Source of the DNA: a bacterium
GTDB taxonomy: Bacteria > Patescibacteriota > JABMPQ01 > JAUVWW01
Direction: 5' to 3'
DNA: 64,000 nt
Assembly: GCA_030603885.1 (NCBI GenBank)
Contig: JAUVWW010000001.1
Location: 135,242 to 199,241 of the forward strand
The notes under the pieces were generated by a model. It worked only from the letters and a program-made list of their open reading frames with translations. It ran no database searches and had not been told where the DNA came from. Numbering within the stretch: the stretch's first letter is position 1; the number at the start of each line of letters is the position of its first letter. The translations under genes and the position numbers were made by a program. This document shows, piece after piece, positions 1 to 64,000 of the stretch.

Positions 1-173
1 AATATATCTAGGAAAACCAAGAGAAAGAATTATAACTTGGGATGTAAAATTTTTACCTAGACTAAAGGTTGGTGATAATATTTCCTTTCACTGGAATTTT
101 GTTTGTGAGAAACTGAATCAAAAACAGATAAAGTATTTAGAGAAGTACACTAAACAAACTATAAATTTAATAA

Positions 174-938
174 ATGCCTAAAAAGCCTAGAAAAAAACCT
201 GTTATTTGTCTAACCAGCCTTACTGACTGCGAGGGTTGTCTTTTTGCTATTCTAGATTTAGGACAAAGATTTTTTGATTTATTAAAATATTTTGAGCTGG
301 GAAATTTTGATTTAATTGAAGAGTTACCTGAGCGGCCTCATTATGACATTGCTATTGTAGAGGGAACCCCAATTACTAAAGAAAACTTTAAACACCTTAA
401 GGAATTAAGAAAGAAGTCAGATCTTTTAATTTCTTTAGGAGCTTATGCTCATCTGGGAGGAATTCAACAGATCAAAAATTGGCAAAATAAAGACAAAAGA
501 ATATATCAAGTTTATAAAAAAATCCGGGGGATAAACAACCCGGATATCAAACCTATCGGGAAAATAGTCAAAGTAGATTTTGATATTCCTCAATGTCCTC
601 TCAACAACGAAGAGTTCTTGAGGATAATGTATCAACTGAAAGAAGGAAGAATGCCTAGGATCGTCAGGCGACCTGTTTGTTATGAGTGTCAGATTCGGGG
701 ATACGAGTGTCTTCTACAAAAAGATCAACCTTGTCTTGGACCAATAAGTATTGGGGGATGTGAAGCTATCTGTCCGGGCAATAGTATGTATTGTGAAGCT
801 TGTCGAGGAACTTTTCCAGAGGCGGATATTAAAGGACTCAAAAAACTAATAGGTAAAAAAGAATTTGATAGGGTAGCCCAAACCTATGGGGCTTTAGATG
901 AAATAGAGGAGGTAGAAAAGGCTTTAAAGAAGAAATAA
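174..938 (+). CDS. NiFe hydrogenase small subunit (group 3-like, Fe-S cluster subunit)
   Basis: N-terminal CEGC motif typical of NiFe small subunits; Cys-rich C-terminal region (CYECQ..CLGP..GGCEAICPG..CEACRG) consistent with Fe-S clusters; NiFe large subunit gene lies 5 kb downstream. Confidence 0.6.
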   Translation: MPKKPRKKPVICLTSLTDCEGCLFAILDLGQRFFDLLKYFELGNFDLIEELPERPHYDIAIVEGTPITKENFKHLKELRKKSDLLISLGAYAHLGGIQQIKNWQNKDKRIYQVYKKIRGINNPDIKPIGKIVKVDFDIPQCPLNNEEFLRIMYQLKEGRMPRIVRRPVCYECQIRGYECLLQKDQPCLGPISIGGCEAICPGNSMYCEACRGTFPEADIKGLKKLIGKKEFDRVAQTYGALDEIEEVEKALKKK

Positions 939-969
939 ATAGTTTAAAATCTTCTTATTTTTTATCATT

Positions 970-996
970 TTACCTTTTAATAAGGTAATTTTTTTT
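970..996 (+). terminator. candidate rho-independent terminator (TTACCTT-ttaat-AAGGTAA hairpin followed by T-run) between convergent genes
   Basis: 7-bp inverted repeat with 5-nt loop followed by TTTTTTTT read directly from sequence. Confidence 0.45.
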
Positions 997-3103
997 ATTT
1001 TTTAACTGATATAAACCTTGCATTTATGGCCACTATCACTGTACTCAAAGACATTAAAATTGCGCCTACGGCTGGTGTTAAAAGAATTCCAAAATTATAA
1101 AGAACCCCAGCTGCTAGAGGAATAGCAATAACATTGTATCCTGTGGCCCAGAGTAAATTTTGTTTCATTTTCCCATAGGTTGCTTTTGCCAGACCAATTA
1201 TAGAAACAACATCTTTTGGATCATTCCTAACTAAAACGATATCTGCTGCCTCGATTGCAACATCTGTTCCTGCTCCTATGGCTATTCCCACATCAGCTTG
1301 AACCAAGGCAGGAGCATCATTAACTCCGTCACCAACCATGGCTACTCTTAATTTCCGAGATTGCACCTTTTTAATCACTTCTGATTTTTCATGCGGCAAA
1401 ACTTCAGCAAAGAAATCATCAAGCCCTAGTTCTTTTGCCACCCACTGAGCAACTTGTTTGTTGTCACCAGTCAGCATCATACACTTGATTCCCATAGATT
1501 TTAACTTATTGATGGCTTCTTTTGATTCTTCTCTAATCAAATCAGCCAGGGCAATTGCGCCTATTATCTTATTTTCTAACAAAATATAGGTGATAGTTTT
1601 TCCTTGTTTTAACAGTTCTTCAATTCTTTCACTTTCTATTTTAATCTTGTCCTCTTTTAAATAATTTGCACCTACCGCTTTTATTAATTTTTTATTAATA
1701 ATTCCCTGAACGCCTTTTCCTGGAAGATTCAAGAATTTTTGAACAGTGCCTATTTCAATCTTCTTATCTTTGGCTTTTTTTACAATGCTTTTAGCTATAG
1801 GATGTTCTGAATTTACCTCTAGGCAGGCAGCATAAAAGAGAATATCATCCTCTTTGTATTTGTTTAAAGCAACAATATCCACAACTCCAAATTCACCTTT
1901 AGTAAGTGTGCCTGTTTTATCAAATATAATAACATCAATATTTCTTGCCTGCTCATATGCTGTCCTGTTTCTTATTAAGAGACCGTTTTTGGCTGAGAGA
2001 GCTGTTGAGACTGCTATAACCAAGGGTACAGCCAGTCCTAAGGCATGGGGACAGGTAATAACCATTACTGTAACCATTCTTTCAAGGGAAAAGACAAATT
2101 CCTTTCCCAAATAGAGCCATACCAGCAAGGTGAGCATTCCAATAGAAATAGCTGTTATTGTTAGCCACATGGCAGCTTTGTTGGCCAAGTCTTGTGTTTT
2201 TGATTTTGAGGCTTGTGCTTTTTTGACTAGATCTATTACTTGTGAAATATAAGAATCTTCGCCTGTGTGAGTTATCTTTACATTTATTGCTCCTTGGTCA
2301 TTAATAGAACCACCTATAACTTTATCACCCTCTTTTTTGCTAACGGGCTTGGATTCTCCGGTCAGCATGGCTTCATTTACGGTTGTTTCTCCTTTGATGA
2401 TTGAGCCATCTGAAGGAATTTTTTCACCTGGCTTTATAAGAACAATATTACCAATGACTAATTTTGAAACAGGGATATCTATTATTTTTCCATCTTTTAT
2501 AAGGTGCGCCTCAGAAGGAAGCAATTTAACAAGCTCTTCTAATGCACGAGAGGCGCCCAAAACAGAACGCATCTCTATCCAGTGACCTAAAAGCATAATA
2601 ACAATTAGAGTAGCCAGTTCCCAAAAGAAGAATTTTCCAGGAAGGCCAAAAACTACAGCAGTACTATAAAAAAATGCCACACTAATTGCCACGGCAATAA
2701 GGGTCATCATTCCTGGCTGTTTCTTTTTTATCTCTTGGATGAGACCTTTCAAGAACGGCCATCCACCATAGAAGAAGACAATACCAGACAAAACAAAAAG
2801 CACATATCTATCCCCAGGAAAACTTATAGTCAAGCCAAGAAATTGCTGAATTAATGGTGATAAGATCAGGATAGGAATAGTTATAACCAAAGAAACAAGA
2901 AATCTTCTTTTAAAATCCTTGACCATCATTTTATGATGGTTAGCATGTTTCTCTATATGTTCTGTTTTTTCTCCTTCTTTAACTTCTTCTAACTGAGCAC
3001 TATCCATTTCGCATTTTCCAGGAGTGTCATATTTCATGCCGCATTTAGGACATTTATATTTTTGTATTTTATTAACCATCTTTTTAGTGTCTAGAGTCAG
3101 CAA
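995..3103 (-). CDS. heavy-metal translocating P1B-type ATPase
   Basis: CPH (CPx) transmembrane metal motif (ITCPHALGLAVP), DKTGTLT phosphorylation motif, GDGVNDAPAL hinge motif, N-terminal CPKCG zinc-ribbon-like metal-binding region. Confidence 0.85.
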   Translation of the reverse strand: MLTLDTKKMVNKIQKYKCPKCGMKYDTPGKCEMDSAQLEEVKEGEKTEHIEKHANHHKMMVKDFKRRFLVSLVITIPILILSPLIQQFLGLTISFPGDRYVLFVLSGIVFFYGGWPFLKGLIQEIKKKQPGMMTLIAVAISVAFFYSTAVVFGLPGKFFFWELATLIVIMLLGHWIEMRSVLGASRALEELVKLLPSEAHLIKDGKIIDIPVSKLVIGNIVLIKPGEKIPSDGSIIKGETTVNEAMLTGESKPVSKKEGDKVIGGSINDQGAINVKITHTGEDSYISQVIDLVKKAQASKSKTQDLANKAAMWLTITAISIGMLTLLVWLYLGKEFVFSLERMVTVMVITCPHALGLAVPLVIAVSTALSAKNGLLIRNRTAYEQARNIDVIIFDKTGTLTKGEFGVVDIVALNKYKEDDILFYAACLEVNSEHPIAKSIVKKAKDKKIEIGTVQKFLNLPGKGVQGIINKKLIKAVGANYLKEDKIKIESERIEELLKQGKTITYILLENKIIGAIALADLIREESKEAINKLKSMGIKCMMLTGDNKQVAQWVAKELGLDDFFAEVLPHEKSEVIKKVQSRKLRVAMVGDGVNDAPALVQADVGIAIGAGTDVAIEAADIVLVRNDPKDVVSIIGLAKATYGKMKQNLLWATGYNVIAIPLAAGVLYNFGILLTPAVGAILMSLSTVIVAINARFISVKK

Positions 3104-3243
3104 TTTTATTATAACATAATTCTAGTTATCTAAAACTTGATATGTTTTCTTTGCTGTGGATAAATTTTGTTGCATAATTTACACAAGGGTATATTATAAA
3201 CATAGAAAGTTTAGAATAACCAAAAATTAGCTAAATTTATACC

Positions 3244-4902
3244 ATGCAAAAAGAATATTCTGTATTAGTAGGAGGACAAGCCGGAGATGGAATAAAGCAG
3301 GCCGGTAATACTATAGCTAGGTTGCTTAATAGAGTAGGCTACTGGGTTTTTGTATATGAAGATTATCCCTCTATAATTAGAGGTGGACATAACTTTGCCA
3401 TAATAAGAGCTCACCAACAAAAAATTCTTGCCCACACAGACAAAATAGATATCTTAATAGCTCTTAATCAAGACACTATTGAGAAGCACTCTGAGCGACT
3501 TAAAGAAAAACATCTAATCATTTTTGATTCAAGCTCAACAAAAGCAGAAGGATTGGGTCTTCCTTTGGGTGAAATTGTCAAAAATAAAGGACTTCCACAA
3601 ATAGTCAGAAATACCGCTGCTTTAGGAGCCCTTGCTTCTGTTTTAGGAATAGAATTTTCTATTGTTGAAGATGTTATAAAAAGTTCAATCAAAAAGAAAA
3701 CTAAAGAAAATATCGAAGTTGCCAAAGAAGTATATGACAGGGCAAAAAAATTTGAAAATTCTTTTAAGTTATCTGTACTTAAAAATCAGCCAAAACCACT
3801 TCTTACAGGAAACGAAGCCATAGCTTTAGGTGCTGTTAAGGGTGGACTTAAACTATATATAGCTTATCCAATGACGCCTGCCTCAAGTATTCTTCATTAT
3901 CTTGCAGAGCATGAAGACGAACTTAATATAGCCACAGTTCATCCAGAAAATGAAATTGGAGTTATTGGTATGGCTCAAGGCGCAGCCTATGCCGGAATTA
4001 AAACTATGATTGGAACCTCTGGAGGAGGATTTGCTTTAATGACAGAACATCTTAGTCTGGCCGGACAAGCAGAGATCCCTACTGTTTGTGTTTTATCTCA
4101 AAGACCAGCGCCTGCCACAGGCGTTCCCACCTATACTGCCCAAGGTGATTTATTTTTTGCTTTGCATGCCGGACACGGTGATTTTGCAAGAGTGGTTGTT
4201 GCTCCTGGTGATATTGAAGAAGCTTTCTATTTAACAGTAGAAGCCTTAAATTTAGCCTGGCAGTTTCAAGTGCCAGTAATATTACTTTGCGACAAACATC
4301 TAAGCGAAAGTACTTTTTCAGCCGAATTTGATGAAAGTAAAATAGTTGTAGAAAGTCCAAAATTATGGAAGGGGGAAGGGGAATACAGAAAGTATGTCCT
4401 TACCAAAGACGGGGTATCTCCTCTAGCTTTTCCGGGAGATGAGAAAGCAACTGTCAAATCAAACAGCTATGAGTGTGATGAATTTGGAATAACCACAGAA
4501 GATCCTCAACTGGTCACAAAAGGCCACGAAAAAAGATTAAAGAAGATGAAGACAATAGAAAACGAACTAAAGAAAAAGGAGACAGTTAAAATTTACGGGA
4601 ATCCAAAAAGCGATGTAGTTTTGATTACCTGGGGGTCAACTAAAGGGGCAGTAGAAGAGGTTGCTCAAACTTACAATTTAAAAGTTGTTCAACCGTTATA
4701 TCTTGAGCCTTTTCCAATATGGGATTTAAGAAAACATTTAGAAGGTGCTAAAAAAATTATTGGTGTAGAAGTAAATTCTACTGGACAGCTTTGTAATCTG
4801 CTAGAGTTTAAGGGACTTAAAGTTGACGAAAGAATCTTGAAATATGATGGGAGACCTTTTACTGTTGATGAGTTAGAAGAAAAAATTAAAAAAATCTTAT
4901 GA
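3244..4902 (+). CDS. 2-oxoacid:ferredoxin oxidoreductase alpha subunit (gamma-alpha fusion type)
   Basis: N-terminal GGQAGDG motif of the OFOR gamma domain followed by an alpha-like domain; translationally coupled to the TPP-binding beta subunit downstream. Confidence 0.7.
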   Translation: MQKEYSVLVGGQAGDGIKQAGNTIARLLNRVGYWVFVYEDYPSIIRGGHNFAIIRAHQQKILAHTDKIDILIALNQDTIEKHSERLKEKHLIIFDSSSTKAEGLGLPLGEIVKNKGLPQIVRNTAALGALASVLGIEFSIVEDVIKSSIKKKTKENIEVAKEVYDRAKKFENSFKLSVLKNQPKPLLTGNEAIALGAVKGGLKLYIAYPMTPASSILHYLAEHEDELNIATVHPENEIGVIGMAQGAAYAGIKTMIGTSGGGFALMTEHLSLAGQAEIPTVCVLSQRPAPATGVPTYTAQGDLFFALHAGHGDFARVVVAPGDIEEAFYLTVEALNLAWQFQVPVILLCDKHLSESTFSAEFDESKIVVESPKLWKGEGEYRKYVLTKDGVSPLAFPGDEKATVKSNSYECDEFGITTEDPQLVTKGHEKRLKKMKTIENELKKKETVKIYGNPKSDVVLITWGSTKGAVEEVAQTYNLKVVQPLYLEPFPIWDLRKHLEGAKKIIGVEVNSTGQLCNLLEFKGLKVDERILKYDGRPFTVDELEEKIKKIL

Positions 4903-5762
4903 AGATAGAGGATCTGAAAACATATACAGAAAACACTTGGTGTCCAGGGTGTGGAAATTTTGGCATAGAGTTTGCTGCAAAACAAGCTTTTGTTGAGCTC
5001 ATCAATGAGAAGAAGATTAAAAGAGAAGATATAGTCATTCTTTCTGGTATAGGGTGCCACGCCAAAATCGTAGATTATATTAATGTCAATTCTTTTTATT
5101 CCTTACATGGCAGGGTTCCTGCACCGGCAACCGGAATCAAAATTGCCAATCCTGAACTTTCGATCTTAGGATTTGCTGGAGATGGAGATGCCTATGGAGA
5201 AGGGTTAGTCCATTTGATATTTGCTGCCAAAAGAAACAGCGATATCACCATGGTAATTCATAACAATAGAAACTATGCTCTTACCACTGGTCAATTTTCT
5301 CCGACCTCACCTAAAGGTTTTCCAGGAAGATCAACACCAAAGGGATCGCCTGAGCCACCCCTTAATCCATTAGAACTTATGCTTGTCAGTGGCGCAACTT
5401 TTGTAGCCAGAGCCTTTACAGGAAATCCAAACCATCTTAAAGAAATTATCAAGCAGGCTATACTCCATAAGGGATTTTCCTTTATAGATGTTTTGCAGCC
5501 CTGTGTCACTTATTACAATACCTTTGAGTTTTACCGAAAGACAGTTTATGAATTAAAAGATCATGATTCATCTAGCCGAGAAGCTGCCATGAAAAAAGTT
5601 AAGAAATGGAATTATCTAGATGGAGAGAAAGGAAAAATACCCATCGGAATTTTCTATCAAGTTAAAAAACCCACTTTTGAAGAAATTATTCTTAAAGAGA
5701 AAAAGCCCTACGGGCTTCCTATCCCTAGTCTGAAAAAGCTCTTAAAAAGACATAACAGCTAA
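4899..5762 (+). CDS. 2-oxoacid:ferredoxin oxidoreductase beta subunit (TPP-binding)
   Basis: CPGCG N-terminal cluster motif; GDGD...YG TPP-binding motif (FAGDGDAYGEG); start overlaps the alpha stop (ATGA). Confidence 0.8.
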   Translation: MKIEDLKTYTENTWCPGCGNFGIEFAAKQAFVELINEKKIKREDIVILSGIGCHAKIVDYINVNSFYSLHGRVPAPATGIKIANPELSILGFAGDGDAYGEGLVHLIFAAKRNSDITMVIHNNRNYALTTGQFSPTSPKGFPGRSTPKGSPEPPLNPLELMLVSGATFVARAFTGNPNHLKEIIKQAILHKGFSFIDVLQPCVTYYNTFEFYRKTVYELKDHDSSSREAAMKKVKKWNYLDGEKGKIPIGIFYQVKKPTFEEIILKEKKPYGLPIPSLKKLLKRHNS

Positions 5763-5805
5763 AGAAGTTCTATAAGAAAGAACTTTTGAGGTTTTGATTT
5801 TTATT

Positions 5806-7074
5806 ATGCCCAAAATAACTCGCATTAAAATCGATCATATTGACAAAATCGAAGGACACGCTGGATTTGTGGGAAAGCTATTGAACGGAAAAGTAAAAGA
5901 AGCTAAATACGAGGTTAAACAAGGAATCAGGTTAATTGAAGCTATTCTCAGGGGTAGGCCTTATGAAGATGCACCTATTATCACTGCTAGGATTTGTGGA
6001 ATCTGTCCTGTGGTTCACAATCTTTGTGCTATCAAGGCCTTAGAAAAAGCTATAAAGATAAAACCTTCGCCACAGACTATAACTTTACGTAAGATAATGA
6101 TGCTTGGTCAACTTATCCAAAGCCATAGCTTGCATGTCTATTTCCTTTGCCTTTCTGACTTTTTTAAATACAAAAGTGATCTCAAATTAATCAAAAGATT
6201 CCCTCGGACTACTAAGAGAATCTTTAAGATCAGAGACTTTGGAAATAAGCTTATAGCCTCGATCGGCGGCCGCAGTATTCACCCTTTAACTACAGAGGTA
6301 GGAGGATTTAAGAAATTACCTAAAGTTGAAGACATTAGGACACTTTTAGATGAGCAACCCAAGATACTAAAAGAAGCTTTGGCTGTAGCTAATATATTTG
6401 CCTTTCTTTTATATCCTAAATTTGAAAGGAAGACGGAATTTGTAGCTTTGACATCTACTAAAGAATATGCTATTTATGATGGAAAAGTTGTTTCTTCAAA
6501 CGGTCTAGAATTTCTGCCTGAGGAGGTTACAGAGAAAATTCAAGAAATCCAATATCCTTCAGAGCCAGTTAAAAGAGTTCTACATGATGACATGCCAATT
6601 ATGCCTGGGGCCCTAGCTCGTCTAAATATCAATTATAAAAAATTAAATCCAAAAGCTAAGAAGGCTTGGAATAAATTCGGAGTTAAACTACCTACTTATA
6701 ATTCCTTTTATAATATCTATGCCCAAGTAGTAGAAATTATTAATTGTGTTGAAGAATCTAAGAAACTACTGCGAAAGTTGATAAAAAGGAAGTTGAGGAG
6801 TCCTTGGCAAAAATTTAAGCCTAAAGCTGGCCGAGGCATAGCAGCTATAGAGGCTCCACGCGGTACTCTATATCATGATTATACTGTAGATAAAAAAGGC
6901 ATTATCAAACATGCTAACATTATTACTCCCACGGCTCAGTTTATTTGTAATCTTGAAGAAGATATTAAGGAATTCATTCCTGACCTAAGGAAACTCAAAC
7001 CAGAAGCCCGTAGACAAAAAATTAGAATGCTCATCCGTGCTTATGATCCTTGTATGACTTGCTCAGTACATTAA
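5806..7074 (+). CDS. NiFe hydrogenase large subunit
   Basis: N-terminal RICGICPVVH (RxCGxCxxxH L1 motif) and C-terminal DPCMTCSVH (DPCxxCxxH L2 motif); protein ends at the His with no C-terminal extension. Confidence 0.8.
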   Translation: MPKITRIKIDHIDKIEGHAGFVGKLLNGKVKEAKYEVKQGIRLIEAILRGRPYEDAPIITARICGICPVVHNLCAIKALEKAIKIKPSPQTITLRKIMMLGQLIQSHSLHVYFLCLSDFFKYKSDLKLIKRFPRTTKRIFKIRDFGNKLIASIGGRSIHPLTTEVGGFKKLPKVEDIRTLLDEQPKILKEALAVANIFAFLLYPKFERKTEFVALTSTKEYAIYDGKVVSSNGLEFLPEEVTEKIQEIQYPSEPVKRVLHDDMPIMPGALARLNINYKKLNPKAKKAWNKFGVKLPTYNSFYNIYAQVVEIINCVEESKKLLRKLIKRKLRSPWQKFKPKAGRGIAAIEAPRGTLYHDYTVDKKGIIKHANIITPTAQFICNLEEDIKEFIPDLRKLKPEARRQKIRMLIRAYDPCMTCSVH

Positions 7075-7086
7075 TTAAAAGCCTAT

Positions 7087-7344
7087 ATGCACGATCTATT
7101 AACCGCACAAGATATTTTAAAAACCGCATTACGATACGCTAAGAGAAATAAGCTTAAGTCTGTCACTAAAATTGTTATTGGGCTAGGTTCGATTTCTGCC
7201 CACGGAGAAACTATAACTTCCGATAGTTTAAAATTTAATATCAATGTGCTTTCGAAAAATACGACCGCTAAAGACGCTAAGATAATTATTGAAGAAGTAG
7301 ATGGAGATGCCTGGAAGCTTAAATCTATTGAAGGAATAAAATAG
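7087..7344 (+). CDS. HypA-like nickel-insertion protein, N-domain only (no zinc finger)
   Basis: Begins MHD (HypA MHE Ni-binding N-terminus); the MHDLLTAQDIL..SVTKIVIGLGSIS region resembles the HypA N-domain; 85 aa, no Cys, so the CxxC...CxxC Zn site is absent; lies immediately downstream of the hydrogenase large subunit. Confidence 0.4.
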   Translation: MHDLLTAQDILKTALRYAKRNKLKSVTKIVIGLGSISAHGETITSDSLKFNINVLSKNTTAKDAKIIIEEVDGDAWKLKSIEGIK

Positions 7345-7431
7345 AAATCAAGATTTAGGCTTTTAAAAAATTAGCAATATGGTATAATGAAATTAAGCTC
7401 ATATGAGCTTAATTATTTAGTTTGTAAAAAT

Positions 7432-8571
7432 ATGAAGAAAGTATACTTAGACAACGCAGCTACTACTCCTCAAGATCCCGAAGTAGTAGAAGCTATGCTT
7501 CCTTATTTTAAAGAGCATTTTGGCAATCCTTCTTCTATTCATGCTTTTGGTCAAAAAGCTAAAGAAGGAATAGATAAAGCCCGAAAAATCATAGCTAAAA
7601 AGATAAAAGCTAATCCAGATGAGATTATTTTTACCTCTGGAGGAACAGAGGCCAATAACCTAGCTTTAAAAGGGATAGCTCATACCCAAAAAGCTAAGGG
7701 AAATCATATTATCACTTCTCAAATAGAGCACCATTCAGTTTTGAATACTGCAAGGCAGTTAGAAAAAGAAGGGTTCAAAGTTACTTACTTAAAGGTAGAT
7801 AAGGAAGGACTTGTTGATCCCAAAGAGCTAGAGAAAGCTATTACCAAAGAAACTATCCTTGTTTCTGTTATGGCTGCTAACAATGAAATCGGGACTATTG
7901 AGCCTACCCGAGAGCTGGCCAAAGTAGCCCGAAGTCATAAAATCTATTTTCACACAGATGCTGTCCAAGCTTTTTGTAAGATACCCTTTGATGTGGGATG
8001 GGGAATAGACTTAGCCTCTTTCTCGGCCCATAAAATTCATGGACCAAAAGGAATAGGAGCTTTGTATATTAAAAGAGGAACAAAGATCCAACCTCGGCAA
8101 GTAGGAGGGCATCAAGAATTTGAAAAAAGGGCAGGCACAGAAAATGTACCAGCAATAGTGGGATTTGGAAAAGCAGTGGAAATATATAATGTGGACGAGT
8201 TAAGGAAGATAGCCGAACTAAGAGATAAGTTAATTGAAGGAGTCATAAACAAGATTCCTAAAGTAAAACTAAATGGCCCTAAGGAAAAAAGATTGCCTAA
8301 TATTGCTAACTTTTCTTTCCTTGGAGTAGAGGGAGAAGCTTTACTTATGGAATTAGACTCAAAGGGGATAGCTTGTTCAACTGGTTCTGCCTGTGCTGCA
8401 CCAACTTTAGAGCCAAGCCATGTTCTCCAAGCCATAGGCATAACGGCTATTGTTGCTCATTCTTCTTTGAGGATGAGCTTGGGGAAAGAAAATAGCGAGG
8501 AAGACATAGACTATGTTTTAGAGATATTACCTCAAGCCGTAAAAAATCTAAGGAAAATTAGCCCATTTTAA
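7432..8571 (+). CDS. iscS: cysteine desulfurase (IscS/NifS family)
   Basis: Class V aminotransferase pattern; PLP-Lys motif SFSAHKIHGPKG; active-site Cys loop (CSTGSAC); followed directly by IscU. Confidence 0.85.
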   Translation: MKKVYLDNAATTPQDPEVVEAMLPYFKEHFGNPSSIHAFGQKAKEGIDKARKIIAKKIKANPDEIIFTSGGTEANNLALKGIAHTQKAKGNHIITSQIEHHSVLNTARQLEKEGFKVTYLKVDKEGLVDPKELEKAITKETILVSVMAANNEIGTIEPTRELAKVARSHKIYFHTDAVQAFCKIPFDVGWGIDLASFSAHKIHGPKGIGALYIKRGTKIQPRQVGGHQEFEKRAGTENVPAIVGFGKAVEIYNVDELRKIAELRDKLIEGVINKIPKVKLNGPKEKRLPNIANFSFLGVEGEALLMELDSKGIACSTGSACAAPTLEPSHVLQAIGITAIVAHSSLRMSLGKENSEEDIDYVLEILPQAVKNLRKISPF

Positions 8572-8574
8572 AGT

Positions 8575-8961
8575 ATGTATACTAAAAAAGTAATTCAACT
8601 ATTTAAGCATCCTCATAATGTAGGAAAAATAAAAAATCCAGATGGACTAGGAAAAGCTGGCAATCCTGTCTGTGGAGACATTATGTGGATTTATATTAAG
8701 ATAGGGAAGAATAAAAAGGGAGAAGAAACAATAAAAGATATTAGATTTTCTACTTTTGGCTGTGCCGCTGCTATTGCTACCTCTTCCATGGTTACTGATC
8801 TAGCTAAAGGAAAAACCATCAGCGAGGCTAAGAAAATAACCAGAAAAGATGTAGCTGATGAGTTAGGAGGTCTACCACCAGTCAAATTTCATTGTTCTAA
8901 TTTGGCAGTTGATGCTTTACATAAAGCTATCCAAAACTATGAAAAGAAGAAACACAAATAG
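8575..8961 (+). CDS. iscU: Fe-S cluster assembly scaffold IscU/NifU
   Basis: Three conserved Cys in GNPVCGD, FGCAAAIA and HCSNLAV contexts. Confidence 0.85.
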   Translation: MYTKKVIQLFKHPHNVGKIKNPDGLGKAGNPVCGDIMWIYIKIGKNKKGEETIKDIRFSTFGCAAAIATSSMVTDLAKGKTISEAKKITRKDVADELGGLPPVKFHCSNLAVDALHKAIQNYEKKKHK

Positions 8962-10072
8962 AAAAATTCTTACAATCTGTTTTTGCTTGCTAATTTTAGT
9001 CTCATTACTTTTTCCTCGTCTAATAGAAGCCCAAGAAGAAAGGCTTCAGGTTTATTATTTTTATGGGGTGGGCTGTCCGGCTTGCGCTAAAATAAAACCC
9101 TATCTTGAAGAGTTACAGAAAAAATATTCTGATGTAGAATTTAAATTTTTGGAAGTTCGGGCAAACAAGGATTTATTTTTAAAGATCGCAGAAGTTTATG
9201 GAGTTGAAGCTGGAGCTATACCTTCAATATTTGTTCATGACAAGAATTTAGTAGGAACTAAAGAAATAAGAGATAATCTTGAAAACCAACTGATTAGCTG
9301 TCTTGAAAAAGAATGTAAATGTGACCCTTTTCGATTAAAAGAGAGATGCATTTGTAGTCCCGAAGATTTAGCTCAAGAAGTCGAACCTTGTCCAACAAAG
9401 CTTACAATTCTCCCAGTCTTGGGAGCAGCAGCAGTAGATGCTATCAATCCTTGTGCTTTTGCGGTTCTGATTATACTCATGACTTGTGTCTTAGCTTCTG
9501 GGTCTAAAAAACGTGCTTTAGGCTTTGGACTTTGCTTTGTTTTAGCAGTTTATGTCTGTTATTTCCTGATGGGGCTAGGACTATTTCAAGTTATCAAAAG
9601 CCTGGCTCTGACTTCTATAATTTATAAAATTGCCGGGGGACTAGCTATAGTCGTTGGTCTTCTCAATATTAAAGACGCTATCAGATGGGGGGCAGGCGGA
9701 TTTGTGATGGAGGTACCATTAAGTTGGCGACCAAGAATGAAAAAAATTATTACTTCTGTAACTTCAGCCCCAGCAGCTCTTTTGGCTGGATTTCTAGTTA
9801 GTCTGTTTTTGCTCCCTTGTACTTCAGGACCTTATATAGTTATTCTAGGAATGCTGGCTGAAAAAGTTACCAGGCTAAGTGCTTTAGGTTACTTATTTTT
9901 GTACAACTTCATTTTTGTTTTGCCTATGATAGTTATTACCTTGATTGTATATAAAGGATTTAAGACAGCTACCCTAGAAAGATGGAGAGCTAAGAGAATT
10001 AAATTATTCCATCTAATAGCTGGTTTGATTATGATAGGATTGGGAATAGTAATATTGTTAGATATAATTTAA
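8939..10072 (+). CDS. thiol:disulfide interchange protein, thioredoxin-like domain fused to DsbD/CcdA membrane domain
   Basis: Signal/TM, CPAC thioredoxin motif (YGVGCPACAKI), Cys-rich linker, multi-TM region with NPCAF and LPCTSGPY motifs typical of CcdA/DsbD. Confidence 0.6.
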   Translation: MKRRNTNRKILTICFCLLILVSLLFPRLIEAQEERLQVYYFYGVGCPACAKIKPYLEELQKKYSDVEFKFLEVRANKDLFLKIAEVYGVEAGAIPSIFVHDKNLVGTKEIRDNLENQLISCLEKECKCDPFRLKERCICSPEDLAQEVEPCPTKLTILPVLGAAAVDAINPCAFAVLIILMTCVLASGSKKRALGFGLCFVLAVYVCYFLMGLGLFQVIKSLALTSIIYKIAGGLAIVVGLLNIKDAIRWGAGGFVMEVPLSWRPRMKKIITSVTSAPAALLAGFLVSLFLLPCTSGPYIVILGMLAEKVTRLSALGYLFLYNFIFVLPMIVITLIVYKGFKTATLERWRAKRIKLFHLIAGLIMIGLGIVILLDII

Positions 10073-10105
10073 AAGAAATTAATAATTTCTTAAGTCTCAA
10101 AAACT

Positions 10106-10552
10106 ATGAACAAGAAAATCGTCATCGTTATTGTGGTTTTAGTCCTAATTGGTGGCCTTGGCTATTTATTAGCCAAAAGATCTAGAATTATCAAAATTGG
10201 ACAGCCACAAGAAGAGATGGTCCTTGAGGAGTCTGGGTCTGAGTCTGAAGAGGAAACGCCTAAGGACGAAGCATCTTTAGAAGACCTTGCTAAATGTTTG
10301 GAGGAAAAGGGGATCAAATTTTATGGTACTTCTTGGTGTGGCTGGTGTAATCGTCAGAAACAGCTTTTTGGTGAAGCAGCTAGGTATCTCCCTTATGTTG
10401 AATGTACGGATAAGGAAACCAATCAGATGACTGAAGAATGTCAAAAAGCAGAAATCTCTGGTTTTCCCACCTGGGATTTTTTCGGAGAAAAAGAAGCTGG
10501 TTTTAAATCTCTTGAGGAATTAACTGAGCTATCCGACTGCTCACTAAAGTGA
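10106..10552 (+). CDS. membrane-anchored thioredoxin-fold protein (CxxC)
   Basis: N-terminal TM helix, acidic linker, WCGWC active-site motif. Confidence 0.5.
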   Translation: MNKKIVIVIVVLVLIGGLGYLLAKRSRIIKIGQPQEEMVLEESGSESEEETPKDEASLEDLAKCLEEKGIKFYGTSWCGWCNRQKQLFGEAARYLPYVECTDKETNQMTEECQKAEISGFPTWDFFGEKEAGFKSLEELTELSDCSLK

Positions 10553-10596
10553 ACTAAAAAATATGAGAATATATGTAGTTTTGCTAAACTGACGAT

Positions 10597-11349
10597 ATGA
10601 GTATTTTATTTTATATACTGATAAGCACATCTTTGATTAGTCTAATCGCTTTTATTGGGGTCTTATTTTTATTTTTAAAAGAGAAGCTTTTGACTAAAAT
10701 CCTTCTAATTTTAGTAGCTTTCTCTGCTGGGACTTTAATTGGGGGAGCATTTTTACATCTAATCCCAGAGGCAATTGCTAGAGTTGGAGCTAGTGAGACT
10801 TCTGTGTTAGGCCTGTTTTTATACTTACTCCTTGGTTTCTGTATCTTCTTCATTCTAGAACAATTTATTAGATGGCATCATCACCATGCTATACGACATC
10901 CTAAAATAAGACCCTTTTCTTATTTAATTTTAATTTCAGATGGCGTACATAATTTTATTGATGGTTTAGTAATTGCTGCTTCTTTTGTCGTCGCCTTCCC
11001 AATTGGAGTGGTCACTGCTTTGGCGGTAGCTTTGCATGAAATTCCTCAAGAAATTGGTGATTATGGGATTTTAATCTATGGCGGATTTAAAAAGGTTAAA
11101 GCTTTATTCTTAAACTTTTTATCAGCCATCACTGTTGTTTTTGGTGGAATTGCTGGATTTTTGCTTTCGGAAAAAATAGGAGAATCAATTGTTTTCCTTT
11201 TACCCTTTGCTGCTGGAAATTTCATTTACATTGCCTCTGCAGACTTGATTCCAGAAATTAAACATAGAGTAAGCATTAAGAAATCATTGATACATTTTAT
11301 TGTTTTTCTGTCAGGCATGGGTTTAATGTTATTAATAAAGTTATTATAA
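10597..11349 (+). CDS. ZIP family divalent metal (zinc) transporter
   Basis: Multi-TM; HHHH loop; conserved HNFIDGLVIAASF and HEIPQEIGDYG motifs of ZupT/ZIP. Confidence 0.75.
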   Translation: MSILFYILISTSLISLIAFIGVLFLFLKEKLLTKILLILVAFSAGTLIGGAFLHLIPEAIARVGASETSVLGLFLYLLLGFCIFFILEQFIRWHHHHAIRHPKIRPFSYLILISDGVHNFIDGLVIAASFVVAFPIGVVTALAVALHEIPQEIGDYGILIYGGFKKVKALFLNFLSAITVVFGGIAGFLLSEKIGESIVFLLPFAAGNFIYIASADLIPEIKHRVSIKKSLIHFIVFLSGMGLMLLIKLL

Positions 11350-11480
11350 ATAAAGTCATTGCTAGAAAAATTGGCCCAGGAGCTCAAAGAAACCTTGAAG
11401 CTTTTGGGATAAAGCTTGTTTTGACCAAAGAAAATAAACCAGAAAAAGTTATCTAATAATTAATTGACTAAAGAAAAACT

Positions 11481-12041
11481 ATGCAGAAAACCAAAGAAAA
11501 TCTACTCAAAGCTTTTGCTGGCGAATCCATGGCCAGGAACAAATACACCCTCTTTGCCAAAAAAGCTCGTCAAGAAGGGTATGAGCAAATTGCAGCTATT
11601 TTTGAAGAAACAGCAGACAACGAGAAAGCACATGCAGAAAGACTGATTAGTTTTCTAAAGAGTGAAACCAAAGCTACCTTAGCTGACTTTCCCTTAGCCG
11701 AGGTGGGGGACACCAAAACAAATCTAAAAGCAGCAGCTCAAGGAGAGCATTATGAATGGACAGAGATGTATCCAGACTTTGAAAAAGAAGCAAGAGATGA
11801 GGGAGAAAATGAAATTGCAGATGCTTTTAAAGAGATAGGCGAGGTAGAGGAGCAGCATGAGAAAAGGTATTTGGCTTTATTAAAAAATATAGAACAAGAA
11901 AAGGTATTTAAGAAAGACAAGGAAGTATATTGGAAATGCCGCAACTGTGGCTATATTCACAAAGGAAAAGAGGCTCCCAAAGAATGTCCTTCCTGTGGCT
12001 ACCCCCAGAGTTACTATGAACTTTGGTGTCAGAATTATTAA
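11481..12041 (+). CDS. rubrerythrin
   Basis: Diiron ferritin-like EExxH-type region plus C-terminal rubredoxin-like CRNCGY...CPSCG. Confidence 0.8.
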   Translation: MQKTKENLLKAFAGESMARNKYTLFAKKARQEGYEQIAAIFEETADNEKAHAERLISFLKSETKATLADFPLAEVGDTKTNLKAAAQGEHYEWTEMYPDFEKEARDEGENEIADAFKEIGEVEEQHEKRYLALLKNIEQEKVFKKDKEVYWKCRNCGYIHKGKEAPKECPSCGYPQSYYELWCQNY

Positions 12042-12049
12042 TTACATAA

Positions 12050-13222
12050 ATGGAAAAATGTATTATAGTCCACTATCACGAAATTGGACTAAAGGGAAAA
12101 AACAGAAGATTTTTTGAAGATAAACTAAAAGAGAGCCTAAAGGAGGCTCTCTTTGGATTGAAATATGATTTCGTTGAGCGTATTTTTGGAAGAATAATTA
12201 TCAAACTTCTTGAGGAGTCTGATTTTAAAAGGATGAAAGAGAAGATAAAAAATGTTTTTGGGGTGGCTAATTTTTCACTAGGCTATTCAGTCGAGCCCGA
12301 CATAGAAAAAATCCAAGTGGCAGCAGGGGAGTTAATGAAACAAAGAAAACTTCGATCTTTTAAAGTGGAAACCAAGAGAGCCTGGAAGGAGTTTCCTTTG
12401 ACTTCACCTGAGATTTCAAGCAAAGTAGGAGGTTATCTTAGAGCTAAAACTAAAGTAAAGGTAGATGTCAAAAATCCAGATGTTATCTGCTTTATAGAAA
12501 TTGCCAATCCAAAACGTGCTTTTGTCTACCTTGGTAAAATAAAAGGGCTTGGAGGATTGCCAGTATCTACTGGCGGTAGGGTAGTGGCTTTGCTTTCTGG
12601 AGGCATTGATTCCCCTGTGGCTTGCTTTCTGACATTAAAAAGAGGGGTAGGTGTAGTCTTTGTACATTTTCACAGTTATCCTCAAACTCCCAAAGCTTCT
12701 CAGGAAAAAGCAGCCTTATTGGCTAAGCTCCTAACACAATATCAGTTTAGATCTAAGCTTTATCTTGTACCATTTTTGAATATTCAAAAAGAAATAATTA
12801 CTAAATGTCCGGCTAAATTTAGAGTAATTCTTTATCGCAGATTTATGTTCAGGATTGCAGAGGAGATTACTAAGAAAGAAAGAGCAAAAGCTTTAGTCAC
12901 TGGAGAAAGTATTGGACAGGTAGCTTCTCAGACTATAGAAAATATAGGGGTGATTGAAGAGGCTATTGGACTTTCAGTCTTTAGACCTCTAATTGGGATG
13001 GATAAAGAAGAAATTATAGACCTAGCTAAGAAAATTAAGAGCTTTGAAATTTCTATTTTACCTCACCAAGATTGCTGTTCTCTTTTTATACCCAAACATC
13101 CAGCAACCAAGGCCTCATTAGCGAAAGTGAAAGGAGCAGAAAACAAATTAAACAACATAGAAAAGTTAACAAATGAAGCTTTGAGAGGTGCAGAAATAAA
13201 AACATTCTCTTATGGTAAATAA
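12050..13222 (+). CDS. thiI: tRNA 4-thiouridine synthase ThiI (THUMP + PP-loop)
   Basis: PP-loop SGGIDSPVA; THUMP-like N-terminal domain. Confidence 0.8.
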   Translation: MEKCIIVHYHEIGLKGKNRRFFEDKLKESLKEALFGLKYDFVERIFGRIIIKLLEESDFKRMKEKIKNVFGVANFSLGYSVEPDIEKIQVAAGELMKQRKLRSFKVETKRAWKEFPLTSPEISSKVGGYLRAKTKVKVDVKNPDVICFIEIANPKRAFVYLGKIKGLGGLPVSTGGRVVALLSGGIDSPVACFLTLKRGVGVVFVHFHSYPQTPKASQEKAALLAKLLTQYQFRSKLYLVPFLNIQKEIITKCPAKFRVILYRRFMFRIAEEITKKERAKALVTGESIGQVASQTIENIGVIEEAIGLSVFRPLIGMDKEEIIDLAKKIKSFEISILPHQDCCSLFIPKHPATKASLAKVKGAENKLNNIEKLTNEALRGAEIKTFSYGK

Positions 13223-14300
13223 AAATAAAAAAATTGTAGTGGGGATGTCAGGAGGAATAGATTCCTCTGTGTCTTTGCTATTGCTTAAAAAACAGGGCTT
13301 TGATCCAATAGGTCTTTCTTTAAAATATGCTGTCTGGAAAGATAAAAGGAATTTGTTAAGAGAAAATGTTTGTTGTAGCCCTGAATCTTTTAGAATTGCT
13401 AAAGAAATTTGTCAAAAACTAAACGTCCCTCATTTTATTGTTGATGTATCAGAAGAGTTTGAGAAAAAAGTGATAAATTATTTTATTTCAGAATTGAAAG
13501 ATAATAAAACTCCAAATCCCTGCGTTATTTGTAACCGCTATCTTAAATTCAAGAAACTTTTTGAGTGGGCCAAAGAGCATAATATTAAATATGTAGCTAC
13601 TGGACATTATACTAGGATCAGAAAAAATCCCAAGACTAAAAAATATGAGCTTTTACGAGCCAAAGATAAAAATAAAGATCAAACTTATTCTTTAAGCTTT
13701 CTTCCTCAAAAATGGCTAAAAAATATAATTTTCCCGGTGGGTGACTATCTTAAAGAAGAAATTTACAAAATAGCCTTGAGGGAAGGTTTTGATTTTTTTC
13801 TTAAAAGAAAACAAAGCCAGGATTTCTGTTTTGTAGCAGGCAAATCTCTTTATTATTTTTTAGAGGCAAAAATTGGTAAAAACCCTGGTTTGATTATGGA
13901 TACAGAGAATAATATTTTAGGGAAGCACAAAGGCCTACACTTTTATACTATTGGACAGAGAAAGGGTATTAGGCTTGCTGGGGGACCTTATTTTGTGGTT
14001 GATTTTGATATTTCCAAAAATATTTTAAAAGTTTCAAAAGATTTAGATAAACTTTACCAAAAAAAGATTTTTCTTTCTCCCTATCATTTTATTTCTAGAA
14101 TTACACCACAGAACAAAATTCAGGTGATGGCTAAAGTTCGCTATCGTCAATCCTTAGCCAGAGCTACTCTTATTCCTATAAAAGAAAATAGGTTAATGGC
14201 AGTTTTTGACATTCCCCAGAAAGCTCCTACCCCTGGCCAGTTTTGTGTTTTCTGGAAAGGTGATGTTTGTTTAGGTGGGGGAGTAATTAATAATGCTTAG
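13212..14300 (+). CDS. mnmA: tRNA-specific 2-thiouridylase MnmA
   Basis: PP-loop GMSGGIDSSV, conserved Cys (CNRYLKF), length and overall pattern typical of MnmA. Confidence 0.85.
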   Translation: MVNKNKKIVVGMSGGIDSSVSLLLLKKQGFDPIGLSLKYAVWKDKRNLLRENVCCSPESFRIAKEICQKLNVPHFIVDVSEEFEKKVINYFISELKDNKTPNPCVICNRYLKFKKLFEWAKEHNIKYVATGHYTRIRKNPKTKKYELLRAKDKNKDQTYSLSFLPQKWLKNIIFPVGDYLKEEIYKIALREGFDFFLKRKQSQDFCFVAGKSLYYFLEAKIGKNPGLIMDTENNILGKHKGLHFYTIGQRKGIRLAGGPYFVVDFDISKNILKVSKDLDKLYQKKIFLSPYHFISRITPQNKIQVMAKVRYRQSLARATLIPIKENRLMAVFDIPQKAPTPGQFCVFWKGDVCLGGGVINNA

Positions 14301-14405
14301 TAACTAATTACCAGTCTCATCTAATATAGTTGAAAAATAAGAGAAAAAAGGCTAAACTTTAATTAAAGAAATTTATTGAATGTTATAAATAAAAGAGTAC
14401 CCACT

Positions 14406-14897
14406 ATGTCCATACTCAAAATCCGAAAATATGGCGATCCTGTTCTCAGGCAAAAATGTGAGCCAGTCAAAGAAGTCACGGATGAAATTAGAAAACTCAT
14501 TGATGATATGATCGAAACTATGCATAAAAATGAGGGTATTGGCCTAGCTGCTCCTCAGGTAGGAGTGAAAAAGAGAGTTATTGTCATCGATGTTGGAGAT
14601 GGACCTCTTGCTTTAGTCAATCCAAAAATCACCAAAAAAAAAGGAAGAGATATATTAGAAGAAGGTTGTCTTTCTGTTCCTGGAATCTTTGCTAATATAA
14701 AAAGAGCTACCAAAGTTATTATCGAAGGTCTAGATAAGAAAGGAAAGAAAGTAGATATTGAAGCCAGCTATCTTGCTGCCCGAGCCTTACAACATGAAGT
14801 TGATCATCTAAATGGAATTCTAATTATTGATAAAATTAGTTTCTTTGTAAGGCGAAGGTTAAAAGATAAGTTAAAGAAAATCAGGGAGCAATCATGA
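14406..14897 (+). CDS. def: peptide deformylase
   Basis: GIGLAAPQVG, EGCLS and HEVDHLNG motifs. Confidence 0.85.
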   Translation: MSILKIRKYGDPVLRQKCEPVKEVTDEIRKLIDDMIETMHKNEGIGLAAPQVGVKKRVIVIDVGDGPLALVNPKITKKKGRDILEEGCLSVPGIFANIKRATKVIIEGLDKKGKKVDIEASYLAARALQHEVDHLNGILIIDKISFFVRRRLKDKLKKIREQS

Positions 14898-16033
14898 AAA
14901 AATTTTTCTATGCTTTAGCTGTTTTGTGTGGCACCATCATTGGGGTAGGACTTTTTGGCCTTCCCTATGTAGCTTCAAAGACCGGCTTTTGGATCTTGAT
15001 TTTATACTTTTTAGTCCTAGGTGCTATAGTCTATTTTTTACATCTTCTTTTTTCAGAAGTATGCCTTCGGACTAGAGGAAAACAACGCCTTCCCGGATAT
15101 GCTGAAAAGTATCTAGGAAAGTGGGGGAAGAGAATATCTTTCTTTTCTGTAGTTTCTTCTCTTTACGGAGCTCTTTTAGCCTATATTATTGTAGGAGGGA
15201 AATTTCTACACAGTCTTTTTTCGTCCTGGCTCGGAGGTCAAGCTCTTTGGTATGCAATAGTTTTTTTTGTTTTTGGAGCTTTATTTATTTTCTTTGGCAT
15301 TAGGAGTATTGCTCCTTTTGAGCTTTGGATGTTGGGACTGTTTTTTGTAATTTTGATTATCTTTTTTGTTTTTGGCTCACCGCAAATAGAAATCCAAAAT
15401 TTAACTATTTCAGGAAAGCTTTCCAATCTGTTTTTACCCTACGGAGTAGTCCTTTTTTCTCTCTGGGGAATACCTTTGATTCCTGAACTGGAAGACATAC
15501 TAGGAAAGAAAAAAAAGTTAATGAAAAAGGTTTGTCTTTCGGGGGTGTGGTTAGCAGTTCTTACTTATCTCTTATTTATTGTCTTAATTCTTGGAGTTTG
15601 TGGTTCATCCACCACCGAAGAAGCTTTAATTGGCCTTGAATCATTTTTAGGAAGGAGAGTGGTTGCTTTTGGTTTAACTTTTGGTGTCCTTACTTGTTTT
15701 ACTTCTTTTTTAACTCTAGGACTTACTTTAAAAAAAGTATTTTGGTATGATTTTAAAATTCCAAAGAATACCTCTTTTGTTCTAGCTTGCTTTATACCTC
15801 TTTTAGCTTATATTCTCGGTCTTTCTAGTTTTATTAAAGTTGTTTCCGTAACTGGAGGAGTAATGTTGGCCATAAATGGAATCTTAGTTATTCTTATGCA
15901 CAGAAAGGCTAAAAAGCTAGGAGACGATGTGCCAGCTTATTCCATTTCCTATCCCAAAGCTATTTCTTATTTTCTAATTTTGCTTTTTGTTTTAGGTATT
16001 ATTTATGAGATTTTTTATTTTATAAGAGGGTAA
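14894..16033 (+). CDS. polytopic membrane protein, putative permease
   Basis: About 11 predicted hydrophobic helices; no specific family motif recognised. Confidence 0.35.
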   Translation: MKKFFYALAVLCGTIIGVGLFGLPYVASKTGFWILILYFLVLGAIVYFLHLLFSEVCLRTRGKQRLPGYAEKYLGKWGKRISFFSVVSSLYGALLAYIIVGGKFLHSLFSSWLGGQALWYAIVFFVFGALFIFFGIRSIAPFELWMLGLFFVILIIFFVFGSPQIEIQNLTISGKLSNLFLPYGVVLFSLWGIPLIPELEDILGKKKKLMKKVCLSGVWLAVLTYLLFIVLILGVCGSSTTEEALIGLESFLGRRVVAFGLTFGVLTCFTSFLTLGLTLKKVFWYDFKIPKNTSFVLACFIPLLAYILGLSSFIKVVSVTGGVMLAINGILVILMHRKAKKLGDDVPAYSISYPKAISYFLILLFVLGIIYEIFYFIRG

Positions 16034-16075
16034 GTTTAGCTTGATTTTTAATAAAAATAGTATAAAATTATATAT

Positions 16076-16339
16076 ATGACAAATAAAGCATTGCAGGAAA
16101 AAATTGAAAAAATTCTTAAAGAAGATGTGAGACCATTTGTTGTCTCTCATGGTGGTGATATCGAATTGGTAGAAATAAAAAAAGATACAGTCAAAGTTAG
16201 ATTTAAAGGAACCTGTGCTGCTTGCCCTGTAGCCCAAATGACCCTAACGAATGTAGTTGAGAAAGCTATTAAGTCTAAAGTTCCTCAAATAAAGAAAGTC
16301 GAGGCTATTTGTCGACCTCCAAGTAGTAAACCCCGCTAA
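16076..16339 (+). CDS. NifU-like Fe-S cluster carrier domain protein
   Basis: GGDIELVEI....GTCAACP motif of the NifU C-terminal (Nfu) domain. Confidence 0.7.
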
Positions 16340-16356
16340 GCGGGATAAATAAAAAT

Positions 16357-16677
16357 ATGGCAGAAGTAACCCTAACAGATGACAATTTTAAAAAAGAAGT
16401 TTTAGAATCGGATATACCTGTCTTGGTTGACTTTTGGGCGGAGTGGTGTGGACCTTGTCAGATGATAGCTCCTGTTATAGAAGAAATAGCCAAGGAATTT
16501 GAAGGAAAGTTCAAGGTGGGAAAGCTCAATGTGGATGAAAATAAACAGACTGCTGGAAACTACAATATTATGAGTATTCCAGCTCTTCTGATTTTTAAAG
16601 ATGGAGAAGTAGTGGATGAGATGGTTGGCTCAATGCCTAAGAATGAAATTGTAAATCATATTAAGAAATTTATATAA
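16357..16677 (+). CDS. trxA: thioredoxin
   Basis: WCGPC active site, about 106 aa. Confidence 0.85.
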
Positions 16678-16679
16678 TA

Positions 16680-16934
16680 ATGCAAAAAATAATAACAATT
16701 CCCAGCTTTTTCGTGTTGGGATTGATTACTCTTTATCAAAAAACATTATCATTTGATCATGGAATATTTTCCTGTCTCTTTCCTTATGGTTTTTGTCGCT
16801 TCCATCCCACTTGTTCAGAATATCTCAAACAAGCCATTCGAAAATACGGTCTCATAAAAGGGTTATTTTTGGGGATAAAAAGAATCTTACACTGTCATCC
16901 TTTTAATAAGGGTGGATATGATCCAGTACCATAA
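16680..16934 (+). CDS. yidD: membrane protein insertion efficiency factor YidD
   Basis: [10 protein letters not shown] and [12 protein letters not shown] motifs; about 84 aa. Confidence 0.75.
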
Positions 16935-16951
16935 AAAATTAAAAACTCAAA

Positions 16952-17881
16952 ATGAAAAATGAAAAATTATATGATTTAATTATCATCGGTGCCGGGGCAG
17001 CAGGGCTGACTGCCTCTATTTATGCCTCAAGATACAAAGTTAGGCATCTTGTTTTAGGAAAAGTTTCTGGTGGCTTAACTTTGGAAGCACACAAGGTTGA
17101 GAATTATCCAGGTTATAAATCTATTTCTGGTATGGAACTGATGCAAAAGTTTCAAGAGCATGCTAAGAGTCTTGGAGCTAAAATAGAACAAGACGAGATT
17201 GTTAATATAGAGAGAAAAAATAAAGATTTTGGGATAACCACATCGCAAGACAAAAAATATCAAACAAAAACTCTCATTTTAGCTTTGGGAACTAAAAGAA
17301 GAAAGCTCAATATCCCGGGAGAAAAAGAACTTTTAGGAAAAGGAGTATCATACTGTGCTGTCTGTGATGCTATCTTTTATAAAGATAAAATTGTGGCTGT
17401 TATTGGAGGAAGTAATGCTGCAGCCATGTCAGCTCTTGTGCTTGTCGAACATGCTAAACAAGTCTATATTATTTATAGAAGAGAAAAGCTTCGAGCAGAA
17501 CCCGTTATGGTAGATAAGGTAGAAACTAATCCTAAAATCGAGATTATTTATAGTACCAATGTTTTGGAAGCAAAAGGGAAAAATAAACTAGAAGAAATTG
17601 TTTTAGATAGAGAATATAAAGGAAGCAAGAAGCTAAAACTAGATGGTATTTTTGTAGAAATAGGTTCAACTCCTGCAATCAGTCTAACTCGAAAATTAGG
17701 TGTAGAAGTTGACCAAGAAAATTGTATAAAAGTTGATACTTATCAAGCCACTAATGTTCCTGGAGTTTTTGCTGCAGGAGATATAACCAGTGGCCTTGCT
17801 AAACTGCGACAAATTGTTACTGCTGCTGCTGAAGGAGCAGTAGCAGCTACTTCAGTATACGAGTACTTAAAAACTAAATAA
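16952..17881 (+). CDS. trxB: thioredoxin reductase
   Basis: FAD GxGxxG (IIGAGAAG), redox-active CAVCD, NAD(P) Rossmann motif (IGGSNAA). Confidence 0.85.
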   Translation: MKNEKLYDLIIIGAGAAGLTASIYASRYKVRHLVLGKVSGGLTLEAHKVENYPGYKSISGMELMQKFQEHAKSLGAKIEQDEIVNIERKNKDFGITTSQDKKYQTKTLILALGTKRRKLNIPGEKELLGKGVSYCAVCDAIFYKDKIVAVIGGSNAAAMSALVLVEHAKQVYIIYRREKLRAEPVMVDKVETNPKIEIIYSTNVLEAKGKNKLEEIVLDREYKGSKKLKLDGIFVEIGSTPAISLTRKLGVEVDQENCIKVDTYQATNVPGVFAAGDITSGLAKLRQIVTAAAEGAVAATSVYEYLKTK

Positions 17882-17901
17882 CATATAGAGATAAAGAACA
17901 A

Positions 17902-19128
17902 ATGAGTCCTTTTCAAGATGCTTTAACACAATTAAACAAGACAGCTAAAATCATAAAACTTGATAAGGATACCTTTGAGATCCTAAAACAACCTCAAAGA
18001 ATTCTAGAAGTGAATATCCCTATGAAGATGGATACAGATGAAATAAAAGTATTCCATGGTTACAGATGTCAATACAACAATGCTCGAGGCCCATACAAAG
18101 GAGGTATTCGTTTTCATCCCAATATAAATTTAGATAAAGTAAAAGCTTTGGCTTTTTGGATGACTTTAAAATGTGCTGTGGTTAATATCCCATTAGGAGG
18201 AGGAAAAGGTGGAGTAGTAGTTAATCCCAAAGAATTATCCAAGAACGAATTCGAAAGATTATCTAGAGGATATATTAAGACTATCTATAGAAATATCGGA
18301 CCAAATATAGATATTCCTGCTCCAGATGTAGGAACAAATGCTCAAGTTATGGCTTGGATGTTAGATGAGTATGAAAAACTAACAAATACCAAATCTCCAG
18401 GAGTAATCACTGGCAAACCCTTAGATTTAGGGGGATCAGAGGGTAGAGAACAAGCCACAGGACAAGGTGGTCTCTTTATTTTGGAAGAGGTAGTAAAAAA
18501 GCTAGATATTATGCCAGAAAAGATAGCTATTGCTGTTCAAGGCTATGGAAATGTAGGATATAATTTTGCTTGTTTAGCTTATAAAGCAGGATTTAAAATT
18601 GTAGCAGTGAGTGATTCTAAAGGGGGAATAGTTCTTGAGACCGGCTTGAATCCTGAGGAAGTTATGGAATATAAAAAGAAGACTGATTCAGTAGTAGGAT
18701 TCCCAGAAGCAAAAACTATTACTAACAAACGAATATTAGAGTTAGACTGTGACATTTTAGTCCCAGCCGCTTTAGAAGATGTCATAACTGACAAAAATGC
18801 TTCCAAAATCAAAGCTAAAGTAATTTTAGAGTTAGCCAATGGACCTATTACAGCTAAGGCAGATAAAATATTACATAAAGAGAATATCTTAGTAATACCT
18901 GACATTTTAGCCAATGCTGGAGGAGTAGTAGTTTCTTATTTTGAATGGCTACAAAACATTAGGAATAAATCTTGGACAGAGGAAGAAGTAATCAATAAGT
19001 TAAAAGAGATAATGGTAAAATCTTTTAAAGGAGTAGATGAAATAAAAGAAAAGTACCACATTGATATGAGAACAGCCGCTTACATTCTAGCCCTGAAAAG
19101 AATAGCTAGAGCTATTAAAGAAAAATAA
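17902..19128 (+). CDS. gdh: glutamate dehydrogenase (Glu/Leu/Phe/Val dehydrogenase family)
   Basis: GGGKGG-type catalytic Lys region (PLGGGKGGVV); Rossmann GYGNVG. Confidence 0.85.
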   Translation: MSPFQDALTQLNKTAKIIKLDKDTFEILKQPQRILEVNIPMKMDTDEIKVFHGYRCQYNNARGPYKGGIRFHPNINLDKVKALAFWMTLKCAVVNIPLGGGKGGVVVNPKELSKNEFERLSRGYIKTIYRNIGPNIDIPAPDVGTNAQVMAWMLDEYEKLTNTKSPGVITGKPLDLGGSEGREQATGQGGLFILEEVVKKLDIMPEKIAIAVQGYGNVGYNFACLAYKAGFKIVAVSDSKGGIVLETGLNPEEVMEYKKKTDSVVGFPEAKTITNKRILELDCDILVPAALEDVITDKNASKIKAKVILELANGPITAKADKILHKENILVIPDILANAGGVVVSYFEWLQNIRNKSWTEEEVINKLKEIMVKSFKGVDEIKEKYHIDMRTAAYILALKRIARAIKEK

Positions 19129-19194
19129 CATTTGTCAGGAGTTAGGTTTTTTGATAGAATAGAGAAAAGGTTCCTGACGTTTTTATTTAAAAAT

Positions 19195-20424
19195 ATGAAC
19201 TTATTTAGCCATAATCTTAAAACCAAGAGTCCTTTAGCAGATCGCATGCGTCCCGTAAGCCTGGATGAATTTGTCGGACAGGAGCATATTTTGGGAAAAG
19301 GAAAAATTTTAAGAAAAACTATAGAAGAAGGAGTAATTCCTTCTCTTATTTTATGGGGACCACCAGGATCAGGAAAAACAACTTTAGCTTATATTATTGC
19401 CAAAAAAACCAAAGCTAATTTTGTTTCTTTTTCAGCTGTAGCCTTAGGGGTAAAGCAGCTTAGGGAAGTAATAAAACAAGCCGAGGCTCAAAGAAAGGCC
19501 TATGGAAAATCAACCCTTCTTTTTGTAGACGAACTTCACCATTTTAATAAGTCTCAGCAAGCTACCTTTTTGCCCTATGTAGAAAACGGAACTATTATTC
19601 TGATTGGGGTGACCACAGAAAACCCTTCTTTTGAGATTATTTCTCCTTTGCTCTCTCGATGTCAGGTGTATATTCTAGATCCGCTTACTAAAGAGCAGCT
19701 AAACCCCATTCTTGAAAGAGCTCTTGCAGACAAACAAAGAGGGTTAGGCAAATATAAGATTAAAATAGAGAAAAAAGCTAGAGAATTTCTTTTAGAAGCA
19801 GCTGATGGAGATGCCAGAAGACTATTAAATACTTTAGAGATTAGCACAAGAGGTCAGACCTCTTCAATTACTTTAAAAGATATTGAAGAAGCTTTACAAA
19901 TCAAGACTTTAAGGTATGACAAAAAGGCAGAAGAGCATTATAATGTTATTTCTGCCTTTATTAAGTCTATGAGAAATTCAGATCCTTCGGCAAGCTTGTA
20001 TTGGCTAGCTAGGATGATCGAAGCAGGAGAGAATCCAAGATTTATTGCTCGGAGAATGGTTATTCTAGCTTCAGAAGACATAGGCAATGCTGATCCCCAA
20101 GCTTTATCAGTAGCCACGGCAGCAGCTCAAGCAGTAGAATTTGTGGGAATGCCAGAAGCCCAGCTCAATTTAGCTCAGGCAGCTACTTACTTAGCCTCAG
20201 CTCCAAAAAGCAACGCTTCATACATAGGACTCAAATCTGCCCAGGCTGATGTCAAAAGATATGGCACTTTGCCTGTCCCTTTACATTTAAAAAATCCTGT
20301 GACTTCCTTAATGAAAAAATGGGGCTACGGAAAAGGATATAAATATGCCCATGAATATCCTAAAGGAAAGACAGGCATGGAGTGTTTGCCAAAAGAGTTG
20401 AGAGGGAAGAAGTATTATAAATAA
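19195..20424 (+). CDS. rarA: replication-associated recombination protein A (RarA/MgsA AAA+ ATPase)
   Basis: MRPVSLDEFVGQEH N-terminus typical of RarA; Walker A GPPGSGKTT; Walker B LFVDELHHFN. Confidence 0.8.
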   Translation: MNLFSHNLKTKSPLADRMRPVSLDEFVGQEHILGKGKILRKTIEEGVIPSLILWGPPGSGKTTLAYIIAKKTKANFVSFSAVALGVKQLREVIKQAEAQRKAYGKSTLLFVDELHHFNKSQQATFLPYVENGTIILIGVTTENPSFEIISPLLSRCQVYILDPLTKEQLNPILERALADKQRGLGKYKIKIEKKAREFLLEAADGDARRLLNTLEISTRGQTSSITLKDIEEALQIKTLRYDKKAEEHYNVISAFIKSMRNSDPSASLYWLARMIEAGENPRFIARRMVILASEDIGNADPQALSVATAAAQAVEFVGMPEAQLNLAQAATYLASAPKSNASYIGLKSAQADVKRYGTLPVPLHLKNPVTSLMKKWGYGKGYKYAHEYPKGKTGMECLPKELRGKKYYK

Positions 20425-20444
20425 GGAGTTATTTAAGCCTTTTT

Positions 20445-21287
20445 ATGTCTTCAAATAAAAAAATTCTCAAATTAAAACTCTTCTTCTCAGAAATCCTGTC
20501 TTTTTCAGCTATCCAGATTTTAGGGATTCTTGTTGGCCTTAGGCTTTTTTCTATTCCAGAAGTAAAAGCTCAAGTCGAAGCACATCCTGTCAAATGGACT
20601 GATTTTTTAATCGCTTTTGCCGTAGGTACTGTTTTGATTTTCTTAGCCATCAAGGCTTTCAAGAGAGGAATTTTCTTTAGAATATTCATTGGATTTTTAA
20701 TATTCTTTGGTTGTATTATTGTCTTTGGCTCCTTTATGCCTGATATCCCTGCTATTGTCTTAACCATTGTCTGTATCTATTTTTATTACCGCCATCCCAA
20801 CGTAATTACTCAAAATATTGCTATTGGCCTGGCTATCTCGGGAGCTTCAGTAATGTTAGGACTTTCTATTACTGTTTGGCAAGTATTGATTCTTTTAGCT
20901 ATTCTTTCTGTCTATGATATCATTGCTGTCTGGAAAACAAAACATATGATTAAGCTATTTAAAGGGCTAGCAGAGAGGGGAGTCATTATGGCTTTAATTA
21001 TCCCTTCTAAAATCTCAAATATCTGGGCTAACCTTAGACAAGTCAAGCCAGGAGAGGAATTTCTACTTCTTGGAACAGGAGACATAGCTTTTCCTATTAT
21101 CTTTGCTGTCTCTGCCCTGAAATATAGTATTTGGTCATCTGTAGCTATCATTTTAGGAGCCCTTCTAGGTCTTTCCTTTATCCATTTTTTCTTTATTGCT
21201 AAAAAAGAGAGAAAGCCTATCCCAGCCTTACCTCCCATTGCTGTTGGCTCAGCCTTAGGGTTTTTTATCTCCTTGCTTTTTATCTAA
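20445..21287 (+). CDS. presenilin/signal-peptide-peptidase-like intramembrane aspartyl protease (A22 family)
   Basis: Polytopic; YD motif (LSVYDIIAV) and GxGD motif (LLLGTGDIAFP) in successive TM helices. Confidence 0.5.
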   Translation: MSSNKKILKLKLFFSEILSFSAIQILGILVGLRLFSIPEVKAQVEAHPVKWTDFLIAFAVGTVLIFLAIKAFKRGIFFRIFIGFLIFFGCIIVFGSFMPDIPAIVLTIVCIYFYYRHPNVITQNIAIGLAISGASVMLGLSITVWQVLILLAILSVYDIIAVWKTKHMIKLFKGLAERGVIMALIIPSKISNIWANLRQVKPGEEFLLLGTGDIAFPIIFAVSALKYSIWSSVAIILGALLGLSFIHFFFIAKKERKPIPALPPIAVGSALGFFISLLFI

Positions 21288-21335
21288 GTTTATGCTAAAA
21301 TAAGGGTAGACTAATAAAGTTTACTCTTATTTTTT

Positions 21336-22151
21336 ATGCCAGAACTTCCCGAAGTCGAAACTATCCGACTACAATTAGAAGATAAAATTAAAAATAAAAG
21401 GATTGCCAAGGTTGAGGTTTTGCAACCTCGAATGATAAATGTCTCTGCTAAAGAATTTGTAAAGAGAGTAGAGAAGTCCAAAGTTAAAGGGATAAGACGC
21501 AGAGCTAAGCTTTTGATTATTGATCTTTCCTCTGGCTATTCTCTGATTATACATTTAAAGCTGACTGGTAATTTAATCTATAATCAAGAATCAGATAAAT
21601 ATACTAATGTTGTCTTTGAATTTTCTGGTAGAAAAAAATTGTTATATAAAGACATTCGAAAGTTTGGTTATATGAAATTAATCAAAACTTCTGAAGTTCC
21701 TACATTTTTGGATAAGCAAGGTTTCGGCCCAGAACCATTAGATAAAAGTTTTACCTTAGAAAAGTTTAAAGAAATCTTATTTAAGAAAAAAAGATCGAAA
21801 ATAAAACCACTTTTAATGGATCAGTCCTTTCTTGCTGGAGTAGGGAATATCTATGCCCAAGAAGCTTGTTTTTATGCCAAAATTAATCCCAAACGCACAG
21901 CTGGCTCACTAACTAATAAAGAGATTAAAGACTTATATGAAGGTTTGAGAAAAATTATGGCTGCTTCAATAAAATTTCGTGGATCATCAGTTGATACTTA
22001 TGTTGATCTTTTTGGTAAAGAAGGTCAATTTGTTCCTCGTCTTAAAATATATAGAAGAAGTGGGAAAAAATGTCTAAGATGTAAAGCTAAATTAAAAACT
22101 ATTAAACTAGCCGGAAGGGGAACAACCTTTTGTCCTAAATGTCAAAAATAA
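21336..22151 (+). CDS. mutM: formamidopyrimidine-DNA glycosylase (Fpg/MutM)
   Basis: N-terminal MPELPEVE; C-terminal zinc finger CLRC..x16..CPKC. Confidence 0.8.
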   Translation: MPELPEVETIRLQLEDKIKNKRIAKVEVLQPRMINVSAKEFVKRVEKSKVKGIRRRAKLLIIDLSSGYSLIIHLKLTGNLIYNQESDKYTNVVFEFSGRKKLLYKDIRKFGYMKLIKTSEVPTFLDKQGFGPEPLDKSFTLEKFKEILFKKKRSKIKPLLMDQSFLAGVGNIYAQEACFYAKINPKRTAGSLTNKEIKDLYEGLRKIMAASIKFRGSSVDTYVDLFGKEGQFVPRLKIYRRSGKKCLRCKAKLKTIKLAGRGTTFCPKCQK

Positions 22152-22172
22152 ATCTTTAAATAAATAATTTTT

Positions 22173-22763
22173 ATGCCTGAAAAACCTGAAAAAAAATTTA
22201 TCCCTATTGAAGAAAAAGGAAAGAAAGAGGAGATACCAATAGAGGTTCGATATCCAGAAATAGAAGAAGTTTTAGATTGGATTACTAGAACTTGGGAAAG
22301 TAAAGGAAGAAAAGAGAAAAGAGAGAAGGAGATAAAAGAATATATAAAAAAGGAATGTTTAGAACTTGAAGATAAACCTAAGAAGCTTCTTAAAGTCTTT
22401 ACCGATGTCTTAGAAGATTTTACTTCTTTTAAAGAAAAAGATATAAAATCGATACTAGATCAGTTAGAAGAAGTTAAAAGAAGTATCGAAGATACAAGAT
22501 TCAAATACGAAAATATATTAAATGAAGAGGAGTATCAATCTGCAGCCAAACCCCTAGAAGATATTAATGAGAGAATAATTAGAGATATGCAAAGTCCCCC
22601 GGAAAAATTAGATATCAACGAATTTTGGCAATATCTGGGTGGTGTTGCTAATAAGGTATATTTAGATTCTTTACCTTATTTTGAAAGGAATTATGATAGG
22701 CATACTGATGAGATAATTAAGATTTTTAGAGGGGAAAAAGAAAAGGAGCCTTGGGAAAAATAA
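22173..22763 (+). CDS. hypothetical acidic protein
   Basis: ORF only; E/K-rich, no recognised motif. Confidence 0.35.
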   Translation: MPEKPEKKFIPIEEKGKKEEIPIEVRYPEIEEVLDWITRTWESKGRKEKREKEIKEYIKKECLELEDKPKKLLKVFTDVLEDFTSFKEKDIKSILDQLEEVKRSIEDTRFKYENILNEEEYQSAAKPLEDINERIIRDMQSPPEKLDINEFWQYLGGVANKVYLDSLPYFERNYDRHTDEIIKIFRGEKEKEPWEK

Positions 22764-22826
22764 GATCACTAATCAAGCACTAATTTTCTCACGAATATTT
22801 CACTATAGCCTCTTGGCTATTTTTAT

Positions 22827-22854
22827 TTGCAAAAAAATTATTTTATGATATAAT
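22827..22854 (+). promoter_or_regulatory. sigma70-like promoter upstream of prfB (TTGCAA -35, 16-nt spacer, TGaTATAAT extended -10)
   Basis: Hexamers read directly from sequence; followed by an AAGAGGA Shine-Dalgarno 6 nt before ATG 22873. Confidence 0.5.
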
Positions 22855-22872
22855 GAGACAAAGAGGAAAAAT

Positions 22873-23965
22873 ATGAAAGAATTAATCCAAAAAATTCAAG
22901 ATTTGAAAGAAAAAATCCTTCATGTAAAGGACTGTCTTTGATTTGGCTAAAAAAGAGAAAGAAATTCAAAATCTAGAAAAGAAAACAGCTCAGCCTGATT
23001 TCTGGAAGGACCGTGATAAAGCTAAGGAAATAACTCAAAAACTGGATAGTCTAAGAGAGCAGGTTAATTTATGGAATAAGCTTGATAGCCAGGTAGATGA
23101 ACTCTTAGAGCTGGCAAAATTAACAGAAAAAGAAGAGGATAAAGAGCTAGAAAAAGAAATTAAACAAAAGTTTAGAACCTTGAACAAAGATTTTGCTCAA
23201 CATGAATTTGAAGTACTGATGGCTGGAAAATATGATCAAAATAATGCTATAATAATGATTCATGCTGGCACAGGTGGTACAGAAGCCCAAGATTGGGCAG
23301 AGATACTCCTTAGAATGTACTTGAGATATTGTGAAAAAAAAGGCTGGCAAACTAATATTGTAGCCAAAACCCAAGGACAGGAAGCTGGGATAAAAAGTGC
23401 TACTGTTAAAGTTTCCGGCCCTTATAGTTATGGCTATCTTAAATCAGAAGCTGGAATTCACAGGCTAGTTAGAATCTCACCTTTTGACGCAGAACACATG
23501 CGCCATACCTCTTTTGCTCTTGTGGAAGTAATCCCAGAAATAAAAGAAGAAGCAGAAATAGAAATCAAACCAGAAGATATTAAAGTAGATACCTTTAGAG
23601 CTTCTGGGGCCGGTGGTCAATATGTACAAAAAACATCTTCAGCAGTGCGTATAACTCACCTTCCAACAAAAATTGTTGTTTCCTGTCAAAATGAACGCTC
23701 ACAATTTCAGAATAAACAGACTGCTCTTGATATTTTAAGATCAAAGCTTATAGAGCGAAAACTAAGAAAAGAGGAAGAAAAGAAAATGAAGCTTCGGGGT
23801 GAACACATTGAAGCTTCTTGGGGAAATCAAATCAGATCTTATGTGTTACATCCATATCACATGGTTAAAGATCTGAGAACAGAGTATGAGACTTCTGATA
23901 CTGAGGCTATCTTAGATGGAAAATTAGATGAGTTCATTGAGGCATATCTTAAGTGGAAGAAATAA
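22873..23965 (+). CDS. prfB: peptide chain release factor 2, requires programmed +1 ribosomal frameshift at 22936-22942
   Basis: Frame-0 ORF MKELIQKIQDLKEKILHVKDCL ends at in-frame TGA within CTT TGA T; the +1 frame continues DLAKKEKE... through the GGQ motif (SGAGGQYVQKT); AGGA SD-like element precedes the shift site. Confidence 0.8.
22936..22942 (+). other. prfB autoregulatory +1 frameshift site (CTT TGA T)
   Basis: Sequence CTTTGAT with internal SD-like AGGA 6 nt upstream. Confidence 0.7.
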
Positions 23966-23981
23966 TGCTAATTCGTATTAC

Positions 23982-24665
23982 ATGATAAAACTTACCAATA
24001 TTTCCAAAATCTATCCCAAAAATATAGTGGCTTTGGACAATGTTAGCCTACACATCAAGCCTCAAGAATTTGTCTGTTTGGCTGGACAATCAGGAGCAGG
24101 CAAGTCTACCTTGATTCGTCTTCTTACAGCTGAAGAAAGACCAACTCAAGGAAAAATCAAGGTTTTGGGATGGGATGTAGATCTAATTAAACCAAGGCAT
24201 ATTCCACTTTTTAGAAGAAAAATAGGGATAGTTTTTCAGGATTTCAAACTTCTTCCTCGAAAAACTGTTTGGGAAAATGTAGCTTATGCTCTCATGGTTT
24301 CAGATACACCGGATAAAGAAATAGAAAGGATGGTACCTAAAGTGTTAGAGATGGTAGGACTTTCTAGAAAACAACAACAATTTCCTAATGAACTTTCAGC
24401 TGGAGAACAGCAAAGAGTGTCCATTGCCAGGGCCTTGGCCCATGAGCCAAAGTTGCTTTTAGCAGATGAGCCCACAGGTAATTTAGATCTTATTCGGGCT
24501 TTGGAAATTACCGATATTTTAAAAAGAATAAATAAAATATTAGGCACCACTATAATTTTGGCAACTCATAATAAAGATGTAGTCAATAGATTAAGAAAAA
24601 GAGTGATCACTTTGGATAATGGAGTCGTTATCCGAGATCAGGAAAAAGGACGGTATGTAATTTAG
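23982..24665 (+). CDS. ftsE: cell division ABC ATPase FtsE
   Basis: Walker A GQSGAGKST, ABC signature LSAGEQQRVSIARA, Walker B LLLADEP. Confidence 0.85.
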   Translation: MIKLTNISKIYPKNIVALDNVSLHIKPQEFVCLAGQSGAGKSTLIRLLTAEERPTQGKIKVLGWDVDLIKPRHIPLFRRKIGIVFQDFKLLPRKTVWENVAYALMVSDTPDKEIERMVPKVLEMVGLSRKQQQFPNELSAGEQQRVSIARALAHEPKLLLADEPTGNLDLIRALEITDILKRINKILGTTIILATHNKDVVNRLRKRVITLDNGVVIRDQEKGRYVI

Positions 24666-24681
24666 AATATAGAATATTAAT

Positions 24682-25599
24682 ATGAAAGTAAGATCATTTT
24701 CAAGGGCAATAAAATTCGGTCTTTTAGATTTTGGGCGGAATATTTGGTTAAGCTTGGGAACACTAGCTATTATGGTTCTCACTTTATTTACTATAAGCCT
24801 TTTAGTCTTTTTAAATATTCTGGGCAATGAAGCAATTCAAGAATTTCAAGAAAAAGTAAGCATCTCTGTTTATTTTAAATCTACCTCCAAAGAAGGACAG
24901 ATAAAAAAGTTAGAAAAGGAAGTATCAAGTTGGACACAAATAAAAGAAACTACTTATATTTCTAAAGAAGAGGCGCTCTTATCTTTTCAAGAAAAACACA
25001 AGGAAGATCCTCTAATTATGGCTTCTTTAAAAGAACTTGAAGAAAATCCACTTAAAGCCTCGCTGACGATAGTTGCTCATTTTCCTGAACAATATGTACA
25101 GATTGCAGAAAGACTAGAAAGTAAGCATTACCAATCTATCATTGATGAGATAAACTTTAGAGATAATCGATCCATTATCGATAGGTTATCCAATATAACA
25201 AGAACTATTAAAAGAATTGGGGTAATCACAGGTAGTATATTATGTGCCGTAGCTATCTTGGTGGTATTCAATACTATTCGCTTAACTATTTATACTCAAA
25301 GAAAAGAAATAGGGATTATGAAATTAGTAGGAGCCACTAATCAGTTTATCCAATTGCCTTACATAATAGAAGGAGCTTTGTATGGGCTGTTTGCCGGAGT
25401 AATTAATTTTGGAATCCTTTATTATCTAGTTAGGTATATCTCGCCAAAAATATATACCTTCTTTGAAAGCCAGGTTTCAGGTCTATTTAATTATTTTACT
25501 GTAAATTTGGCTCTAATTTTGGCCATAGAGGTTGGATTTGCTATATTTTTGGGAATTATGAGCAGTTTTATTGCTACCAGGAAGTATTTAAAGGTCTAA
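24682..25599 (+). CDS. ftsX: cell division permease FtsX
   Basis: Immediately downstream of ftsE; N-terminal TM, periplasmic domain, three C-terminal TM helices. Confidence 0.75.
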   Translation: MKVRSFSRAIKFGLLDFGRNIWLSLGTLAIMVLTLFTISLLVFLNILGNEAIQEFQEKVSISVYFKSTSKEGQIKKLEKEVSSWTQIKETTYISKEEALLSFQEKHKEDPLIMASLKELEENPLKASLTIVAHFPEQYVQIAERLESKHYQSIIDEINFRDNRSIIDRLSNITRTIKRIGVITGSILCAVAILVVFNTIRLTIYTQRKEIGIMKLVGATNQFIQLPYIIEGALYGLFAGVINFGILYYLVRYISPKIYTFFESQVSGLFNYFTVNLALILAIEVGFAIFLGIMSSFIATRKYLKV

Positions 25600-25608
25600 A
25601 TAATTCGA

Positions 25609-25684
25609 TGGGCGGTGGCCAAGTGGTAAGGCGCCTGATTCTGGATCAGGTATATCGTAGGTTCGAATCCTACCCGCCCAGCCA
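25609..25684 (+). tRNA. tRNA-Gln (anticodon CUG)
   Basis: Cloverleaf folded by eye: acceptor TGGGCGG/CCGCCCA, D-arm GCCAAGTGGTAAGGC, anticodon stem CCTGA/TCAGG with loop TTCTGGA, T-arm GTAGG-TTCGAAT-CCTAC, discriminator G and encoded CCA; close to E. coli tRNA-Gln. Confidence 0.8.
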
Positions 25685-25768
25685 TATTTAGATAGCCTTT
25701 TTCAAGGGCTTTTTTATTCGTCTGACTTGTGCTATAATATAAGATGAATTTATTATAAAATAAAGGAA

Positions 25769-26293
25769 ATGCCCAAAAAAGAAGTTTTACAAAGATTAAA
25801 AGAAAGAGCTTTGAAGCGTCTAAAAAAAGAGAAAATAAAACCTACTAAAAAGCTTGAAGAAGCTCTTGCTAAAGAAATAGAGAGCTTGGTTTCTCATTAT
25901 GAACCAAGACTTAAATATCTAGAAGAGGAAATAAAAGAAAGAAAACTGCAAAAAGAAAGAATTAAAAAGCTAGATCAAGAAATAAAAGGAATTGCCACAA
26001 AATCTCCTTCAAAAAAGCAAGTACAGCTTAGCCAGATTAAAAAACTTATTCAATATACTAAAGAAAAGCGTCCTTTATTGCGGTTTGCCCTAAAAGATCC
26101 ACGTATTATGCGGCTTAAGAAAAAAATAGACATTATTTCAAGACAAGGACCAAGGCCTCGTCAATCTTCAAGGCTAATGTGGCTGACTAGACAAGCTAAA
26201 AACAGAGCTTTTTTAGGAGACTGGTATAGAGCTCAAGAGGCTTTTTGTTATATTAGGGATGCTTATCAAACTTTGTTTAAGAAAATAGATTAA
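25769..26293 (+). CDS. hypothetical basic, K-rich coiled-coil protein
   Basis: ORF only. Confidence 0.35.
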   Translation: MPKKEVLQRLKERALKRLKKEKIKPTKKLEEALAKEIESLVSHYEPRLKYLEEEIKERKLQKERIKKLDQEIKGIATKSPSKKQVQLSQIKKLIQYTKEKRPLLRFALKDPRIMRLKKKIDIISRQGPRPRQSSRLMWLTRQAKNRAFLGDWYRAQEAFCYIRDAYQTLFKKID

Positions 26294-26310
26294 TATTTCT
26301 CGAATTTAAT

Positions 26311-28785
26311 TTGACCGAAGGGAACATGCAACAGACAGAATCTATTATCGAACGTATTCTAGAAGTTTTAGGCGGTATTATCACTGCCATTGGTAATTTT
26401 ATACAAACTTACCTCACCGGAGAAATTGTATTTACTATTCTTTTCTGGGCAGTTGCCACTTGGATAGCATTGTTTATACTCCACAGAGTCTTAGTATATC
26501 TAAGACGTTCAAGGAGAGCCATAGGGACTGTGCTGTTCCGAATATCTTTACCTAAGCTCACAGAGGTTCCAGCATCTCCTCAGGCTATAATAGCTTTAGC
26601 CGAGCCTCTCTATGAAACTTTACACGGTATTTTCAGAGTAAACCCAAAAACAATGCTATTTGGACAAGAACATTTTACATTTGAGATTGTGGGAATAGGC
26701 GGAGGAGAGATAACTTTTTATATGGCTGTCCCTAGAGAGCTGGCTGGACTAGTGAAAAAACAAATAAATGCTCAATATCCTGAAGCTTTTGTCGAACCAG
26801 TCAAAGAATACAATATTTTTAGACCAGGCTATAAAGTAATAGGGGCTCAGTATTTTCTCTCTCGAAAAAATATCTATCCTATCAAAACCTATGTGAAACA
26901 AGAAACAGATCCTCTAGAAGCTATAACTTCTGCTTTTTCAAGATTAGAAAAAGATGAAGGAGCAGCTTTGCAAATTCTGTTTAAACCCATTGGTACTGGT
27001 TGGCACAGAGCAGGATATAGACTAATAGAAAGAATCGAGCGAGGCTTAGGAATTCCAATTGGGGGGACAATCATTACTTTTCTCCAAACTATAATAAAAC
27101 ATATTGGACGCATTATTTTTGGAGCAAGACCCCTAGAAATTAAAGCAGAAGAAGCCCTTATAGCTCGAGCCGTTTCAGAAAAAATACAAAAAGATGGCTT
27201 TAAAGTAGCTATAAGAATAGTAGCCTCAGCTCGGACAGGTGCCCTAGCTCAAGATCGGCTAAATACTATTGAAAGTGCTCTTTCTCAGTTAGAATGGCCC
27301 GGTGTAAATCGGATAGAAGGAGATAGGGCTCAGTTAAAAAGAGGATTTATAGCTGGTTTTATTTTTAGATTTTTTCCCATTCTAGGAAAAACCAGTATTC
27401 TAAATAATGAAGAACTTGCTACTTTGTGTCATTTTCCAAATACAGGGATAAAAACCCCTCATATTCATTGGCTAAAAGCCCGAACTGCTCCTGCTCCAGA
27501 GAATGTACCAAAAAGAGGAACATTGATTGGAGTAAACATTTTTAGAGGAGAAAGAACTCCGGTTAGGATTATGCCTATTGATAGAAGAAGACATACCTAT
27601 ATTGTAGGAAAAACAGGAATGGGAAAATCTACTCTGCTAAAGAATATGGCTTTGTATGATATGCATGATGGCGAGGGAGTATGTGTTATAGATCCCCATG
27701 GAGATCTATATGAGGATCTCATTATGCAAATTCCAGCCAAAAGAGCCAAAGATGTTGTGCTATTCGATCCGAGGGATTTAGATTATCCTTGTGGTCTTAA
27801 TCTTTTAGAATACAAACATGATGAAGAAAAAAGCTTTGTTATAGAAGAGGTTATTGATATTTTCTATAAGTTATTTTACGAATTTGTTGGTCCAAAATTC
27901 GGTCATTATATGCGTAATGCCGTAGTAACTTTATTTGCTGACCAAAAGGCTGGTGCTACTCTAACGGACATTCCAAGACTATTCATCTCAGATGCTTATG
28001 CTAAGACTAAGTCATCTAAACTAAAAAGTCCTATGGCTCGTGCTTTTTGGGAAGAAGAACTTAAAGCGTTAACCCCGGCCCAAAAAAGTGAAGCCTTAGG
28101 TCCTATTATCGAGAAAATAGAAGCCTTTTCTTCATCTGATTTAATGAGAAATATTTTAGGACAAAGAAAGACAACTATAGATTTTGACCAGATCATCAAT
28201 AATAAGAAAATTTTATTAGTTAATCTTTCAAAAGGTAAATTAGGAGAAATTAATTCAAATCTCCTAGGCCTGATCTTGATGATTAAATTTTACATGGCCA
28301 CTATTAGAAGAGCTTCTATTTCAGAAAAAGAGAGAGCTGATTTTCATCTTTATATTGATGAGTTTCAAGATTTTGTTACTCCAACATTAGCTGCTTTGTT
28401 TTCCGAAGCCCGAAAATATCGTCTCTGTCTTTGTGTTTCTCATCAATACATTGGCCAGCTATCCCAAGAGGTGGCTAAGTCAGCCTTTGGTAATATAGGA
28501 ACTATTATTTCTTTTAGAGTGGGAGCTCAAGATGCAGAATTTCTAGCTCCTGAATTTAAACCAGAGTTTTCCGCTTTTGATCTGGTTAACCTTCCTAAAT
28601 ATAATGCCTATGTCAAGCTTATGGTTGAAGGTCGAGCTACTCCTGCCTTTTCCATGCATACCTTACCTCCTTCAAAGTTTGTCTCAGAAAAATTAGCTAA
28701 TCTACTTAAAGAGATATCTAGATTTAAATATGGAAGGAAAAGAAAGTTTGTAGAGAGAGAAATAGAAGAACGTTTTAAAATATAA
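26311..28785 (+). CDS. membrane-anchored FtsK/HerA-superfamily ATPase, VirD4/TraG coupling-protein-like
   Basis: Two N-terminal TM helices; Walker A GKTGMGKSTLL; Walker B hhhhDEFQDF; 824 aa. Confidence 0.5.
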   Translation: MTEGNMQQTESIIERILEVLGGIITAIGNFIQTYLTGEIVFTILFWAVATWIALFILHRVLVYLRRSRRAIGTVLFRISLPKLTEVPASPQAIIALAEPLYETLHGIFRVNPKTMLFGQEHFTFEIVGIGGGEITFYMAVPRELAGLVKKQINAQYPEAFVEPVKEYNIFRPGYKVIGAQYFLSRKNIYPIKTYVKQETDPLEAITSAFSRLEKDEGAALQILFKPIGTGWHRAGYRLIERIERGLGIPIGGTIITFLQTIIKHIGRIIFGARPLEIKAEEALIARAVSEKIQKDGFKVAIRIVASARTGALAQDRLNTIESALSQLEWPGVNRIEGDRAQLKRGFIAGFIFRFFPILGKTSILNNEELATLCHFPNTGIKTPHIHWLKARTAPAPENVPKRGTLIGVNIFRGERTPVRIMPIDRRRHTYIVGKTGMGKSTLLKNMALYDMHDGEGVCVIDPHGDLYEDLIMQIPAKRAKDVVLFDPRDLDYPCGLNLLEYKHDEEKSFVIEEVIDIFYKLFYEFVGPKFGHYMRNAVVTLFADQKAGATLTDIPRLFISDAYAKTKSSKLKSPMARAFWEEELKALTPAQKSEALGPIIEKIEAFSSSDLMRNILGQRKTTIDFDQIINNKKILLVNLSKGKLGEINSNLLGLILMIKFYMATIRRASISEKERADFHLYIDEFQDFVTPTLAALFSEARKYRLCLCVSHQYIGQLSQEVAKSAFGNIGTIISFRVGAQDAEFLAPEFKPEFSAFDLVNLPKYNAYVKLMVEGRATPAFSMHTLPPSKFVSEKLANLLKEISRFKYGRKRKFVEREIEERFKI

Positions 28786-28789
28786 TTAT

Positions 28790-29680
28790 ATGACTAATAA
28801 ACGACCAAAAATAGGACTTGTTCTTGGCAGCGGGGGCACCAGAGGCTTTGCTCATATCGGGGTTTTAAAGATACTTCATCAAAATAATATTCCCATTGAC
28901 TTTATTGCTGGAACATCTATTGGAGCTCTTTTTGGAGGAGCTTATGCAGCTACAAAAAATATAGAAAAAATAGAGAAAGCTTTCCTAATGCATGGATGGA
29001 TAAAAGGAGCTTTTAAGATGCTAGACCCAGCTCTGTCTCCTCACAGAGGATTTTTAGAAGGAAATGGGGTAGAAGATTTTATTTACTCTCTTGTAAAAGG
29101 TAAGGAATTCTCAGATCTCAAAATTCCCTTTTCGTGCGTGGCTTGTGATATAGCTACCGGAAGAGAAATAGAACTTTCTTCGGGTAAAATAACCCAAGCT
29201 ATCCGAGCCAGTTTATCAATTCCTGTTATTTTTAAGCCTGTACATTTAGATAACCATTTGCTTATTGATGGTGATATAGTTAACCCTCTCCCAGTTAACT
29301 TGGCAAAAAAAGCAGACTGTGACATCATAATTGCCGTTAGTCTGACAGATAAGTTAGTAAGTCAAACTTCCTGGAGAGGAGTTAGAAAAATGAGAAATGT
29401 TTGGAAAAAAATTTTTGGAGACAGGTACTTTTGGAAAAAACAGAGATTTAATTTGTTATCTGTGATGGCTCGCCGACATACTATATTAAGACAAAAGATC
29501 ACTCAAATGTATCTCGAACAAGCTGATGTAAAGATTACACCTCGAATTAGTCTCAAATCAGCTACTTGGATAAAAATCTACAACAGTCGATATAATATGA
29601 AAAGGCTTATAAAAATTGGAGAGGAAGCAGCTGAAAAGGCTTTACCTGAAATTAAAAAATTAATTTCCCATAACACATAA
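28790..29680 (+). CDS. patatin-like phospholipase
   Basis: GSGGTRG oxyanion motif, GTSIG (GxSxG) nucleophile, DGD catalytic Asp motif. Confidence 0.8.
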   Translation: MTNKRPKIGLVLGSGGTRGFAHIGVLKILHQNNIPIDFIAGTSIGALFGGAYAATKNIEKIEKAFLMHGWIKGAFKMLDPALSPHRGFLEGNGVEDFIYSLVKGKEFSDLKIPFSCVACDIATGREIELSSGKITQAIRASLSIPVIFKPVHLDNHLLIDGDIVNPLPVNLAKKADCDIIIAVSLTDKLVSQTSWRGVRKMRNVWKKIFGDRYFWKKQRFNLLSVMARRHTILRQKITQMYLEQADVKITPRISLKSATWIKIYNSRYNMKRLIKIGEEAAEKALPEIKKLISHNT

Positions 29681-29688
29681 CATAGAAC

Positions 29689-29922
29689 ATGGAATTAAGT
29701 TTTCTTGGAAGAACTTTAATAATCTTTGGAGCTGTATTAGTCATTCTTGGTATAATTTTATCTTTTGCTCCTAAAATACCTTTTTTAGGAAAGCTACCCG
29801 GAGATATTCGGATTGAAAAAGAGGGATTTAGGTTTTATTTTCCTATTGTCACTTGTATTGTCATTAGTATCATTTTAAGTCTAATTTTGTCTATTATTTT
29901 TTGGATCTTACAAAGAAAATGA
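29689..29922 (+). CDS. small two-TM membrane protein (DUF2905-like)
   Basis: 77 aa, two hydrophobic helices flanking PKIPFLGKLPGDIRIE. Confidence 0.4.
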   Translation: MELSFLGRTLIIFGAVLVILGIILSFAPKIPFLGKLPGDIRIEKEGFRFYFPIVTCIVISIILSLILSIIFWILQRK

Positions 29923-30839
29923 CTGTAACTAACATTAAAGATCCGAATATCAGAATTAAAAAGGCTTTACCCAAATACTTTGAAATTCTTAAAACCAAAG
30001 CCAAGCCTCGTTTTAAATCAGCCAACCTTGATGCAAAAATTAAAGAAGCTTATAAAATTTTACAAAGCTGTGAACTTTGTGAAAGAAAATGCCATATCAA
30101 TAGGCTGAAAGGAGAAAAAGGCTGGTGCCAAGTTCAAGATCAAATGAAAATCGTATCAATCTTTCCTCACCTTGGGGAAGAATTTTTTCTTGTACCTTCT
30201 TTAACTATCTTTTTCTGGTCTTGCACTTTTTCCTGCCAATTTTGTCAAAACTGGACTATTTCTCAAAGAGTAGACAAGGGAGAAATTTTTAAAGAAGAAA
30301 GGTTAGCTAAAGTAATTGATTCTTTTAGTGATACCTGTAAAAATGTAAACTTTGTGGGAGGGGATCCGACACCATATCTTCCTTTTATTTTAAAAACTTT
30401 AAAATTAGTCAAATCAGATATCCCTGTAATCTGGAACAGCAATTTTTATATGTCTGAAAAATCTATGGAGCTTCTTAAAGGTATAGTAGATGTTTATCTA
30501 AGTGACTTTAAATATTTTTCCGATAAATGTGCAGAAAGGTTATCTTTAGTAAAAAACTATTCTAAAGTAGTTAGTCGAAATCATGAGTTGGCTTTCAAAG
30601 ATGCAGAATTAGTGATAAGACATTTAGTTTTACCTAATCATTTTGAATGTTGCACCAAGCCAATTCTTAAGTATATAGCTAAAAATTTTAAAGATAGGGT
30701 AGTAGTCAACATTATGGATCAGTACCGGCCGGAATATAATGCTTGTAAATTTAAAGATATCAACCGTACTTTAACTTGTGGTGAGTTTGAGAAAGTAGAA
30801 AATTTAACTAAGAAGTTAAATTTAAATTATATAACCTAA
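29901..30839 (+). CDS. radical SAM enzyme, PFL-activase / AmmeMemoRadiSam (amrS)-like paralog
   Basis: CxxxCxxCQNW (SCTFSCQFCQNW) radical SAM motif plus N-terminal CELCERKC..GWCQV auxiliary Cys motif; both also occur in the 56429..57439 radical SAM. Confidence 0.6.
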   Translation: MDLTKKMTVTNIKDPNIRIKKALPKYFEILKTKAKPRFKSANLDAKIKEAYKILQSCELCERKCHINRLKGEKGWCQVQDQMKIVSIFPHLGEEFFLVPSLTIFFWSCTFSCQFCQNWTISQRVDKGEIFKEERLAKVIDSFSDTCKNVNFVGGDPTPYLPFILKTLKLVKSDIPVIWNSNFYMSEKSMELLKGIVDVYLSDFKYFSDKCAERLSLVKNYSKVVSRNHELAFKDAELVIRHLVLPNHFECCTKPILKYIAKNFKDRVVVNIMDQYRPEYNACKFKDINRTLTCGEFEKVENLTKKLNLNYIT

Positions 30840-30843
30840 AAAC

Positions 30844-31389
30844 ATGAAAATACTAATTTCCATTCTCAATTGGATCAAAGGTCCGGGCATAAAACCCCTT
30901 TCTATCTTAATTGTAGGTATTGTTGTTTACTTTTTGTTTAAAAATATAGTCTCAAGAGCTATGGAAGCTTTAATTATGAGGCAAGAGAGGAGAAAAGGGA
31001 GAACCCAAAAAGAGCAAGAACTTCGAGCCAAGACTTTATCTCGGGTGATCTCATGGGCAGTTTCTATCATCATGTCAGTAATAATCATATTTATGTTTCT
31101 CCAAAGCCTAGGAATAAATATTTCCGCTCTTCTAGCTGGAGCTGGGGTGGTTGGTTTAGCTATTGGCTTAGGAGTAAGATCCTTGATTACTGACTATATA
31201 AATGGCTTTTTTATTTTAGTTGAAGATCAATTCTCTATTGGGGATACTATTAATGTAGGCAATGTCTCTGGCAAGGTAAAAGACTTTAATCTTCGTAGAA
31301 CTGTGGTGGAAGATGAAAAAGGAGCTATTTACACTATTCCTAATGGACAAGTAAAAATTGTCTCTAATCTCAGCCGAAAAGAAAAATGA
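30844..31389 (+). CDS. MscS-like mechanosensitive channel family protein (short)
   Basis: TM helices followed by a beta-rich domain pattern (GDTINVGNVSGKVKDFNLRRTVVEDEKGAIYTIPNG) typical of small MscS. Confidence 0.45.
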   Translation: MKILISILNWIKGPGIKPLSILIVGIVVYFLFKNIVSRAMEALIMRQERRKGRTQKEQELRAKTLSRVISWAVSIIMSVIIIFMFLQSLGINISALLAGAGVVGLAIGLGVRSLITDYINGFFILVEDQFSIGDTINVGNVSGKVKDFNLRRTVVEDEKGAIYTIPNGQVKIVSNLSRKEK

Positions 31390-31904
31390 TCTATCTTCTA
31401 CCTATAGGAAAAATTAGTCAAACTTTTTTTAACAAACTAGGAAAAGACTTAAAAAATAGATTTGATAAAGATTGTCAAATATTAGAACCTCTAGATCTTC
31501 CTGGCTATGTTTACACTCTAGACCGAGAACAATATCAGGCAGGGAAGATTCTAGACCGAATCTCAGAACTTGAGTTACCCATAGGATGCAAGGTTTTAGG
31601 AATTTGTGATGTTGATCTCTATTCTTCTGGTCTAAACTTTGTTTTTGGCCAAGCAGAGATGGGGGATAGAGATTGTGTAGTATCTTTGTTCAGACTCAAT
31701 CCAAAATTTTACGGACAAAAGTTTAATGAACAAATATTTTATTCAAGAATTCTAAAAGAAGCAGTTCATGAGCTAGGTCATACCTTTAGACTCCATCATT
31801 GTCCAGACGCTAAGTGCGTTATGCATTTTTCCAATTCTTTAGAAGATACGGATTATAAAGAGAATGAGTTTTGTGAGAAGTGTAAAGGTAAATTAAATTT
31901 ATGA
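31386..31904 (+). CDS. archaemetzincin (peptidase M54) family zinc protease
   Basis: HELGHTFRLHHC...C motif (HExxHxxGxxHC plus second Cys zinc site). Confidence 0.7.
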   Translation: MIYLLPIGKISQTFFNKLGKDLKNRFDKDCQILEPLDLPGYVYTLDREQYQAGKILDRISELELPIGCKVLGICDVDLYSSGLNFVFGQAEMGDRDCVVSLFRLNPKFYGQKFNEQIFYSRILKEAVHELGHTFRLHHCPDAKCVMHFSNSLEDTDYKENEFCEKCKGKLNL

Positions 31905-32188
31905 AGCCAAAAAAGAAAAATAGATATGCAAAGGAAAAATTTCTTTCTAAAAGGCAGCTTGAAGAAATAGAAAAACCTAGCAGGTGGCCAAAGAAAAAGA
32001 GAGGACCAGAGACAGAAAGTTATATTAAGCGGAGGAAAAAACTTTAATCACATGTATAATTTTAATCTATTAGTCTCTTTCGGCTGGGGTTTATTTGGCC
32101 GAGCCAAAAGAGAAATTAAAGAAAGTTTTAAAATAAATTAGATATATGTCTTACAAAGTTTTAGCTTGTGTCTAGATAATATTAATTT

Positions 32189-33607
32189 ATGATTGAAAGA
32201 AAAATTACAATCGATCCAAAAAGTGAAATTTTCCGTTGGGGTCCAGTTCCTGGAAAATTTATTTATACGAGCCATTTTGTTGTAGTTAATTTTCGATACT
32301 TTTGTAAAAAATGGGGAGGTCAATGGCCAAAAACTTTATTTTTATTTAAAAACAATAGGATGGTTTGGATTAATGAATATCCTTCCTTACGTTCTATGGG
32401 AAGGCAAGTCTTTAAAAATTGGATGCTTCCAGTTAAAAAAAGAAAACGAGTTTGGACTGACTGGCAAAAAGCTTTAAGGGAATTAATCTCACTTGAAAAA
32501 GATATCGATATTCTAAATCTAAAGAAGTTAAACAATCAAGAACTTTTAAAACTCTGGCAAGAGATAACCCAAAAATATATTAATTTTTGGGTTCCTTCAA
32601 CTGTACCTGAGTTAGGAAATTATGGCGCTGATTTTTGGTTAAAGGAACGCCTTAAAATATATATAAAAAGTGAGCAAGAGTTGCTAGATGCTTTAGAAAT
32701 TCTTACCGCTCTAACTAAACCCTCATTTTACCAAGAAGAAATAATAGATCTTTGTCGAGCAAAATCTTTAGAAGAGCATCAAAAGAAATATTTTTGGCTT
32801 AGAAATAGCTATGCTGGGGTTAAGACTTTATCCTTAGATTACTTTAGGAAAAGAAGGAAACAAATAAAGAATCCAAAAAGAGAAATAAAAAGAATTAAAA
32901 GAAATTTAGCATTGGCTAAGTTACGAAAAAGCAGATTAGCCAAGCGTTTAAAACTAGATCAACTAACTATAAAAATAGCCTGGAGTATAAGTGAAGGAAT
33001 GGTCTGGCAAGACCAAAGAAAAAAATACATCTTTATTACTATTTATTATCTTCACCAAATCTTGAAAGAAATAGGAAAACGCTTTCGCTATGCGTCTTAC
33101 GATTTAGAATATCTTTGGCCAAAAGAGATAGAAGAAATTATAAAAGGAAAAAATTTCAAAAAAATAATAAAGCAAAGAAAAAAAGGATTTGGAGTACATT
33201 TCTATAAATCAGTAAGAAATTTAAATCCAAAGGAAGTAAAAAAGTATTGGAAATCATTTCAAGAAAAACCCATCTTTAAAAAGATTAAGGTAATTCAAGG
33301 TCTACCAGTAAGCAAAGGCATAGCAAAAGGAAAAATTAGGATCCTAATGGATCCCTTTAAGATTTCTAAATTTAAAAAAGGAGAAATTCTAGTAGCTCCC
33401 ATGACTTCTCCAGAGTATATTTTTGTTATGCAAAAAGCCAAGGCAGTAATAACTGATGCCGGTGGTCTAACTTGCCATGCTGCCATTGTCTCCAGAGAAC
33501 TAAAAATTCCTTGTGTTGTTGGTACTAAAATCGCAACCAAAGTTTTGAAAGACGGAGATAAAGTAAAAGTAGACGCAAATAAAGGAATAATTAGAAAAAT
33601 AAAATGA
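32189..33607 (+). CDS. PEP-utilising-enzyme mobile (phosphohistidine swivel) domain protein, array paralog 1; divergent N-terminal domain
   Basis: C-terminal DAGGLTCHAAIVSRELKIPCVVGTKIATKVLKDGDKVKVDANKGIIRKI matches the PEP-utilisers His-domain signature (GG.TsHAAI.aRElGIP); N-domain carries the family motifs K.YFW..N.Y and W.D.RK...KEIGKRF. Confidence 0.75.
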   Translation: MIERKITIDPKSEIFRWGPVPGKFIYTSHFVVVNFRYFCKKWGGQWPKTLFLFKNNRMVWINEYPSLRSMGRQVFKNWMLPVKKRKRVWTDWQKALRELISLEKDIDILNLKKLNNQELLKLWQEITQKYINFWVPSTVPELGNYGADFWLKERLKIYIKSEQELLDALEILTALTKPSFYQEEIIDLCRAKSLEEHQKKYFWLRNSYAGVKTLSLDYFRKRRKQIKNPKREIKRIKRNLALAKLRKSRLAKRLKLDQLTIKIAWSISEGMVWQDQRKKYIFITIYYLHQILKEIGKRFRYASYDLEYLWPKEIEEIIKGKNFKKIIKQRKKGFGVHFYKSVRNLNPKEVKKYWKSFQEKPIFKKIKVIQGLPVSKGIAKGKIRILMDPFKISKFKKGEILVAPMTSPEYIFVMQKAKAVITDAGGLTCHAAIVSRELKIPCVVGTKIATKVLKDGDKVKVDANKGIIRKIK

Positions 33608-33611
33608 AATA

Positions 33612-35078
33612 ATGAAAATTAATTTTAGAAAAATTTTCTCAAGAAGACTTTATCGACAAGGTGGTGCTTGTATACCCTTTTTTATTGCTACACCATATTG
33701 TGGTGCTTTTACTAGAACTAAGGGCGGTTTTTTCTACAATAAAGGTGAACTAAATTATGGATATTTCTTTAAAGACAACGAGAAAAGAATTGCTAGTAGA
33801 GCATTAGCTAGGCAAGAAAAGGATAAAAATTATGTCAAAAAGCTTTTTAGAAAATGGAAAGATGTAGCAGATAAACAATTAAGCTTTGGTGATAAGATTA
33901 ATAAACTAGATTTTGCTAAACTTTCTTGGAAAGAACTAGTCAAATTACATCAGAAATTTGATAACTATTATTTTAGATTTTGGTATCATGCTGTGATTAT
34001 TGAAGCTTACGATCCTTGGGGTAATGAACTATTAAATGAGAAGATTCAAAAATACTATGGGAAAGCCTTACCCTTTGAAGTAGTAAAGACTATGACTGCC
34101 CCTTCGGAGATTTCTTATCTAAATCAAGAATATTTAGAACTATTTAATCTTGCAAAAATTGCTTTTAAAAACAAAATAGATTTAACAAAACCCAAAGAAT
34201 TTCTAAATTTTTATAAGAAGCTTGGAAAACACAAAGATAAATATTATTGGACAAATAATGGCTGGGTCAAAGTTTATAGATTGAATGAAATTTATTTCTT
34301 AAAAAGAATAAAGGCAATAATAAGAAATTTTTCCCAAGCCAGAAAAAAGGCTAAAAAGATAATTTTTGAACAAAAATACATCAAAAACAGAAAGAAAAAT
34401 TATTTAAGGAAATATCGATTTAGTAAAGAATTAATAAATATATTTTATTACTTTGAATTTTTGAATTTCTGGCGAGATTTTCGGAAGACATACGGATGCA
34501 AATATCACGATGTTTTGTACAGATTTCTTAAAGAATATTCTCGAAGAACTAATATTTCCATAAATTATTTAAAATCTTTAACTGCTCTGGAGATAGGCAA
34601 AATTAAAAATTATACAAAGAAGGATATTAAAAAATTGAAAGAAAGATGGGAATGTTGTTTTATGCTCTATCGGAGGCCAAAGAATTATTTATGGTTTATA
34701 GGAAAGGAGGCTGAAAAGTTGATTAAACTTTTAGATAAGTATTTTATTGGAGGGAAAAGAGAAATTAGAGGAAGCATTGGAAATAAAGGAAAAATTAAAG
34801 GAATGGTTAGACTTATTAAAACGATTAGTGATTTTAAAAAGATGAAAAAAGGTGATATTTTAGTTTCGGTGGCAACGAGAACAGAATATGCTCCGATTAT
34901 GAATAAAGCTAAGGCTATAATCACAGACGAAGGAGGAATAACCTGCCATGCAGCAATTGTTTCTCGGGAACTTAGTATCCCCTGCATTGTAGGGACTCAA
35001 ATTGCCACCAAAGTTTTAAAAGATGGAGACAAAGTAGAGGTAGACGCAAATAAAGGAATAATTAAAAAAATAAGATGA
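33612..35078 (+). CDS. PEP-utilising-enzyme swivel-domain protein, array paralog 2
   Basis: C-terminal DEGGITCHAAIVSRELSIPCIVGT...VDANKGIIKKI; divergent N-domain with YYW.NNGW motif. Confidence 0.75.
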   Translation: MKINFRKIFSRRLYRQGGACIPFFIATPYCGAFTRTKGGFFYNKGELNYGYFFKDNEKRIASRALARQEKDKNYVKKLFRKWKDVADKQLSFGDKINKLDFAKLSWKELVKLHQKFDNYYFRFWYHAVIIEAYDPWGNELLNEKIQKYYGKALPFEVVKTMTAPSEISYLNQEYLELFNLAKIAFKNKIDLTKPKEFLNFYKKLGKHKDKYYWTNNGWVKVYRLNEIYFLKRIKAIIRNFSQARKKAKKIIFEQKYIKNRKKNYLRKYRFSKELINIFYYFEFLNFWRDFRKTYGCKYHDVLYRFLKEYSRRTNISINYLKSLTALEIGKIKNYTKKDIKKLKERWECCFMLYRRPKNYLWFIGKEAEKLIKLLDKYFIGGKREIRGSIGNKGKIKGMVRLIKTISDFKKMKKGDILVSVATRTEYAPIMNKAKAIITDEGGITCHAAIVSRELSIPCIVGTQIATKVLKDGDKVEVDANKGIIKKIR

Positions 35079-36565
35079 AAATTATTGAAAACAATCTCAA
35101 TAAGAAATGGTATGATGAGTTTGCCGAAGCATCACCTATATTCGCTAGTTTACCAGCACACGCCATAGGAGATAAAATAATTTCTTTAAAACATCAATAT
35201 AAATGTGTACTTAATTTTTATTTCCAAAATAAAACACATTGGCTGACCTTGATTGAGGATCAAGATTTAATATCTGAAGAAATTTTAAATAACTATTTAA
35301 AAAATCGGAAATATTATAGACCTTGGTTTTTGAAATGGAAGAAAAAAACTAAAAGATTTAATTCCTTATTTAAAAAGATCAAAAAAACTGATTTATCTTT
35401 ATTATCCGAGAAAAAGTTATTGAGATTGCATCAAAAAGTTTGGAAAAGTCTAATAAAAACAAGGAAGATTGATATGCTTATAGACCCTTTTATTTTTGGT
35501 TCTGAAAGGAGAATGATTAAAGAGCTGAATAAATTTTGCACTTCTCATAATATTAGAAATGTGGGTCGTTTATATACGCTCTTAACCTCGCCAGAAAAAG
35601 AATCACTCATCAATAAATTTGAACTAAGTTTAATTAAATTAACTAAACGAATTAGAAAAAAGAAAATACCTAGATATTTACCGGATGAACCATCACAACT
35701 TTCTAAACTGCCCGCCATCAAAAACCATCTGGATAAATATTGTTGGATTAAAGGCAATTGGGGTAGAAGTAATGAATACACAGTCAGTATTCTTATTAAC
35801 GAAATAAAAGAATTATTGTCAAAAAATTTATCTCAACTTGAGCAACAGAAGAAAAAAATATTTTCTTTAAATAAAGAAAAAAGAAAGAAAATACTTAAGA
35901 AATTTAAATTTAATAAAATTATTAAAGCACTTTCGGATTTAACTGTCTTTTTCTCTTTTTGGCATGATTTAAGAAAAGAAAATGCCTTAAAATATATTTA
36001 TTATGAATCCTTATTTTTAAAAGAATTTTCTAAAAGATTTAAATTAAATTTTCAAGATTTGCATTTATTTGACATATCAGAAATTGAAAAAATATTAAAA
36101 AATAGAAAAAAATTTAATTTTGAAATCAAAAGAAGAAAAAAATTATTTTTAACAGTCCATGCTAACAATAGAATATATCTTTTATTTGGCTCACAAGTTA
36201 AAAAATATTTAGACAAAATTTTAGGCTTTGAAACAAAGAAAATTGATACTATAAAAGGTGTTAGTGCATTCAAGGGTAAAGTCAAAGGTAAGGTAAAGAT
36301 AATACATGAATATAAAGATTTTTATAAATTTAAAAAGGGAGATATTTTAGTAACGGGTATGACCAGACCAGAATTTATAGCAATTGCAAAAAAGGCTAAA
36401 GCTATTATTACTAATGAAGGAGGTATCACCTGCCATGCTGCCATTATAAGTAGAGAATTAGAGATTCCTTGTGTGGTAGCAACTAGAGTAGCAACTAAGA
36501 TACTAAAAGATGGAGATAGGGTAGAGGTGGATGCAAATAAAGGAATAATTAGAAAAATAAGATGA
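35075..36565 (+). CDS. PEP-utilising-enzyme swivel-domain protein, array paralog 3
   Basis: C-terminal NEGGITCHAAIISRELEIPCVVAT...VDANKGIIRKI; start overlaps upstream stop. Confidence 0.75.
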   Translation: MKIIENNLNKKWYDEFAEASPIFASLPAHAIGDKIISLKHQYKCVLNFYFQNKTHWLTLIEDQDLISEEILNNYLKNRKYYRPWFLKWKKKTKRFNSLFKKIKKTDLSLLSEKKLLRLHQKVWKSLIKTRKIDMLIDPFIFGSERRMIKELNKFCTSHNIRNVGRLYTLLTSPEKESLINKFELSLIKLTKRIRKKKIPRYLPDEPSQLSKLPAIKNHLDKYCWIKGNWGRSNEYTVSILINEIKELLSKNLSQLEQQKKKIFSLNKEKRKKILKKFKFNKIIKALSDLTVFFSFWHDLRKENALKYIYYESLFLKEFSKRFKLNFQDLHLFDISEIEKILKNRKKFNFEIKRRKKLFLTVHANNRIYLLFGSQVKKYLDKILGFETKKIDTIKGVSAFKGKVKGKVKIIHEYKDFYKFKKGDILVTGMTRPEFIAIAKKAKAIITNEGGITCHAAIISRELEIPCVVATRVATKILKDGDRVEVDANKGIIRKIR

Positions 36566-37203
36566 AACAAAAAAGAAAAACTCTCTATCTTTGGGATTTA
36601 GCTAATACTTTATTTCCCGAAGAATGGGATAAGGAAAAAACAGGCTTTGCTAATTATGATGAGTATGTTAAGTCTCTTAGTTATGATTTAGAGAAAATTT
36701 CTCCCTTAGAATATGAAAGATGCTACGAAAAGCCTTATAAAGAAGGACTCTTTAGATTAAAAATTGCCACTGGTTTCCGTAAGGTTCTCTCTTGGACAAA
36801 AAATAACGAGGCTTTTACTACTGGGGTAAAAGAGCAAATAGATTGGCGGGCAGAGTATCTTTTGAAAAAATACAGCTTTGATATAAGAAAATATCTTAAA
36901 AAAATCCATTCTACTTTTGACTTTGCTCCAACAAACAAAAAAACTAGAGAAATGATTATTTCTTTAGTTAAGAAAAAACTTCAGGAAGGATTTAACGAGA
37001 TTGTTTATACTGATGATAAGTTAGAAAATTGTTTATTTTTTCTCGAAGCAGTCAGGAAAACAAAAGAAAGGGTGGGAAATTTCCAACTTCGAATTTATAA
37101 TATTAAAAATGACGATAGAGGAATAAGAAATAAAGGAACCTATTGGGAAGCAGGAAATTTATACGATATAATGAGTAATGAAAAAAAAGAAAGAAAATCA
37201 TGA
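36562..37203 (+). CDS. array-embedded accessory protein, weak HAD-like N-terminal motif
   Basis: LYLWDLANTLF resembles HAD motif I (hhhhDxDxTL) but the second Asp is Ala; translationally coupled at both ends (ATGA overlaps). Confidence 0.3.
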   Translation: MKQKRKTLYLWDLANTLFPEEWDKEKTGFANYDEYVKSLSYDLEKISPLEYERCYEKPYKEGLFRLKIATGFRKVLSWTKNNEAFTTGVKEQIDWRAEYLLKKYSFDIRKYLKKIHSTFDFAPTNKKTREMIISLVKKKLQEGFNEIVYTDDKLENCLFFLEAVRKTKERVGNFQLRIYNIKNDDRGIRNKGTYWEAGNLYDIMSNEKKERKS

Positions 37204-38774
37204 AATATCAAAAGGGACTAATACAAAAAAATCTAAGAATACTTCAAGAAAAAGAATGGTATCATCAACGCTTTGATGGTTGCCCTCAGTTTATTTTACT
37301 TATTTCCGAAGCTGAGATGAGACCAGAAAGAAGAAAGTTAAAAGGCGGAAACTTCACTAGCCATATTGTATTTTTTAAGAATGATAGAGTGGATTGGTAT
37401 ATTGACCAAGAAGACATAAAAAGAATTACTAACCTGGTAATTAAAGCTAGTTTAAAAAACCAAAAAATTAGCAAGGATTTAATTAAAAAATGGAAAAGGG
37501 ACGAAAAGATCTTTTATGATTACTGCAGGAGATTGAAGAATATAAATCTAGATATGTTATCTAATGAAAGGTTAAAACATTTATATCATGATTTTGTTGA
37601 AGTCTATTGTAAAACTGTAACAAACAGTTCTGTTATTGATGGATTTGCTTTAGGAACAGATCGGATTATTCAAGAAAAAATAACAAATTTTTTAAAGAGT
37701 AAAAGACTACAAAAATATCAGTATCGCTATTTTACCAGGCTTACTGCTCCTACTAGTCAGTCCTTTATTAATGAAGCGGAAATTTCTCTCCTAAAGGTTG
37801 TTCAGTTAATAAATAGGACTAAAGCTATAAAAAGATTAGTATTACGAGAGAAAAGTATAGATCAGATTTTAAAAGAGTTAAAACAATTTAAGAGAATATA
37901 CCAAGCATTAAAACAACATCAAAAGAGCTATTTCTGGAGTAAAAATAATTACGTGGACGATAATGTGCTTGATCTAAACCATTTTACAAAGGAAATAAAA
38001 GGGATACTTAGAGGAAAGGTTAATATCACAAAAGAAATAAATCGGATCTCAAGCACGCCCATTAAAAATAAGATATCAAAAGATAAATTAATTAAAAGAT
38101 TAAAACCACCAAGAATAATTAGAAATCTAATAACCATTTCAGGTAATTTTACAGATTGGCAAGACGAAAGAAAGAGAAAGACTTATTGGTTAACCCATTG
38201 CTTAAGTCTTATTATTAACGAGATTGCTAAGAGATTCGACTATTCTCTACATGGAATAAAGTATTTAGTTCCGCCAGAGGTAGAAAATCTATTTACAAAA
38301 AAGAGGAAAATTACTCTAGCAGAAACTAGGGCAAGAATTAGAAAATCGCTTTTTTATCAAAAAGGGCAAAATTATGAGATATTGTCTGGAAATAAAGCTG
38401 AGAAACTAAGAAAGGTAATTTTACGGAAAAAGAGAGAGGAGGTTATTCATGACTTTCGAGGTCTTCCAGCTTGCCGAGGAAAAGTAAGAGGTAAGGTCAA
38501 GATAATTAAAAGTGCTAGAGAAGCTGGAAAAGTAGAGAAAGGTAATATCTTGGTGGCTGTGATGACACGTCCAGACTATATAGTAGGAATTAAAAAGGCA
38601 GCTGCCATAGTAACTGATGAAGGTGGAGTTACTTGTCATGCAGCTATAGTAAGTCGAGAACTTAGTATCCCTTGTGTGATAGGTACTAAAATCGCTACCA
38701 AAGTCTTAAAAGATGGAGATTACATAGATGTCAATGCTAGTCACGGAATAATAACTATTATAAAAAGAAAATAA
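37200..38774 (+). CDS. PEP-utilising-enzyme swivel-domain protein, array paralog 4
   Basis: C-terminal DEGGVTCHAAIVSRELSIPCVIGTKIATKVLKDGD; N-domain motifs YFWSKNNY and WQDERK...NEIAKRF. Confidence 0.75.
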   Translation: MKYQKGLIQKNLRILQEKEWYHQRFDGCPQFILLISEAEMRPERRKLKGGNFTSHIVFFKNDRVDWYIDQEDIKRITNLVIKASLKNQKISKDLIKKWKRDEKIFYDYCRRLKNINLDMLSNERLKHLYHDFVEVYCKTVTNSSVIDGFALGTDRIIQEKITNFLKSKRLQKYQYRYFTRLTAPTSQSFINEAEISLLKVVQLINRTKAIKRLVLREKSIDQILKELKQFKRIYQALKQHQKSYFWSKNNYVDDNVLDLNHFTKEIKGILRGKVNITKEINRISSTPIKNKISKDKLIKRLKPPRIIRNLITISGNFTDWQDERKRKTYWLTHCLSLIINEIAKRFDYSLHGIKYLVPPEVENLFTKKRKITLAETRARIRKSLFYQKGQNYEILSGNKAEKLRKVILRKKREEVIHDFRGLPACRGKVRGKVKIIKSAREAGKVEKGNILVAVMTRPDYIVGIKKAAAIVTDEGGVTCHAAIVSRELSIPCVIGTKIATKVLKDGDYIDVNASHGIITIIKRK

Positions 38775-38775
38775 T

Positions 38776-40296
38776 ATGATAGAGCCAAAATATTTTGTTC
38801 AAAGAATGGATGGGGTACTTTTGCTCTCTTTTCTTGCTTCTGAAGCAGAAGTGGTTAATGTTAAAAAAGATTTTGGCATGGGGAAGCCTTTCTGTCCTGG
38901 TGTTAATGCTCACAAGAGGATTAATTATTTTGGTTATGTTTGGAAGGACATACACAAACAAGCAGAATTTATTATTAGAAAAATAAAGAAAAATCCTCGT
39001 TTTTTATCTGATCTTCTTAGAATGTGGAAAGAGAGAGTAAAGAGATTAAGAAATTTTGAAGAAAGAATTTTAAAGACAAGTTTGAAAAATATTTCTGACA
39101 AAGAACTTGTAGCTATTTTTCAGCAGTTAATCAATCTTTATCAAGAAGAATATAGTCCAGCTCTTTTGTGTGATCCTTTTGGTCTCCATACAGAGAAAAT
39201 TATTACTGATAAGCTTAGAAAGATTGTAGAAAGGAGAGAAGAGCCAAGAAAATTTGCTAAATATTTAGAGATTTTAACTACACCTGCAAAAAGATCCTTT
39301 GCTAATGAAGAAGAACTCGATCTTTTAATACTAGCTCAGAAAATAAAGAGGAATAAAAAATTAGCAAGTATCTTGAAGAAAGATGTAAGAAAAGCAAAAA
39401 AAGGGTTAGTTAAACATCCTTACTTAGAAAAACTCATTAGGAAACATATGAAGAAATTTTTCTGGATTGAAAACAGTTATGCCCAGGGAATAAAATTAAA
39501 AGAAGGTTATTTCTTAAAAAAAATTAGAAGGTATTTAAAAGAGAGTATTAATCTCTCAAAGAAAATCAAAGAACTTAAAAATTTGTCTAAAAATTACAGA
39601 AGAAAAAAGAAAACCCTAATTAAAAAGCTTAATTTAGATAAAAAATTTAGAAAATTATTAGAATGGACAGAAGTTTTTGGCTATCTTCACGATGCTAGAA
39701 AAGGAGTGATGATGGAGGCACATTATTATATTACCTTACTGCTCAAAGAAATCGGTAGAAGACTTAGATTAACTCTTCAGGAAATGTACTATACCGATCA
39801 TCACAAGATTGAAGAAATGCTTCTTAAGAAAAAAATCAACAAAAAACTTCTTCGAGAGAGAATAAGAATGTGTACTTACCTAATTTGGCCAACAAAATAT
39901 AGAATTTTAACAGGCAGAAAAGCAGAGTGGTGGCACAAAGAACTTTTAGGAGAAAGAAAAATGGTTATTGGTGAAATCAAAGGAGTTAGTGCTTCAAGTG
40001 GGGTAACGGTAGGTAAAGCCAAAATAGTAAAAGATGTTAAAGATGGATATAAAATAAAGAAAGGAGATATTCTAGTTACTGGTATGACCCGTCCTCACTG
40101 GATGCCTTTTATTAGAAAAGCTAAAGCCCTAGTCACTGATGAAGGAGGAATCACCTGTCATGCGGCCATTGTAGCCAGAGAGCTTGGCATTCCTTGTATC
40201 ATTGCTACAAAAGTGGCTACCAAAATATTGAATGATGGATATTTAGTCGAAGTGAACACTAATCATAATAGAGTGAAGATTCTAAAGAGAGTTTAA
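38776..40296 (+). CDS. PEP-utilising-enzyme swivel-domain protein, array paralog 5
   Basis: C-terminal DEGGITCHAAIVARELGIPCIIATKVATKIL; N-domain homologous over its length to paralog 6. Confidence 0.75.
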   Translation: MIEPKYFVQRMDGVLLLSFLASEAEVVNVKKDFGMGKPFCPGVNAHKRINYFGYVWKDIHKQAEFIIRKIKKNPRFLSDLLRMWKERVKRLRNFEERILKTSLKNISDKELVAIFQQLINLYQEEYSPALLCDPFGLHTEKIITDKLRKIVERREEPRKFAKYLEILTTPAKRSFANEEELDLLILAQKIKRNKKLASILKKDVRKAKKGLVKHPYLEKLIRKHMKKFFWIENSYAQGIKLKEGYFLKKIRRYLKESINLSKKIKELKNLSKNYRRKKKTLIKKLNLDKKFRKLLEWTEVFGYLHDARKGVMMEAHYYITLLLKEIGRRLRLTLQEMYYTDHHKIEEMLLKKKINKKLLRERIRMCTYLIWPTKYRILTGRKAEWWHKELLGERKMVIGEIKGVSASSGVTVGKAKIVKDVKDGYKIKKGDILVTGMTRPHWMPFIRKAKALVTDEGGITCHAAIVARELGIPCIIATKVATKILNDGYLVEVNTNHNRVKILKRV

Positions 40297-40300
40297 AAAT

Positions 40301-41770
40301 ATGGCTAGACAAACAAAATATTTTGACCAAATGAGAGACGGTTTTCCATTTACTGCTATAACTTCTACTAGAGCTCAAATGGTTAATTTAAAAAGTGATA
40401 CAGGAATTTTTAAGCCGGAGTTTATTTGTATATTCAGAAATAAAACTATCCGCTTTATTTATCCTTGGGCCGAATTACACAAAATAGGTAAAGAGATAAA
40501 TGATCTTTTGTTAAAAAACCAAAAGCTTATAGACGAACTTATTCAGACTTGGCAAAGGAAATACCAGCTTTTAAATATATTTTGCCAAGACATAGATAGG
40601 TTAAATTTAAAAAACCTATCAGATAGGGGGCTGGTTAGCCTCTTAGACAACTTGCTGAACATTTTCCAAAATCAATTTAGCATTCCTTGTCTGGTAGAAT
40701 TTTTTAGTTTACATAATGAGCAAGTGATTATTAAAAAACTAATAAAGATATTAAATAAACGAAATGAACTTAAATTATTGCCTGATTATCTTACAACTTT
40801 AATCGTGCCAACCAAGTATTCCTTCAACAACGAAGAGGAACTAGATCTTTTAAAAATAGCTATAATGATAAAGCAAAAAAGAAATAAAAAATTAATTGAG
40901 GAAAGACTAAGACAACATGTAGATAATTACTTTTGGATTGAAAATAACTATGCTCAAGGAATAAAACTTAAAAAAAGCTATTTTGTAAAGAGAATAAATA
41001 GGCTAATTAAAAAGGATAACTTAAGAAAGAAATTAAAAAACATAAAAGACTTGTCTAATAAAAATAAACAAAGAAAAAGAAGATTAATCCGAAAACTAAG
41101 ATTAGATAAAAAGACTATTGAGCTGTTGAACTTAATAGATATTTTTACTTATATTCAGGACAGGCGTAAAGCATCTCAAATGAAAACCTTTTATTATCTT
41201 CAAGAAATGTTAAAAGAAATTGGAAGAAGATTAAAGTTGAGTCAAGAGGAAATGAATTATGCTGTTCATTACGAAATTCCAGAGATGTTACTAAAAAGAA
41301 AAGTAGATGGAAGGATGTTAAAAGAAAGAATGAAATATTGTATCTCTATAGAAACATATAGAAATGATAAATATAAATACAAGATTTTAACAGGGGGGAG
41401 AGCTAAAAAGTTTGAAGAGAAGTTATTTGGAAAAGAAGCTAAGAAAAAGATATCTGACCTACAAGGCATCTGTGCTTCTCAAGGTGTTGTGGTAGGCAAA
41501 GCGAAAATTATTAAGACAATAAAAGATTTCTCCAAGATAAGAATTGGTGACATATTAGTCACTTCTATGACTACTCCCGAGTTCGTTCCTATATTAAAGA
41601 AAGTTAAAGGTATAGTTACTGACGAAGGAGGAATTACTTGCCACGCTGCCATTATTTCTAGAGAATTAGCTATCCCTTGTGTAGTTGGCACTAATATTGC
41701 TACTAAAATTTTAAAAGACGAAGAACTGATAGAAATCCGAGCCCATCATGGAATCGTAAAAAGGATTTAA
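40301..41770 (+). CDS. PEP-utilising-enzyme swivel-domain protein, array paralog 6
   Basis: C-terminal DEGGITCHAAIISRELAIPCVVGTNIATKIL; YFWIENNYAQGIKLKK motif shared with paralog 5. Confidence 0.75.
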   Translation: MARQTKYFDQMRDGFPFTAITSTRAQMVNLKSDTGIFKPEFICIFRNKTIRFIYPWAELHKIGKEINDLLLKNQKLIDELIQTWQRKYQLLNIFCQDIDRLNLKNLSDRGLVSLLDNLLNIFQNQFSIPCLVEFFSLHNEQVIIKKLIKILNKRNELKLLPDYLTTLIVPTKYSFNNEEELDLLKIAIMIKQKRNKKLIEERLRQHVDNYFWIENNYAQGIKLKKSYFVKRINRLIKKDNLRKKLKNIKDLSNKNKQRKRRLIRKLRLDKKTIELLNLIDIFTYIQDRRKASQMKTFYYLQEMLKEIGRRLKLSQEEMNYAVHYEIPEMLLKRKVDGRMLKERMKYCISIETYRNDKYKYKILTGGRAKKFEEKLFGKEAKKKISDLQGICASQGVVVGKAKIIKTIKDFSKIRIGDILVTSMTTPEFVPILKKVKGIVTDEGGITCHAAIISRELAIPCVVGTNIATKILKDEELIEIRAHHGIVKRI

Positions 41771-41872
41771 TTATCTTAAACTTCATACTAAAAAGGGTAT
41801 TCCAGATAATTCCTCAGACATGAGTCGCAAAAGAAGTTTTAAGATGATAAGATATAATTGATAATTAAATAA

Positions 41873-43405
41873 TTGTTAACCAAAAAATATATGCCAGCAG
41901 CAGTAACAAGATCAGGCCCATGGAGAATAAAGCCATCAGGTAAATTACCTATCTTTTTAAGGTTCATGATCAACTCGAGTTTTGATCACAAAATCGCCAA
42001 TAAAGTAGGTTTTAAACATCATATTGTTAATCGGGTTTATCTTAATCATATGATTTACTGGCCAGCTAAAGAATATGATCTATTTGAAAAGGAGATTATT
42101 AATAATGCCAAAAATAAAAAGGGCTGGTTTGAAAACCTCTGCAAAAGAGAGCTTAGAAAATGTGAGAAATTGTATAAATTAGGTCTAGAACTAAAAAGAA
42201 TGGATTGGTCTAAGAAATCTAACCAGTATATGAAAGAGGTATTAACTAGTTTATTAGAGAAATACAGGTATGTTGCTTGCCCGTGGTATACCCAATATCC
42301 TTTAGATGAATATTTTGAAAGTACGATAGAAGAACAACTTGTTAAACATATACCGGCTAGCCACCCAGATTTCAGAAAATTTGTCTTAATTTTTACTGAT
42401 CCAAAAGAAATGACCGAGGTTAGTGAGGAAAAATGGAAGTTAATGAAAATAGCTAAAGAATTTAAGAAAAGAGGGGAGAAATTATCTAAATTATCCAAAT
42501 GGGCAAAAGAGAAAATAGAACGTCATTTAGATAAATTTGCCTATATTAATAGGGGACTGGCTACTAGTAAGCCATACACATTCAAGGACATGGTTGATCG
42601 AATCAGAGAGGCTTGGAAAGATAAAAAAGGATTAAATACACTAATTTATGATAGCTCACCTAAAAAAATAGAAGAAGATTATAAATGGGCTCTAGAAAAG
42701 ATCAAACCAAAACCAAAATTTAAAAAAATTATCACTCAAGCTAGATTACACTCCTACACTAGAAATCGTCGCGTAGAAGCCTTTTTTATGGCAGATTATG
42801 GAGCTAGTTTCATGTATCACGAGATTGCTAAAAGAGCTCACTTTAACCCAAACTGGATTATGGAAGTTTCTGTCCCAGAAATGTTTGGTGCTTTGGAAAA
42901 TAAACCTTTGCCTGATAAAAGGGAAATGCAGAGAAGATTTAAAAACTATGCTATGATTGTTCGCAATGCCAAGACCAAGATGATTGTTGATCCAAAAGAA
43001 ATCAAGAAGTTAGAAAAGAGATATTATGTCAAAGTTAGCAAGGTTAGAGAGATCCATGGAAGAATGGCTTGTCTAGGAGGTATTATTAAAGGTAAAGCAA
43101 GGGTGTGTTTAGATAAAAAAGAGATTGGTAAGGTTAAAAGAGGTGACATTTTGATAGCACAGTTTACTACACCAGACTTTGTACCAGCCATGGAAAAAGC
43201 AGCTGCTATTGTTGCTGATCAAGGTGGTCTGTCATCCCATGCTGCCATTGTTTCCCGAGAGCTGGGCGTACCCTGTGTAATTGCCACAGAAAATGCTACC
43301 CGAGTAATCAAGGATAATGATTTGTTAGAGGTCGATGCTCGAAAAGGAGTAGTTAAAATTTTAAGAAGAGTAAAAAGGAGGAAAAACTATGAGAAAATTT
43401 GTTAA
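41873..43405 (+). CDS. PEP-utilising-enzyme swivel-domain protein, array paralog 7 (most divergent N-domain)
   Basis: C-terminal DQGGLSSHAAIVSRELGVPCVIAT (Ser-Ser-His variant closest to the canonical TSHAAI of PpsA/EI). Confidence 0.7.
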   Translation: MLTKKYMPAAVTRSGPWRIKPSGKLPIFLRFMINSSFDHKIANKVGFKHHIVNRVYLNHMIYWPAKEYDLFEKEIINNAKNKKGWFENLCKRELRKCEKLYKLGLELKRMDWSKKSNQYMKEVLTSLLEKYRYVACPWYTQYPLDEYFESTIEEQLVKHIPASHPDFRKFVLIFTDPKEMTEVSEEKWKLMKIAKEFKKRGEKLSKLSKWAKEKIERHLDKFAYINRGLATSKPYTFKDMVDRIREAWKDKKGLNTLIYDSSPKKIEEDYKWALEKIKPKPKFKKIITQARLHSYTRNRRVEAFFMADYGASFMYHEIAKRAHFNPNWIMEVSVPEMFGALENKPLPDKREMQRRFKNYAMIVRNAKTKMIVDPKEIKKLEKRYYVKVSKVREIHGRMACLGGIIKGKARVCLDKKEIGKVKRGDILIAQFTTPDFVPAMEKAAAIVADQGGLSSHAAIVSRELGVPCVIATENATRVIKDNDLLEVDARKGVVKILRRVKRRKNYEKIC

Positions 43406-44414
43406 AAGTGAAGAGATAACGCCCGAAATAAGAGAACAAAGAAAGCCGCGATTGGAACTTTGGATTACTCGTCATGCTAATCGGGCCCCAACAGGCGAGT
43501 TGACGCCAGAAGGAATAGCTACTGTAAGAGCTAAAGGGGAAAAGGTTGATGCTGAAGTTCTAAAAGGATATTCTAGTTTTGAGAAGAGTGATCGGACCTA
43601 TAAAACTCTTCAAAAAATTAGTAAAGAAAGCAAAATTAAGTCTCCATCAACAGAGGGTTTATATCAAACTCGACGGAGAGTAGGTCTCTATTATGATGTA
43701 GTCGGTCCCTTGCAATCGCGAATCAAAGCTCAGACTAAATTGATTAATGAGATGGTGAAAAAAGATTACCCCGATTATGACCCTGAGTCTAAGGATCCAA
43801 AATGGGCTAAAATCCGTGAAAGATATCAGCCCATTGGCATTCGTAATGTAATAGCTGATAAGGAAATATCTCATGTATTAGCTATGGGCGCAGCCTATCA
43901 ATTTTTCAAAATGGCAGAGATTGGTGAGAGATATATTGCTCGGCGAAAAAGTGCTCTTAAAAGAGGTGAAAAAGGTGCTAGACCAATAGAGAAAGATATT
44001 ATTTTAAATGAGGGAACGCACGGTGGTTTTATTGATTTAATGCTTAAGAAAACTATGATTAGGGTTAAGCCAGATGGAAACGAAAAGATAGGTTTTGACC
44101 TCAGCCGGGATAAAAAGGGTCTGATTGTCTTCGAGAAAGTAATGGGAGATGTGATAAGACCAACAGAGTCTATTAAGACAGGCTATCCAGTGGGTGAAAA
44201 GTTACCAGAGAGATTACCTATTTCTTTTGAGCAGGATCGTTTTAAAGAAGAGAAGTGCTATATAAGTATACCTAGAGTTAAATTATTAGCAGAACAATTT
44301 AGAGCTTATCTTGAACAGTTAGGAAAATGGAATAAAGGAGAAATAGACGAAAAAGAACTCGTTTTAGTAATCAATAGATTAAGAGAAGAGTTCGAGAAAG
44401 AGAAGAAATCGTAA
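43389..44414 (+). CDS. histidine phosphatase superfamily protein (histidine-acid-phosphatase-like RHxxRxP motif)
   Basis: ITRHANRAPTGELTPEG matches the RHGxRxP catalytic motif of branch-2 histidine phosphatases (compare AppA SRHGVRAPT); start overlaps the end of paralog 7 by 17 nt. Confidence 0.5.
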   Translation: MRKFVKSEEITPEIREQRKPRLELWITRHANRAPTGELTPEGIATVRAKGEKVDAEVLKGYSSFEKSDRTYKTLQKISKESKIKSPSTEGLYQTRRRVGLYYDVVGPLQSRIKAQTKLINEMVKKDYPDYDPESKDPKWAKIRERYQPIGIRNVIADKEISHVLAMGAAYQFFKMAEIGERYIARRKSALKRGEKGARPIEKDIILNEGTHGGFIDLMLKKTMIRVKPDGNEKIGFDLSRDKKGLIVFEKVMGDVIRPTESIKTGYPVGEKLPERLPISFEQDRFKEEKCYISIPRVKLLAEQFRAYLEQLGKWNKGEIDEKELVLVINRLREEFEKEKKS

Positions 44415-44480
44415 TTTAATAGAAATATATCTAAAGAGGGAGGTTTTACTTGCCATTGTTGTAGGAATTAAAAATAAAAA

Positions 44481-44515
44481 CAGCCAAAATTCGGATAAAC
44501 CATGGCTGTTTTTTT
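44481..44515 (+). terminator. candidate rho-independent terminator (CAGCCA...TGGCTG stem followed by TTTTTTT)
   Basis: 6-bp perfect inverted repeat with long loop followed by a 7-T run, downstream of the 43389..44414 gene. Confidence 0.45.
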
Positions 44516-44561
44516 AATATAATTTATCTAAAAGCAGTCTGTCAAACAGTCTGCCTTAATT

Positions 44562-44590
44562 TTGTCCAAAACTTTAAAAAATGCTATTAT
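44562..44590 (+). promoter_or_regulatory. candidate sigma70 promoter for apt (TTGTCC -35, 17-nt spacer, TGcTATTAT extended -10)
   Basis: Hexamers read from sequence, 28 nt upstream of apt ATG. Confidence 0.35.
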
Positions 44591-44618
44591 GCTAGCACAG
44601 AGACATAAAGTTTAGTTC

Positions 44619-45137
44619 ATGACATACAATCTAAAATCTAAAATTCGCTCTATCCTTGATTGGCCTAAAAAAGGTATTGTTTTTCGAGATATCACACCTG
44701 TCTTGGAAAATGCAAAATTGTTTCGATATCTGATTGATCAGATGGGTAAGCCTTACATTAAAAAGAAAATTGATATGGTAGTAGGTATTGATGCTCGTGG
44801 TTTTATTTTAGCCGCAGCCTTGGCTTACAAATTAAAAACAGGCCTGGGCATAGTGCGTAAAAGTGGTAAATTACCTCATAAAACTATAAAGAAAAAGTAC
44901 TCTTTAGAATATGCTTCTAATGTTTTGGAAATGCATCACGATACTATTAAACCTGGACAGAAGGTTTTGTTAGTTGATGATTTATTAGCTACAGGAGGAA
45001 CAATGAAAGCTACGGTTGATCTGGTCAAGAAATTAGGTGGAAAAGTGGTTGGAATCGACTTCTTTATCGAGCTAAAAGACCTAAAAGGAAGAAAAAAGCT
45101 AAAAGGATACCCTGTGAAATCACTTATTAATTTTTAA
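44619..45137 (+). CDS. apt: adenine phosphoribosyltransferase
   Basis: PRPP-binding motif VLLVDDLLATGGT; 172 aa. Confidence 0.85.
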   Translation: MTYNLKSKIRSILDWPKKGIVFRDITPVLENAKLFRYLIDQMGKPYIKKKIDMVVGIDARGFILAAALAYKLKTGLGIVRKSGKLPHKTIKKKYSLEYASNVLEMHHDTIKPGQKVLLVDDLLATGGTMKATVDLVKKLGGKVVGIDFFIELKDLKGRKKLKGYPVKSLINF

Positions 45138-45151
45138 AGAAGGTAATAAAT

Positions 45152-46087
45152 ATGTATATTCTTCCCTTTGAAAAAATTTCAAAAAAAGATGTAGATATAG
45201 CCGGAGGAAAAGGAGCCTCTTTGGGAGAGATGACCAAGGCTAAAATACTTGTTCCCCCTGGCTTTATAGTTTTAGCCTCTGCTTTTGACAGGTTTCTTGA
45301 AGAAACAGATATTAATCTAGAAGTAAAGGCCCAGCTTAAAAAGGTTGATCCTAAAAAAACAACCACAGTAGACGATGCTTCCGAGGTGCTAAGACAGCTA
45401 ATCAATAGGTATAGCATGCCTAAAGATATAGAAAAGGCTGTTTTAGAGGCTTATGACAAGCTTAGAGCCAAATACGTGGCTGTGAGGAGCTCTGCTACAG
45501 CCGAAGACTCTAAAATAGCCTCTTGGGCAGGGGAGTTGGAGTCGTATTTAGGTATTACTAAAAAAGACCTTATCAATAAAGTTCAAAAATGTTGGTCTTC
45601 TTTATTTACCCCTCGAGCTATTTTTTATCGAATAGAAAAAGGACTGGATGGAAAAGAAGTTTCTGTAGCTGTGGTAGTCCAAAAAATGGTTGAGGCAGAG
45701 ACAGCTGGAGTAGTTTTTACAGCTCATCCTGTCACCAAGGACAAAAATCAAATGGTCATTGAGGCTTCTTATGGCCTAGGGGAGTCTGTAGTAGCAGGAA
45801 AAGTCACTCCCGATACTTATGTGCTAGATAAAAAAGATGAGACTATAATAGATATCAATATTAATGTTCAGACTACTCAAATCAAGAGAGTAGGGACCAA
45901 AACAAAAACTATACCTATTCCCAAGAAACTCCAAGACAAACAAGTTTTATTTGGAAAACAAATCATTAAACTAGCTAAAATTTGTAAAAAAATAGAAAAA
46001 CATTATAGCTTTCCTTGTGATATAGAGTGGGCGATAGAGAAGAATAAGATATACATCGTTCAGAGCCGACCCATCACTACCTTATAA
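45152..46087 (+). CDS. standalone PPDK_N / PEP-synthase-type ATP-grasp nucleotide-binding domain protein
   Basis: N-terminal ILPFEKISKKDVDIAGGKGASLGEM matches the PpsA/PPDK N-terminal nucleotide-binding domain; ends ..IVQSRPITTL at the canonical domain boundary; no His domain or PEP/pyruvate TIM barrel in this gene. Confidence 0.8.
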   Translation: MYILPFEKISKKDVDIAGGKGASLGEMTKAKILVPPGFIVLASAFDRFLEETDINLEVKAQLKKVDPKKTTTVDDASEVLRQLINRYSMPKDIEKAVLEAYDKLRAKYVAVRSSATAEDSKIASWAGELESYLGITKKDLINKVQKCWSSLFTPRAIFYRIEKGLDGKEVSVAVVVQKMVEAETAGVVFTAHPVTKDKNQMVIEASYGLGESVVAGKVTPDTYVLDKKDETIIDININVQTTQIKRVGTKTKTIPIPKKLQDKQVLFGKQIIKLAKICKKIEKHYSFPCDIEWAIEKNKIYIVQSRPITTL

Positions 46088-46093
46088 ATTTAT

Positions 46094-47146
46094 ATGGAGA
46101 AATTATTCAGTATATCAATAATTGATTTTAGTCTAATAATACTAGAATCATGGGATACTGGTTATTTTAACGAGATGAGGAGGCAACTTAATTTTGGATT
46201 CCCTCGTGTTTTCTTTTTTAGGACAAAGGCTGGTGTAAATATAATGCGTCCCGAGAAAGACCAGAGATCTTTTGAAAAATACATTCTCAGGGAAATTAAA
46301 AGCGATCCCAAATATTTATCTATCCGCTTGAAAAAAATTTTCAGGTATCTTGACGAGCTAAATAAGTCAAAAAAGAAAAAACTCAAAAAGGCAAGTAGTA
46401 AAGACCTATGGAATTGTGCTCAAAAAACATTCAAAATAATATATAAAATTCTACCAATGTATGTTGTGGTCTACTGGTTACTAAGTAGATCATATTTAAG
46501 AGAGTATGTGGATTATAAAGAAATGGAAAAAGCAAGAGTTAGAAGCGAGGGTTATTATGATATAGGAGATAAAATATTTAAAAAGATTTTTAAGAGTGCT
46601 ATAGCTGGCAGAAAGCAACTTTTAAATTATTTTAAAGTGATAAAGTTTGAAGAATTAAAAAAACTTTTGCTTAAAAAACAATTTCCTAAATTATCTGAAT
46701 TACGCAAGAGAAAAATAAATTATTTTCTGTTTAAAAACAATTTTTTATCTGGAAAACTAGAGCTAGATCGAACTCTAAAACGTTATGGTTTCAAATATCA
46801 ATCACCTAAACCAACTCTGGAAGATAGTGTGATCTATGGTCAGACTGCTACAAGAGGTAAGGCTAAAGGACATGTTAAAGTGATTTTAGGTAAAGATGAA
46901 CTCAAAAAAATCCGTAAAGGTGATGTGCTAGTAACTGCAACGACCTCTCCAGATTTTATCCCAGCCATGAAAATTTCAGCTGCTATAGTTACTGACTATG
47001 GTGGAATAGTGTGTCATGCTGCTATTGTTTCTCGAGAACTAAGAGTCCCTTGTATAATAGGCACTAAAATCGCTACCAAAGTTCTAAAAGACGGAGATAG
47101 GGTAGAGGTGGATGCCACAAAAGGAATAGTTAAAAAGATAAAATGA
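46094..47146 (+). CDS. PEP-utilising-enzyme swivel-domain protein, array paralog 8 (short N-domain), adjacent partner of the ATP-grasp gene
   Basis: C-terminal DYGGIVCHAAIVSRELRVPCIIGTKIATKVLKDGDRVEVDATKGIVKKIK; starts 6 nt after the ATP-grasp stop. Confidence 0.75.
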   Translation: MEKLFSISIIDFSLIILESWDTGYFNEMRRQLNFGFPRVFFFRTKAGVNIMRPEKDQRSFEKYILREIKSDPKYLSIRLKKIFRYLDELNKSKKKKLKKASSKDLWNCAQKTFKIIYKILPMYVVVYWLLSRSYLREYVDYKEMEKARVRSEGYYDIGDKIFKKIFKSAIAGRKQLLNYFKVIKFEELKKLLLKKQFPKLSELRKRKINYFLFKNNFLSGKLELDRTLKRYGFKYQSPKPTLEDSVIYGQTATRGKAKGHVKVILGKDELKKIRKGDVLVTATTSPDFIPAMKISAAIVTDYGGIVCHAAIVSRELRVPCIIGTKIATKVLKDGDRVEVDATKGIVKKIK

Positions 47147-47994
47147 AAAAACAAGCACAAATTGGAATTATTGGAGGATCTGGGCTTTACGAATTATTAG
47201 AAAAGCCAAAAGAAATAGAAGTAAAGACTCCTTATGGAAAGCCCTCGGACAAAATTACTTTAGGGGAATATGCTGGAAAAAAAGTTGCTTTTTTGCCCAG
47301 GCATGGAAAAAAGCATCAGTTTGCTCCTCATAAAATACCATACAGAGCTAATATCTATGCTTTTAAGAAACTAGGAATAAAAAGAATTATTGCTCCTTGT
47401 GCTGCAGGAAGCTTAACTCCAAAATTTAAACCAGGAGATTTTGTAATTTGTGATCAGTTTATAGATCGAACTAAGGGAAGAGAAGATACTTTTTATGATG
47501 ATCCTCAGAAGTCTCATAATTTAGCCAAAAGCCTGGGATTCAAAAAGAAAATTTCTTCAGTAGTCCATATCTCTTGCGTTGATCCTTATTGTCCCGAGCT
47601 ACGAAAGATAGCTTTTGATACTGCAAAAAAACTAAAAATTCAAGCTCATCCAAAAGGAACAGTAGTAGTAATTAACGGTCCCAGATTTTCTACTCGAGCC
47701 GAATCCCGCTTTTATTCTAGCCAAGGTTTTGATATAATTAATATGACCCAATATCCTGAAGTTGTATTAGCTAGAGAATTAGAGATGTGTTATGTGACTA
47801 TTGTTTTGATAACTGACTTTGATGCTGGACTTGAGGGAATGCAAGATATTTATCCAGTAACTTTCGAGGAATTGGTCAAAGTTTTTAAAGCCAATATTGA
47901 TAAAGTAAAGAAATTGATCTTCAAAATGATTGAAGATATGCCCGAGAAAAGAATATGTGAATGTGGACAGGCGCTAGAGAAAGCAATGGTATAA
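47143..47994 (+). CDS. mtnP: 5'-methylthioadenosine / purine nucleoside phosphorylase (PNP/MTAP family)
   Basis: IGIIGGSGLYEL N-terminus, FLPRHG phosphate-binding motif; ATGA overlap with upstream stop. Confidence 0.8.
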   Translation: MKKQAQIGIIGGSGLYELLEKPKEIEVKTPYGKPSDKITLGEYAGKKVAFLPRHGKKHQFAPHKIPYRANIYAFKKLGIKRIIAPCAAGSLTPKFKPGDFVICDQFIDRTKGREDTFYDDPQKSHNLAKSLGFKKKISSVVHISCVDPYCPELRKIAFDTAKKLKIQAHPKGTVVVINGPRFSTRAESRFYSSQGFDIINMTQYPEVVLARELEMCYVTIVLITDFDAGLEGMQDIYPVTFEELVKVFKANIDKVKKLIFKMIEDMPEKRICECGQALEKAMV

Positions 47995-48024
47995 CTAATA
48001 ACTTAATAATTAATACAAAAACCT

Positions 48025-49284
48025 ATGAAAAACTATGACATTAAAGATCCAAAACTTGCCTCAAAGGGGAAAATTCGTTTTCAGTGGTCTGAATCTCGAA
48101 TGCCAACTTTAAGGCTGATCAGAGATCGATTTCAAAAACAAAAGCTATTCAAGGACATCAACATCTCTGCTTGTCTTCATGTAACTGCAGAAACAGCAGT
48201 ACTGATGTCTGTTCTAAAAGCAGGTGGAGCAAACATTGCTCTTTGTGCCTCAAATCCGCTCTCCACTCAGGATGACATTGCTGCTTTTCTGGCTAAAAAT
48301 CTTAAGATTGGTCTTTTTGCTATCAAGGGAGAAAGCGGAGCTGCTTATTTTAGGCATATAAAAAATGCTCTAAAAATAAAACCAAACATCACCATGGATG
48401 ATGGAGCTGATTTGGTCTCTACTTTACATGATCAAAAACCTTGGTTAGTAAAAGATGTTTTAGGAGGAACTGAAGAGACAACTACTGGCCTGGTCAGACT
48501 TAGAGCTATGGAGAAGAAAGGGATTTTAGCTTATCCTATTATCGCTGTTAACGATGCTCAGACAAAAAGATTTTTTGACAATAGATACGGAACAGGACAG
48601 TCAACATTAGATGGAATACTCAGAGCCGTAAATGTTCTTTTAGCTGGAAAAAACGTGGTTATTTGTGGTTATGGCTGGTGTGGAAAAGGAGTTGCTTTGA
48701 GAATGCATGGTATGGGAGCAAATGTCATTGTCTGTGAGATAAATCCAGTAAAAGCCCTGGAAGCTTCCATGGACGGACATCACGTTATGCCTATAAATCG
48801 GGCGGCTAGGATAGGGGATATCTTTATTACCACTACTGGTGATATTAATGTCATTGACAAAAAGCATTTTGGATTAATGAAAGATGGAGCCATTTTATGT
48901 AATGCTGGTCATTTTAATGTAGAGATTAATACAAAAGCTTTAAGAAAAATGGCTAAGAAAGTAAGAAAGACGCGTGAAAATGTAGAAGAATTTACTTTGA
49001 GAAATGGTAAAAGACTCAATCTCTTAGCCCAAGGAAGACTGGTTAATCTTTCTTGTGCCGAAGGTCATCCAGCTGAGGTAATGGATATGAGCTTTGCCAA
49101 TCAATCACTATGTGCTGAATATCTAGTTAAACGAGGTCTTTCTTTAGAAAACAAAGTTTTAGGAGTGCCTAATGAAATTGATCAAAGAGTAGCTCGACTA
49201 AAGCTCAAATCTTTAGGTATCAGAATAGATCGATTGACAAAGCAACAAGAGAAATATCTTAAATCTTGGAGAATGGGGACTTAG
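48025..49284 (+). CDS. ahcY: adenosylhomocysteinase
   Basis: NAD Rossmann motif GYGWCGKG; length and pattern of SAH hydrolase. Confidence 0.85.
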
Positions 49285-49356
49285 AAAATTAAAAATGCAA
49301 AATTAAGAGAGCCTTTTTCGGCTCTTTTAATTTTTACTAGATCGCTGAGTTATTAG

Positions 49357-50163
49357 TTACTTCATGACCGAATATCCAGCCTCAATCCAAGCCTCAAAAC
49401 CACCGGCTATTTCTTTAACCTTCTCGAAGTTCTTAATTAATAAATATTGACAAGCTAGTTTACTCTGGTGTCCTGTTTTTGAATACATAATAATTTCTTT
49501 ATCCTTGGAAAGCTTGTCCAATTGACTAGAAATCTGATCTAAAGGCAAGGAGTGAGCTTTTTCAATATGACCTGCTTTGTATTCTTCTTTTTCTCGTACA
49601 TCTATAAGATATATATCTTGGTTAGTATCAAGTTTAATTTTCAACTGAGCTGGACTGATACTTTCTACCTTTGCTTCTTGGGTAGCTGAAGCTATGTATT
49701 CTCCTTCTAGGGGATAGCCTTGAGCTTCCCAGCCAGAAATACCTGTTTTCATGTCTTTGACATTGGAAAATCCTAACTCCAAAAGCACCTGGGCCACCTG
49801 GGTTGATGATTGACAACCAGTGGTATAACAAAGGACAATAATCTCTTTGTCTTGAGGTAAATCCGAATATCTAACATAGATTTCATCTTGAGGCATAGAA
49901 AGAGAACCTTTTATGTATTTGGTTTTATAATCTTCTCTGGATCTTGTATCTAAAATTATAATATCTTCACCTGCATCTAGTTTTTGCTTTACTTCTTCTG
50001 AAGAAATTACAGGAACCTGCGATTCTTTCAATTGAGAAGAACCCTCTTTAGGCTTAGCTCTAAAATGAGAAAGATAAAAAACAAAACCTAAGCCTACTGC
50101 TAGAACCATAAATAGCAAGATGATTTTATCTTTAAAATCAGATTGTTTTGTTTCTTCTGCCAT
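49357..50163 (-). CDS. tandem rhodanese-domain sulfurtransferase, N-terminal TM anchor
   Basis: Two rhodanese active-site Cys loops (CYTTGCQSS and SKTGHQSKLA regions), hydrophobic N-terminal helix. Confidence 0.65.
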   Translation of the reverse strand: MAEETKQSDFKDKIILLFMVLAVGLGFVFYLSHFRAKPKEGSSQLKESQVPVISSEEVKQKLDAGEDIIILDTRSREDYKTKYIKGSLSMPQDEIYVRYSDLPQDKEIIVLCYTTGCQSSTQVAQVLLELGFSNVKDMKTGISGWEAQGYPLEGEYIASATQEAKVESISPAQLKIKLDTNQDIYLIDVREKEEYKAGHIEKAHSLPLDQISSQLDKLSKDKEIIMYSKTGHQSKLACQYLLIKNFEKVKEIAGGFEAWIEAGYSVMK

Positions 50164-50166
50164 GGA

Positions 50167-51123
50167 TTATTTTAGAATAGCTCCTACAATTTTAGAATAT
50201 CCTCTTAGGAATTCCTTAGCAGACATTTTTTTCTTACCTTCAAGCTGCAATTTCTCTATTATTAAATATTTTTTACCGCAAGCCACAGCTAACCCTTTAT
50301 TTTGAGTTAAAAAGACTCTACCTGGTTTGTACTTCTTCTCAATTTTTTTAGTCCCTACTTTAGCCCTGATTATCTTCAGCCTTCTTTTATCCCAGATTGT
50401 CCAAGAGCTAGGCCAAGGCCAAAAAGCTCTAATCTGTCTTTCTATTTCTTCTTGAGATTTTTTCCAATCTATTTTTCCATCTTCTCGCTTCAAGATTTTT
50501 GTATATGTAGCCTGGGAATGATTCTGTAATTTTGGCTTTATTTTGCCCTCAAACCACTTGGATAAAGTCTCAGACAATACTTTAGCACCAAGCTTAGCTA
50601 ACCGATCATGTAAAGACTCACCAGTCTCATTATTATATATCTTTATCTTTTTTTGTGCAAGGATTGGTCCATGATCCATTTTCTCATCCATTAACATAGC
50701 AGTAATTCCTGTTTCTTTTTCACCTTCTAAAATAACAGCTTGAATAGGGGAGGCTCCTCTGTATTTAGGGAGTAGGGAAGCATGGACATTAATTGAGCCA
50801 TATTTTTGAATCTCTAAAGTTTCCTTGGGAATAATCTGGCCATAGGCAGCTACCACAATCAGATCTGGTTTTAGAGATTTTATCTCTTCTATAACTATCT
50901 TGTCTTTTAGAGTTTCTGGCTGATGAACAGGGATATTATGTTTTATGGCTTCTTTTTTAGTTGGAGAAAAAACTATTTTCTGCTTTCTTCCTACTTTTTT
51001 ATCTGGCTGGCAAAATACAGCTTTAACATTCCATTTATTTGTCAGGAGATTAGATAAAATCTCAGCTGCAAAATCAGGTGTGCCCATGAAGACAAGATTG
51101 TAATTCTGTTTTTTGATGGCCAT
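50167..51123 (-). CDS. fmt: methionyl-tRNA formyltransferase
   Basis: Formyltransferase N-domain (VFMGTPDFA...SLLPKYRGASPIQ) with C-terminal Fmt domain. Confidence 0.85.
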   Translation of the reverse strand: MAIKKQNYNLVFMGTPDFAAEILSNLLTNKWNVKAVFCQPDKKVGRKQKIVFSPTKKEAIKHNIPVHQPETLKDKIVIEEIKSLKPDLIVVAAYGQIIPKETLEIQKYGSINVHASLLPKYRGASPIQAVILEGEKETGITAMLMDEKMDHGPILAQKKIKIYNNETGESLHDRLAKLGAKVLSETLSKWFEGKIKPKLQNHSQATYTKILKREDGKIDWKKSQEEIERQIRAFWPWPSSWTIWDKRRLKIIRAKVGTKKIEKKYKPGRVFLTQNKGLAVACGKKYLIIEKLQLEGKKKMSAKEFLRGYSKIVGAILK

Positions 51124-51389
51124 GTTGATATTATAGTAAAAATGTTTAAAGTATAGACATATAATTTAGATATGTTATACTACTAAATGGCCGTCTATTC
51201 TACTTTTTTTCTCAAGACGTGCCACAAACCCACAACAAGGAGGTACCAATTGAAAAGGCTATTTTGCTTAATGTAAGGTAAGCAAGAAGCCATGCCTGGT
51301 TCAAGATTCAAGAAAAGTTTCTTGGACCCACCCGAGGGGATGGAATATTATATATATCCTCTCGGGTCTTTTATTTTACAACAAACTTT

Positions 51390-51851
51390 TTATTTTACTA
51401 TTCGCCACTCGATATCTTCTTCTTTTCCAGCAAATTCTAACCATCTGCCATTTTCATCAATAACATACCATCTTCTCTTAGTCTCTGACCAAACCATGGG
51501 ATCTTCTCGATAAAATGGTTTTTTAACAATTTCTTTGGGTTTTAGCCGATCTAATTCCAGCCATTTTTTAAAAACAGTTTCAATGGCATAATCTAGATTT
51601 CTTGATTTAGCCCACTTGGCCACCTTGTCAATTGCTTGCTTGGCTTTTTTTACTGAGCCTGCTAACTCTAAAAGTTGTTTGGCTGGTCTGGTAAATCTTG
51701 AATAAATTATTTTTTTCTTTTTAGCATCTTTTTTAATCTCATCCAAAGTCAAACCTTTGGTATAAAAATAATGATTAACGATTTCTTGAATAGCAGTCTC
51801 TTTCTCTTCTTTTTCTTTTTTCTTTTTAATTTTTTTAGTTTGTTTCTTCAT
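51390..51851 (-). CDS. hypothetical K-rich protein
   Basis: ORF only. Confidence 0.35.
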   Translation of the reverse strand: MKKQTKKIKKKKEKEEKETAIQEIVNHYFYTKGLTLDEIKKDAKKKKIIYSRFTRPAKQLLELAGSVKKAKQAIDKVAKWAKSRNLDYAIETVFKKWLELDRLKPKEIVKKPFYREDPMVWSETKRRWYVIDENGRWLEFAGKEEDIEWRIVK

Positions 51852-52365
51852 ATTTTTCTGCGGTAAATCTATAGAGTACTAACTGTTCCATTTCTGGATT
51901 TATTCCTCCTTTTTGACAAGCAATAATGATCTGCTTTTCTGGGGTATCGATTCCTTCTAAATCTGGTAATAGAAGTCCGGACCTTCCATCCAAAGTTTTT
52001 ACTAGAACTCCATATTTTTTAGGATCCAGTTTATCTAAACTCTTCACTTGCTTTGGAGGATTCAAAATATAAACTGTGTAAGAAAGATATTTAAGTTTGT
52101 CTTTGGTAACTGGTTCAAAACGATGATCCCGAGTAGCAGCAGATATAGCATTAGAAATTATCTCATCAGCAATATTATCTTTGGTGGGAAGATAGGTTCC
52201 AACACATCCACAAAGATTTTTTTCTTTACCTCGACAGATACACAAAGAAACAAAAGTACCAGCTTTTCTTTCAAAAACTTTGTCTTTAGGTAAATCAATA
52301 ATCTTACCGGTCTTTATATAAGTTTCTACTGCTTTTTTAGCTAGCTTGATATAAGAGTGAGACAT
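51835..52365 (-). CDS. AMMECR1 domain protein (AmmeMemoRadiSam system protein A-like)
   Basis: Conserved CGCVG motif (LCGCVGTYLP) and RDHRF motif of the AMMECR1 family. Confidence 0.7.
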   Translation of the reverse strand: MSHSYIKLAKKAVETYIKTGKIIDLPKDKVFERKAGTFVSLCICRGKEKNLCGCVGTYLPTKDNIADEIISNAISAATRDHRFEPVTKDKLKYLSYTVYILNPPKQVKSLDKLDPKKYGVLVKTLDGRSGLLLPDLEGIDTPEKQIIIACQKGGINPEMEQLVLYRFTAEKYEETN

Positions 52366-52370
52366 AAGTC

Positions 52371-53069
52371 CTAGGCATTAGACCTAAAGAATCTCTTAGA
52401 TAAAACATACCTTGGATTAACCAGGGTTTTCAAAACAGAAACTTTTCTTTTGGCAACTAGCCAGTCTAAAACAGAGTTAATCACTAGATAAAATACCCAA
52501 ATCCCAGCACAAAACAGCGCTCTTTCCATAAAGACAACCGGAATTAAGCCTATCCAAACTGGAGCTGGTAGATTAAAAGCGTAAAGAAAAGCAGTTGATC
52601 CTATAGCATGGGCTGTAAAGGTTGAGCCTAAAGCGTTTAGAACTAGCCTGTCCTTTTTAAAGAAACAGGCTATAGGAATTAACCAATATAATGAAAAATA
52701 CCAGGCTTGTCTTCCTTCAGGGTGAAGCATAAACAAGACTATACAGAGTAGGGGAATGGCTAAGATAATTTTTTTCGATTTTGGTATTCCAAAATAAACA
52801 GCAGCTAACATCATAGGAAAGAATCGAATCAAAGTAGTTATATCAAAGGTTTGATGTTTAATTAACACATTAAACAGTTTTACAAAAAACACGGATACAG
52901 CTGCTGGCCAAGCTCCTAGAAACATTCCCGAGGTTGGACCTAGAAATTCAAAAGGAGTAAAAGATTGCTTTGAGCCAACAATAGAGGAGATAGGAATTTG
53001 GGAAATTGCTAACCCAATGGCTATAAAAATGACAATGAATAAGATTTTCTTTTTGGTGATTTTTTTCAT
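52371..53069 (-). CDS. polytopic membrane protein
   Basis: About 6 hydrophobic helices; no family motif recognised. Confidence 0.35.
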   Translation of the reverse strand: MKKITKKKILFIVIFIAIGLAISQIPISSIVGSKQSFTPFEFLGPTSGMFLGAWPAAVSVFFVKLFNVLIKHQTFDITTLIRFFPMMLAAVYFGIPKSKKIILAIPLLCIVLFMLHPEGRQAWYFSLYWLIPIACFFKKDRLVLNALGSTFTAHAIGSTAFLYAFNLPAPVWIGLIPVVFMERALFCAGIWVFYLVINSVLDWLVAKRKVSVLKTLVNPRYVLSKRFFRSNA

Positions 53070-53097
53070 AGTCTTTTGTTAATTACTAAATTATAAG

Positions 53098-53859
53098 TTA
53101 TTTATTATAATCTTTAAACAAACATTCCTTTTGAGACATAATCAATTGCTTAGTCAAATATCTTGGAGATTTGTTAGATAATTTGATAGGTGTATTTCTA
53201 ATAATCACTATTGGCATTTTTTCTTTAGTCTCACCCATAATTATTGTAGCACTTGATGCCAGATTGTCTGCCACATTTTCTTGGGTAATGCTAATTTTTC
53301 TTCCATAAAGATCTAACTTGCCCCTGGCATCTTGAACTCCTTCAAAACCAGCAATAACTAAAGCCACGCCAAAGGTACCACACCTCAAGGGATGACAATT
53401 TGAATCTCTGACTATTACACCCACATTAACCTTAAATTTATTTTTGATATATTTCTTAATTCTATCCACCCAAACATAAGAATTTTTTGGCCATAAAATA
53501 GCAAATTTTCTTGGAGCATTTGACTGATCTACACCACCGTTAGCAATCAGTACATTATCTTTTAGAGTGAGTATGGCTTTTGGTACGCCACCAATAATCT
53601 TGTCTGCTTCGCCTAAAACAATTTGAGCAAAAGCTGGGCCAATAGAATATTTTTTAGCTAGAACTTTGGCTTTTTTTGTCGGTTTAACCTTTCTTAGATC
53701 TACTATTCTATTTTCAGAAAGAGCTAATATTTTGGAAGCAACCACTATTATATCACTATTTTTAAGCCTTATCTTTTTTCTCGTGATGACATCTGCCAAG
53801 ATCTTTAAAATGTCATCTTTTGGCTTAATTAAAGGAAATTTGAGAGGAATTAGTTCCAT
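53098..53859 (-). CDS. CofE-like (F420-0:gamma-glutamyl ligase family) protein
   Basis: ANGGVDQSN motif corresponds to the CofE ANAGID(E/Q)SN signature; about 250 aa. Confidence 0.55.
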   Translation of the reverse strand: MELIPLKFPLIKPKDDILKILADVITRKKIRLKNSDIIVVASKILALSENRIVDLRKVKPTKKAKVLAKKYSIGPAFAQIVLGEADKIIGGVPKAILTLKDNVLIANGGVDQSNAPRKFAILWPKNSYVWVDRIKKYIKNKFKVNVGVIVRDSNCHPLRCGTFGVALVIAGFEGVQDARGKLDLYGRKISITQENVADNLASSATIIMGETKEKMPIVIIRNTPIKLSNKSPRYLTKQLIMSQKECLFKDYNK

Positions 53860-53861
53860 AT

Positions 53862-54653
53862 TTAAAATTTAAAATTTGCCACCAAGTACCCGACTCCGAA
53901 CGGACCTTCATAAGACAAAATTTCTGGTTTATAGTCTATTTTATCCAAAATTCCTAATAAAACAATTATCGAACGTAGTCCACATTCTCCAGCTTCTTCA
54001 ATTAATCCAGGATCTAGGTTTAGAATACTTTTAACATCGTTCTTTTTAAGTAAATCAATCAATTTTTCGTCAAATTCTTTTCCTCTGGGAGAATATCCTG
54101 CTGGAGCGTCGAAAGTTAGCCGGTGAGATAAATCACCAGAAGCTACTACAGCGATTCTTTCATCAGCATGTTTGATTGCTTTGTGTAACATTTGACCAAA
54201 TTGAAAATGGGTCGGAAGATCAAGTAGAGTAAAACTAATTACCACCAGTTTTAATTTTGGTACTTTTCTGGTGAGATAATATAAGGGTACCAACGTGCCA
54301 TGATCCAAATCTGAATAATCAAGAGCCTGGACTGGCATTTTTTCTTTTTTAGCATCATCTAGAATGTCTTTTATCAATTCTTGGTCTGTCTCAAAACTTA
54401 GCTCTGTTCCAAAGTCTCCAAACTGGCCAAAGTTTCCAGAAAGTATTTTTGGTTTGACTATTCCAAAAGCTTGGGACAGAGTAGGGGCATGAGGAGAAAT
54501 AACTACCACCGTCTCAGGTTTTGTCTGAACAAATTCTTTGTTCAACTTTTCTAAAGCTTTAACCGTACTTGAAATCTTCTCAAGCTCTGGACCTCCAATG
54601 GTTGGAATGAGTAAAGGAGGATGAGGACAAATTGAAGAAAATACTAAAGTCAT
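53862..54653 (-). CDS. MEMO1-like / AmmeMemoRadiSam system protein B-like (class III extradiol dioxygenase fold)
   Basis: About 263 aa with His-containing motifs (ISPHAPT, DLDHGTLVP, SGDLSHRL) typical of the MEMO/LigB-like fold. Confidence 0.55.
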   Translation of the reverse strand: MTLVFSSICPHPPLLIPTIGGPELEKISSTVKALEKLNKEFVQTKPETVVVISPHAPTLSQAFGIVKPKILSGNFGQFGDFGTELSFETDQELIKDILDDAKKEKMPVQALDYSDLDHGTLVPLYYLTRKVPKLKLVVISFTLLDLPTHFQFGQMLHKAIKHADERIAVVASGDLSHRLTFDAPAGYSPRGKEFDEKLIDLLKKNDVKSILNLDPGLIEEAGECGLRSIIVLLGILDKIDYKPEILSYEGPFGVGYLVANFKF

Positions 54654-54659
54654 GGATAT

Positions 54660-55688
54660 CTATTTCTCGGTAAAAAATTTAATTAAATTTTTCTTGAATA
54701 AACGGCTCTTTAACAGTAATGTTAATAATCTAAAGCCCAAATAAGTGACAATTTTACAATTCTTGTAAAGAGATACTATTTTTTCTTCTTGTTCTTTTGC
54801 TTTTAAAATCTCTTGCAATTTTTTGAATTTATAATTAGGGTCAATTATCTTTTTGGCTATTTCTATTCCTGATATCATGGCTGGATGCATACCTTCTCCT
54901 GTGAGACCAGAGGCTAGCCCCGCGGCATCGCCAATTAAAAATTTATTGCCAAATTCTACTCCTTGATAGTCATAATTTATTAAAGCTGTCTGAAGTTTAG
55001 CTTTATCAATATTAAAAGGAAGTTCCTTACACCACCTTTCAAAATTTTTCCTTAGAATATTAATTTTAAACAATCTGGGATCAGCACTCACACCTATAGA
55101 TGTATAATCTTGATGGGGGAATATCCAGGCATAACAGGATCCAAATCTTTTTGGATCTAGGAATATTTGTAATTCATTAAATTTTGCTTTCGAAATATAT
55201 TGGATAGCCAACACTATCTTTTTCGATTTCAAACCAAAAGAATTTCTGACAATAGAATTACTCCCATCAGCTCCCACTAAGTATTTAAAATAAACTCTCT
55301 TGCCATTATTTAATGATACATAATCATCTGAAATACCCACCACTTTTGAATTTAACCAAATATCTGCTCCCGCCTTTTGTGTTAGCCCAAATTGCCATCT
55401 TAAAAGTTTCTTTCGATCACATGTCCAAACAAAAGGTTCATCGGCTTGAATTTTTATTAGATGATCATAAATACGGATAGTAACCGAACAAAATTCTTGT
55501 TCTGTAACCCATTTAGGAATTTTAAGTTCTCTAAAATCTTTTTTAGTCAATCCACCAGCACAAACTTTTTCGCCAATCTCTTTATCCTTTTCTAAAACAA
55601 GAACTTTTTTATTATTTTCTGCTAAAACTTTAGCAGCTGTCAGGCCTGCTGGTCCAGCTCCAACTATAATAATATCGTATTTATCCAT
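54660..55688 (-). CDS. geranylgeranyl reductase family FAD-dependent oxidoreductase
   Basis: N-terminal FAD GxGxxG (IIVGAGPAGLTAA), about 340 aa, GDAAG motif (FLIGDAAGLASGLTGEG) characteristic of GGR/ChlP-like enzymes. Confidence 0.65.
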   Translation of the reverse strand: MDKYDIIIVGAGPAGLTAAKVLAENNKKVLVLEKDKEIGEKVCAGGLTKKDFRELKIPKWVTEQEFCSVTIRIYDHLIKIQADEPFVWTCDRKKLLRWQFGLTQKAGADIWLNSKVVGISDDYVSLNNGKRVYFKYLVGADGSNSIVRNSFGLKSKKIVLAIQYISKAKFNELQIFLDPKRFGSCYAWIFPHQDYTSIGVSADPRLFKINILRKNFERWCKELPFNIDKAKLQTALINYDYQGVEFGNKFLIGDAAGLASGLTGEGMHPAMISGIEIAKKIIDPNYKFKKLQEILKAKEQEEKIVSLYKNCKIVTYLGFRLLTLLLKSRLFKKNLIKFFTEK

Positions 55689-55690
55689 TT

Positions 55691-55753
55691 ATTTTAATAT
55701 CAAATCCAATCTCTCTCCACACTTCGGACATTTTCCGTCTTTATCAAATCTCT
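55691..55753. repeat. relic copy of the 3' end of the radical SAM (amrS) gene, about 63 nt, roughly 5 mismatches to 56431..56493
   Basis: Aligned by eye: atcaaatccaat(c/t)tctctccacactt...acattttccgtctttatcaaatctct present at both loci. Confidence 0.75.
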
Positions 55754-55766
55754 CGATCTCATATCC

Positions 55767-55816
55767 GGAATGAGTAATGGAGGATGAGGACAAATTGAAG
55801 AAAAGACTAAAGTCAT
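55767..55816. repeat. relic copy of the 5' end of the MEMO-like (amrB) gene, 50 nt, 2 mismatches to 54604..54653
   Basis: ggaatgagtaa(a/t)ggaggatgaggacaaattgaagaaaa(t/g)actaaagtcat present at both loci. Confidence 0.8.
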
Positions 55817-55882
55817 ATGAAATCCTTGACAAATTATTTTATATATGCTACACTGTTACAAAATTAAGAAAGGAGGTCAAGA

Positions 55883-56371
55883 ATGAGAAAATGGGAAGAT
55901 TTGTCCTTGCGAAGACGGGTATTTATCATGTCACTCTGCGTAGTAGTATTCTTTACCTTTATCTTTGGATTTGTTTATGTAGTTGAACGCAATGCCAAGC
56001 TTGAAGAAGAGAGACTTAAGAAATTAGCATCAGTTGAGGAGGCACGGATGGGGGCAAAAAAAGGCAGTAGCCGGATGGGTGTAACCGCTCCAGTTTTAGA
56101 TTATGAATTTATTCATCGATGGTGGTGGACTGATAAAGTTATCCTGAAGGCGAATATGCATGGTGACATTATTGAATATCACGAATACTATCTCTTTGAG
56201 ATCACTGTCCATGTCTCTGACACCTTAGAATGTGCCCATCTTGCATTTAAAGAAAAGCTTGAGTGGGAGAGAGCCGGCGGATGGAGTAATAAACCTACTA
56301 AATTAATCTGGAAAAAACAAATGCCACCAAATGGAAAAATCCATTTGTTTATTCCAAGAAAATGCTCCTAA
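55883..56371 (+). CDS. hypothetical protein with one TM helix
   Basis: ORF only; lies between the relic repeats and the radical SAM gene. Confidence 0.3.
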   Translation: MRKWEDLSLRRRVFIMSLCVVVFFTFIFGFVYVVERNAKLEEERLKKLASVEEARMGAKKGSSRMGVTAPVLDYEFIHRWWWTDKVILKANMHGDIIEYHEYYLFEITVHVSDTLECAHLAFKEKLEWERAGGWSNKPTKLIWKKQMPPNGKIHLFIPRKCS

Positions 56372-56428
56372 AAATAGTCGAGATTATGAGACCCTTATTA
56401 CTTCTCAAGAAGTGTAAGGGTCTTCTTT

Positions 56429-57439
56429 TTATTTCAAAATCAAATCCAATTTCTCTCCACACTTAGAACATTTTCCGTCTTTATCAAATCTCTTTATAGA
56501 ATACCCAAGTCTTTCAATAACCAACTCATCACATTTTGGACAATAAGTATTTTCTCCTTCATCACCTGGAAGATTTCCTGTGTAAACATATTTTAATCCC
56601 ATCTTTTTACCAATATCTCGAGCCTTATGTATTGCTTCAACTGGTGTAGCTGGAAGATCCATTAGTTTATAGGCTGGATAAAATTGTGAAATATGCCAAG
56701 GAACTTCTGGTCCCAGCTCATTTTTTATAAAAGAAGCAATATTTTTGTATTCTTCTTCTTTATCATTCAAAGTGGGAATGATCAAAGTAGTCACTTCTAG
56801 CCAAATTCCAGCTTTTTTTATCCTTTTTAAAGTTTCAAGGACTGGTTTGACTCTTGCTCCGCAATTTTCTTGATAAACTTTATCAGTAAATGATTTTAAG
56901 TCGCAATTTACTCCATCTAAATAAGGGGCAACTAGCTCAAAAGCTTCTTTAGTCATAAAACCATTGGTTACCCAAGAGTTTTTTAAACCTTCAGCTTTAG
57001 CTAATTTCATAGTATCCAAAGCATATTCAATAAAGATAGTTGGTTCAGTATAAGTATAAGAAACACCATGACATTTTTGTTCCTTGGCATGTTTGACGAT
57101 CTCTTCGGGTGAAAGATCCTCACCCCAAATCTGACCATTTTCTTTTGGACTTTGAGCAGTCTCCCAATTCTGACAGTTTTTACATCTAAAATTACAGCCG
57201 ACGGTGGCAACGGATAGAGAAGTAGTGCCTGGCAAAAAATGAAAAAGAGGTTTCTTTTCTATAGGGTCAACATGCTCAGCACATGCTTTACCATAGACTA
57301 AGGAATGGAGTTTTTCCGCTTTGTTTTCTCTTACCCCGCAAATTCCACGTTTGTCAGGTAAAATAGTACACCGGTGGCTACAGAGATTACATTGGACTTC
57401 CTTGTTTTTTAATTTTTTATAAAGCAGGGCTTCTTTCAT
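56429..57439 (-). CDS. AmmeMemoRadiSam system radical SAM enzyme (amrS-like)
   Basis: CNFRCKNCQNW radical SAM motif preceded by N-terminal CNLCSHRC..GICGV motif; C-terminal CPKCD...CSKCG zinc-ribbon-like tail. Confidence 0.7.
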   Translation of the reverse strand: MKEALLYKKLKNKEVQCNLCSHRCTILPDKRGICGVRENKAEKLHSLVYGKACAEHVDPIEKKPLFHFLPGTTSLSVATVGCNFRCKNCQNWETAQSPKENGQIWGEDLSPEEIVKHAKEQKCHGVSYTYTEPTIFIEYALDTMKLAKAEGLKNSWVTNGFMTKEAFELVAPYLDGVNCDLKSFTDKVYQENCGARVKPVLETLKRIKKAGIWLEVTTLIIPTLNDKEEEYKNIASFIKNELGPEVPWHISQFYPAYKLMDLPATPVEAIHKARDIGKKMGLKYVYTGNLPGDEGENTYCPKCDELVIERLGYSIKRFDKDGKCSKCGEKLDLILK

Positions 57440-57490
57440 ACTTTCATTATACTGCCTTTGATGGTATAATACAAGACGTAAGTTATTTCC

Positions 57491-58054
57491 ATGAAACATC
57501 GTATTTTCATCGCTATTAACCTTTCAGAGAAAGCAAAATCAGAGGTTCTAGATGCTCAAGAAAGGATGAAAAAATTTGAACTACCTGTAAGATGGATTAC
57601 TAAAGAGGCTCTTCATATAACTTTAGCTTTTCTTGGCTATTTAGAAGATGAACAACTGGAAGAAGTTAAAAAAGTAGTAGAAGAAGCTACTAAGGAAATT
57701 AGCTCCTTTAGACTTTCAACTGGAGAGCTAGATTTCTTTCCCAATATTAAGAGGGCTAGAGTAGTGGTAATCCACATAGAAGGGGATACTGTGGTCTTTC
57801 AAATGAACAAGAATTTAAGAGAAGGCCTAGTCAAACTCCCTTATATTAGACTCGAAAAAAGGGCTTTTAAACCTCATTTAACTTTGGCTAGAGTAAAAAA
57901 GGAAGGGTGGGGAAGAAAAAGTGGAGCCCTAGAGCAGTTAAAAGAGATTAAAATTCATGCTAATTGGGAAGTAAAAAGCATTGATGTTATGGAAAGTAAA
58001 CTTAGCCCAAAAGGAGCAAAGTATAAGGTAGTTAAGAGTTGTGAGTTAAAATGA
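57491..58054 (+). CDS. thpR: RNA 2',3'-cyclic phosphodiesterase (2H family, LigT/ThpR)
   Basis: Two H-x-T/S-x motifs (HITLAF and HLTLAR). Confidence 0.75.
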   Translation: MKHRIFIAINLSEKAKSEVLDAQERMKKFELPVRWITKEALHITLAFLGYLEDEQLEEVKKVVEEATKEISSFRLSTGELDFFPNIKRARVVVIHIEGDTVVFQMNKNLREGLVKLPYIRLEKRAFKPHLTLARVKKEGWGRKSGALEQLKEIKIHANWEVKSIDVMESKLSPKGAKYKVVKSCELK

Positions 58055-58878
58055 AAATAGATATTTTAGGAGTCAAAGTCAATAAGATAACCCAAAAAGA
58101 AGTTATACAAAGAGTGGGGGAGTGGCTCTCTCAAAAAGGGGGTAAATATTATATTGTCACTCCTAATCCAGAGTTTGTCATGGCTGCACAGAAAGATGAA
58201 GAGTTTAAAAATATTCTAAATAAAGCTGATATTGCTATACCCGATGGAGTTGGGCTACTTTGGGCAGCGAAATTTCTTAGTTTAAAGTCAAAACAAAAGT
58301 TAAAGGTTTTCTTACAGTTTATTTACACCCAGCTAAGTCTGATCTTTTATCCTAGGTATTGTAGGACTGTAATTCCAGAACGAGTTACAGGTTCTGATCT
58401 AATTTGGAAAATTGCCAAACTTTCTGAACAAAAGAATTGTTCAATTTATTTGCTGGGCGCAGAAGAAGGGGTAGCTCGAAAAGCAGCTGGGAAATTAAAA
58501 GAAAAATACAAGGATTTAAAAATAGCTGAAGCAGAGCTAGGAATGAAAAATACAGAATTTAGAATTGAAAATCCGGAATTAGTAAATAGAATTAACAGAA
58601 GACAACCTGATATTCTTCTTGTAGCTTTTGGACATCCAAAACAAGAGAAATGGATTGCCAGAAACTTAAATAAATTAGAAAATATAAAAGTAGCCGTTGG
58701 AGTAGGGGGAGCCTTTGACTTTATTGCTGGCAAGGCTAAAAGAGCACCTGGAATTCTCAGAAAACTAGGATTAGAATGGCTTTGGCGATTATTTGTTGAA
58801 CCTTGGCGGGCAAAGAGAATCTGGACAGCAACCTTTAAATTTCCTTGGCAAGTTTTTCAATATAAAATAAAAGGCTGA
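58051..58878 (+). CDS. WecG/TagA/CpsF family glycosyltransferase
   Basis: Length and pattern (GSDLIW...LLG...VAFGHPKQEKWI...VGVGGAFDF) typical of the family. Confidence 0.7.
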   Translation: MKIDILGVKVNKITQKEVIQRVGEWLSQKGGKYYIVTPNPEFVMAAQKDEEFKNILNKADIAIPDGVGLLWAAKFLSLKSKQKLKVFLQFIYTQLSLIFYPRYCRTVIPERVTGSDLIWKIAKLSEQKNCSIYLLGAEEGVARKAAGKLKEKYKDLKIAEAELGMKNTEFRIENPELVNRINRRQPDILLVAFGHPKQEKWIARNLNKLENIKVAVGVGGAFDFIAGKAKRAPGILRKLGLEWLWRLFVEPWRAKRIWTATFKFPWQVFQYKIKG

Positions 58879-58892
58879 GCAAAGCCCAGCCT
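58874..58892. terminator. short imperfect hairpin (GGCTGAGC-AAA-GCCCAGCC) between convergent genes
   Basis: Inverted repeat read from sequence; no strong T-run, so function uncertain. Confidence 0.25.
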
Positions 58893-58896
58893 AAAG

Positions 58897-59064
58897 CTAA
58901 TGACTTCTGTATCTCCAACCATCTGGATCACACCAGCTCGATGGCTTACCACTGCAATCATCTTGTTCAGGACAACCTCTGCAGAATTCCTCCTTCTTTC
59001 CAGATCTTTCCCAAAAAGCTATTATAACAAGAACTACCAATAAGACTATCAATAATTCACCCAT
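58897..59064 (-). CDS. unlisted small Cys-rich membrane protein (55 aa) with near-perfect RBS
   Basis: Minus-strand ATG at 59064 preceded by AGGAGGTG at 6-nt spacing; translation MGELLIVLLVVLVIIAFWERSGKKEEFCRGCPEQDDCSGKPSSWCDPDGWRYRSH; below the 60-aa cutoff of the ORF track. Confidence 0.45.
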   Translation of the reverse strand: MGELLIVLLVVLVIIAFWERSGKKEEFCRGCPEQDDCSGKPSSWCDPDGWRYRSH

Positions 59065-59146
59065 TTTTCACCTCCTAAAAGATCAAAAATTGTTCAATTT
59101 CTATTTATATCTTATTACAGCTAGAATATTTAGTCAAATTTAAAAT

Positions 59147-59407
59147 ATGCTAGACTATGCTAAACAAGAAAAGTTTAGGGCAATATATAGAAAAATTAAT
59201 CCAAACTGGCACGATGGCATTTGGCACTATGAACAATTATTTAAAAAACATGGTTTTCGAAAAGAACAGTTGCTTGCCATTGGCGATCCTACCTATATTG
59301 CTTTTTCTAGAAGATGGTTTAAAATAGGAGTGGCTTTAGAAAAAATAATAGATAAGTTATTTCCTTTTACTAAAGTTCATTTAGTTGGATCATTTAAGAA
59401 AATATAA
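59147..59407 (+). CDS. hypothetical protein
   Basis: ORF only. Confidence 0.3.
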   Translation: MLDYAKQEKFRAIYRKINPNWHDGIWHYEQLFKKHGFRKEQLLAIGDPTYIAFSRRWFKIGVALEKIIDKLFPFTKVHLVGSFKKI

Positions 59408-59411
59408 TTCT

Positions 59412-60977
59412 ATGCTTAAAGCTGTCCGCGTTCGCATCGCGCCCTCACCAACCGGCCCTTTACACATCGGTACTGCTCGTACTGCGCTTTTTAATTATTT
59501 GTTTGCTAAAAAGTTAAAAGGAAAATTTGTCTTAAGAATTGAAGATACTGACCTAGAACGCTCTGATCCTAAATATGAAAAAGATATCACTGATGGTCTA
59601 AAATGGCTTGGAATAGACTATAATGAAGGTCCGGATATCAAAGGAAAATACGGACCTTATAGACAGTCAGAACGGCTAAAAACCTATGAAAAACACATCA
59701 AACAGCTCCTGGATAGGGGAGAAGCTTACTTTTGCTATTGTACTGAGCAAGAGCTAGAAAAAGAAAGGAAAGAAATGTTAGCCAATGGCCTAGCTCCCAA
59801 GTATAGTGGTAAGTGTAGAGAGCTTACTGAAAAACAAAGAAAAGAATTAGAAAAACAAGGAAGAAGACCAATTATTAGATTTAAAACTCCAAAGAAGACT
59901 CTAAAGTTTAAAGACCTAATTAGAGGAGAATTAGAATTTGATACAGATCTAATTGGTGATTTTTCTATTGCTAAAGTTTATCCTGATGGCAGGCACATTC
60001 CACTTTATAACTTTGCCGTAGTCATTGATGACTATCTGATGAAAATCAGTCATGTTATCCGAGGAGAGGATCATATTCCTAACACTCCAAAACAAATTTT
60101 AATTCAAGAAGCTCTAGGATTTCCCCAACCAAAGTATGCCCATCTTCCTTTAATTCTAAATCCGGATCGAACAAAACTTTCAAAACGTCATGCTCTGGTG
60201 TCTATTTCAGAATATAGAAAACAAGGTTATCTTCCGAAAGCTTTGAACAACTTTTTTGTTCTTTTAGGTTGGAATCCGAAAACAACCAAAGAAATATTTT
60301 CCATGAAAGAATTAATTAAAGAATTTAGCCTAGAAGGGGTGCAGAAGGGTGGGGCAGTATTTAATATTAAAAGATTAGATTGGATTAATGGCTATTACAT
60401 TCGGAAAATGGATCTAGACAAACTTGCGTCAAAGTGTATTCCATATCTAATTGAAGCTGACTTAATTACTCCTGTTCCAGGGGAGTCAACTTCTTTAATT
60501 CCTGGACTTACATCCCAAGCTTTTCCAGGAGCCTTTGTGGCTGGCGAATATGAAATTAAAGAAACAGGAGAAAAAATTACATTGAATTATATAAAGAAAG
60601 TCATTGCTTTAGAACAAGAGCGAATGAAAAAACTAAGTGAGATAGGGGAGATAACAAAATTTTTCTTTGTCAAACAACCAGAATATGATCTAGAATTGCT
60701 TAGATGGAAGAAAATGACAAACAAAGAGATAAAGGATTCATTAAGACTAGCTAAACAAACTTTAGAGGCTGTACCTGACAAGCAATTTAGGAAAAAAGAC
60801 CTAGAAAAAATTCTTATGGTCCAGGCTAAAAAGACTGGAACAGGGGAGTTATTATGGCCTCTAAGAGTAGCTTTGACTGGAAAAAAAGGCTCTCCAGGAC
60901 CCTTTGAAATATTAGAGGTATTAGGAAAAAAGAAAGCTCTAGAGCGAATAGAAAATGCCTTTAAAAAACTAGCTTAA
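59412..60977 (+). CDS. gltX: glutamyl-tRNA synthetase
   Basis: HIGH motif (PSPTGPLHIGTART), KMSKS variant (KLSKR), class I GluRS layout. Confidence 0.85.
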   Translation: MLKAVRVRIAPSPTGPLHIGTARTALFNYLFAKKLKGKFVLRIEDTDLERSDPKYEKDITDGLKWLGIDYNEGPDIKGKYGPYRQSERLKTYEKHIKQLLDRGEAYFCYCTEQELEKERKEMLANGLAPKYSGKCRELTEKQRKELEKQGRRPIIRFKTPKKTLKFKDLIRGELEFDTDLIGDFSIAKVYPDGRHIPLYNFAVVIDDYLMKISHVIRGEDHIPNTPKQILIQEALGFPQPKYAHLPLILNPDRTKLSKRHALVSISEYRKQGYLPKALNNFFVLLGWNPKTTKEIFSMKELIKEFSLEGVQKGGAVFNIKRLDWINGYYIRKMDLDKLASKCIPYLIEADLITPVPGESTSLIPGLTSQAFPGAFVAGEYEIKETGEKITLNYIKKVIALEQERMKKLSEIGEITKFFFVKQPEYDLELLRWKKMTNKEIKDSLRLAKQTLEAVPDKQFRKKDLEKILMVQAKKTGTGELLWPLRVALTGKKGSPGPFEILEVLGKKKALERIENAFKKLA

Positions 60978-61007
60978 ATCACCTACAGTTGATTTTGGCT
61001 TTTAAAT

Positions 61008-62312
61008 ATGATATACTATATAGAGAAGCTAATTAGCTCTAAATCAATGAAGAGGGAAGTAGTAAAGATAAAAACAAAAATAGCCAAAAAAAGGCTTTTT
61101 GGTGTGCTCATTTTGAGTGCTATCTTAGTTTTAATTCCTTTATTGGCTATCCGAGGCTCTACTATTTCTGAACTTAACCAACAGATTTCTGAAAAGAGAG
61201 AAGATATTTCAAGCCTGGATGCAAAAATGGAGTCTCTGGAGGCAGATATAGTTGCCAAACAAGAAAAATCAGCTACTCTTAAAAGTCAGATAGAAATTAT
61301 AGATGCTGAAATTCAAAAAACTACTCAAGAGATAGAGAAAACCAAAACAGAGATAGAGATAACTAACTTAGAAATTGAGAATGTAGAGCTTCAAATTCAA
61401 GAAAAAGAGCAAGAGGTTAAAAAACAAAAAGAAATATTAGCCGAATTTATTAGAGTCTTGCATGAATATGATCAGAAAAATCCAGTTGAAATACTTCTAG
61501 CCTATGATACCTTGTCTAGTTTTATGGATCAGGTGGAGTATCTTAAGCTTATCGAGAACAATCAACAGCTGGCCCTAGACAAGCTTCAAGATCTAAAACA
61601 AGAGTTAGAATGGAAAAAGGTTGAACTTACCTCAAAAAAATCAGAACTAGAAGACCTAGAAGCTAAATTAGAAGAAACTAAAACAAGACTAGATGCTGAG
61701 ATGTATGGAAGGGTTCGATTACTTGATTTAACTCAAGGACAAGAAGTTCAATATCGAAACTTACTTGAGAAAGCAGAAGAAGAATATCAAAGAGTAAATG
61801 CAGAAATAGCTGCTGTCCAAAAAGAGTATCAGAAAAAGTTAGAGGAAGCTCGAAAAAAGAATATCCTGGGAGGTCCTATAAAAGGTGCTGTCTCTCTAGC
61901 TTGGCCAGTTGACCCTTCGGGAAGAATTACGGCTTATTTTATGGATCCTACATATACAGAATGGTTCAAACGTTGGAATATAAATGTTGTTCACTATGGA
62001 CTAGATATAAAATGTCTTCAAGGAACACTTATTGCCGCAGCTGCTGACGCCTATGTAGTAAAATGTAGAAATGCTGGATATGGATATAGTTATATCATGC
62101 TAGCTCATAATAATGAGATTGCCACTATCTATGGTCATGTATCAGCTTTTAATGTCACTGAGGGGCAATATGTAAAACAAGGAGACATAATTGGACTCTC
62201 CGGGGGAGCACGAGGAACCTTAGGTGCTGGATGGCTTACTACTGGATCTCATTTGCATTTTGAAGTTAGAGTAAATGGAACTCCCGTTGATCCAATGGGA
62301 TATTTGCCCTAG
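61008..62312 (+). CDS. M23 family peptidase with N-terminal coiled-coil (EnvC-like)
   Basis: N-terminal TM, long heptad-rich region, C-terminal M23 motifs (HYGLD, HLHFEVRVNGTPVDP). Confidence 0.7.
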   Translation: MIYYIEKLISSKSMKREVVKIKTKIAKKRLFGVLILSAILVLIPLLAIRGSTISELNQQISEKREDISSLDAKMESLEADIVAKQEKSATLKSQIEIIDAEIQKTTQEIEKTKTEIEITNLEIENVELQIQEKEQEVKKQKEILAEFIRVLHEYDQKNPVEILLAYDTLSSFMDQVEYLKLIENNQQLALDKLQDLKQELEWKKVELTSKKSELEDLEAKLEETKTRLDAEMYGRVRLLDLTQGQEVQYRNLLEKAEEEYQRVNAEIAAVQKEYQKKLEEARKKNILGGPIKGAVSLAWPVDPSGRITAYFMDPTYTEWFKRWNINVVHYGLDIKCLQGTLIAAAADAYVVKCRNAGYGYSYIMLAHNNEIATIYGHVSAFNVTEGQYVKQGDIIGLSGGARGTLGAGWLTTGSHLHFEVRVNGTPVDPMGYLP

Positions 62313-62418
62313 ATTATAGACTTGAAATAGAATAGAGGAGTATTATAATTAAATAAGATAACTTCGTATAATGTAGCTTAATAGAAATAAGAGTAGTAGT
62401 TATATCAGTATTTGGCTT

Positions 62419-63396
62419 ATGTCTATGCAAAAATCTAATAAACCCATAATAAAGCATATAACTGGCTTTTTAGAATATATCGAAGTAGAAAAAGGTCTTT
62501 CTCCATTGACTGTGAAAAATTATGATGAATTTTTAAACAGGTTTAGAAAATGGTTAATATCACAAAATTTGACTGAATTGAAGCCTCATCAGCTCTCTCC
62601 AGAACTTATTTGGAAATATCGTCTTTATTTATCTCGTTCCTTGGACAAGATGCAAAAATCTTTAAAAAAAAGCACTCAGGCTTACTACCTGATTGCACTA
62701 AGAGGATTTCTAAATTATTTTACAGAAAAAGATATTCTATCTCTACCAGCAGATAAAATTAAATTACCAAAATTAAGTCTAAGAGGACGTAAAATAAACT
62801 TCTTAACGCTTGAGCAAATAGAAAAACTATTATTAGCTCCTGACATTAGTAACAAAATTGGTCTTAGAGACAAAGCGATATTAGAAACACTGTTCAGTAC
62901 CGGTCTTAGAGTCTCTGAACTTACAGCTCTAAACCGTGATCAAATTAATATGGAAAATATAAAAAAGAACAAATTTAAAGATCTAGAATTAGGGATTGTT
63001 GGTAAAGGTGGTGTCTCCAGAGTAGTTTATTTTTCAGAACGAGCTCTTAGTTGGATAATTAGATACCTTGAAATTAGAAAAGACGAAGACAAAGCCTTGT
63101 TCATTAACTTTAGACTTGATAAAAATAATATATCTAGACGTCTAACTTCTCGTTCTATAGAAAACATTGTCAAAAAATACGTTAAACAAACTGGCTTGCC
63201 TATTACCACCACTCCTCATACAATAAGACACAGCTATGCTACTGACCTCTTAAACCAAGGTGTAGATCTTAGAGCTATTCAAGAATTTCTCGGACACAGG
63301 AATATTGTAACTACGCAACTATATACTCATGTTACTAATAAACGTCTAAGGGATATTCATCGCAAATTTCATGGTGGCAGTAAACTAAAAGAATAA
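62419..63396 (+). CDS. tyrosine site-specific recombinase (XerC/XerD family)
   Basis: Catalytic R (LRVSEL), HTIRHSYAT, LGHRNIVTTQLYTHV (R-H-R-Y pattern). Confidence 0.75.
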   Translation: MSMQKSNKPIIKHITGFLEYIEVEKGLSPLTVKNYDEFLNRFRKWLISQNLTELKPHQLSPELIWKYRLYLSRSLDKMQKSLKKSTQAYYLIALRGFLNYFTEKDILSLPADKIKLPKLSLRGRKINFLTLEQIEKLLLAPDISNKIGLRDKAILETLFSTGLRVSELTALNRDQINMENIKKNKFKDLELGIVGKGGVSRVVYFSERALSWIIRYLEIRKDEDKALFINFRLDKNNISRRLTSRSIENIVKKYVKQTGLPITTTPHTIRHSYATDLLNQGVDLRAIQEFLGHRNIVTTQLYTHVTNKRLRDIHRKFHGGSKLKE

Positions 63397-63408
63397 TGAA
63401 GAGAAATT

Positions 63409-63975
63409 CTAGTGAACTACAACCGGTGTTCCAATATCTACCCAATTGTAAACCCGCTCTGCTGGACCTACTCCTAGTCTGACACAGCCATGAGAGACGG
63501 GAATTCCAAGGTGCGACTCCCCTTCTTTTATCCCTCCTGCCCACTCTGGAAGCTCATGGATGCCATGCCCCATCCAAGTAAAAGCCATCCAATAAGGCAT
63601 CCATAGATTATAAGTCGATGAATAAGCTCTTTTTACTTTATTGCGAATAGCGAATTGTCCTTTTGGTGTGGGCATAGAATATTTTCCCGTTGAAATTTTA
63701 TAACTTCCAAGATTTCTTCCATCTTCAAAAATAGTTAGAGTTTGGGAAGCTAAATCTATATCAATGTATTTTCCCTCTGTCAATTGTGGAGTTACTTCGA
63801 CTTTAGAGACCACTCTTTCGGCAAACTTAGACCTGATCTTAAAATGACTAACTACTTCTTTTTCTAGATATGAGCCATCTTTGTAGGCTAGCACCCCTGG
63901 GGTTATTTTTATTTCGTATTCAGTATCTTCTTTAAAAGAATCAAAATGAGATAAGGTAAGACTGACATCTTGCAA
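63409..63975 (-). CDS. L,D-transpeptidase (YkuD family)
   Basis: Catalytic HG...SHGCVRL motif. Confidence 0.7.
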   Translation of the reverse strand: MQDVSLTLSHFDSFKEDTEYEIKITPGVLAYKDGSYLEKEVVSHFKIRSKFAERVVSKVEVTPQLTEGKYIDIDLASQTLTIFEDGRNLGSYKISTGKYSMPTPKGQFAIRNKVKRAYSSTYNLWMPYWMAFTWMGHGIHELPEWAGGIKEGESHLGIPVSHGCVRLGVGPAERVYNWVDIGTPVVVH

Positions 63976-64000
63976 AAAAAAATCTGCTTTTATCTTGTGG

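What the first reader, a model, noticed from the sequence alone, without database searches (positions are those of the whole stretch)
45152..47146. ATP-grasp domain gene split from its swivel partner exactly at the PPDK_N domain boundary
The 311-aa product ends ...IVQSRPITTL, the canonical end of the PEP-synthase/PPDK N-terminal nucleotide-binding domain. Six nucleotides later the next gene begins, encoding a 350-aa protein whose C-terminus is the His swivel domain. Together they would make a PpsA-N plus His-domain protein of about 660 aa with no catalytic TIM barrel. The open question is whether this is an ancestral split, a recent gene fission or a nonsense-interrupted fusion. The last swivel gene's stop overlaps the MTA phosphorylase start (ATGA at 47143-47146). 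Apt lies just upstream and SAH hydrolase just downstream, so the phosphotransferase array is co-organised with adenine/adenosine salvage genes.
Basis: partly seen in the sequence, partly recalled or inferred. Interest (0 to 1): 0.6.

Follow-up and report, generated by a model that had tools for sequence, protein, structure and literature searches.

The report
Split dikinase: one charger, eight acceptors
The two adjacent genes are the separate ATP-binding and phosphate-carrying subunits of a rifampin-phosphotransferase-like kinase whose split is ancient and fixed in a large group of ultra-small bacteria, and the one ATP-binding gene here is accompanied by eight fast-diverging partner genes of unknown substrate.

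Summary
ORF 45152-46087 (311 aa) is a complete PPDK_N ATP-grasp domain ending at PITTL. Six nt later, in the same frame, ORF 46094-47146 (350 aa) starts, and its stop overlaps the MTA-phosphorylase start.

The split is not a nonsense mutation, an assembly error or a recent fission.
- The 120 best database homologs of the ATP-grasp gene are all stand-alone (305-350 aa).
- In seven other loci the gene ends at the same PITTL plus stop, with spacers of 6-60 nt in all three frames.
- The split forms are a monophyletic Patescibacteria clade (191/200 NJ bootstraps). Their sister clade holds fused forms, including a 668-aa exact fused equivalent.

The 350-aa protein is more than a swivel. Its N-terminal 240 aa form a helical domain whose best structural match is rifampin phosphotransferase (RPH). 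The pair is therefore a two-component small-molecule dikinase, like PpsAB, CreHI and HpeHI, but from an independent split.

The window has one ATP-grasp gene and eight swivel genes. All eight keep the catalytic His, and their substrate domains are about 22% identical. Two phosphatase-like ORFs are embedded in the array. The swivel slot is variable between close relatives: 33% identity where flanking genes are 86-88%, and absent in one relative. The substrate is unknown, and the link to adenine salvage is local synteny only.

The parts
45152..46087 (+). Stand-alone ATP-grasp (PPDK_N) subunit, 311 aa; proposed nucleotide-binding 'charger' of the system
   Evidence: PF01326 only, E 4.8e-101. PDB sequence matches: PEP synthase 8a8e 1.7e-72, RPH 5fbs residues 4-316 3e-59, HpeI-like 9goj 5e-53. 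K20, R112, E292, Q304 and R306 are invariant in 37 homologs. It is the only PPDK_N in the window.
46088..46093 (+). 6-nt intergenic spacer ATTTAT after the TAA stop; no Shine-Dalgarno-like, slippery or read-through signal seen
   Evidence: TAA is the commonest stop in the window (29 of 43 ORFs).
46094..46819 (+). N-terminal domain (aa 1-242) of the 350-aa acceptor subunit, 'short' type; proposed substrate-binding domain
   Evidence: AF2 model has pLDDT 94.9. Foldseek top PDB hits are RPH-Lm 5fbu/5fbt/5fbs, E 4e-12 to 6e-11 over 267-383 columns. NCBIfam RPH-like models PRK06241 align to aa 134-348. hhalign short versus long N-domain: 97% probability. The domain evolves fast: a single-sequence search of 1.84 billion representatives found 18 proteins.
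46820..47146 (+). Phospho-histidine swivel domain (aa 243-350) of the acceptor subunit; catalytic His308 at 47015-47017; stop overlaps the mtnP start (ATGA 47143-47146)
   Evidence: PF00391 E 3.3e-23. Aligns to the PEP synthase 8a8e swivel, E 2.5e-27. Motif GGIVCHAAIVSRE.
32189..36565 (+). Three 'long' acceptor paralogs (32189-33607, 33612-35078, 35075-36565; 472-496 aa): long N-domain plus swivel
   Evidence: PF00391 at the C-terminus. Own HMMs detect the long N-domain plus swivel. GG[IL]TCHAA present. Starts and stops are 4 nt apart or overlapping.
36562..37203 (+). 213-aa ORF embedded in the array with overlapping start and stop; possible HAD-like phosphatase (weak)
   Evidence: No Pfam, NCBIfam, PDB or PADLOC hit. 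HAD-like motifs (WDLANTL, AFTTG, VYTDDK) were read by eye only. BLAST against the HAD genes of L092/L093 arrays is not significant.
37200..43405 (+). Four 'long' acceptor paralogs (37200-38774, 38776-40296, 40301-41770, 41873-43405; 489-524 aa)
   Evidence: The TTG start at 41873 is uncertain.
43389..44414 (+). 341-aa ORF, divergent histidine-phosphatase-like protein that recurs inside swivel-gene arrays
   Evidence: No Pfam or PDB sequence hit. Only 6 homologs were found. Two of them sit inside swivel arrays next to a HAD gene (L092, L093). R28, H29, R32, R69 and H211 are invariant, with the motif RHANRAP. AF2 pLDDT is 79; the 41 best Foldseek PDB hits are all histidine acid phosphatases, MINPP or PGAM-family proteins, best E 4.5e-6.
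44619..45137 (+). apt (adenine phosphoribosyltransferase-like); neighbour only, not shown to be part of the system
   Evidence: PF00156. Synteny is kept in L005 and L008 only.
47143..49284 (+). mtnP (47143-47994) and ahcY (48025-49284); neighbours only, not shown to be part of the system
   Evidence: In L008, mtnP follows the ATP-grasp gene directly.

Best explanation
The 311-aa gene encodes the free-standing ATP-grasp subunit of a two-component, RPH-type 'substrate, water dikinase'. The 350-aa gene encodes one of eight acceptor subunits, each made of a substrate-binding helical domain and a C-terminal phospho-histidine swivel domain.

Inferred mechanism, taken from RPH, HpeHI, PEP synthase and PPDK. 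The ATP-grasp subunit binds ATP. The swivel His of an acceptor subunit (His308 in the 350-aa protein) docks on it and takes the beta,gamma-pyrophosphoryl group. The gamma-phosphate is lost as Pi and AMP is released. The phospho-His swivel then returns to its own N-terminal domain and passes the phosphoryl group to a bound acceptor, most likely a hydroxyl of a small molecule.

The separation of the two genes is an old, fixed architecture of a large Patescibacteria clade. A single fission in the inter-domain linker is the most parsimonious origin. The one highly conserved ATP-grasp protein probably charges all eight diverged acceptor subunits, as a hub with spokes. The acceptor genes behave as exchangeable cassettes.

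Shown here: domain content, conservation of the split, existence of fused and multi-module relatives, intact catalytic motifs, and relatedness to RPH. Inferred: the chemistry, one-to-many charging, and a small-molecule substrate whose identity is unknown.
For: Conservation of the split:
- The 120 best homologs of the ATP-grasp gene are all 305-350 aa and PF01326-only, at 60-94% identity, from Patescibacteria.
- In relatives the gene ends PITTL plus stop, followed by 6-60 nt in frames 0, 1 or 2. It is usually flanked by one to five swivel-only genes.
- All 120 best homologs of the 350-aa protein are PF00391-only.

Fused relatives:
- L018 (668 aa) is ATP-grasp + short N-domain + swivel.
- L015, L017 and L019 are ATP-grasp + long N-domain + swivel.
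- L014, L016, L076 and L091 carry ONE ATP-grasp followed by TWO N-domain+swivel modules. This shows that one grasp domain serving several modules exists in nature.

Phylogeny of the grasp domain:
- The CPR-type clade is supported 199/200, the split subclade 191/200 and the fused subclade 173/200. Both are separate from PpsA, from classical RPH-like proteins and from the Desulfobacterales/Chloroflexia two-component forms.

Relation to RPH:
- Foldseek top hits.
- NCBIfam PRK06241 alignments that extend 100-150 aa upstream of the swivel.
- hhalign of N-domains alone: long CPR type versus RPH/HpeH-like, 92% probability, E 7e-7, 227 columns. The CPR D-x-R-K motif falls on the RPH catalytic R-E (PMC4844700).

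Catalytic residues:
- The His is present in all eight paralogs.
- The ATP-grasp K/R/E/Q/R residues are invariant.

Hub pattern:
- The window has one PPDK_N and eight swivel genes.
- The grasp alignment has 70% mean column identity across the clade, whereas N-domains are 22% identical between paralogs.

Cassette behaviour:
- Between the window and L005, apt, grasp, mtnP and ahcY are 86-88% identical but the syntenic swivel gene is 33% identical. L008 has none.

Precedent:
- HpeHI, CreHI and PpsAB are biochemically proven two-component dikinases of this design (PMC12167813).
Against: - No biochemical or expression data exist for any member of this clade. I found no paper describing it.
- Homology of the short N-domain to the RPH substrate domain rests on the Foldseek ranking (TM only about 0.35, high rmsd from domain rearrangement), on partial profile alignments and on transitivity through the long type. 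Direct short-versus-RPH hhalign is not significant.
- One-to-many charging is inferred from gene counts in 64 kb. The rest of the genome was not examined and could hold more ATP-grasp genes.
- Some relatives have the ATP-grasp gene with no swivel gene within 10 kb (L002), and some archaeal swivel genes have no ATP-grasp gene nearby (L090). Adjacency is therefore not obligatory.
- The tree is neighbour-joining with midpoint rooting, so the direction (fission versus fusion) is argued only by parsimony.
Confidence: 0.72

Rival explanations
1. Recent gene fission, nonsense-interrupted fusion, or a sequencing/assembly stop. On this view the two ORFs are really one gene of about 660 aa, perhaps expressed by TAA read-through.
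For: The two ORFs are in the same frame and separated by one TAA and two sense codons. A fused 668-aa homolog exists in another Patescibacteria lineage (L018).
Against: - The same PITTL-stop end occurs in all 120 best homologs and in seven independently assembled loci. Spacers are 6-60 nt in all three frames, and L005 has a double stop TAA TAA.
- The closest relative (94% identity) has mtnP, not a swivel gene, after the stop.
- The N-terminus of the 350-aa protein aligns from residue 1 with the family consensus and is modelled with pLDDT 94-97.
- TAA is the main stop codon of the window.
- The split clade is monophyletic.
Confidence: 0.02
2. A PEP synthase broken into pieces. The ATP-grasp and swivel proteins would work with a separate pyruvate/PEP-binding TIM-barrel protein encoded elsewhere, to make PEP for gluconeogenesis.
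For: - The grasp and swivel domains score slightly higher against PEP synthase than against RPH. PDB 8a8e gives 247 bits versus 204 for the grasp, and 99 versus 66 for the swivel. NCBIfam PRK06464 gives 346 bits.
- The swivel motif GGxTCHAAIVSRE is PpsA-like.
Against: - No PEP-utilizers_C was found in the window.
- The swivel proteins carry their own 240-420-aa N-terminal domain related to the RPH substrate domain, placed where RPH has it rather than where PpsA has its TIM barrel.
- NCBIfam PEP synthase equivalog cut-offs are missed by a wide margin (346 versus 598 bits).
- The grasp domain branches outside the PpsA clade.
- Eight paralogs with 22%-identical N-domains make no sense for a single substrate.
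- True PpsA genes exist in other CPR, for example Saccharibacteria L030/L042 and Woesebacteria L027.
Confidence: 0.04
3. Strict one-to-one enzyme. The ATP-grasp protein partners only with the adjacent 350-aa protein. The seven upstream paralogs are charged by another donor, or are inactive or decaying duplicates.
For: - Known two-component dikinases are 1:1 gene pairs (PMC12167813).
- The seven long paralogs lie 1.7-13 kb upstream, separated by apt and an intergenic gap.
- L005 shows a swivel paralog broken into 311-aa and 87-aa ORFs, so some decay does occur.
Against: - All eight keep the catalytic His and a 43-65% identical swivel domain, which implies purifying selection on the part that must dock on a grasp domain.
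- No other phospho-donor domain is present in the window.
- The closest relative lacks the adjacent partner yet keeps the grasp gene at 94% identity.
- Other genomes have 1 grasp to 2-5 swivel genes, or one grasp fused to two modules.
Confidence: 0.15
4. The acceptor subunits are not small-molecule kinases. They would be phospho-carrier or regulatory proteins that phosphorylate macromolecules (proteins, glycans, nucleic acids) or act in a phosphorelay. The embedded histidine-phosphatase-like ORF would reset the phospho-His, as SixA does.
For: - A histidine-phosphatase-like ORF and possible HAD genes recur inside the arrays.
- The swivel domain is shared with PTS enzyme I, a protein phosphotransferase.
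- Rapid cassette turnover resembles genes involved in inter-organism conflict.
Against: - Every characterised protein with this domain order (RPH, PpsAB, CreHI, HpeHI, and by my recollection flavonoid and prodiginine enzymes of PRK06241) acts on small molecules.
- The N-domain homology is to a small-molecule-binding domain.
- There are no PADLOC hits.
Confidence: 0.08

Closest known systems
Two-component small-molecule dikinases: phenylphosphate synthase PpsAB (Thauera/Aromatoleum), 4-cresol kinase CreHI (Corynebacterium), hydroxyphenylethanone kinase HpeHI (Rhodococcus; PMC12167813)
   Same: There is a separate ATP-grasp subunit. The window protein matches 9goj_A, which I take to be HpeI, at E 5e-53. 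A second subunit carries a substrate-binding domain followed by a C-terminal swivel with the catalytic His. There is no TIM barrel. The expected chemistry is ATP + substrate + H2O -> AMP + Pi + phospho-substrate.
   Different: - The split is independent. The CPR grasp clade is separate from the two-component examples sampled (L077, L080, L083) in the NJ tree.
- The acceptor subunits are smaller, 350 aa or 472-524 aa versus about 600 aa.
- The ratio is one grasp gene to eight acceptor genes, not a 1:1 pair.
- There is no aromatic-catabolism context such as carboxylase genes.
- The swivel motif keeps the PpsA-type Thr-Cys-His in six of the eight paralogs.
- The host is a reduced Patescibacteria genome.
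Rifampin phosphotransferase RPH and the PRK06241 'PEP synthase-like' small-molecule dikinase family (PMC4844700; PDB 5FBS/5FBT/5FBU, 5HV1)
   Same: Domain order is the same: ATP-grasp, substrate-binding domain, C-terminal swivel. RPH is the best structural match of the 350-aa model. Profile homology of the N-domain reaches 92% probability for the long type. The evolutionary pattern is the same: conserved grasp and swivel, rapidly diverging middle domain.
   Different: - RPH is a single 860-880-aa polypeptide, whereas here there are two genes.
- The short N-domain is about 240 aa versus about 440 aa in RPH.
- The RPH catalytic pair Arg666-Glu667 appears as Arg-Lys in the long CPR type. Its counterpart in the short type is unresolved.
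- There is no evidence for rifamycin as substrate.
PEP synthase PpsA / pyruvate phosphate dikinase
   Same: The ATP-grasp and swivel domains are the closest sequence relatives. The His-swivel mechanism is the same.
   Different: There is no PEP/pyruvate TIM barrel. The swivel is at the C-terminus of a different protein, behind an unrelated helical domain. The proteins are not in the PpsA clade.

Membership tests
PEP synthase (pyruvate, water dikinase; TIGR01418 / PRK06464) | C-terminal PEP/pyruvate-binding TIM-barrel domain (PF02896) | tested here: not met
   It is absent from both ORFs. It was not found elsewhere in the window by tblastn with four PpsA C-termini or by Pfam scans of most ORFs of at least 100 aa.
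PEP synthase (pyruvate, water dikinase; TIGR01418 / PRK06464) | Score above the curated equivalog cut-off | tested here: not met
   The grasp protein scores 345.9 bits versus a cut-off of 598 (PRK06464) and 335.8 versus 739.75 (TIGR01418). The swivel protein scores 127 and 117 bits.
PEP synthase (pyruvate, water dikinase; TIGR01418 / PRK06464) | Swivel domain immediately after the ATP-grasp domain in one chain | tested here: not met
   The genes are separate, and the swivel lies behind a 242-aa N-domain. In true PpsA loci the swivel starts less than 30 aa after the grasp domain.
RPH-type small-molecule dikinases (PRK06241; rifampin phosphotransferase) | Order ATP-grasp / substrate-binding domain / C-terminal swivel with catalytic His | tested here: met
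   The order is kept across the two genes and within fused relatives such as L018 and L015. His308 is present.
RPH-type small-molecule dikinases (PRK06241; rifampin phosphotransferase) | Middle domain homologous to the RIF-binding domain | tested here: inconclusive
   For: Foldseek top six hits are RPH (E 4e-12 to 6e-10); PRK06241 profiles align to aa 134-348; the long CPR N-domain versus RPH-like N-domains gives hhalign 92%, E 7e-7. Against: the short N-domain versus RPH-like N-domains directly gives only 5% probability, and TM-scores are about 0.35.
RPH-type small-molecule dikinases (PRK06241; rifampin phosphotransferase) | Catalytic Arg-Glu...Lys 'block 9' in the substrate domain (PMC4844700) | tested here: inconclusive
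   The long paralogs have D-x-R-K aligned on R-E, so the Arg is kept and the Glu is replaced by Lys. The short family has an invariant R148 (R-x-x-x-E) whose equivalence could not be established.
RPH-type small-molecule dikinases (PRK06241; rifampin phosphotransferase) | Single polypeptide of about 860 aa; equivalog score | tested here: not met
   There are two genes. RIF_Ptrans_rph scores 284 bits versus a cut-off of 999.
Two-component dikinases (PpsAB / CreHI / HpeHI) | Separate ATP-grasp subunit plus separate substrate-domain+swivel subunit with an essential His | tested here: met
   The arrangement is conserved in relatives.
Two-component dikinases (PpsAB / CreHI / HpeHI) | Common descent with the characterised pairs (same split event) | tested here: not met
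   In the NJ tree the CPR split clade (191/200) is sister to fused CPR forms. It is distant from the sampled two-component grasp genes L077, L080 and L083, which nest among RPH-like or PpsA-like sequences. No HpeI, CreI or PpsB reference sequences were in the tree, so this is indirect.
Two-component dikinases (PpsAB / CreHI / HpeHI) | ATP-dependent phosphorylation of a phenolic substrate yielding AMP + Pi; both subunits required | not testable with these tools
   This needs enzymology.

The most novel reading that the evidence does not exclude
Ultra-small CPR bacteria and DPANN archaea carry a hub-and-spoke phosphorylation system. A single, slowly evolving stand-alone ATP-grasp 'charger' loads phosphate onto the swivel His of many rapidly diversifying, exchangeable acceptor cassettes (eight here, also found as fused two-module proteins). 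Dedicated phosphatases are embedded in the arrays. This would give these reduced cells a combinatorial toolkit for phosphorylating host-derived or environmental molecules, for example for antibiotic or xenobiotic inactivation, or to replace missing conventional kinases in salvage.
Probability: 0.3. Interest if true: 0.7.

Novelty: new variant of a known kind. Interest (0 to 1): 0.45.

Why it matters
The specific question has a clear answer: this is an ancient, fixed split, and split dikinases of this design are already known biochemically. By itself the two-gene junction is ordinary.

The wider pattern is worth attention. A CPR/DPANN-specific clade of RPH-like dikinases shows the following:
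- one conserved ATP-grasp gene serving arrays of up to eight hypervariable acceptor genes
- natural fused one-grasp, two-module proteins
- cassette-like turnover between near-identical genomes
- embedded phosphatase-like genes

About 13 kb of a roughly 1-Mb-class genome is spent on this (the genome size is my expectation for Patescibacteria, not measured here). I found no description of it in the searchable literature.

These genes are routinely annotated 'phosphoenolpyruvate synthase' or 'pyruvate, water dikinase' (source names). That can falsely credit CPR genomes with a gluconeogenic step in metabolic reconstructions. Identifying the substrates could show how episymbionts process host metabolites or antibiotics.

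Tried and rejected
- Exact look-up of the 311-aa protein in the contig index found nothing on record.
- phmmer of the fused L018 protein against PDB did not align the middle domain to RPH, so residue-level mapping to RPH R666/E667/K670 failed for the short type.
- Direct hhalign of the short N-domain against RPH-like N-domains was not significant.
- I looked for a conserved accessory gene by BLAST/phmmer of the 213-aa and 341-aa ORFs against all ORFs of 89 loci. Nothing was found. The association of the 341-aa family appeared only after a database search.
- The 213-aa ORF could not be assigned. Pfam at E up to 10, NCBIfam, PDB, PADLOC and BLAST against array HADs all failed. HAD-like motifs are by eye only.
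- PADLOC gave no defence-system match for any component.
- Literature searches for a description of the CPR family found none. Two candidate papers mentioned the Pfam names only incidentally.
- A functional link to adenine/SAH salvage was considered. It was rejected as unsupported beyond local synteny.
Full report
**1. Observation**

The window is AT-rich (34% GC) and carries ordinary bacterial housekeeping genes. Its closest protein matches are all from Patescibacteria (CPR).

- ORF 45152-46087 (+, 311 aa) is a full-length PPDK_N ATP-grasp domain and nothing else (PF01326, E 4.8e-101, profile 2-311/328). It ends ...IVQSRPITTL-TAA.
- After six nucleotides (ATTTAT), ORF 46094-47146 (+, 350 aa) begins, in the same frame.
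- Its last ~105 residues are a PEP-utilizers swivel domain (PF00391, E 3.3e-23). The phospho-carrier His is present (His308, GGIVCHAAIVSRE).
- Its TGA overlaps the ATG of an MTA phosphorylase gene (ATGA, 47143-47146).
- apt lies upstream and ahcY downstream.
- Seven more genes with a C-terminal swivel domain (472-524 aa) fill 32189-43405. Two ORFs without database matches sit among them, at 36562-37203 (213 aa) and 43389-44414 (341 aa).

Every factual element of the finding is confirmed.

**2. Is the split real and old?**

The evidence that it is real:
- The 120 best matches of the 311-aa protein among 5.8 billion clusters are all 305-350 aa, all PF01326-only, at 60-94% identity. Where named, they come from Patescibacteria such as Kuenenbacteria and Buchananbacteria.
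- I fetched the genomic context of six of them. In each the gene ends at the same PITTL followed by a stop.
- The spacers to the next gene are 6, 8, 10, 20 and 60 nt, in frames 0, 1 and 2. One relative has a double stop. The in-frame arrangement in the window is therefore coincidence. I saw no slippery sequence, and TAA is the dominant stop codon here (29/43).
- The start of the 350-aa protein is supported by alignment from residue 1 with about 50 full-length homologs, and by a very confident model of residues 2-10 as a beta-strand.
- The 120 best homologs of the 350-aa protein are all swivel-only proteins.

Fused relatives do exist, but in a different lineage. I scanned one genome per GTDB species with a profile of the ATP-grasp protein and mapped domains on stop-to-stop ORFs with my own HMMs. 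This found:
- a 668-aa Paceibacterota protein (L018) that is exactly grasp + short N-domain + swivel
- 815-841-aa proteins with the long N-domain (L015, L017, L019)
- proteins of 1046-1311 aa with one grasp domain followed by two N-domain+swivel modules (L014 Moraniibacteriota, L016 archaeon, L076 Gracilibacteria read with code 25, L091 Woesearchaeota)

In all of these the chain runs QSRPITTL, an 8-12-residue linker, then the N-domain. The window's break therefore sits precisely in the inter-domain linker.

A neighbour-joining tree of the grasp domain (99 sequences, 309 columns) with 200 bootstraps on a 47-sequence subset gives:
- a CPR/DPANN-type clade (199/200), distinct from genuine PEP synthases and from classical RPH-like proteins
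- within it, a split subclade (191/200) and a fused subclade (173/200)

The outgroups are fused, so the simplest reading is one ancient fission at the base of the split clade. The method (NJ, midpoint root) does not prove the direction.

**3. What the pair is**

The 350-aa protein is not a bare swivel.
- AlphaFold2 with a 50-sequence alignment gives pLDDT 94.9. It shows a small beta-sheet plus helical bundle in residues 1-242, followed by the swivel.
- Its six best Foldseek matches in the PDB are rifampin phosphotransferase (RPH-Lm), at E 4e-12 to 6e-10 over 267-383 columns. That is well beyond the ~105-residue swivel. TM-scores are low (~0.35), as expected when a mobile domain sits differently.
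- NCBIfam models of RPH-like 'PEP synthases' (PRK06241) align to residues 134-348.

With the swivel removed, profile-profile comparison gives:

| Comparison (N-domains only) | Probability | E-value | Columns |
|---|---|---|---|
| Long CPR N-domain vs RPH-like/HpeH-like proteins | 92% | 7e-7 | 227 |
| Short N-domain vs long N-domain | 97% | 1e-10 | 118 |
| Short N-domain vs RPH-like | 5% | 0.007 | 33 |

In the first comparison the conserved D-x-R-K of the CPR family falls on the R-E of RPH 'block 9', the residues that position the phospho-His (PMC4844700). The third comparison is not significant.

There is no PEP/pyruvate TIM barrel in the window.

The pair thus has the domain composition and order of RPH, divided into two genes. 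That is the design of the biochemically characterised two-component dikinases PpsAB, CreHI and HpeHI. In those enzymes the swivel His is essential and the acceptor subunit alone can shuttle phosphate between substrates (PMC12167813).

The ATP-grasp catalytic residues (K20, R112, E292, Q304, R306) are invariant in 37 homologs.

The mechanism I propose is ATP + acceptor + H2O -> AMP + Pi + phospho-acceptor via a pyrophosphoryl/phospho-His intermediate. It is taken from those families and is inferred, not shown.

**4. One charger, many acceptors**

- tblastn finds a single PPDK_N and eight swivel genes in the 64 kb.
- All eight keep the His.
- Between paralogs the swivel domains are 43-65% identical (mean 53%). 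The N-domains are 15-43% identical (mean 22%).
- The N-domain evolves so fast that a single-sequence HMMER search of 1.84 billion representatives recovers only 18 proteins.
- The grasp protein alignment has 70% mean column identity across the clade.
- Other genomes repeat the pattern: five swivel genes to one grasp gene in a Buchananbacteria locus (L010), three to one in L001, and two to one in L004 and L006. L093 has five swivel genes called (four detected by my HMMs) to one grasp gene.
- The natural one-grasp, two-module fusions show that a grasp domain can serve more than one module.

The acceptor position next to the grasp gene behaves as a cassette slot:

| Gene, window vs L005 | Identity |
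|---|---|
| apt | 87% |
| ATP-grasp | 86% |
| mtnP | 87% |
| ahcY | 88% |
| Syntenic swivel gene (whole) | 33% |
| Swivel gene, N-domain | 27% over 103 aa |
| Swivel gene, swivel domain | 57% |

L005 also has two extra small genes at this position. In L008, whose grasp protein is 94% identical to the window's, mtnP follows the grasp gene directly.

The hub model remains an inference from gene content. The genome outside the window was not examined.

**5. Accessory genes**

The 341-aa ORF has only five homologs in the database.
- Two of them lie inside swivel arrays of other CPR genomes, each immediately after a HAD-family hydrolase (L092 Jacksonbacteria, L093).
- The family has invariant R28-H29-x-x-R32, R69 and H211, with the motif RHANRAP.
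- Its AF2 model (pLDDT 79) has only histidine-phosphatase-superfamily structures among its 41 best PDB matches, with best E 4.5e-6.

I therefore regard it as a divergent histidine phosphatase. This rests on fold and motif only.

The 213-aa ORF has HAD-like motifs by eye but no statistical support. Other arrays also contain methyltransferase, metallo-beta-lactamase-fold and alpha/beta-hydrolase genes. That fits small-molecule processing but does not identify a substrate.

**6. The salvage-gene context**

The order apt - grasp - (swivel) - mtnP - ahcY - rhodanese - fmt is kept in the two closest relatives. At 60-75% grasp identity it is replaced by unrelated neighbours:
- murC
- pheST
- methyltransferases
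- PRPP synthase
- pyrimidine genes

Nucleotide-metabolism genes do recur near these loci, including archaeal L090. In genomes this small that is weak evidence, and I do not build on it.

**7. Comparison with what is known, and novelty**

By function the pair is best filed with the two-component small-molecule dikinases. By descent it belongs to a separate CPR/DPANN clade whose split is independent of the sampled PpsAB/HpeHI-like examples.

It differs from them in four respects:
- smaller acceptor subunits
- the 1:8 gene ratio
- cassette turnover
- embedded phosphatases

Literature searches found no description of this clade. Source annotations call these genes 'phosphoenolpyruvate synthase' or 'pyruvate, water dikinase', which is misleading for metabolic reconstruction.

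I rate it a new variant of a known kind. The junction itself is ordinary, and the array biology is moderately interesting.

**8. Limits**

- There is no experimental evidence of any kind.
- The tree is distance-based.
- ORFs in related loci are stop-to-stop segments.
- Only the 80 best of at least 600 GTDB matches were kept.
- The equivalence of the short N-domain to the RPH substrate domain is supported but not proven.
- The substrate is unknown.

Noticed in passing
window 32000-42000: The swivel-paralog array has lower G+C (28-31%) than the rest of the window (33-38%). This could reflect the Lys-rich N-domains or a different origin.
   Followed up: no
window 43389-44414; L092 3598-4614; L093 10001-11044: A rare 340-aa protein family (6 members found) has no Pfam match. 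It has an RHxxR...R...H signature and a predicted histidine-acid-phosphatase-like fold. It always lies inside arrays of swivel genes, and in two genomes it sits right after a HAD hydrolase gene.
   Followed up: partly
window 36562-37203: A 213-aa ORF overlaps both neighbouring swivel genes by 4 nt. It has no match in Pfam, NCBIfam, PDB or PADLOC. It carries HAD-like motifs (WDLANTL, AFTTG, VYTDDK) by eye only.
   Followed up: partly
L091 4013-7150: A Woesearchaeota contig has an uninterrupted 1046-aa ORF: ATP-grasp plus two N-domain+swivel modules. The source's gene calls list only its last 327 aa. A free 344-aa swivel gene lies about 0.8 kb downstream.
   Followed up: partly
L005 243-1446 and 2422-3186: In the 86%-identical relative, a long swivel paralog is broken into a 311-aa and an overlapping 87-aa ORF (frameshift, pseudogene or assembly error). 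An AbiEii toxin-family gene sits just upstream of apt.
   Followed up: no
window 26311-28785; L093 14187-20020: A TraG/VirD4/HerA-like ATPase gene lies about 3.4 kb upstream of the window's array. L093 has PrgI, TraC-like, TraG P-loop and T4SS-pilin genes right next to its array. This may be coincidence or a shared island context.
   Followed up: no
window 51835-58054; L006 2608-4834: An AMMECR1 - F420-ligase-like - LigB/Memo - FAD protein - radical SAM group plus a LigT 2',5'-RNA-ligase-like gene is present. LigB, radical SAM and LigT genes also lie a few kb from the swivel genes in L006.
   Followed up: no
window 174-7074: NiFe-hydrogenase small and large subunit-like genes flank a two-subunit 2-oxoacid:ferredoxin oxidoreductase. 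This points to an anaerobic fermentative lifestyle.
   Followed up: no
window 41770-41873: The seventh long paralog is listed with a TTG start after a ~100-nt gap. The true start may be the ATG seven codons downstream (MPAAV...).
   Followed up: no
window 35050-35074 and 36537-36561: The 25 nt upstream of two consecutive gene starts are nearly identical (ataaaggaataatta[a/g]aaaaataag). They encode the conserved C-terminus (KGIIRKIR) of the preceding swivel paralogs.
   Followed up: no

What the first reader, a model, noticed from the sequence alone, without database searches (positions are those of the whole stretch)
55691..55816. Back-to-back relic copies of the radical SAM 3' end and the MEMO-like 5' end mark a rearrangement inside the AmmeMemoRadiSam gene set
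A 63-nt segment at 55691-55753 is about 92 percent identical to the 3' coding end of the radical SAM gene (56431-56493). A 50-nt segment at 55767-55816 is 96 percent identical to the 5' coding start of the MEMO-like gene (54604-54653). The two relics abut each other. The real MEMO-like gene, the geranylgeranyl-reductase-like gene, the two relics, a 162-aa hypothetical ORF and the real radical SAM gene now lie in that order. The relic order (radical SAM end, then MEMO start) is the circular permutation of a simple radical SAM to MEMO junction. This points to a tandem duplication of a segment bounded inside those two genes, or a circular intermediate, followed by divergence. It implies that amrS and amrB were once directly adjacent and that the GGR-like gene and/or the 162-aa ORF are later insertions.
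Basis: seen in the sequence. Interest (0 to 1): 0.65.

Follow-up and report, generated by a model that had tools for sequence, protein, structure and literature searches.

The report
Recombination scar between two gene cassettes
Two short gene fragments lying back to back are a real and recent recombination scar, left when two alternative gene cassettes that related bacteria carry at the same chromosomal site ended up side by side; the process is ordinary, but an intermediate stage of it has rarely been caught so cleanly.

Summary
55688-55766 copies the last 79 nt of the radical SAM gene amrS (86%; 92% over 66 nt). 55767-55816 copies the first 50 nt of the LigB/Memo-like gene (96%). Nothing else in the window matches either piece.

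Relatives explain the structure. The site between amrS and the Memo-like gene is a hypervariable slot:
- L164 carries amrS | ORF162 homologue (reverse) | Memo.
- L162/L163 carry amrS | GGR | Memo.
- L161 carries GGR plus small ORFs.
- L165 (94.5% nt identical flanks) carries two lycopene-cyclase-domain ORFs.
- L166 carries nothing.

The window holds the ORF162 and GGR cassettes in tandem. They are joined where Memo nt 50 meets amrS nt -79.

The relics are not decayed copies of the window's own genes. At 6 of 7 informative sites they carry L164-like states, while the real copies are L165-like. Their three private changes are all synonymous, and there are no indels or stops.

Best model: a ~740-nt ORF162-bearing fragment from a relative circularised and integrated by one crossover in the 79-nt amrS homology. 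This is a natural merodiploid.

The claims that amrS and amrB were adjacent, that GGR is a later insertion, and that the copies diverged afterwards do not hold.

The parts
56429..57499 (-). amrS, AmmeMemoRadiSam radical SAM enzyme (intact; annotated start may be 57439, giving 336 aa)
   Evidence: TIGR04337 359 bits (cutoff 220); PF04055; 94-95% aa identical to L165 amrS
56428..56506 (-). Real copy of the amrS 3' end (last 26 codons with stop, plus 1 nt): the right-hand direct repeat
56388..56434 (+). Intrinsic terminator of ORF162: hairpin followed by UUCUUUUUAUU. The U-tract overlaps the amrS stop codon on the other strand
   Evidence: MFE -22.4 kcal/mol, z -4.95. L164 has a hairpin at the same position, z -3.46
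55883..56371 (+). ORF162: orphan protein with a hydrophobic, probably membrane-spanning N-terminal stretch, the payload of one cassette
   Evidence: No Pfam or NCBIfam hit. Only one clear homologue, P0123, in 1.84e9 representatives (E 9e-29; a second hit, P0124, is marginal at E 5e-4); 44% aa by BLASTP. GC3 0.377 is the highest of 60 ORFs (mean 0.263, sd 0.037). The hydrophobic stretch was read from the translation, not predicted with a tool
55826..55876 (+). ORF162 promoter (TTGACA-17-TACACT, TG-extended; 55826-55854) and Shine-Dalgarno AAGGAGG (55870-55876)
   Evidence: sequence; region 87% identical to L164
55823..55861 (-). Promoter-like site (TTGTAA-17-AATAAT; 55861-55833) and AAGGA Shine-Dalgarno (55827-55823) 6 nt before the relic Memo ATG. 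In L164 the homologous sequence precedes the intact Memo gene
   Evidence: function inferred
55767..55816 (-). Relic of the Memo/LigB-like gene 5' start (ATG plus 16 codons plus 2 nt), collinear with the ORF162 promoter region as in L164
   Evidence: 96% to 54604-54653. Both differences are synonymous. L164 139-229 matches 55767-55857 at 87%
55688..55766 (-). Relic of the amrS 3' end (26 codons, open, TAA at 55689-55691). Its stop abuts the GGR ATG. This is the left-hand direct repeat
   Evidence: Four-way comparison: carries the L164-like GAGATCGAG block. Blunt junction at 55766|55767 with no microhomology
55700..55816 (-). 38-codon out-of-frame fusion ORF (MTLVFSSICPHPPLLIPDMRSRDLIKTENVRSVERDWI*) ending 12 nt before the GGR ATG. 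Possible leader ORF
   Evidence: translation; function is inference only
54660..55688 (-). GGR-family flavoprotein, the payload of the other cassette
   Evidence: TIGR02032 150 bits (cutoff 158.8, just below). Closest homologues at 57-59% sit between amrS and Memo. GC3 0.225
53862..54653 (-). Intact LigB/Memo-like gene (amrB position). 54604-54653 is the real copy of the 50-nt repeat
   Evidence: PF02900 163 bits, PF01875 37 bits; TIGR04336 36.5 bits (cutoff 26)
51835..53859 (-). Rest of the operon: CofE-like gamma-glutamyl ligase (53098-53859), 232-aa membrane protein (52371-53069), amrA/AMMECR1 (51835-52365)

Best explanation
The two relics are a non-coding scar of one recent recombination event that put two alternative cassettes of one hypervariable chromosomal slot side by side. 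In this group of Patescibacteria-like genomes, the space between the amrS stop codon and the ATG of the LigB/Memo-like gene holds different genes in different lineages.

Favoured model:
1. The window's lineage carried amrS|GGR|Memo.
2. A short DNA fragment of about 740 nt came from a relative carrying amrS|ORF162(reverse)|Memo. It ran from 79 nt inside the end of amrS, through ORF162 with its own promoter and terminator, to 50 nt inside Memo.
3. Its ends were joined, which created the blunt Memo-nt-50 | amrS-nt-minus-79 junction.
4. The circle integrated by a single homologous crossover in the 79-nt amrS homology (Campbell-type).

The product is a natural merodiploid: amrS | ORF162 | Memo-stub + amrS-stub | GGR | Memo.

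Shown: the repeats, the junction, both parental arrangements in relatives, the allelic (not decayed) nature of the relics, and the atypical composition of ORF162.

Inferred: the circular intermediate, the direction (ORF162 incoming), and the mode of uptake.

A likely side effect, also inferred: the Memo stub brings the promoter-like site, Shine-Dalgarno and ATG that precede Memo in the L164-type arrangement. These now sit in front of GGR, which has no Shine-Dalgarno of its own.
For: 1. The repeats are real: E 3e-22 and 2e-18 within the window.

2. The ORF162 parental arrangement exists. L164 is collinear with the window from amrS through the terminator, the ORF162 homologue and the promoter into Memo. 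It continues into Memo for 188 nt with no relic and no GGR.

3. The GGR parental arrangement exists. L162/L163 have the amrS stop 8 nt before the GGR ATG and GGR 3 nt before Memo. L161 has GGR->Memo. In the window the relic TAA abuts the GGR ATG.

4. The slot is hypervariable with clean gene-border breakpoints. L165 is 94.5% identical over 3.6 kb up to 1 nt past the amrS stop. Identity resumes 1 nt before the Memo ATG, and the slot holds two lycopene-cyclase-domain ORFs instead. Other contents appear in L024, L032, L166, L169 and L170.

5. The relics are a different allele, not a decayed copy. Differences over the 78 nt of the amrS end are: real-L165 5, relic-L165 8, real-relic 11, relic-L164 13, real-L164 18. 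At 6 of 7 informative sites the relic matches L164 and the real copy matches L165. This includes the block GAGATCGAG vs TCTATAAAG and, in Memo, GTC vs GTA.

6. 8 of 13 relic/real differences are at third codon positions (P = 0.035). Six codons differ synonymously, and there are no indels or stops. The relic's three private changes (ATC, ATA, CCA) are all synonymous. By contrast, window and L165 differ at 16% of 4-fold sites. About 10 private changes would be expected in 128 neutral nt if the scar predated that split.

7. Direction. ORF162 GC3 is 0.377 (z about +3.1, the highest of 60 ORFs), close to the L164 genes (0.32-0.37). GGR GC3 is 0.225, typical of the window.

8. The mechanism is documented elsewhere. 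Single crossovers of circularised fragments gave 109-950 bp duplications of the homologous segment in E. coli (PMC3240628). Displacement by recombination that leaves orphan gene ends is described for T6SS/Rhs loci (PMC5361080).
Against: - No donor or recipient genome close enough to be the actual parent was found. ORF162 is only 44-50% identical to its L164 homologue, and the nearest GGR is 59%.
- The direction rests on 7 informative sites and on GC3 of one short gene.
- L164 amrS is only 67% aa identical to the window's, so 'L164-like' states could partly be retained ancestral states.
- A crossover confined to the last ~25 nt of a 79-nt homology is needed to fit all 7 sites.
- Read-level support for the junction could not be examined.
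Confidence: 0.7

Rival explanations
1. Same kind of event, opposite direction. The window's lineage carried amrS|ORF162|Memo. A ~1163-nt fragment (amrS nt -79 .. GGR .. Memo nt +50) from an amrS|GGR|Memo relative circularised and integrated by a crossover in the 50-nt Memo homology. An equivalent route is a single unequal, illegitimate crossover between the two haplotypes.
For: - It gives exactly the same product. The start-to-start spacing of the Memo repeats is 1163 nt.
- The real amrS end is L165-like, as expected if amrS is native in either model.
- ORF162 shares its position and borders with L164, so it could be old at this site.
Against: - ORF162 is the compositional outlier, and GGR is typical of the genome.
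- The closest relative, L165, lacks ORF162.
- This model does not predict that the Memo stub (GTC) and the amrS stub are both L164-like.
- 50 nt is a very short crossover target.
Confidence: 0.2
2. In-situ tandem duplication of [amrS 3' end - GGR - Memo 5' start] in an amrS|GGR|Memo ancestor. The first GGR copy was later replaced by ORF162 and the relics decayed neutrally.
For: The permuted junction is what a tandem duplication produces. GGR between amrS and Memo is ancestral in the wider clade.
Against: - There is no trace of a second GGR copy in 55817-56427, although the flanking relics are still 86-96% identical.
- Replacement would have had to hit both gene borders to within a nucleotide or so.
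- The relic carries five L164-like nucleotides in one block that neither the window's amrS nor L165 has.
- The relic branch is shorter than the real-copy branch: from the three-way distances among real, relic and L164, about 3 changes vs 8.
- All relic private changes are synonymous.
- L164 has ORF162 at the same borders with no relics.
Confidence: 0.05
3. Assembly or amplification artefact: a chimeric join of two co-occurring strains (one with ORF162, one with GGR) in a metagenome-assembled contig.
For: - The window comes from a single 199-kb NCBI contig with no second sample.
- The slot is polymorphic among close relatives, so mixed strains are plausible.
- Reads could not be checked.
Against: - The junction joins Memo nt 50 to amrS nt -79 with no shared k-mer or microhomology, so a graph mis-traversal cannot create it.
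- The repeats differ (86-96%), so they are not collapsed or duplicated reads.
- The relic alleles are coherent coding sequence.
- Only a chimeric template, for example from whole-genome amplification, could produce it.
Confidence: 0.05

Closest known systems
Campbell-type single-crossover integration (merodiploid, the first-crossover intermediate of allelic exchange); natural analogue in E. coli conjugation experiments (PMC3240628)
   Same: - An insert flanked by direct repeats of the homologous segment (79 nt of amrS).
- The second 'arm' (50 nt of Memo) is also duplicated. A second crossover in either arm would cleanly yield one or the other single-cassette allele, and both alleles exist in relatives.
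   Different: - No vector or replicon is involved, and the arms are very short (79 and 50 nt).
- The circle would have formed by blunt end-joining of a small chromosomal fragment.
- The circular molecule itself is inferred, not observed.
Homology-facilitated illegitimate recombination and 'sequential displacement' at T6SS effector-immunity and Rhs loci (PMC5361080 and the references in it to de Vries & Wackernagel 2002 and Prudhomme et al. 2002)
   Same: - Non-homologous cassettes are exchanged between conserved flanking genes.
- Rare events leave orphaned gene ends next to the new cassette.
- Close relatives mostly show clean replacements.
   Different: - Here both an orphan 3' end and an orphan 5' start are left, abutting each other.
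- Nothing was displaced or deleted.
- No microhomology is seen at the illegitimate junction.
- The cassettes are metabolic or unknown genes, not toxin-immunity pairs.
Flexible genomic islets / replacement hot spots between conserved core genes
   Same: The same slot holds unrelated genes in genomes whose flanks are 94.5% identical. The breakpoints lie at gene borders.
   Different: The slot lies inside a conserved functional gene set (AmmeMemoRadiSam). Its cassettes are 0-4 small genes. No mobile-element genes are associated.

Membership tests
AmmeMemoRadiSam gene set (context of the finding) | Radical SAM enzyme matching TIGR04337 above its cutoff | tested here: met
   359.1 bits vs cutoff 220
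AmmeMemoRadiSam gene set (context of the finding) | AMMECR1-type protein A matching TIGR04335 above its cutoff | tested here: met
   111.5 bits vs cutoff 99; PF01871 137 bits
AmmeMemoRadiSam gene set (context of the finding) | Memo-type protein B matching TIGR04336 above its cutoff | tested here: met
   36.5 bits vs cutoff 26. The protein scores far better as LigB (PF02900, 163 bits) than as Memo (PF01875, 37 bits), so it is a LigB-like member of the superfamily in the amrB position
Campbell-type integration scar (merodiploid) | Direct repeats of the crossover homology flank the inserted DNA | tested here: met
   79-nt repeats at 55688-55766 and 56428-56506 flank ORF162 plus the Memo stub; spacing 740 nt
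Campbell-type integration scar (merodiploid) | Insert plus one repeat is collinear with a contiguous segment of a donor-type allele, and the novel junction equals the two ends of that segment | tested here: met
   L164 is collinear with window 55767-56701. The junction is Memo nt 50 | amrS nt -79
Campbell-type integration scar (merodiploid) | Recipient-type allele without the insert exists | tested here: met
   amrS|GGR|Memo is found in L162/L163, but only in distant relatives (56-61% aa amrS)
Campbell-type integration scar (merodiploid) | A circular intermediate exists | not testable with these tools
   Needs outward-facing PCR or reads from the source population
Homology-facilitated illegitimate recombination | Short microhomology (about 3-10 nt) at the illegitimate junction | tested here: not met
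   Neither side of 55766|55767 shares bases with the other parent's continuation (sequences)
Tandem duplication | The interior of the duplicated unit is present twice, or as a recognisable remnant | tested here: not met
   No GGR-like sequence in 55817-56427 by the repeat finder or word-7 blastn
Site-specific mobile cassette (integron, integrative element) | A dedicated integrase adjacent to the cassette, and short conserved att/attC cores at the cassette ends | tested here: not met
   No recombinase lies within the locus. The only tyrosine recombinase (62419-63396) is XerC/D-like and 5 kb away, beyond genes that flank amrS in other relatives too. The repeats are coding gene ends, not att cores

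The most novel reading that the evidence does not exclude
The composite locus is a naturally captured first-crossover (merodiploid) intermediate of cassette replacement in a streamlined Patescibacteria-type genome. It would show that these organisms swap genes at a hot spot inside the AmmeMemoRadiSam operon using homology arms of only 50-80 nt. The state can resolve either way by deletion between the 79-nt or the 50-nt repeats. In addition, the Memo stub (promoter-like site, Shine-Dalgarno, ATG, 38-codon fusion ORF ending 12 nt before GGR) may have been co-opted as the expression leader of the GGR-Memo-CofE-amrA operon after it was cut off from amrS.
Probability: 0.3. Interest if true: 0.45.

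Novelty: new member of a known kind. Interest (0 to 1): 0.3.

Why it matters
On its own this is a small pseudogene scar produced by known recombination processes. Its value is as evidence.
- It dates and orients a very recent gene gain in an uncultivated, reduced genome.
- It shows that both alternative alleles of a slot can coexist transiently in one chromosome.
- It points to a recombination hot spot inside the AmmeMemoRadiSam gene set, whose function is still unknown.
- The slot repeatedly holds isoprenoid-type genes (GGR-family reductase, lycopene-cyclase-domain proteins). This is a usable hint about what the system acts on.
- For annotation, the two fragments should be flagged as gene remnants, not as small ORFs.

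Tried and rejected
- Exact-sequence look-ups of ORF162 gave no contig. The word-indexed search found only the protein itself. Only the exhaustive phmmer search found the homologue.
- Genome and metagenome contig scans with amrS returned only relatives at or below 63% identity. Most lacked a neighbouring Memo gene. The useful relatives came from protein look-ups.
- The 158-aa gene upstream of GGR in L163 is only a truncated amrS.
- L165's 58-nt spacer contains ATGGATAAA, which resembles the GGR start. It is not significant: 650 of 2000 shuffles score as well.
- Relic-like copies of amrS ends or Memo starts were sought in the slots of six other loci. None was convincing except a marginal 16-nt match in L161.
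- Rfam found nothing in the region.
- I looked for a reciprocal-mosaic crossover point inside the 79-nt repeat. All 7 informative sites fit a crossover between codons 19 and 24, but this rests on one site, so I do not claim it.
- Literature on the AmmeMemoRadiSam system is essentially limited to annotations.

Full report
**Observation**

The region was read directly and its ORFs listed. On the minus strand the order is:
- amrS (57499-56429)
- a 162-aa ORF on the opposite strand (55883-56371)
- the two relics
- a GGR-family flavoprotein gene (55688-54660)
- a LigB/Memo-like gene (54653-53862)
- a CofE-like ligase gene
- a gene for a 232-aa membrane protein
- amrA/AMMECR1 (52365-51835)

Family assignments come from Pfam and NCBIfam. 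TIGR04337, TIGR04335 and TIGR04336 are all above their cutoffs.

The repeat finder gives 55688-55766 = 56428-56506 (79 nt, 86%) and 55767-55816 = 54604-54653 (50 nt, 96%). blastn against the whole window gives E 3e-22 and 2e-18, with no other copies.

Two details matter later. Homology ends exactly at gene borders, at the Memo ATG and 1 nt past the amrS stop. The relic's TAA also abuts the GGR ATG.

**ORF162 is a self-contained gene**

It has these signals:
- a TG-extended TTGACA-17-TACACT promoter
- an AAGGAGG Shine-Dalgarno
- a strong terminator hairpin followed by a U-tract (-22.4 kcal/mol, z -4.95)

It has no family assignment. In an exhaustive search of 1.84 billion representatives it has one clear homologue, P0123 (E 9e-29), and one marginal hit, P0124 (E 5e-4). 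BLASTP identity to P0123 is 44%. Its GC3 of 0.377 is the highest of 60 ORFs in the window (mean 0.263, sd 0.037). GGR's GC3 is 0.225.

**Relatives**

The slot between amrS and Memo differs from one relative to the next.

| Locus | Similarity to the window | Content between amrS and Memo |
|---|---|---|
| L162/L163 | GGR 59% aa | GGR only (amrS stop 8 nt before GGR ATG; GGR 3 nt before Memo) |
| L161 | GGR 57% aa | CmpB-like ORF, two lycopene-cyclase-domain ORFs, then GGR |
| L164 (contig of P0123) | amrS 67% aa; Memo N-terminus 89% aa | ORF162 homologue on the reverse strand, with promoter and terminator |
| L165 | 94.5% nt over 3.6 kb (window 60037-56428); amrS 94% aa | two lycopene-cyclase-domain ORFs of ~100 aa |
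| L166/L167 | amrS 68-69% aa | nothing (24 nt) |
| L024 | amrS 57% aa | 70-aa reverse ORF |
| L032 | amrS 61% aa | DJ-1/PfpI gene |
| L169 | amrS 66% aa | 57-aa reverse ORF, ClpB-like gene, 449-aa ORF |
| L170 | amrS 68% aa | 421-aa FAD protein and further genes |

In L164 the intact Memo gene continues for at least 188 nt after the ORF162 cassette. There are no relics and no GGR. In L165, identity with the window stops 1 nt past the amrS stop and resumes 1 nt before the Memo ATG.

So the slot is a replacement hot spot with breakpoints at gene borders. Both arrangements needed to make the window's structure exist in nature.

**What the relics are**

The window equals the L164-type arrangement up to Memo nt 50, joined to the L162-type arrangement from amrS nt -79 onward. 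Three points argue against in-situ duplication followed by decay.

1. There is no remnant of a second GGR copy between amrS and the relics.

2. The four-way comparison shows a different allele. Differences over the 78 nt of the amrS end are:

| Pair | Differences |
|---|---|
| real - L165 | 5 |
| relic - L165 | 8 |
| real - relic | 11 |
| relic - L164 | 13 |
| real - L164 | 18 |

At 6 of 7 informative sites the relic has the L164 state and the real copy has the L165 state. This includes a block of four such sites within nine bases, at which the relic and L164 agree at eight of nine (relic GAGATCGAG, L164 GAGATTGAA, against TCTATAAAG in the real copy and L165), and GTC vs GTA in the Memo piece. 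A copy of the window's own gene could not have reacquired those states by chance.

3. The differences look allelic rather than neutral.
 - 8 of 13 fall on third codon positions (P = 0.035).
 - Six codons differ synonymously.
 - The amrS frame is open with no indel.
 - The relic's three private changes are all synonymous.
 - Window and L165 differ at 16% of 4-fold sites.

 A scar older than that split should carry about ten private changes in 128 nt. It carries at most three. The event is therefore recent, and the relic sequences come from another lineage.

**Mechanism and direction**

The product is what a single crossover of a circularised fragment gives, or equivalently one unequal exchange between the two haplotypes. 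The blunt junction, with no microhomology, would be the ligated ends of the fragment.

Two fragments fit:
- a 740-nt ORF162-bearing one integrating through the 79-nt amrS homology
- a 1163-nt GGR-bearing one integrating through the 50-nt Memo homology

I favour the first, for four reasons:
- ORF162 is compositionally foreign and resembles the GC3 of L164 genes (0.32-0.37), while GGR is native-like.
- GGR->Memo is the conserved pair in the wider clade.
- The closest relative, L165, lacks ORF162.
- This model predicts that both stubs are donor-like (L164-like) while both full genes are L165-like, which is what one search shows.

This rests on few sites, so the direction is held at roughly 3:1.

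Experimental precedents exist. Circularised fragments integrating by single crossover gave 109-950 bp duplications of the homologous segment in E. coli (PMC3240628). Recombination that leaves orphaned gene ends next to a new cassette is described at T6SS and Rhs loci (PMC5361080).

**Consequences (inferred)**

The stub carries the promoter-like site, the AAGGA Shine-Dalgarno and the ATG that precede Memo in the L164 arrangement. Translation from that ATG gives a 38-codon out-of-frame peptide that ends 12 nt before the GGR ATG. GGR lacks its own Shine-Dalgarno here and in L161 and L162. The scar may therefore now serve as the leader of the GGR-Memo-CofE-amrA transcript.

The two repeat pairs also make the locus resolvable by deletion to either single-cassette allele.

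**Artefact check**

A graph mis-join cannot create a junction between sequences that share no k-mer. The copies are also not identical. Only a chimeric template could produce this, and that needs read-level data I do not have. No integrase is associated with the locus. The only tyrosine recombinase in the window is XerC/D-like, lies 5 kb away, and sits beyond genes that flank amrS in other relatives as well.

**Verdict**

This is a real, recent recombination scar of a known kind. Its evolutionary reading is largely wrong: it held that amrS and amrB were adjacent, that GGR was inserted later, and that the copies diverged after a duplication. Interest is modest. The more useful by-products are the hypervariable slot inside the AmmeMemoRadiSam operon and its recurrent isoprenoid-type cargo.

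Noticed in passing
window 32189-43405 (+), plus 46094-47146: Seven tandem paralogous ORFs of 472-524 aa. Each matches only the C-terminal PEP-utilising-enzyme mobile domain (PF00391). They are interrupted by one 213-aa ORF. An eighth, 350-aa copy lies at 46094-47146. The array includes the lowest-GC ORFs in the window (26-35%).
   Followed up: no
L161 6931-9044; L165 3622-4226; L162 1818-2861; L170 1158-2423; window 54660-55688: In Patescibacteria-type relatives the slot between amrS and the Memo-like gene repeatedly holds isoprenoid-type genes. These are GGR-family flavoproteins and pairs of ~100-aa lycopene-cyclase-domain membrane proteins. This is a possible hint about the substrate of the uncharacterised AmmeMemoRadiSam system.
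   Followed up: partly
L161 7969-7984 vs 6905-6920: A 16-nt (15/16) copy of L161's own amrS 3' end lies about 17 nt upstream of its GGR ATG, after three inserted small ORFs. Between 7 of 300 and 8 of 2000 shuffles reach the score. It may be an older, decayed scar of the same type, or chance.
   Followed up: partly
L164 whole contig vs window 54466-57300: L164 is mosaic relative to the window. Its amrS is only 67% aa (72-77% nt) identical, but its Memo N-terminus is 89% aa (86% nt) and the ORF162 promoter region 87% nt identical. This suggests further recombination breakpoints in or near the slot.
   Followed up: partly
window 53098-53859 and 52371-53069: A CofE-like F420-0:gamma-glutamyl ligase family gene and a gene for a 232-aa multi-pass membrane protein sit between the Memo-like gene and amrA. 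At the same place L161 has CYTH, a second radical SAM gene and a 104-aa ORF, and L162 has an AP-endonuclease-2 fold protein and a radical SAM gene. The second intergenic position of the gene set is therefore also variable.
   Followed up: no
window 62419-63396 (+): XerC/D-like tyrosine recombinase (TIGR02225 223 bits and TIGR02224 218 bits, both below their equivalog cutoffs) downstream of GluRS and an M23 peptidase. There is no sign that it is linked to the scar.
   Followed up: partly
window 25609-25681 (+): A single tRNA gene is the only Rfam match in the window at gathering threshold.
   Followed up: no
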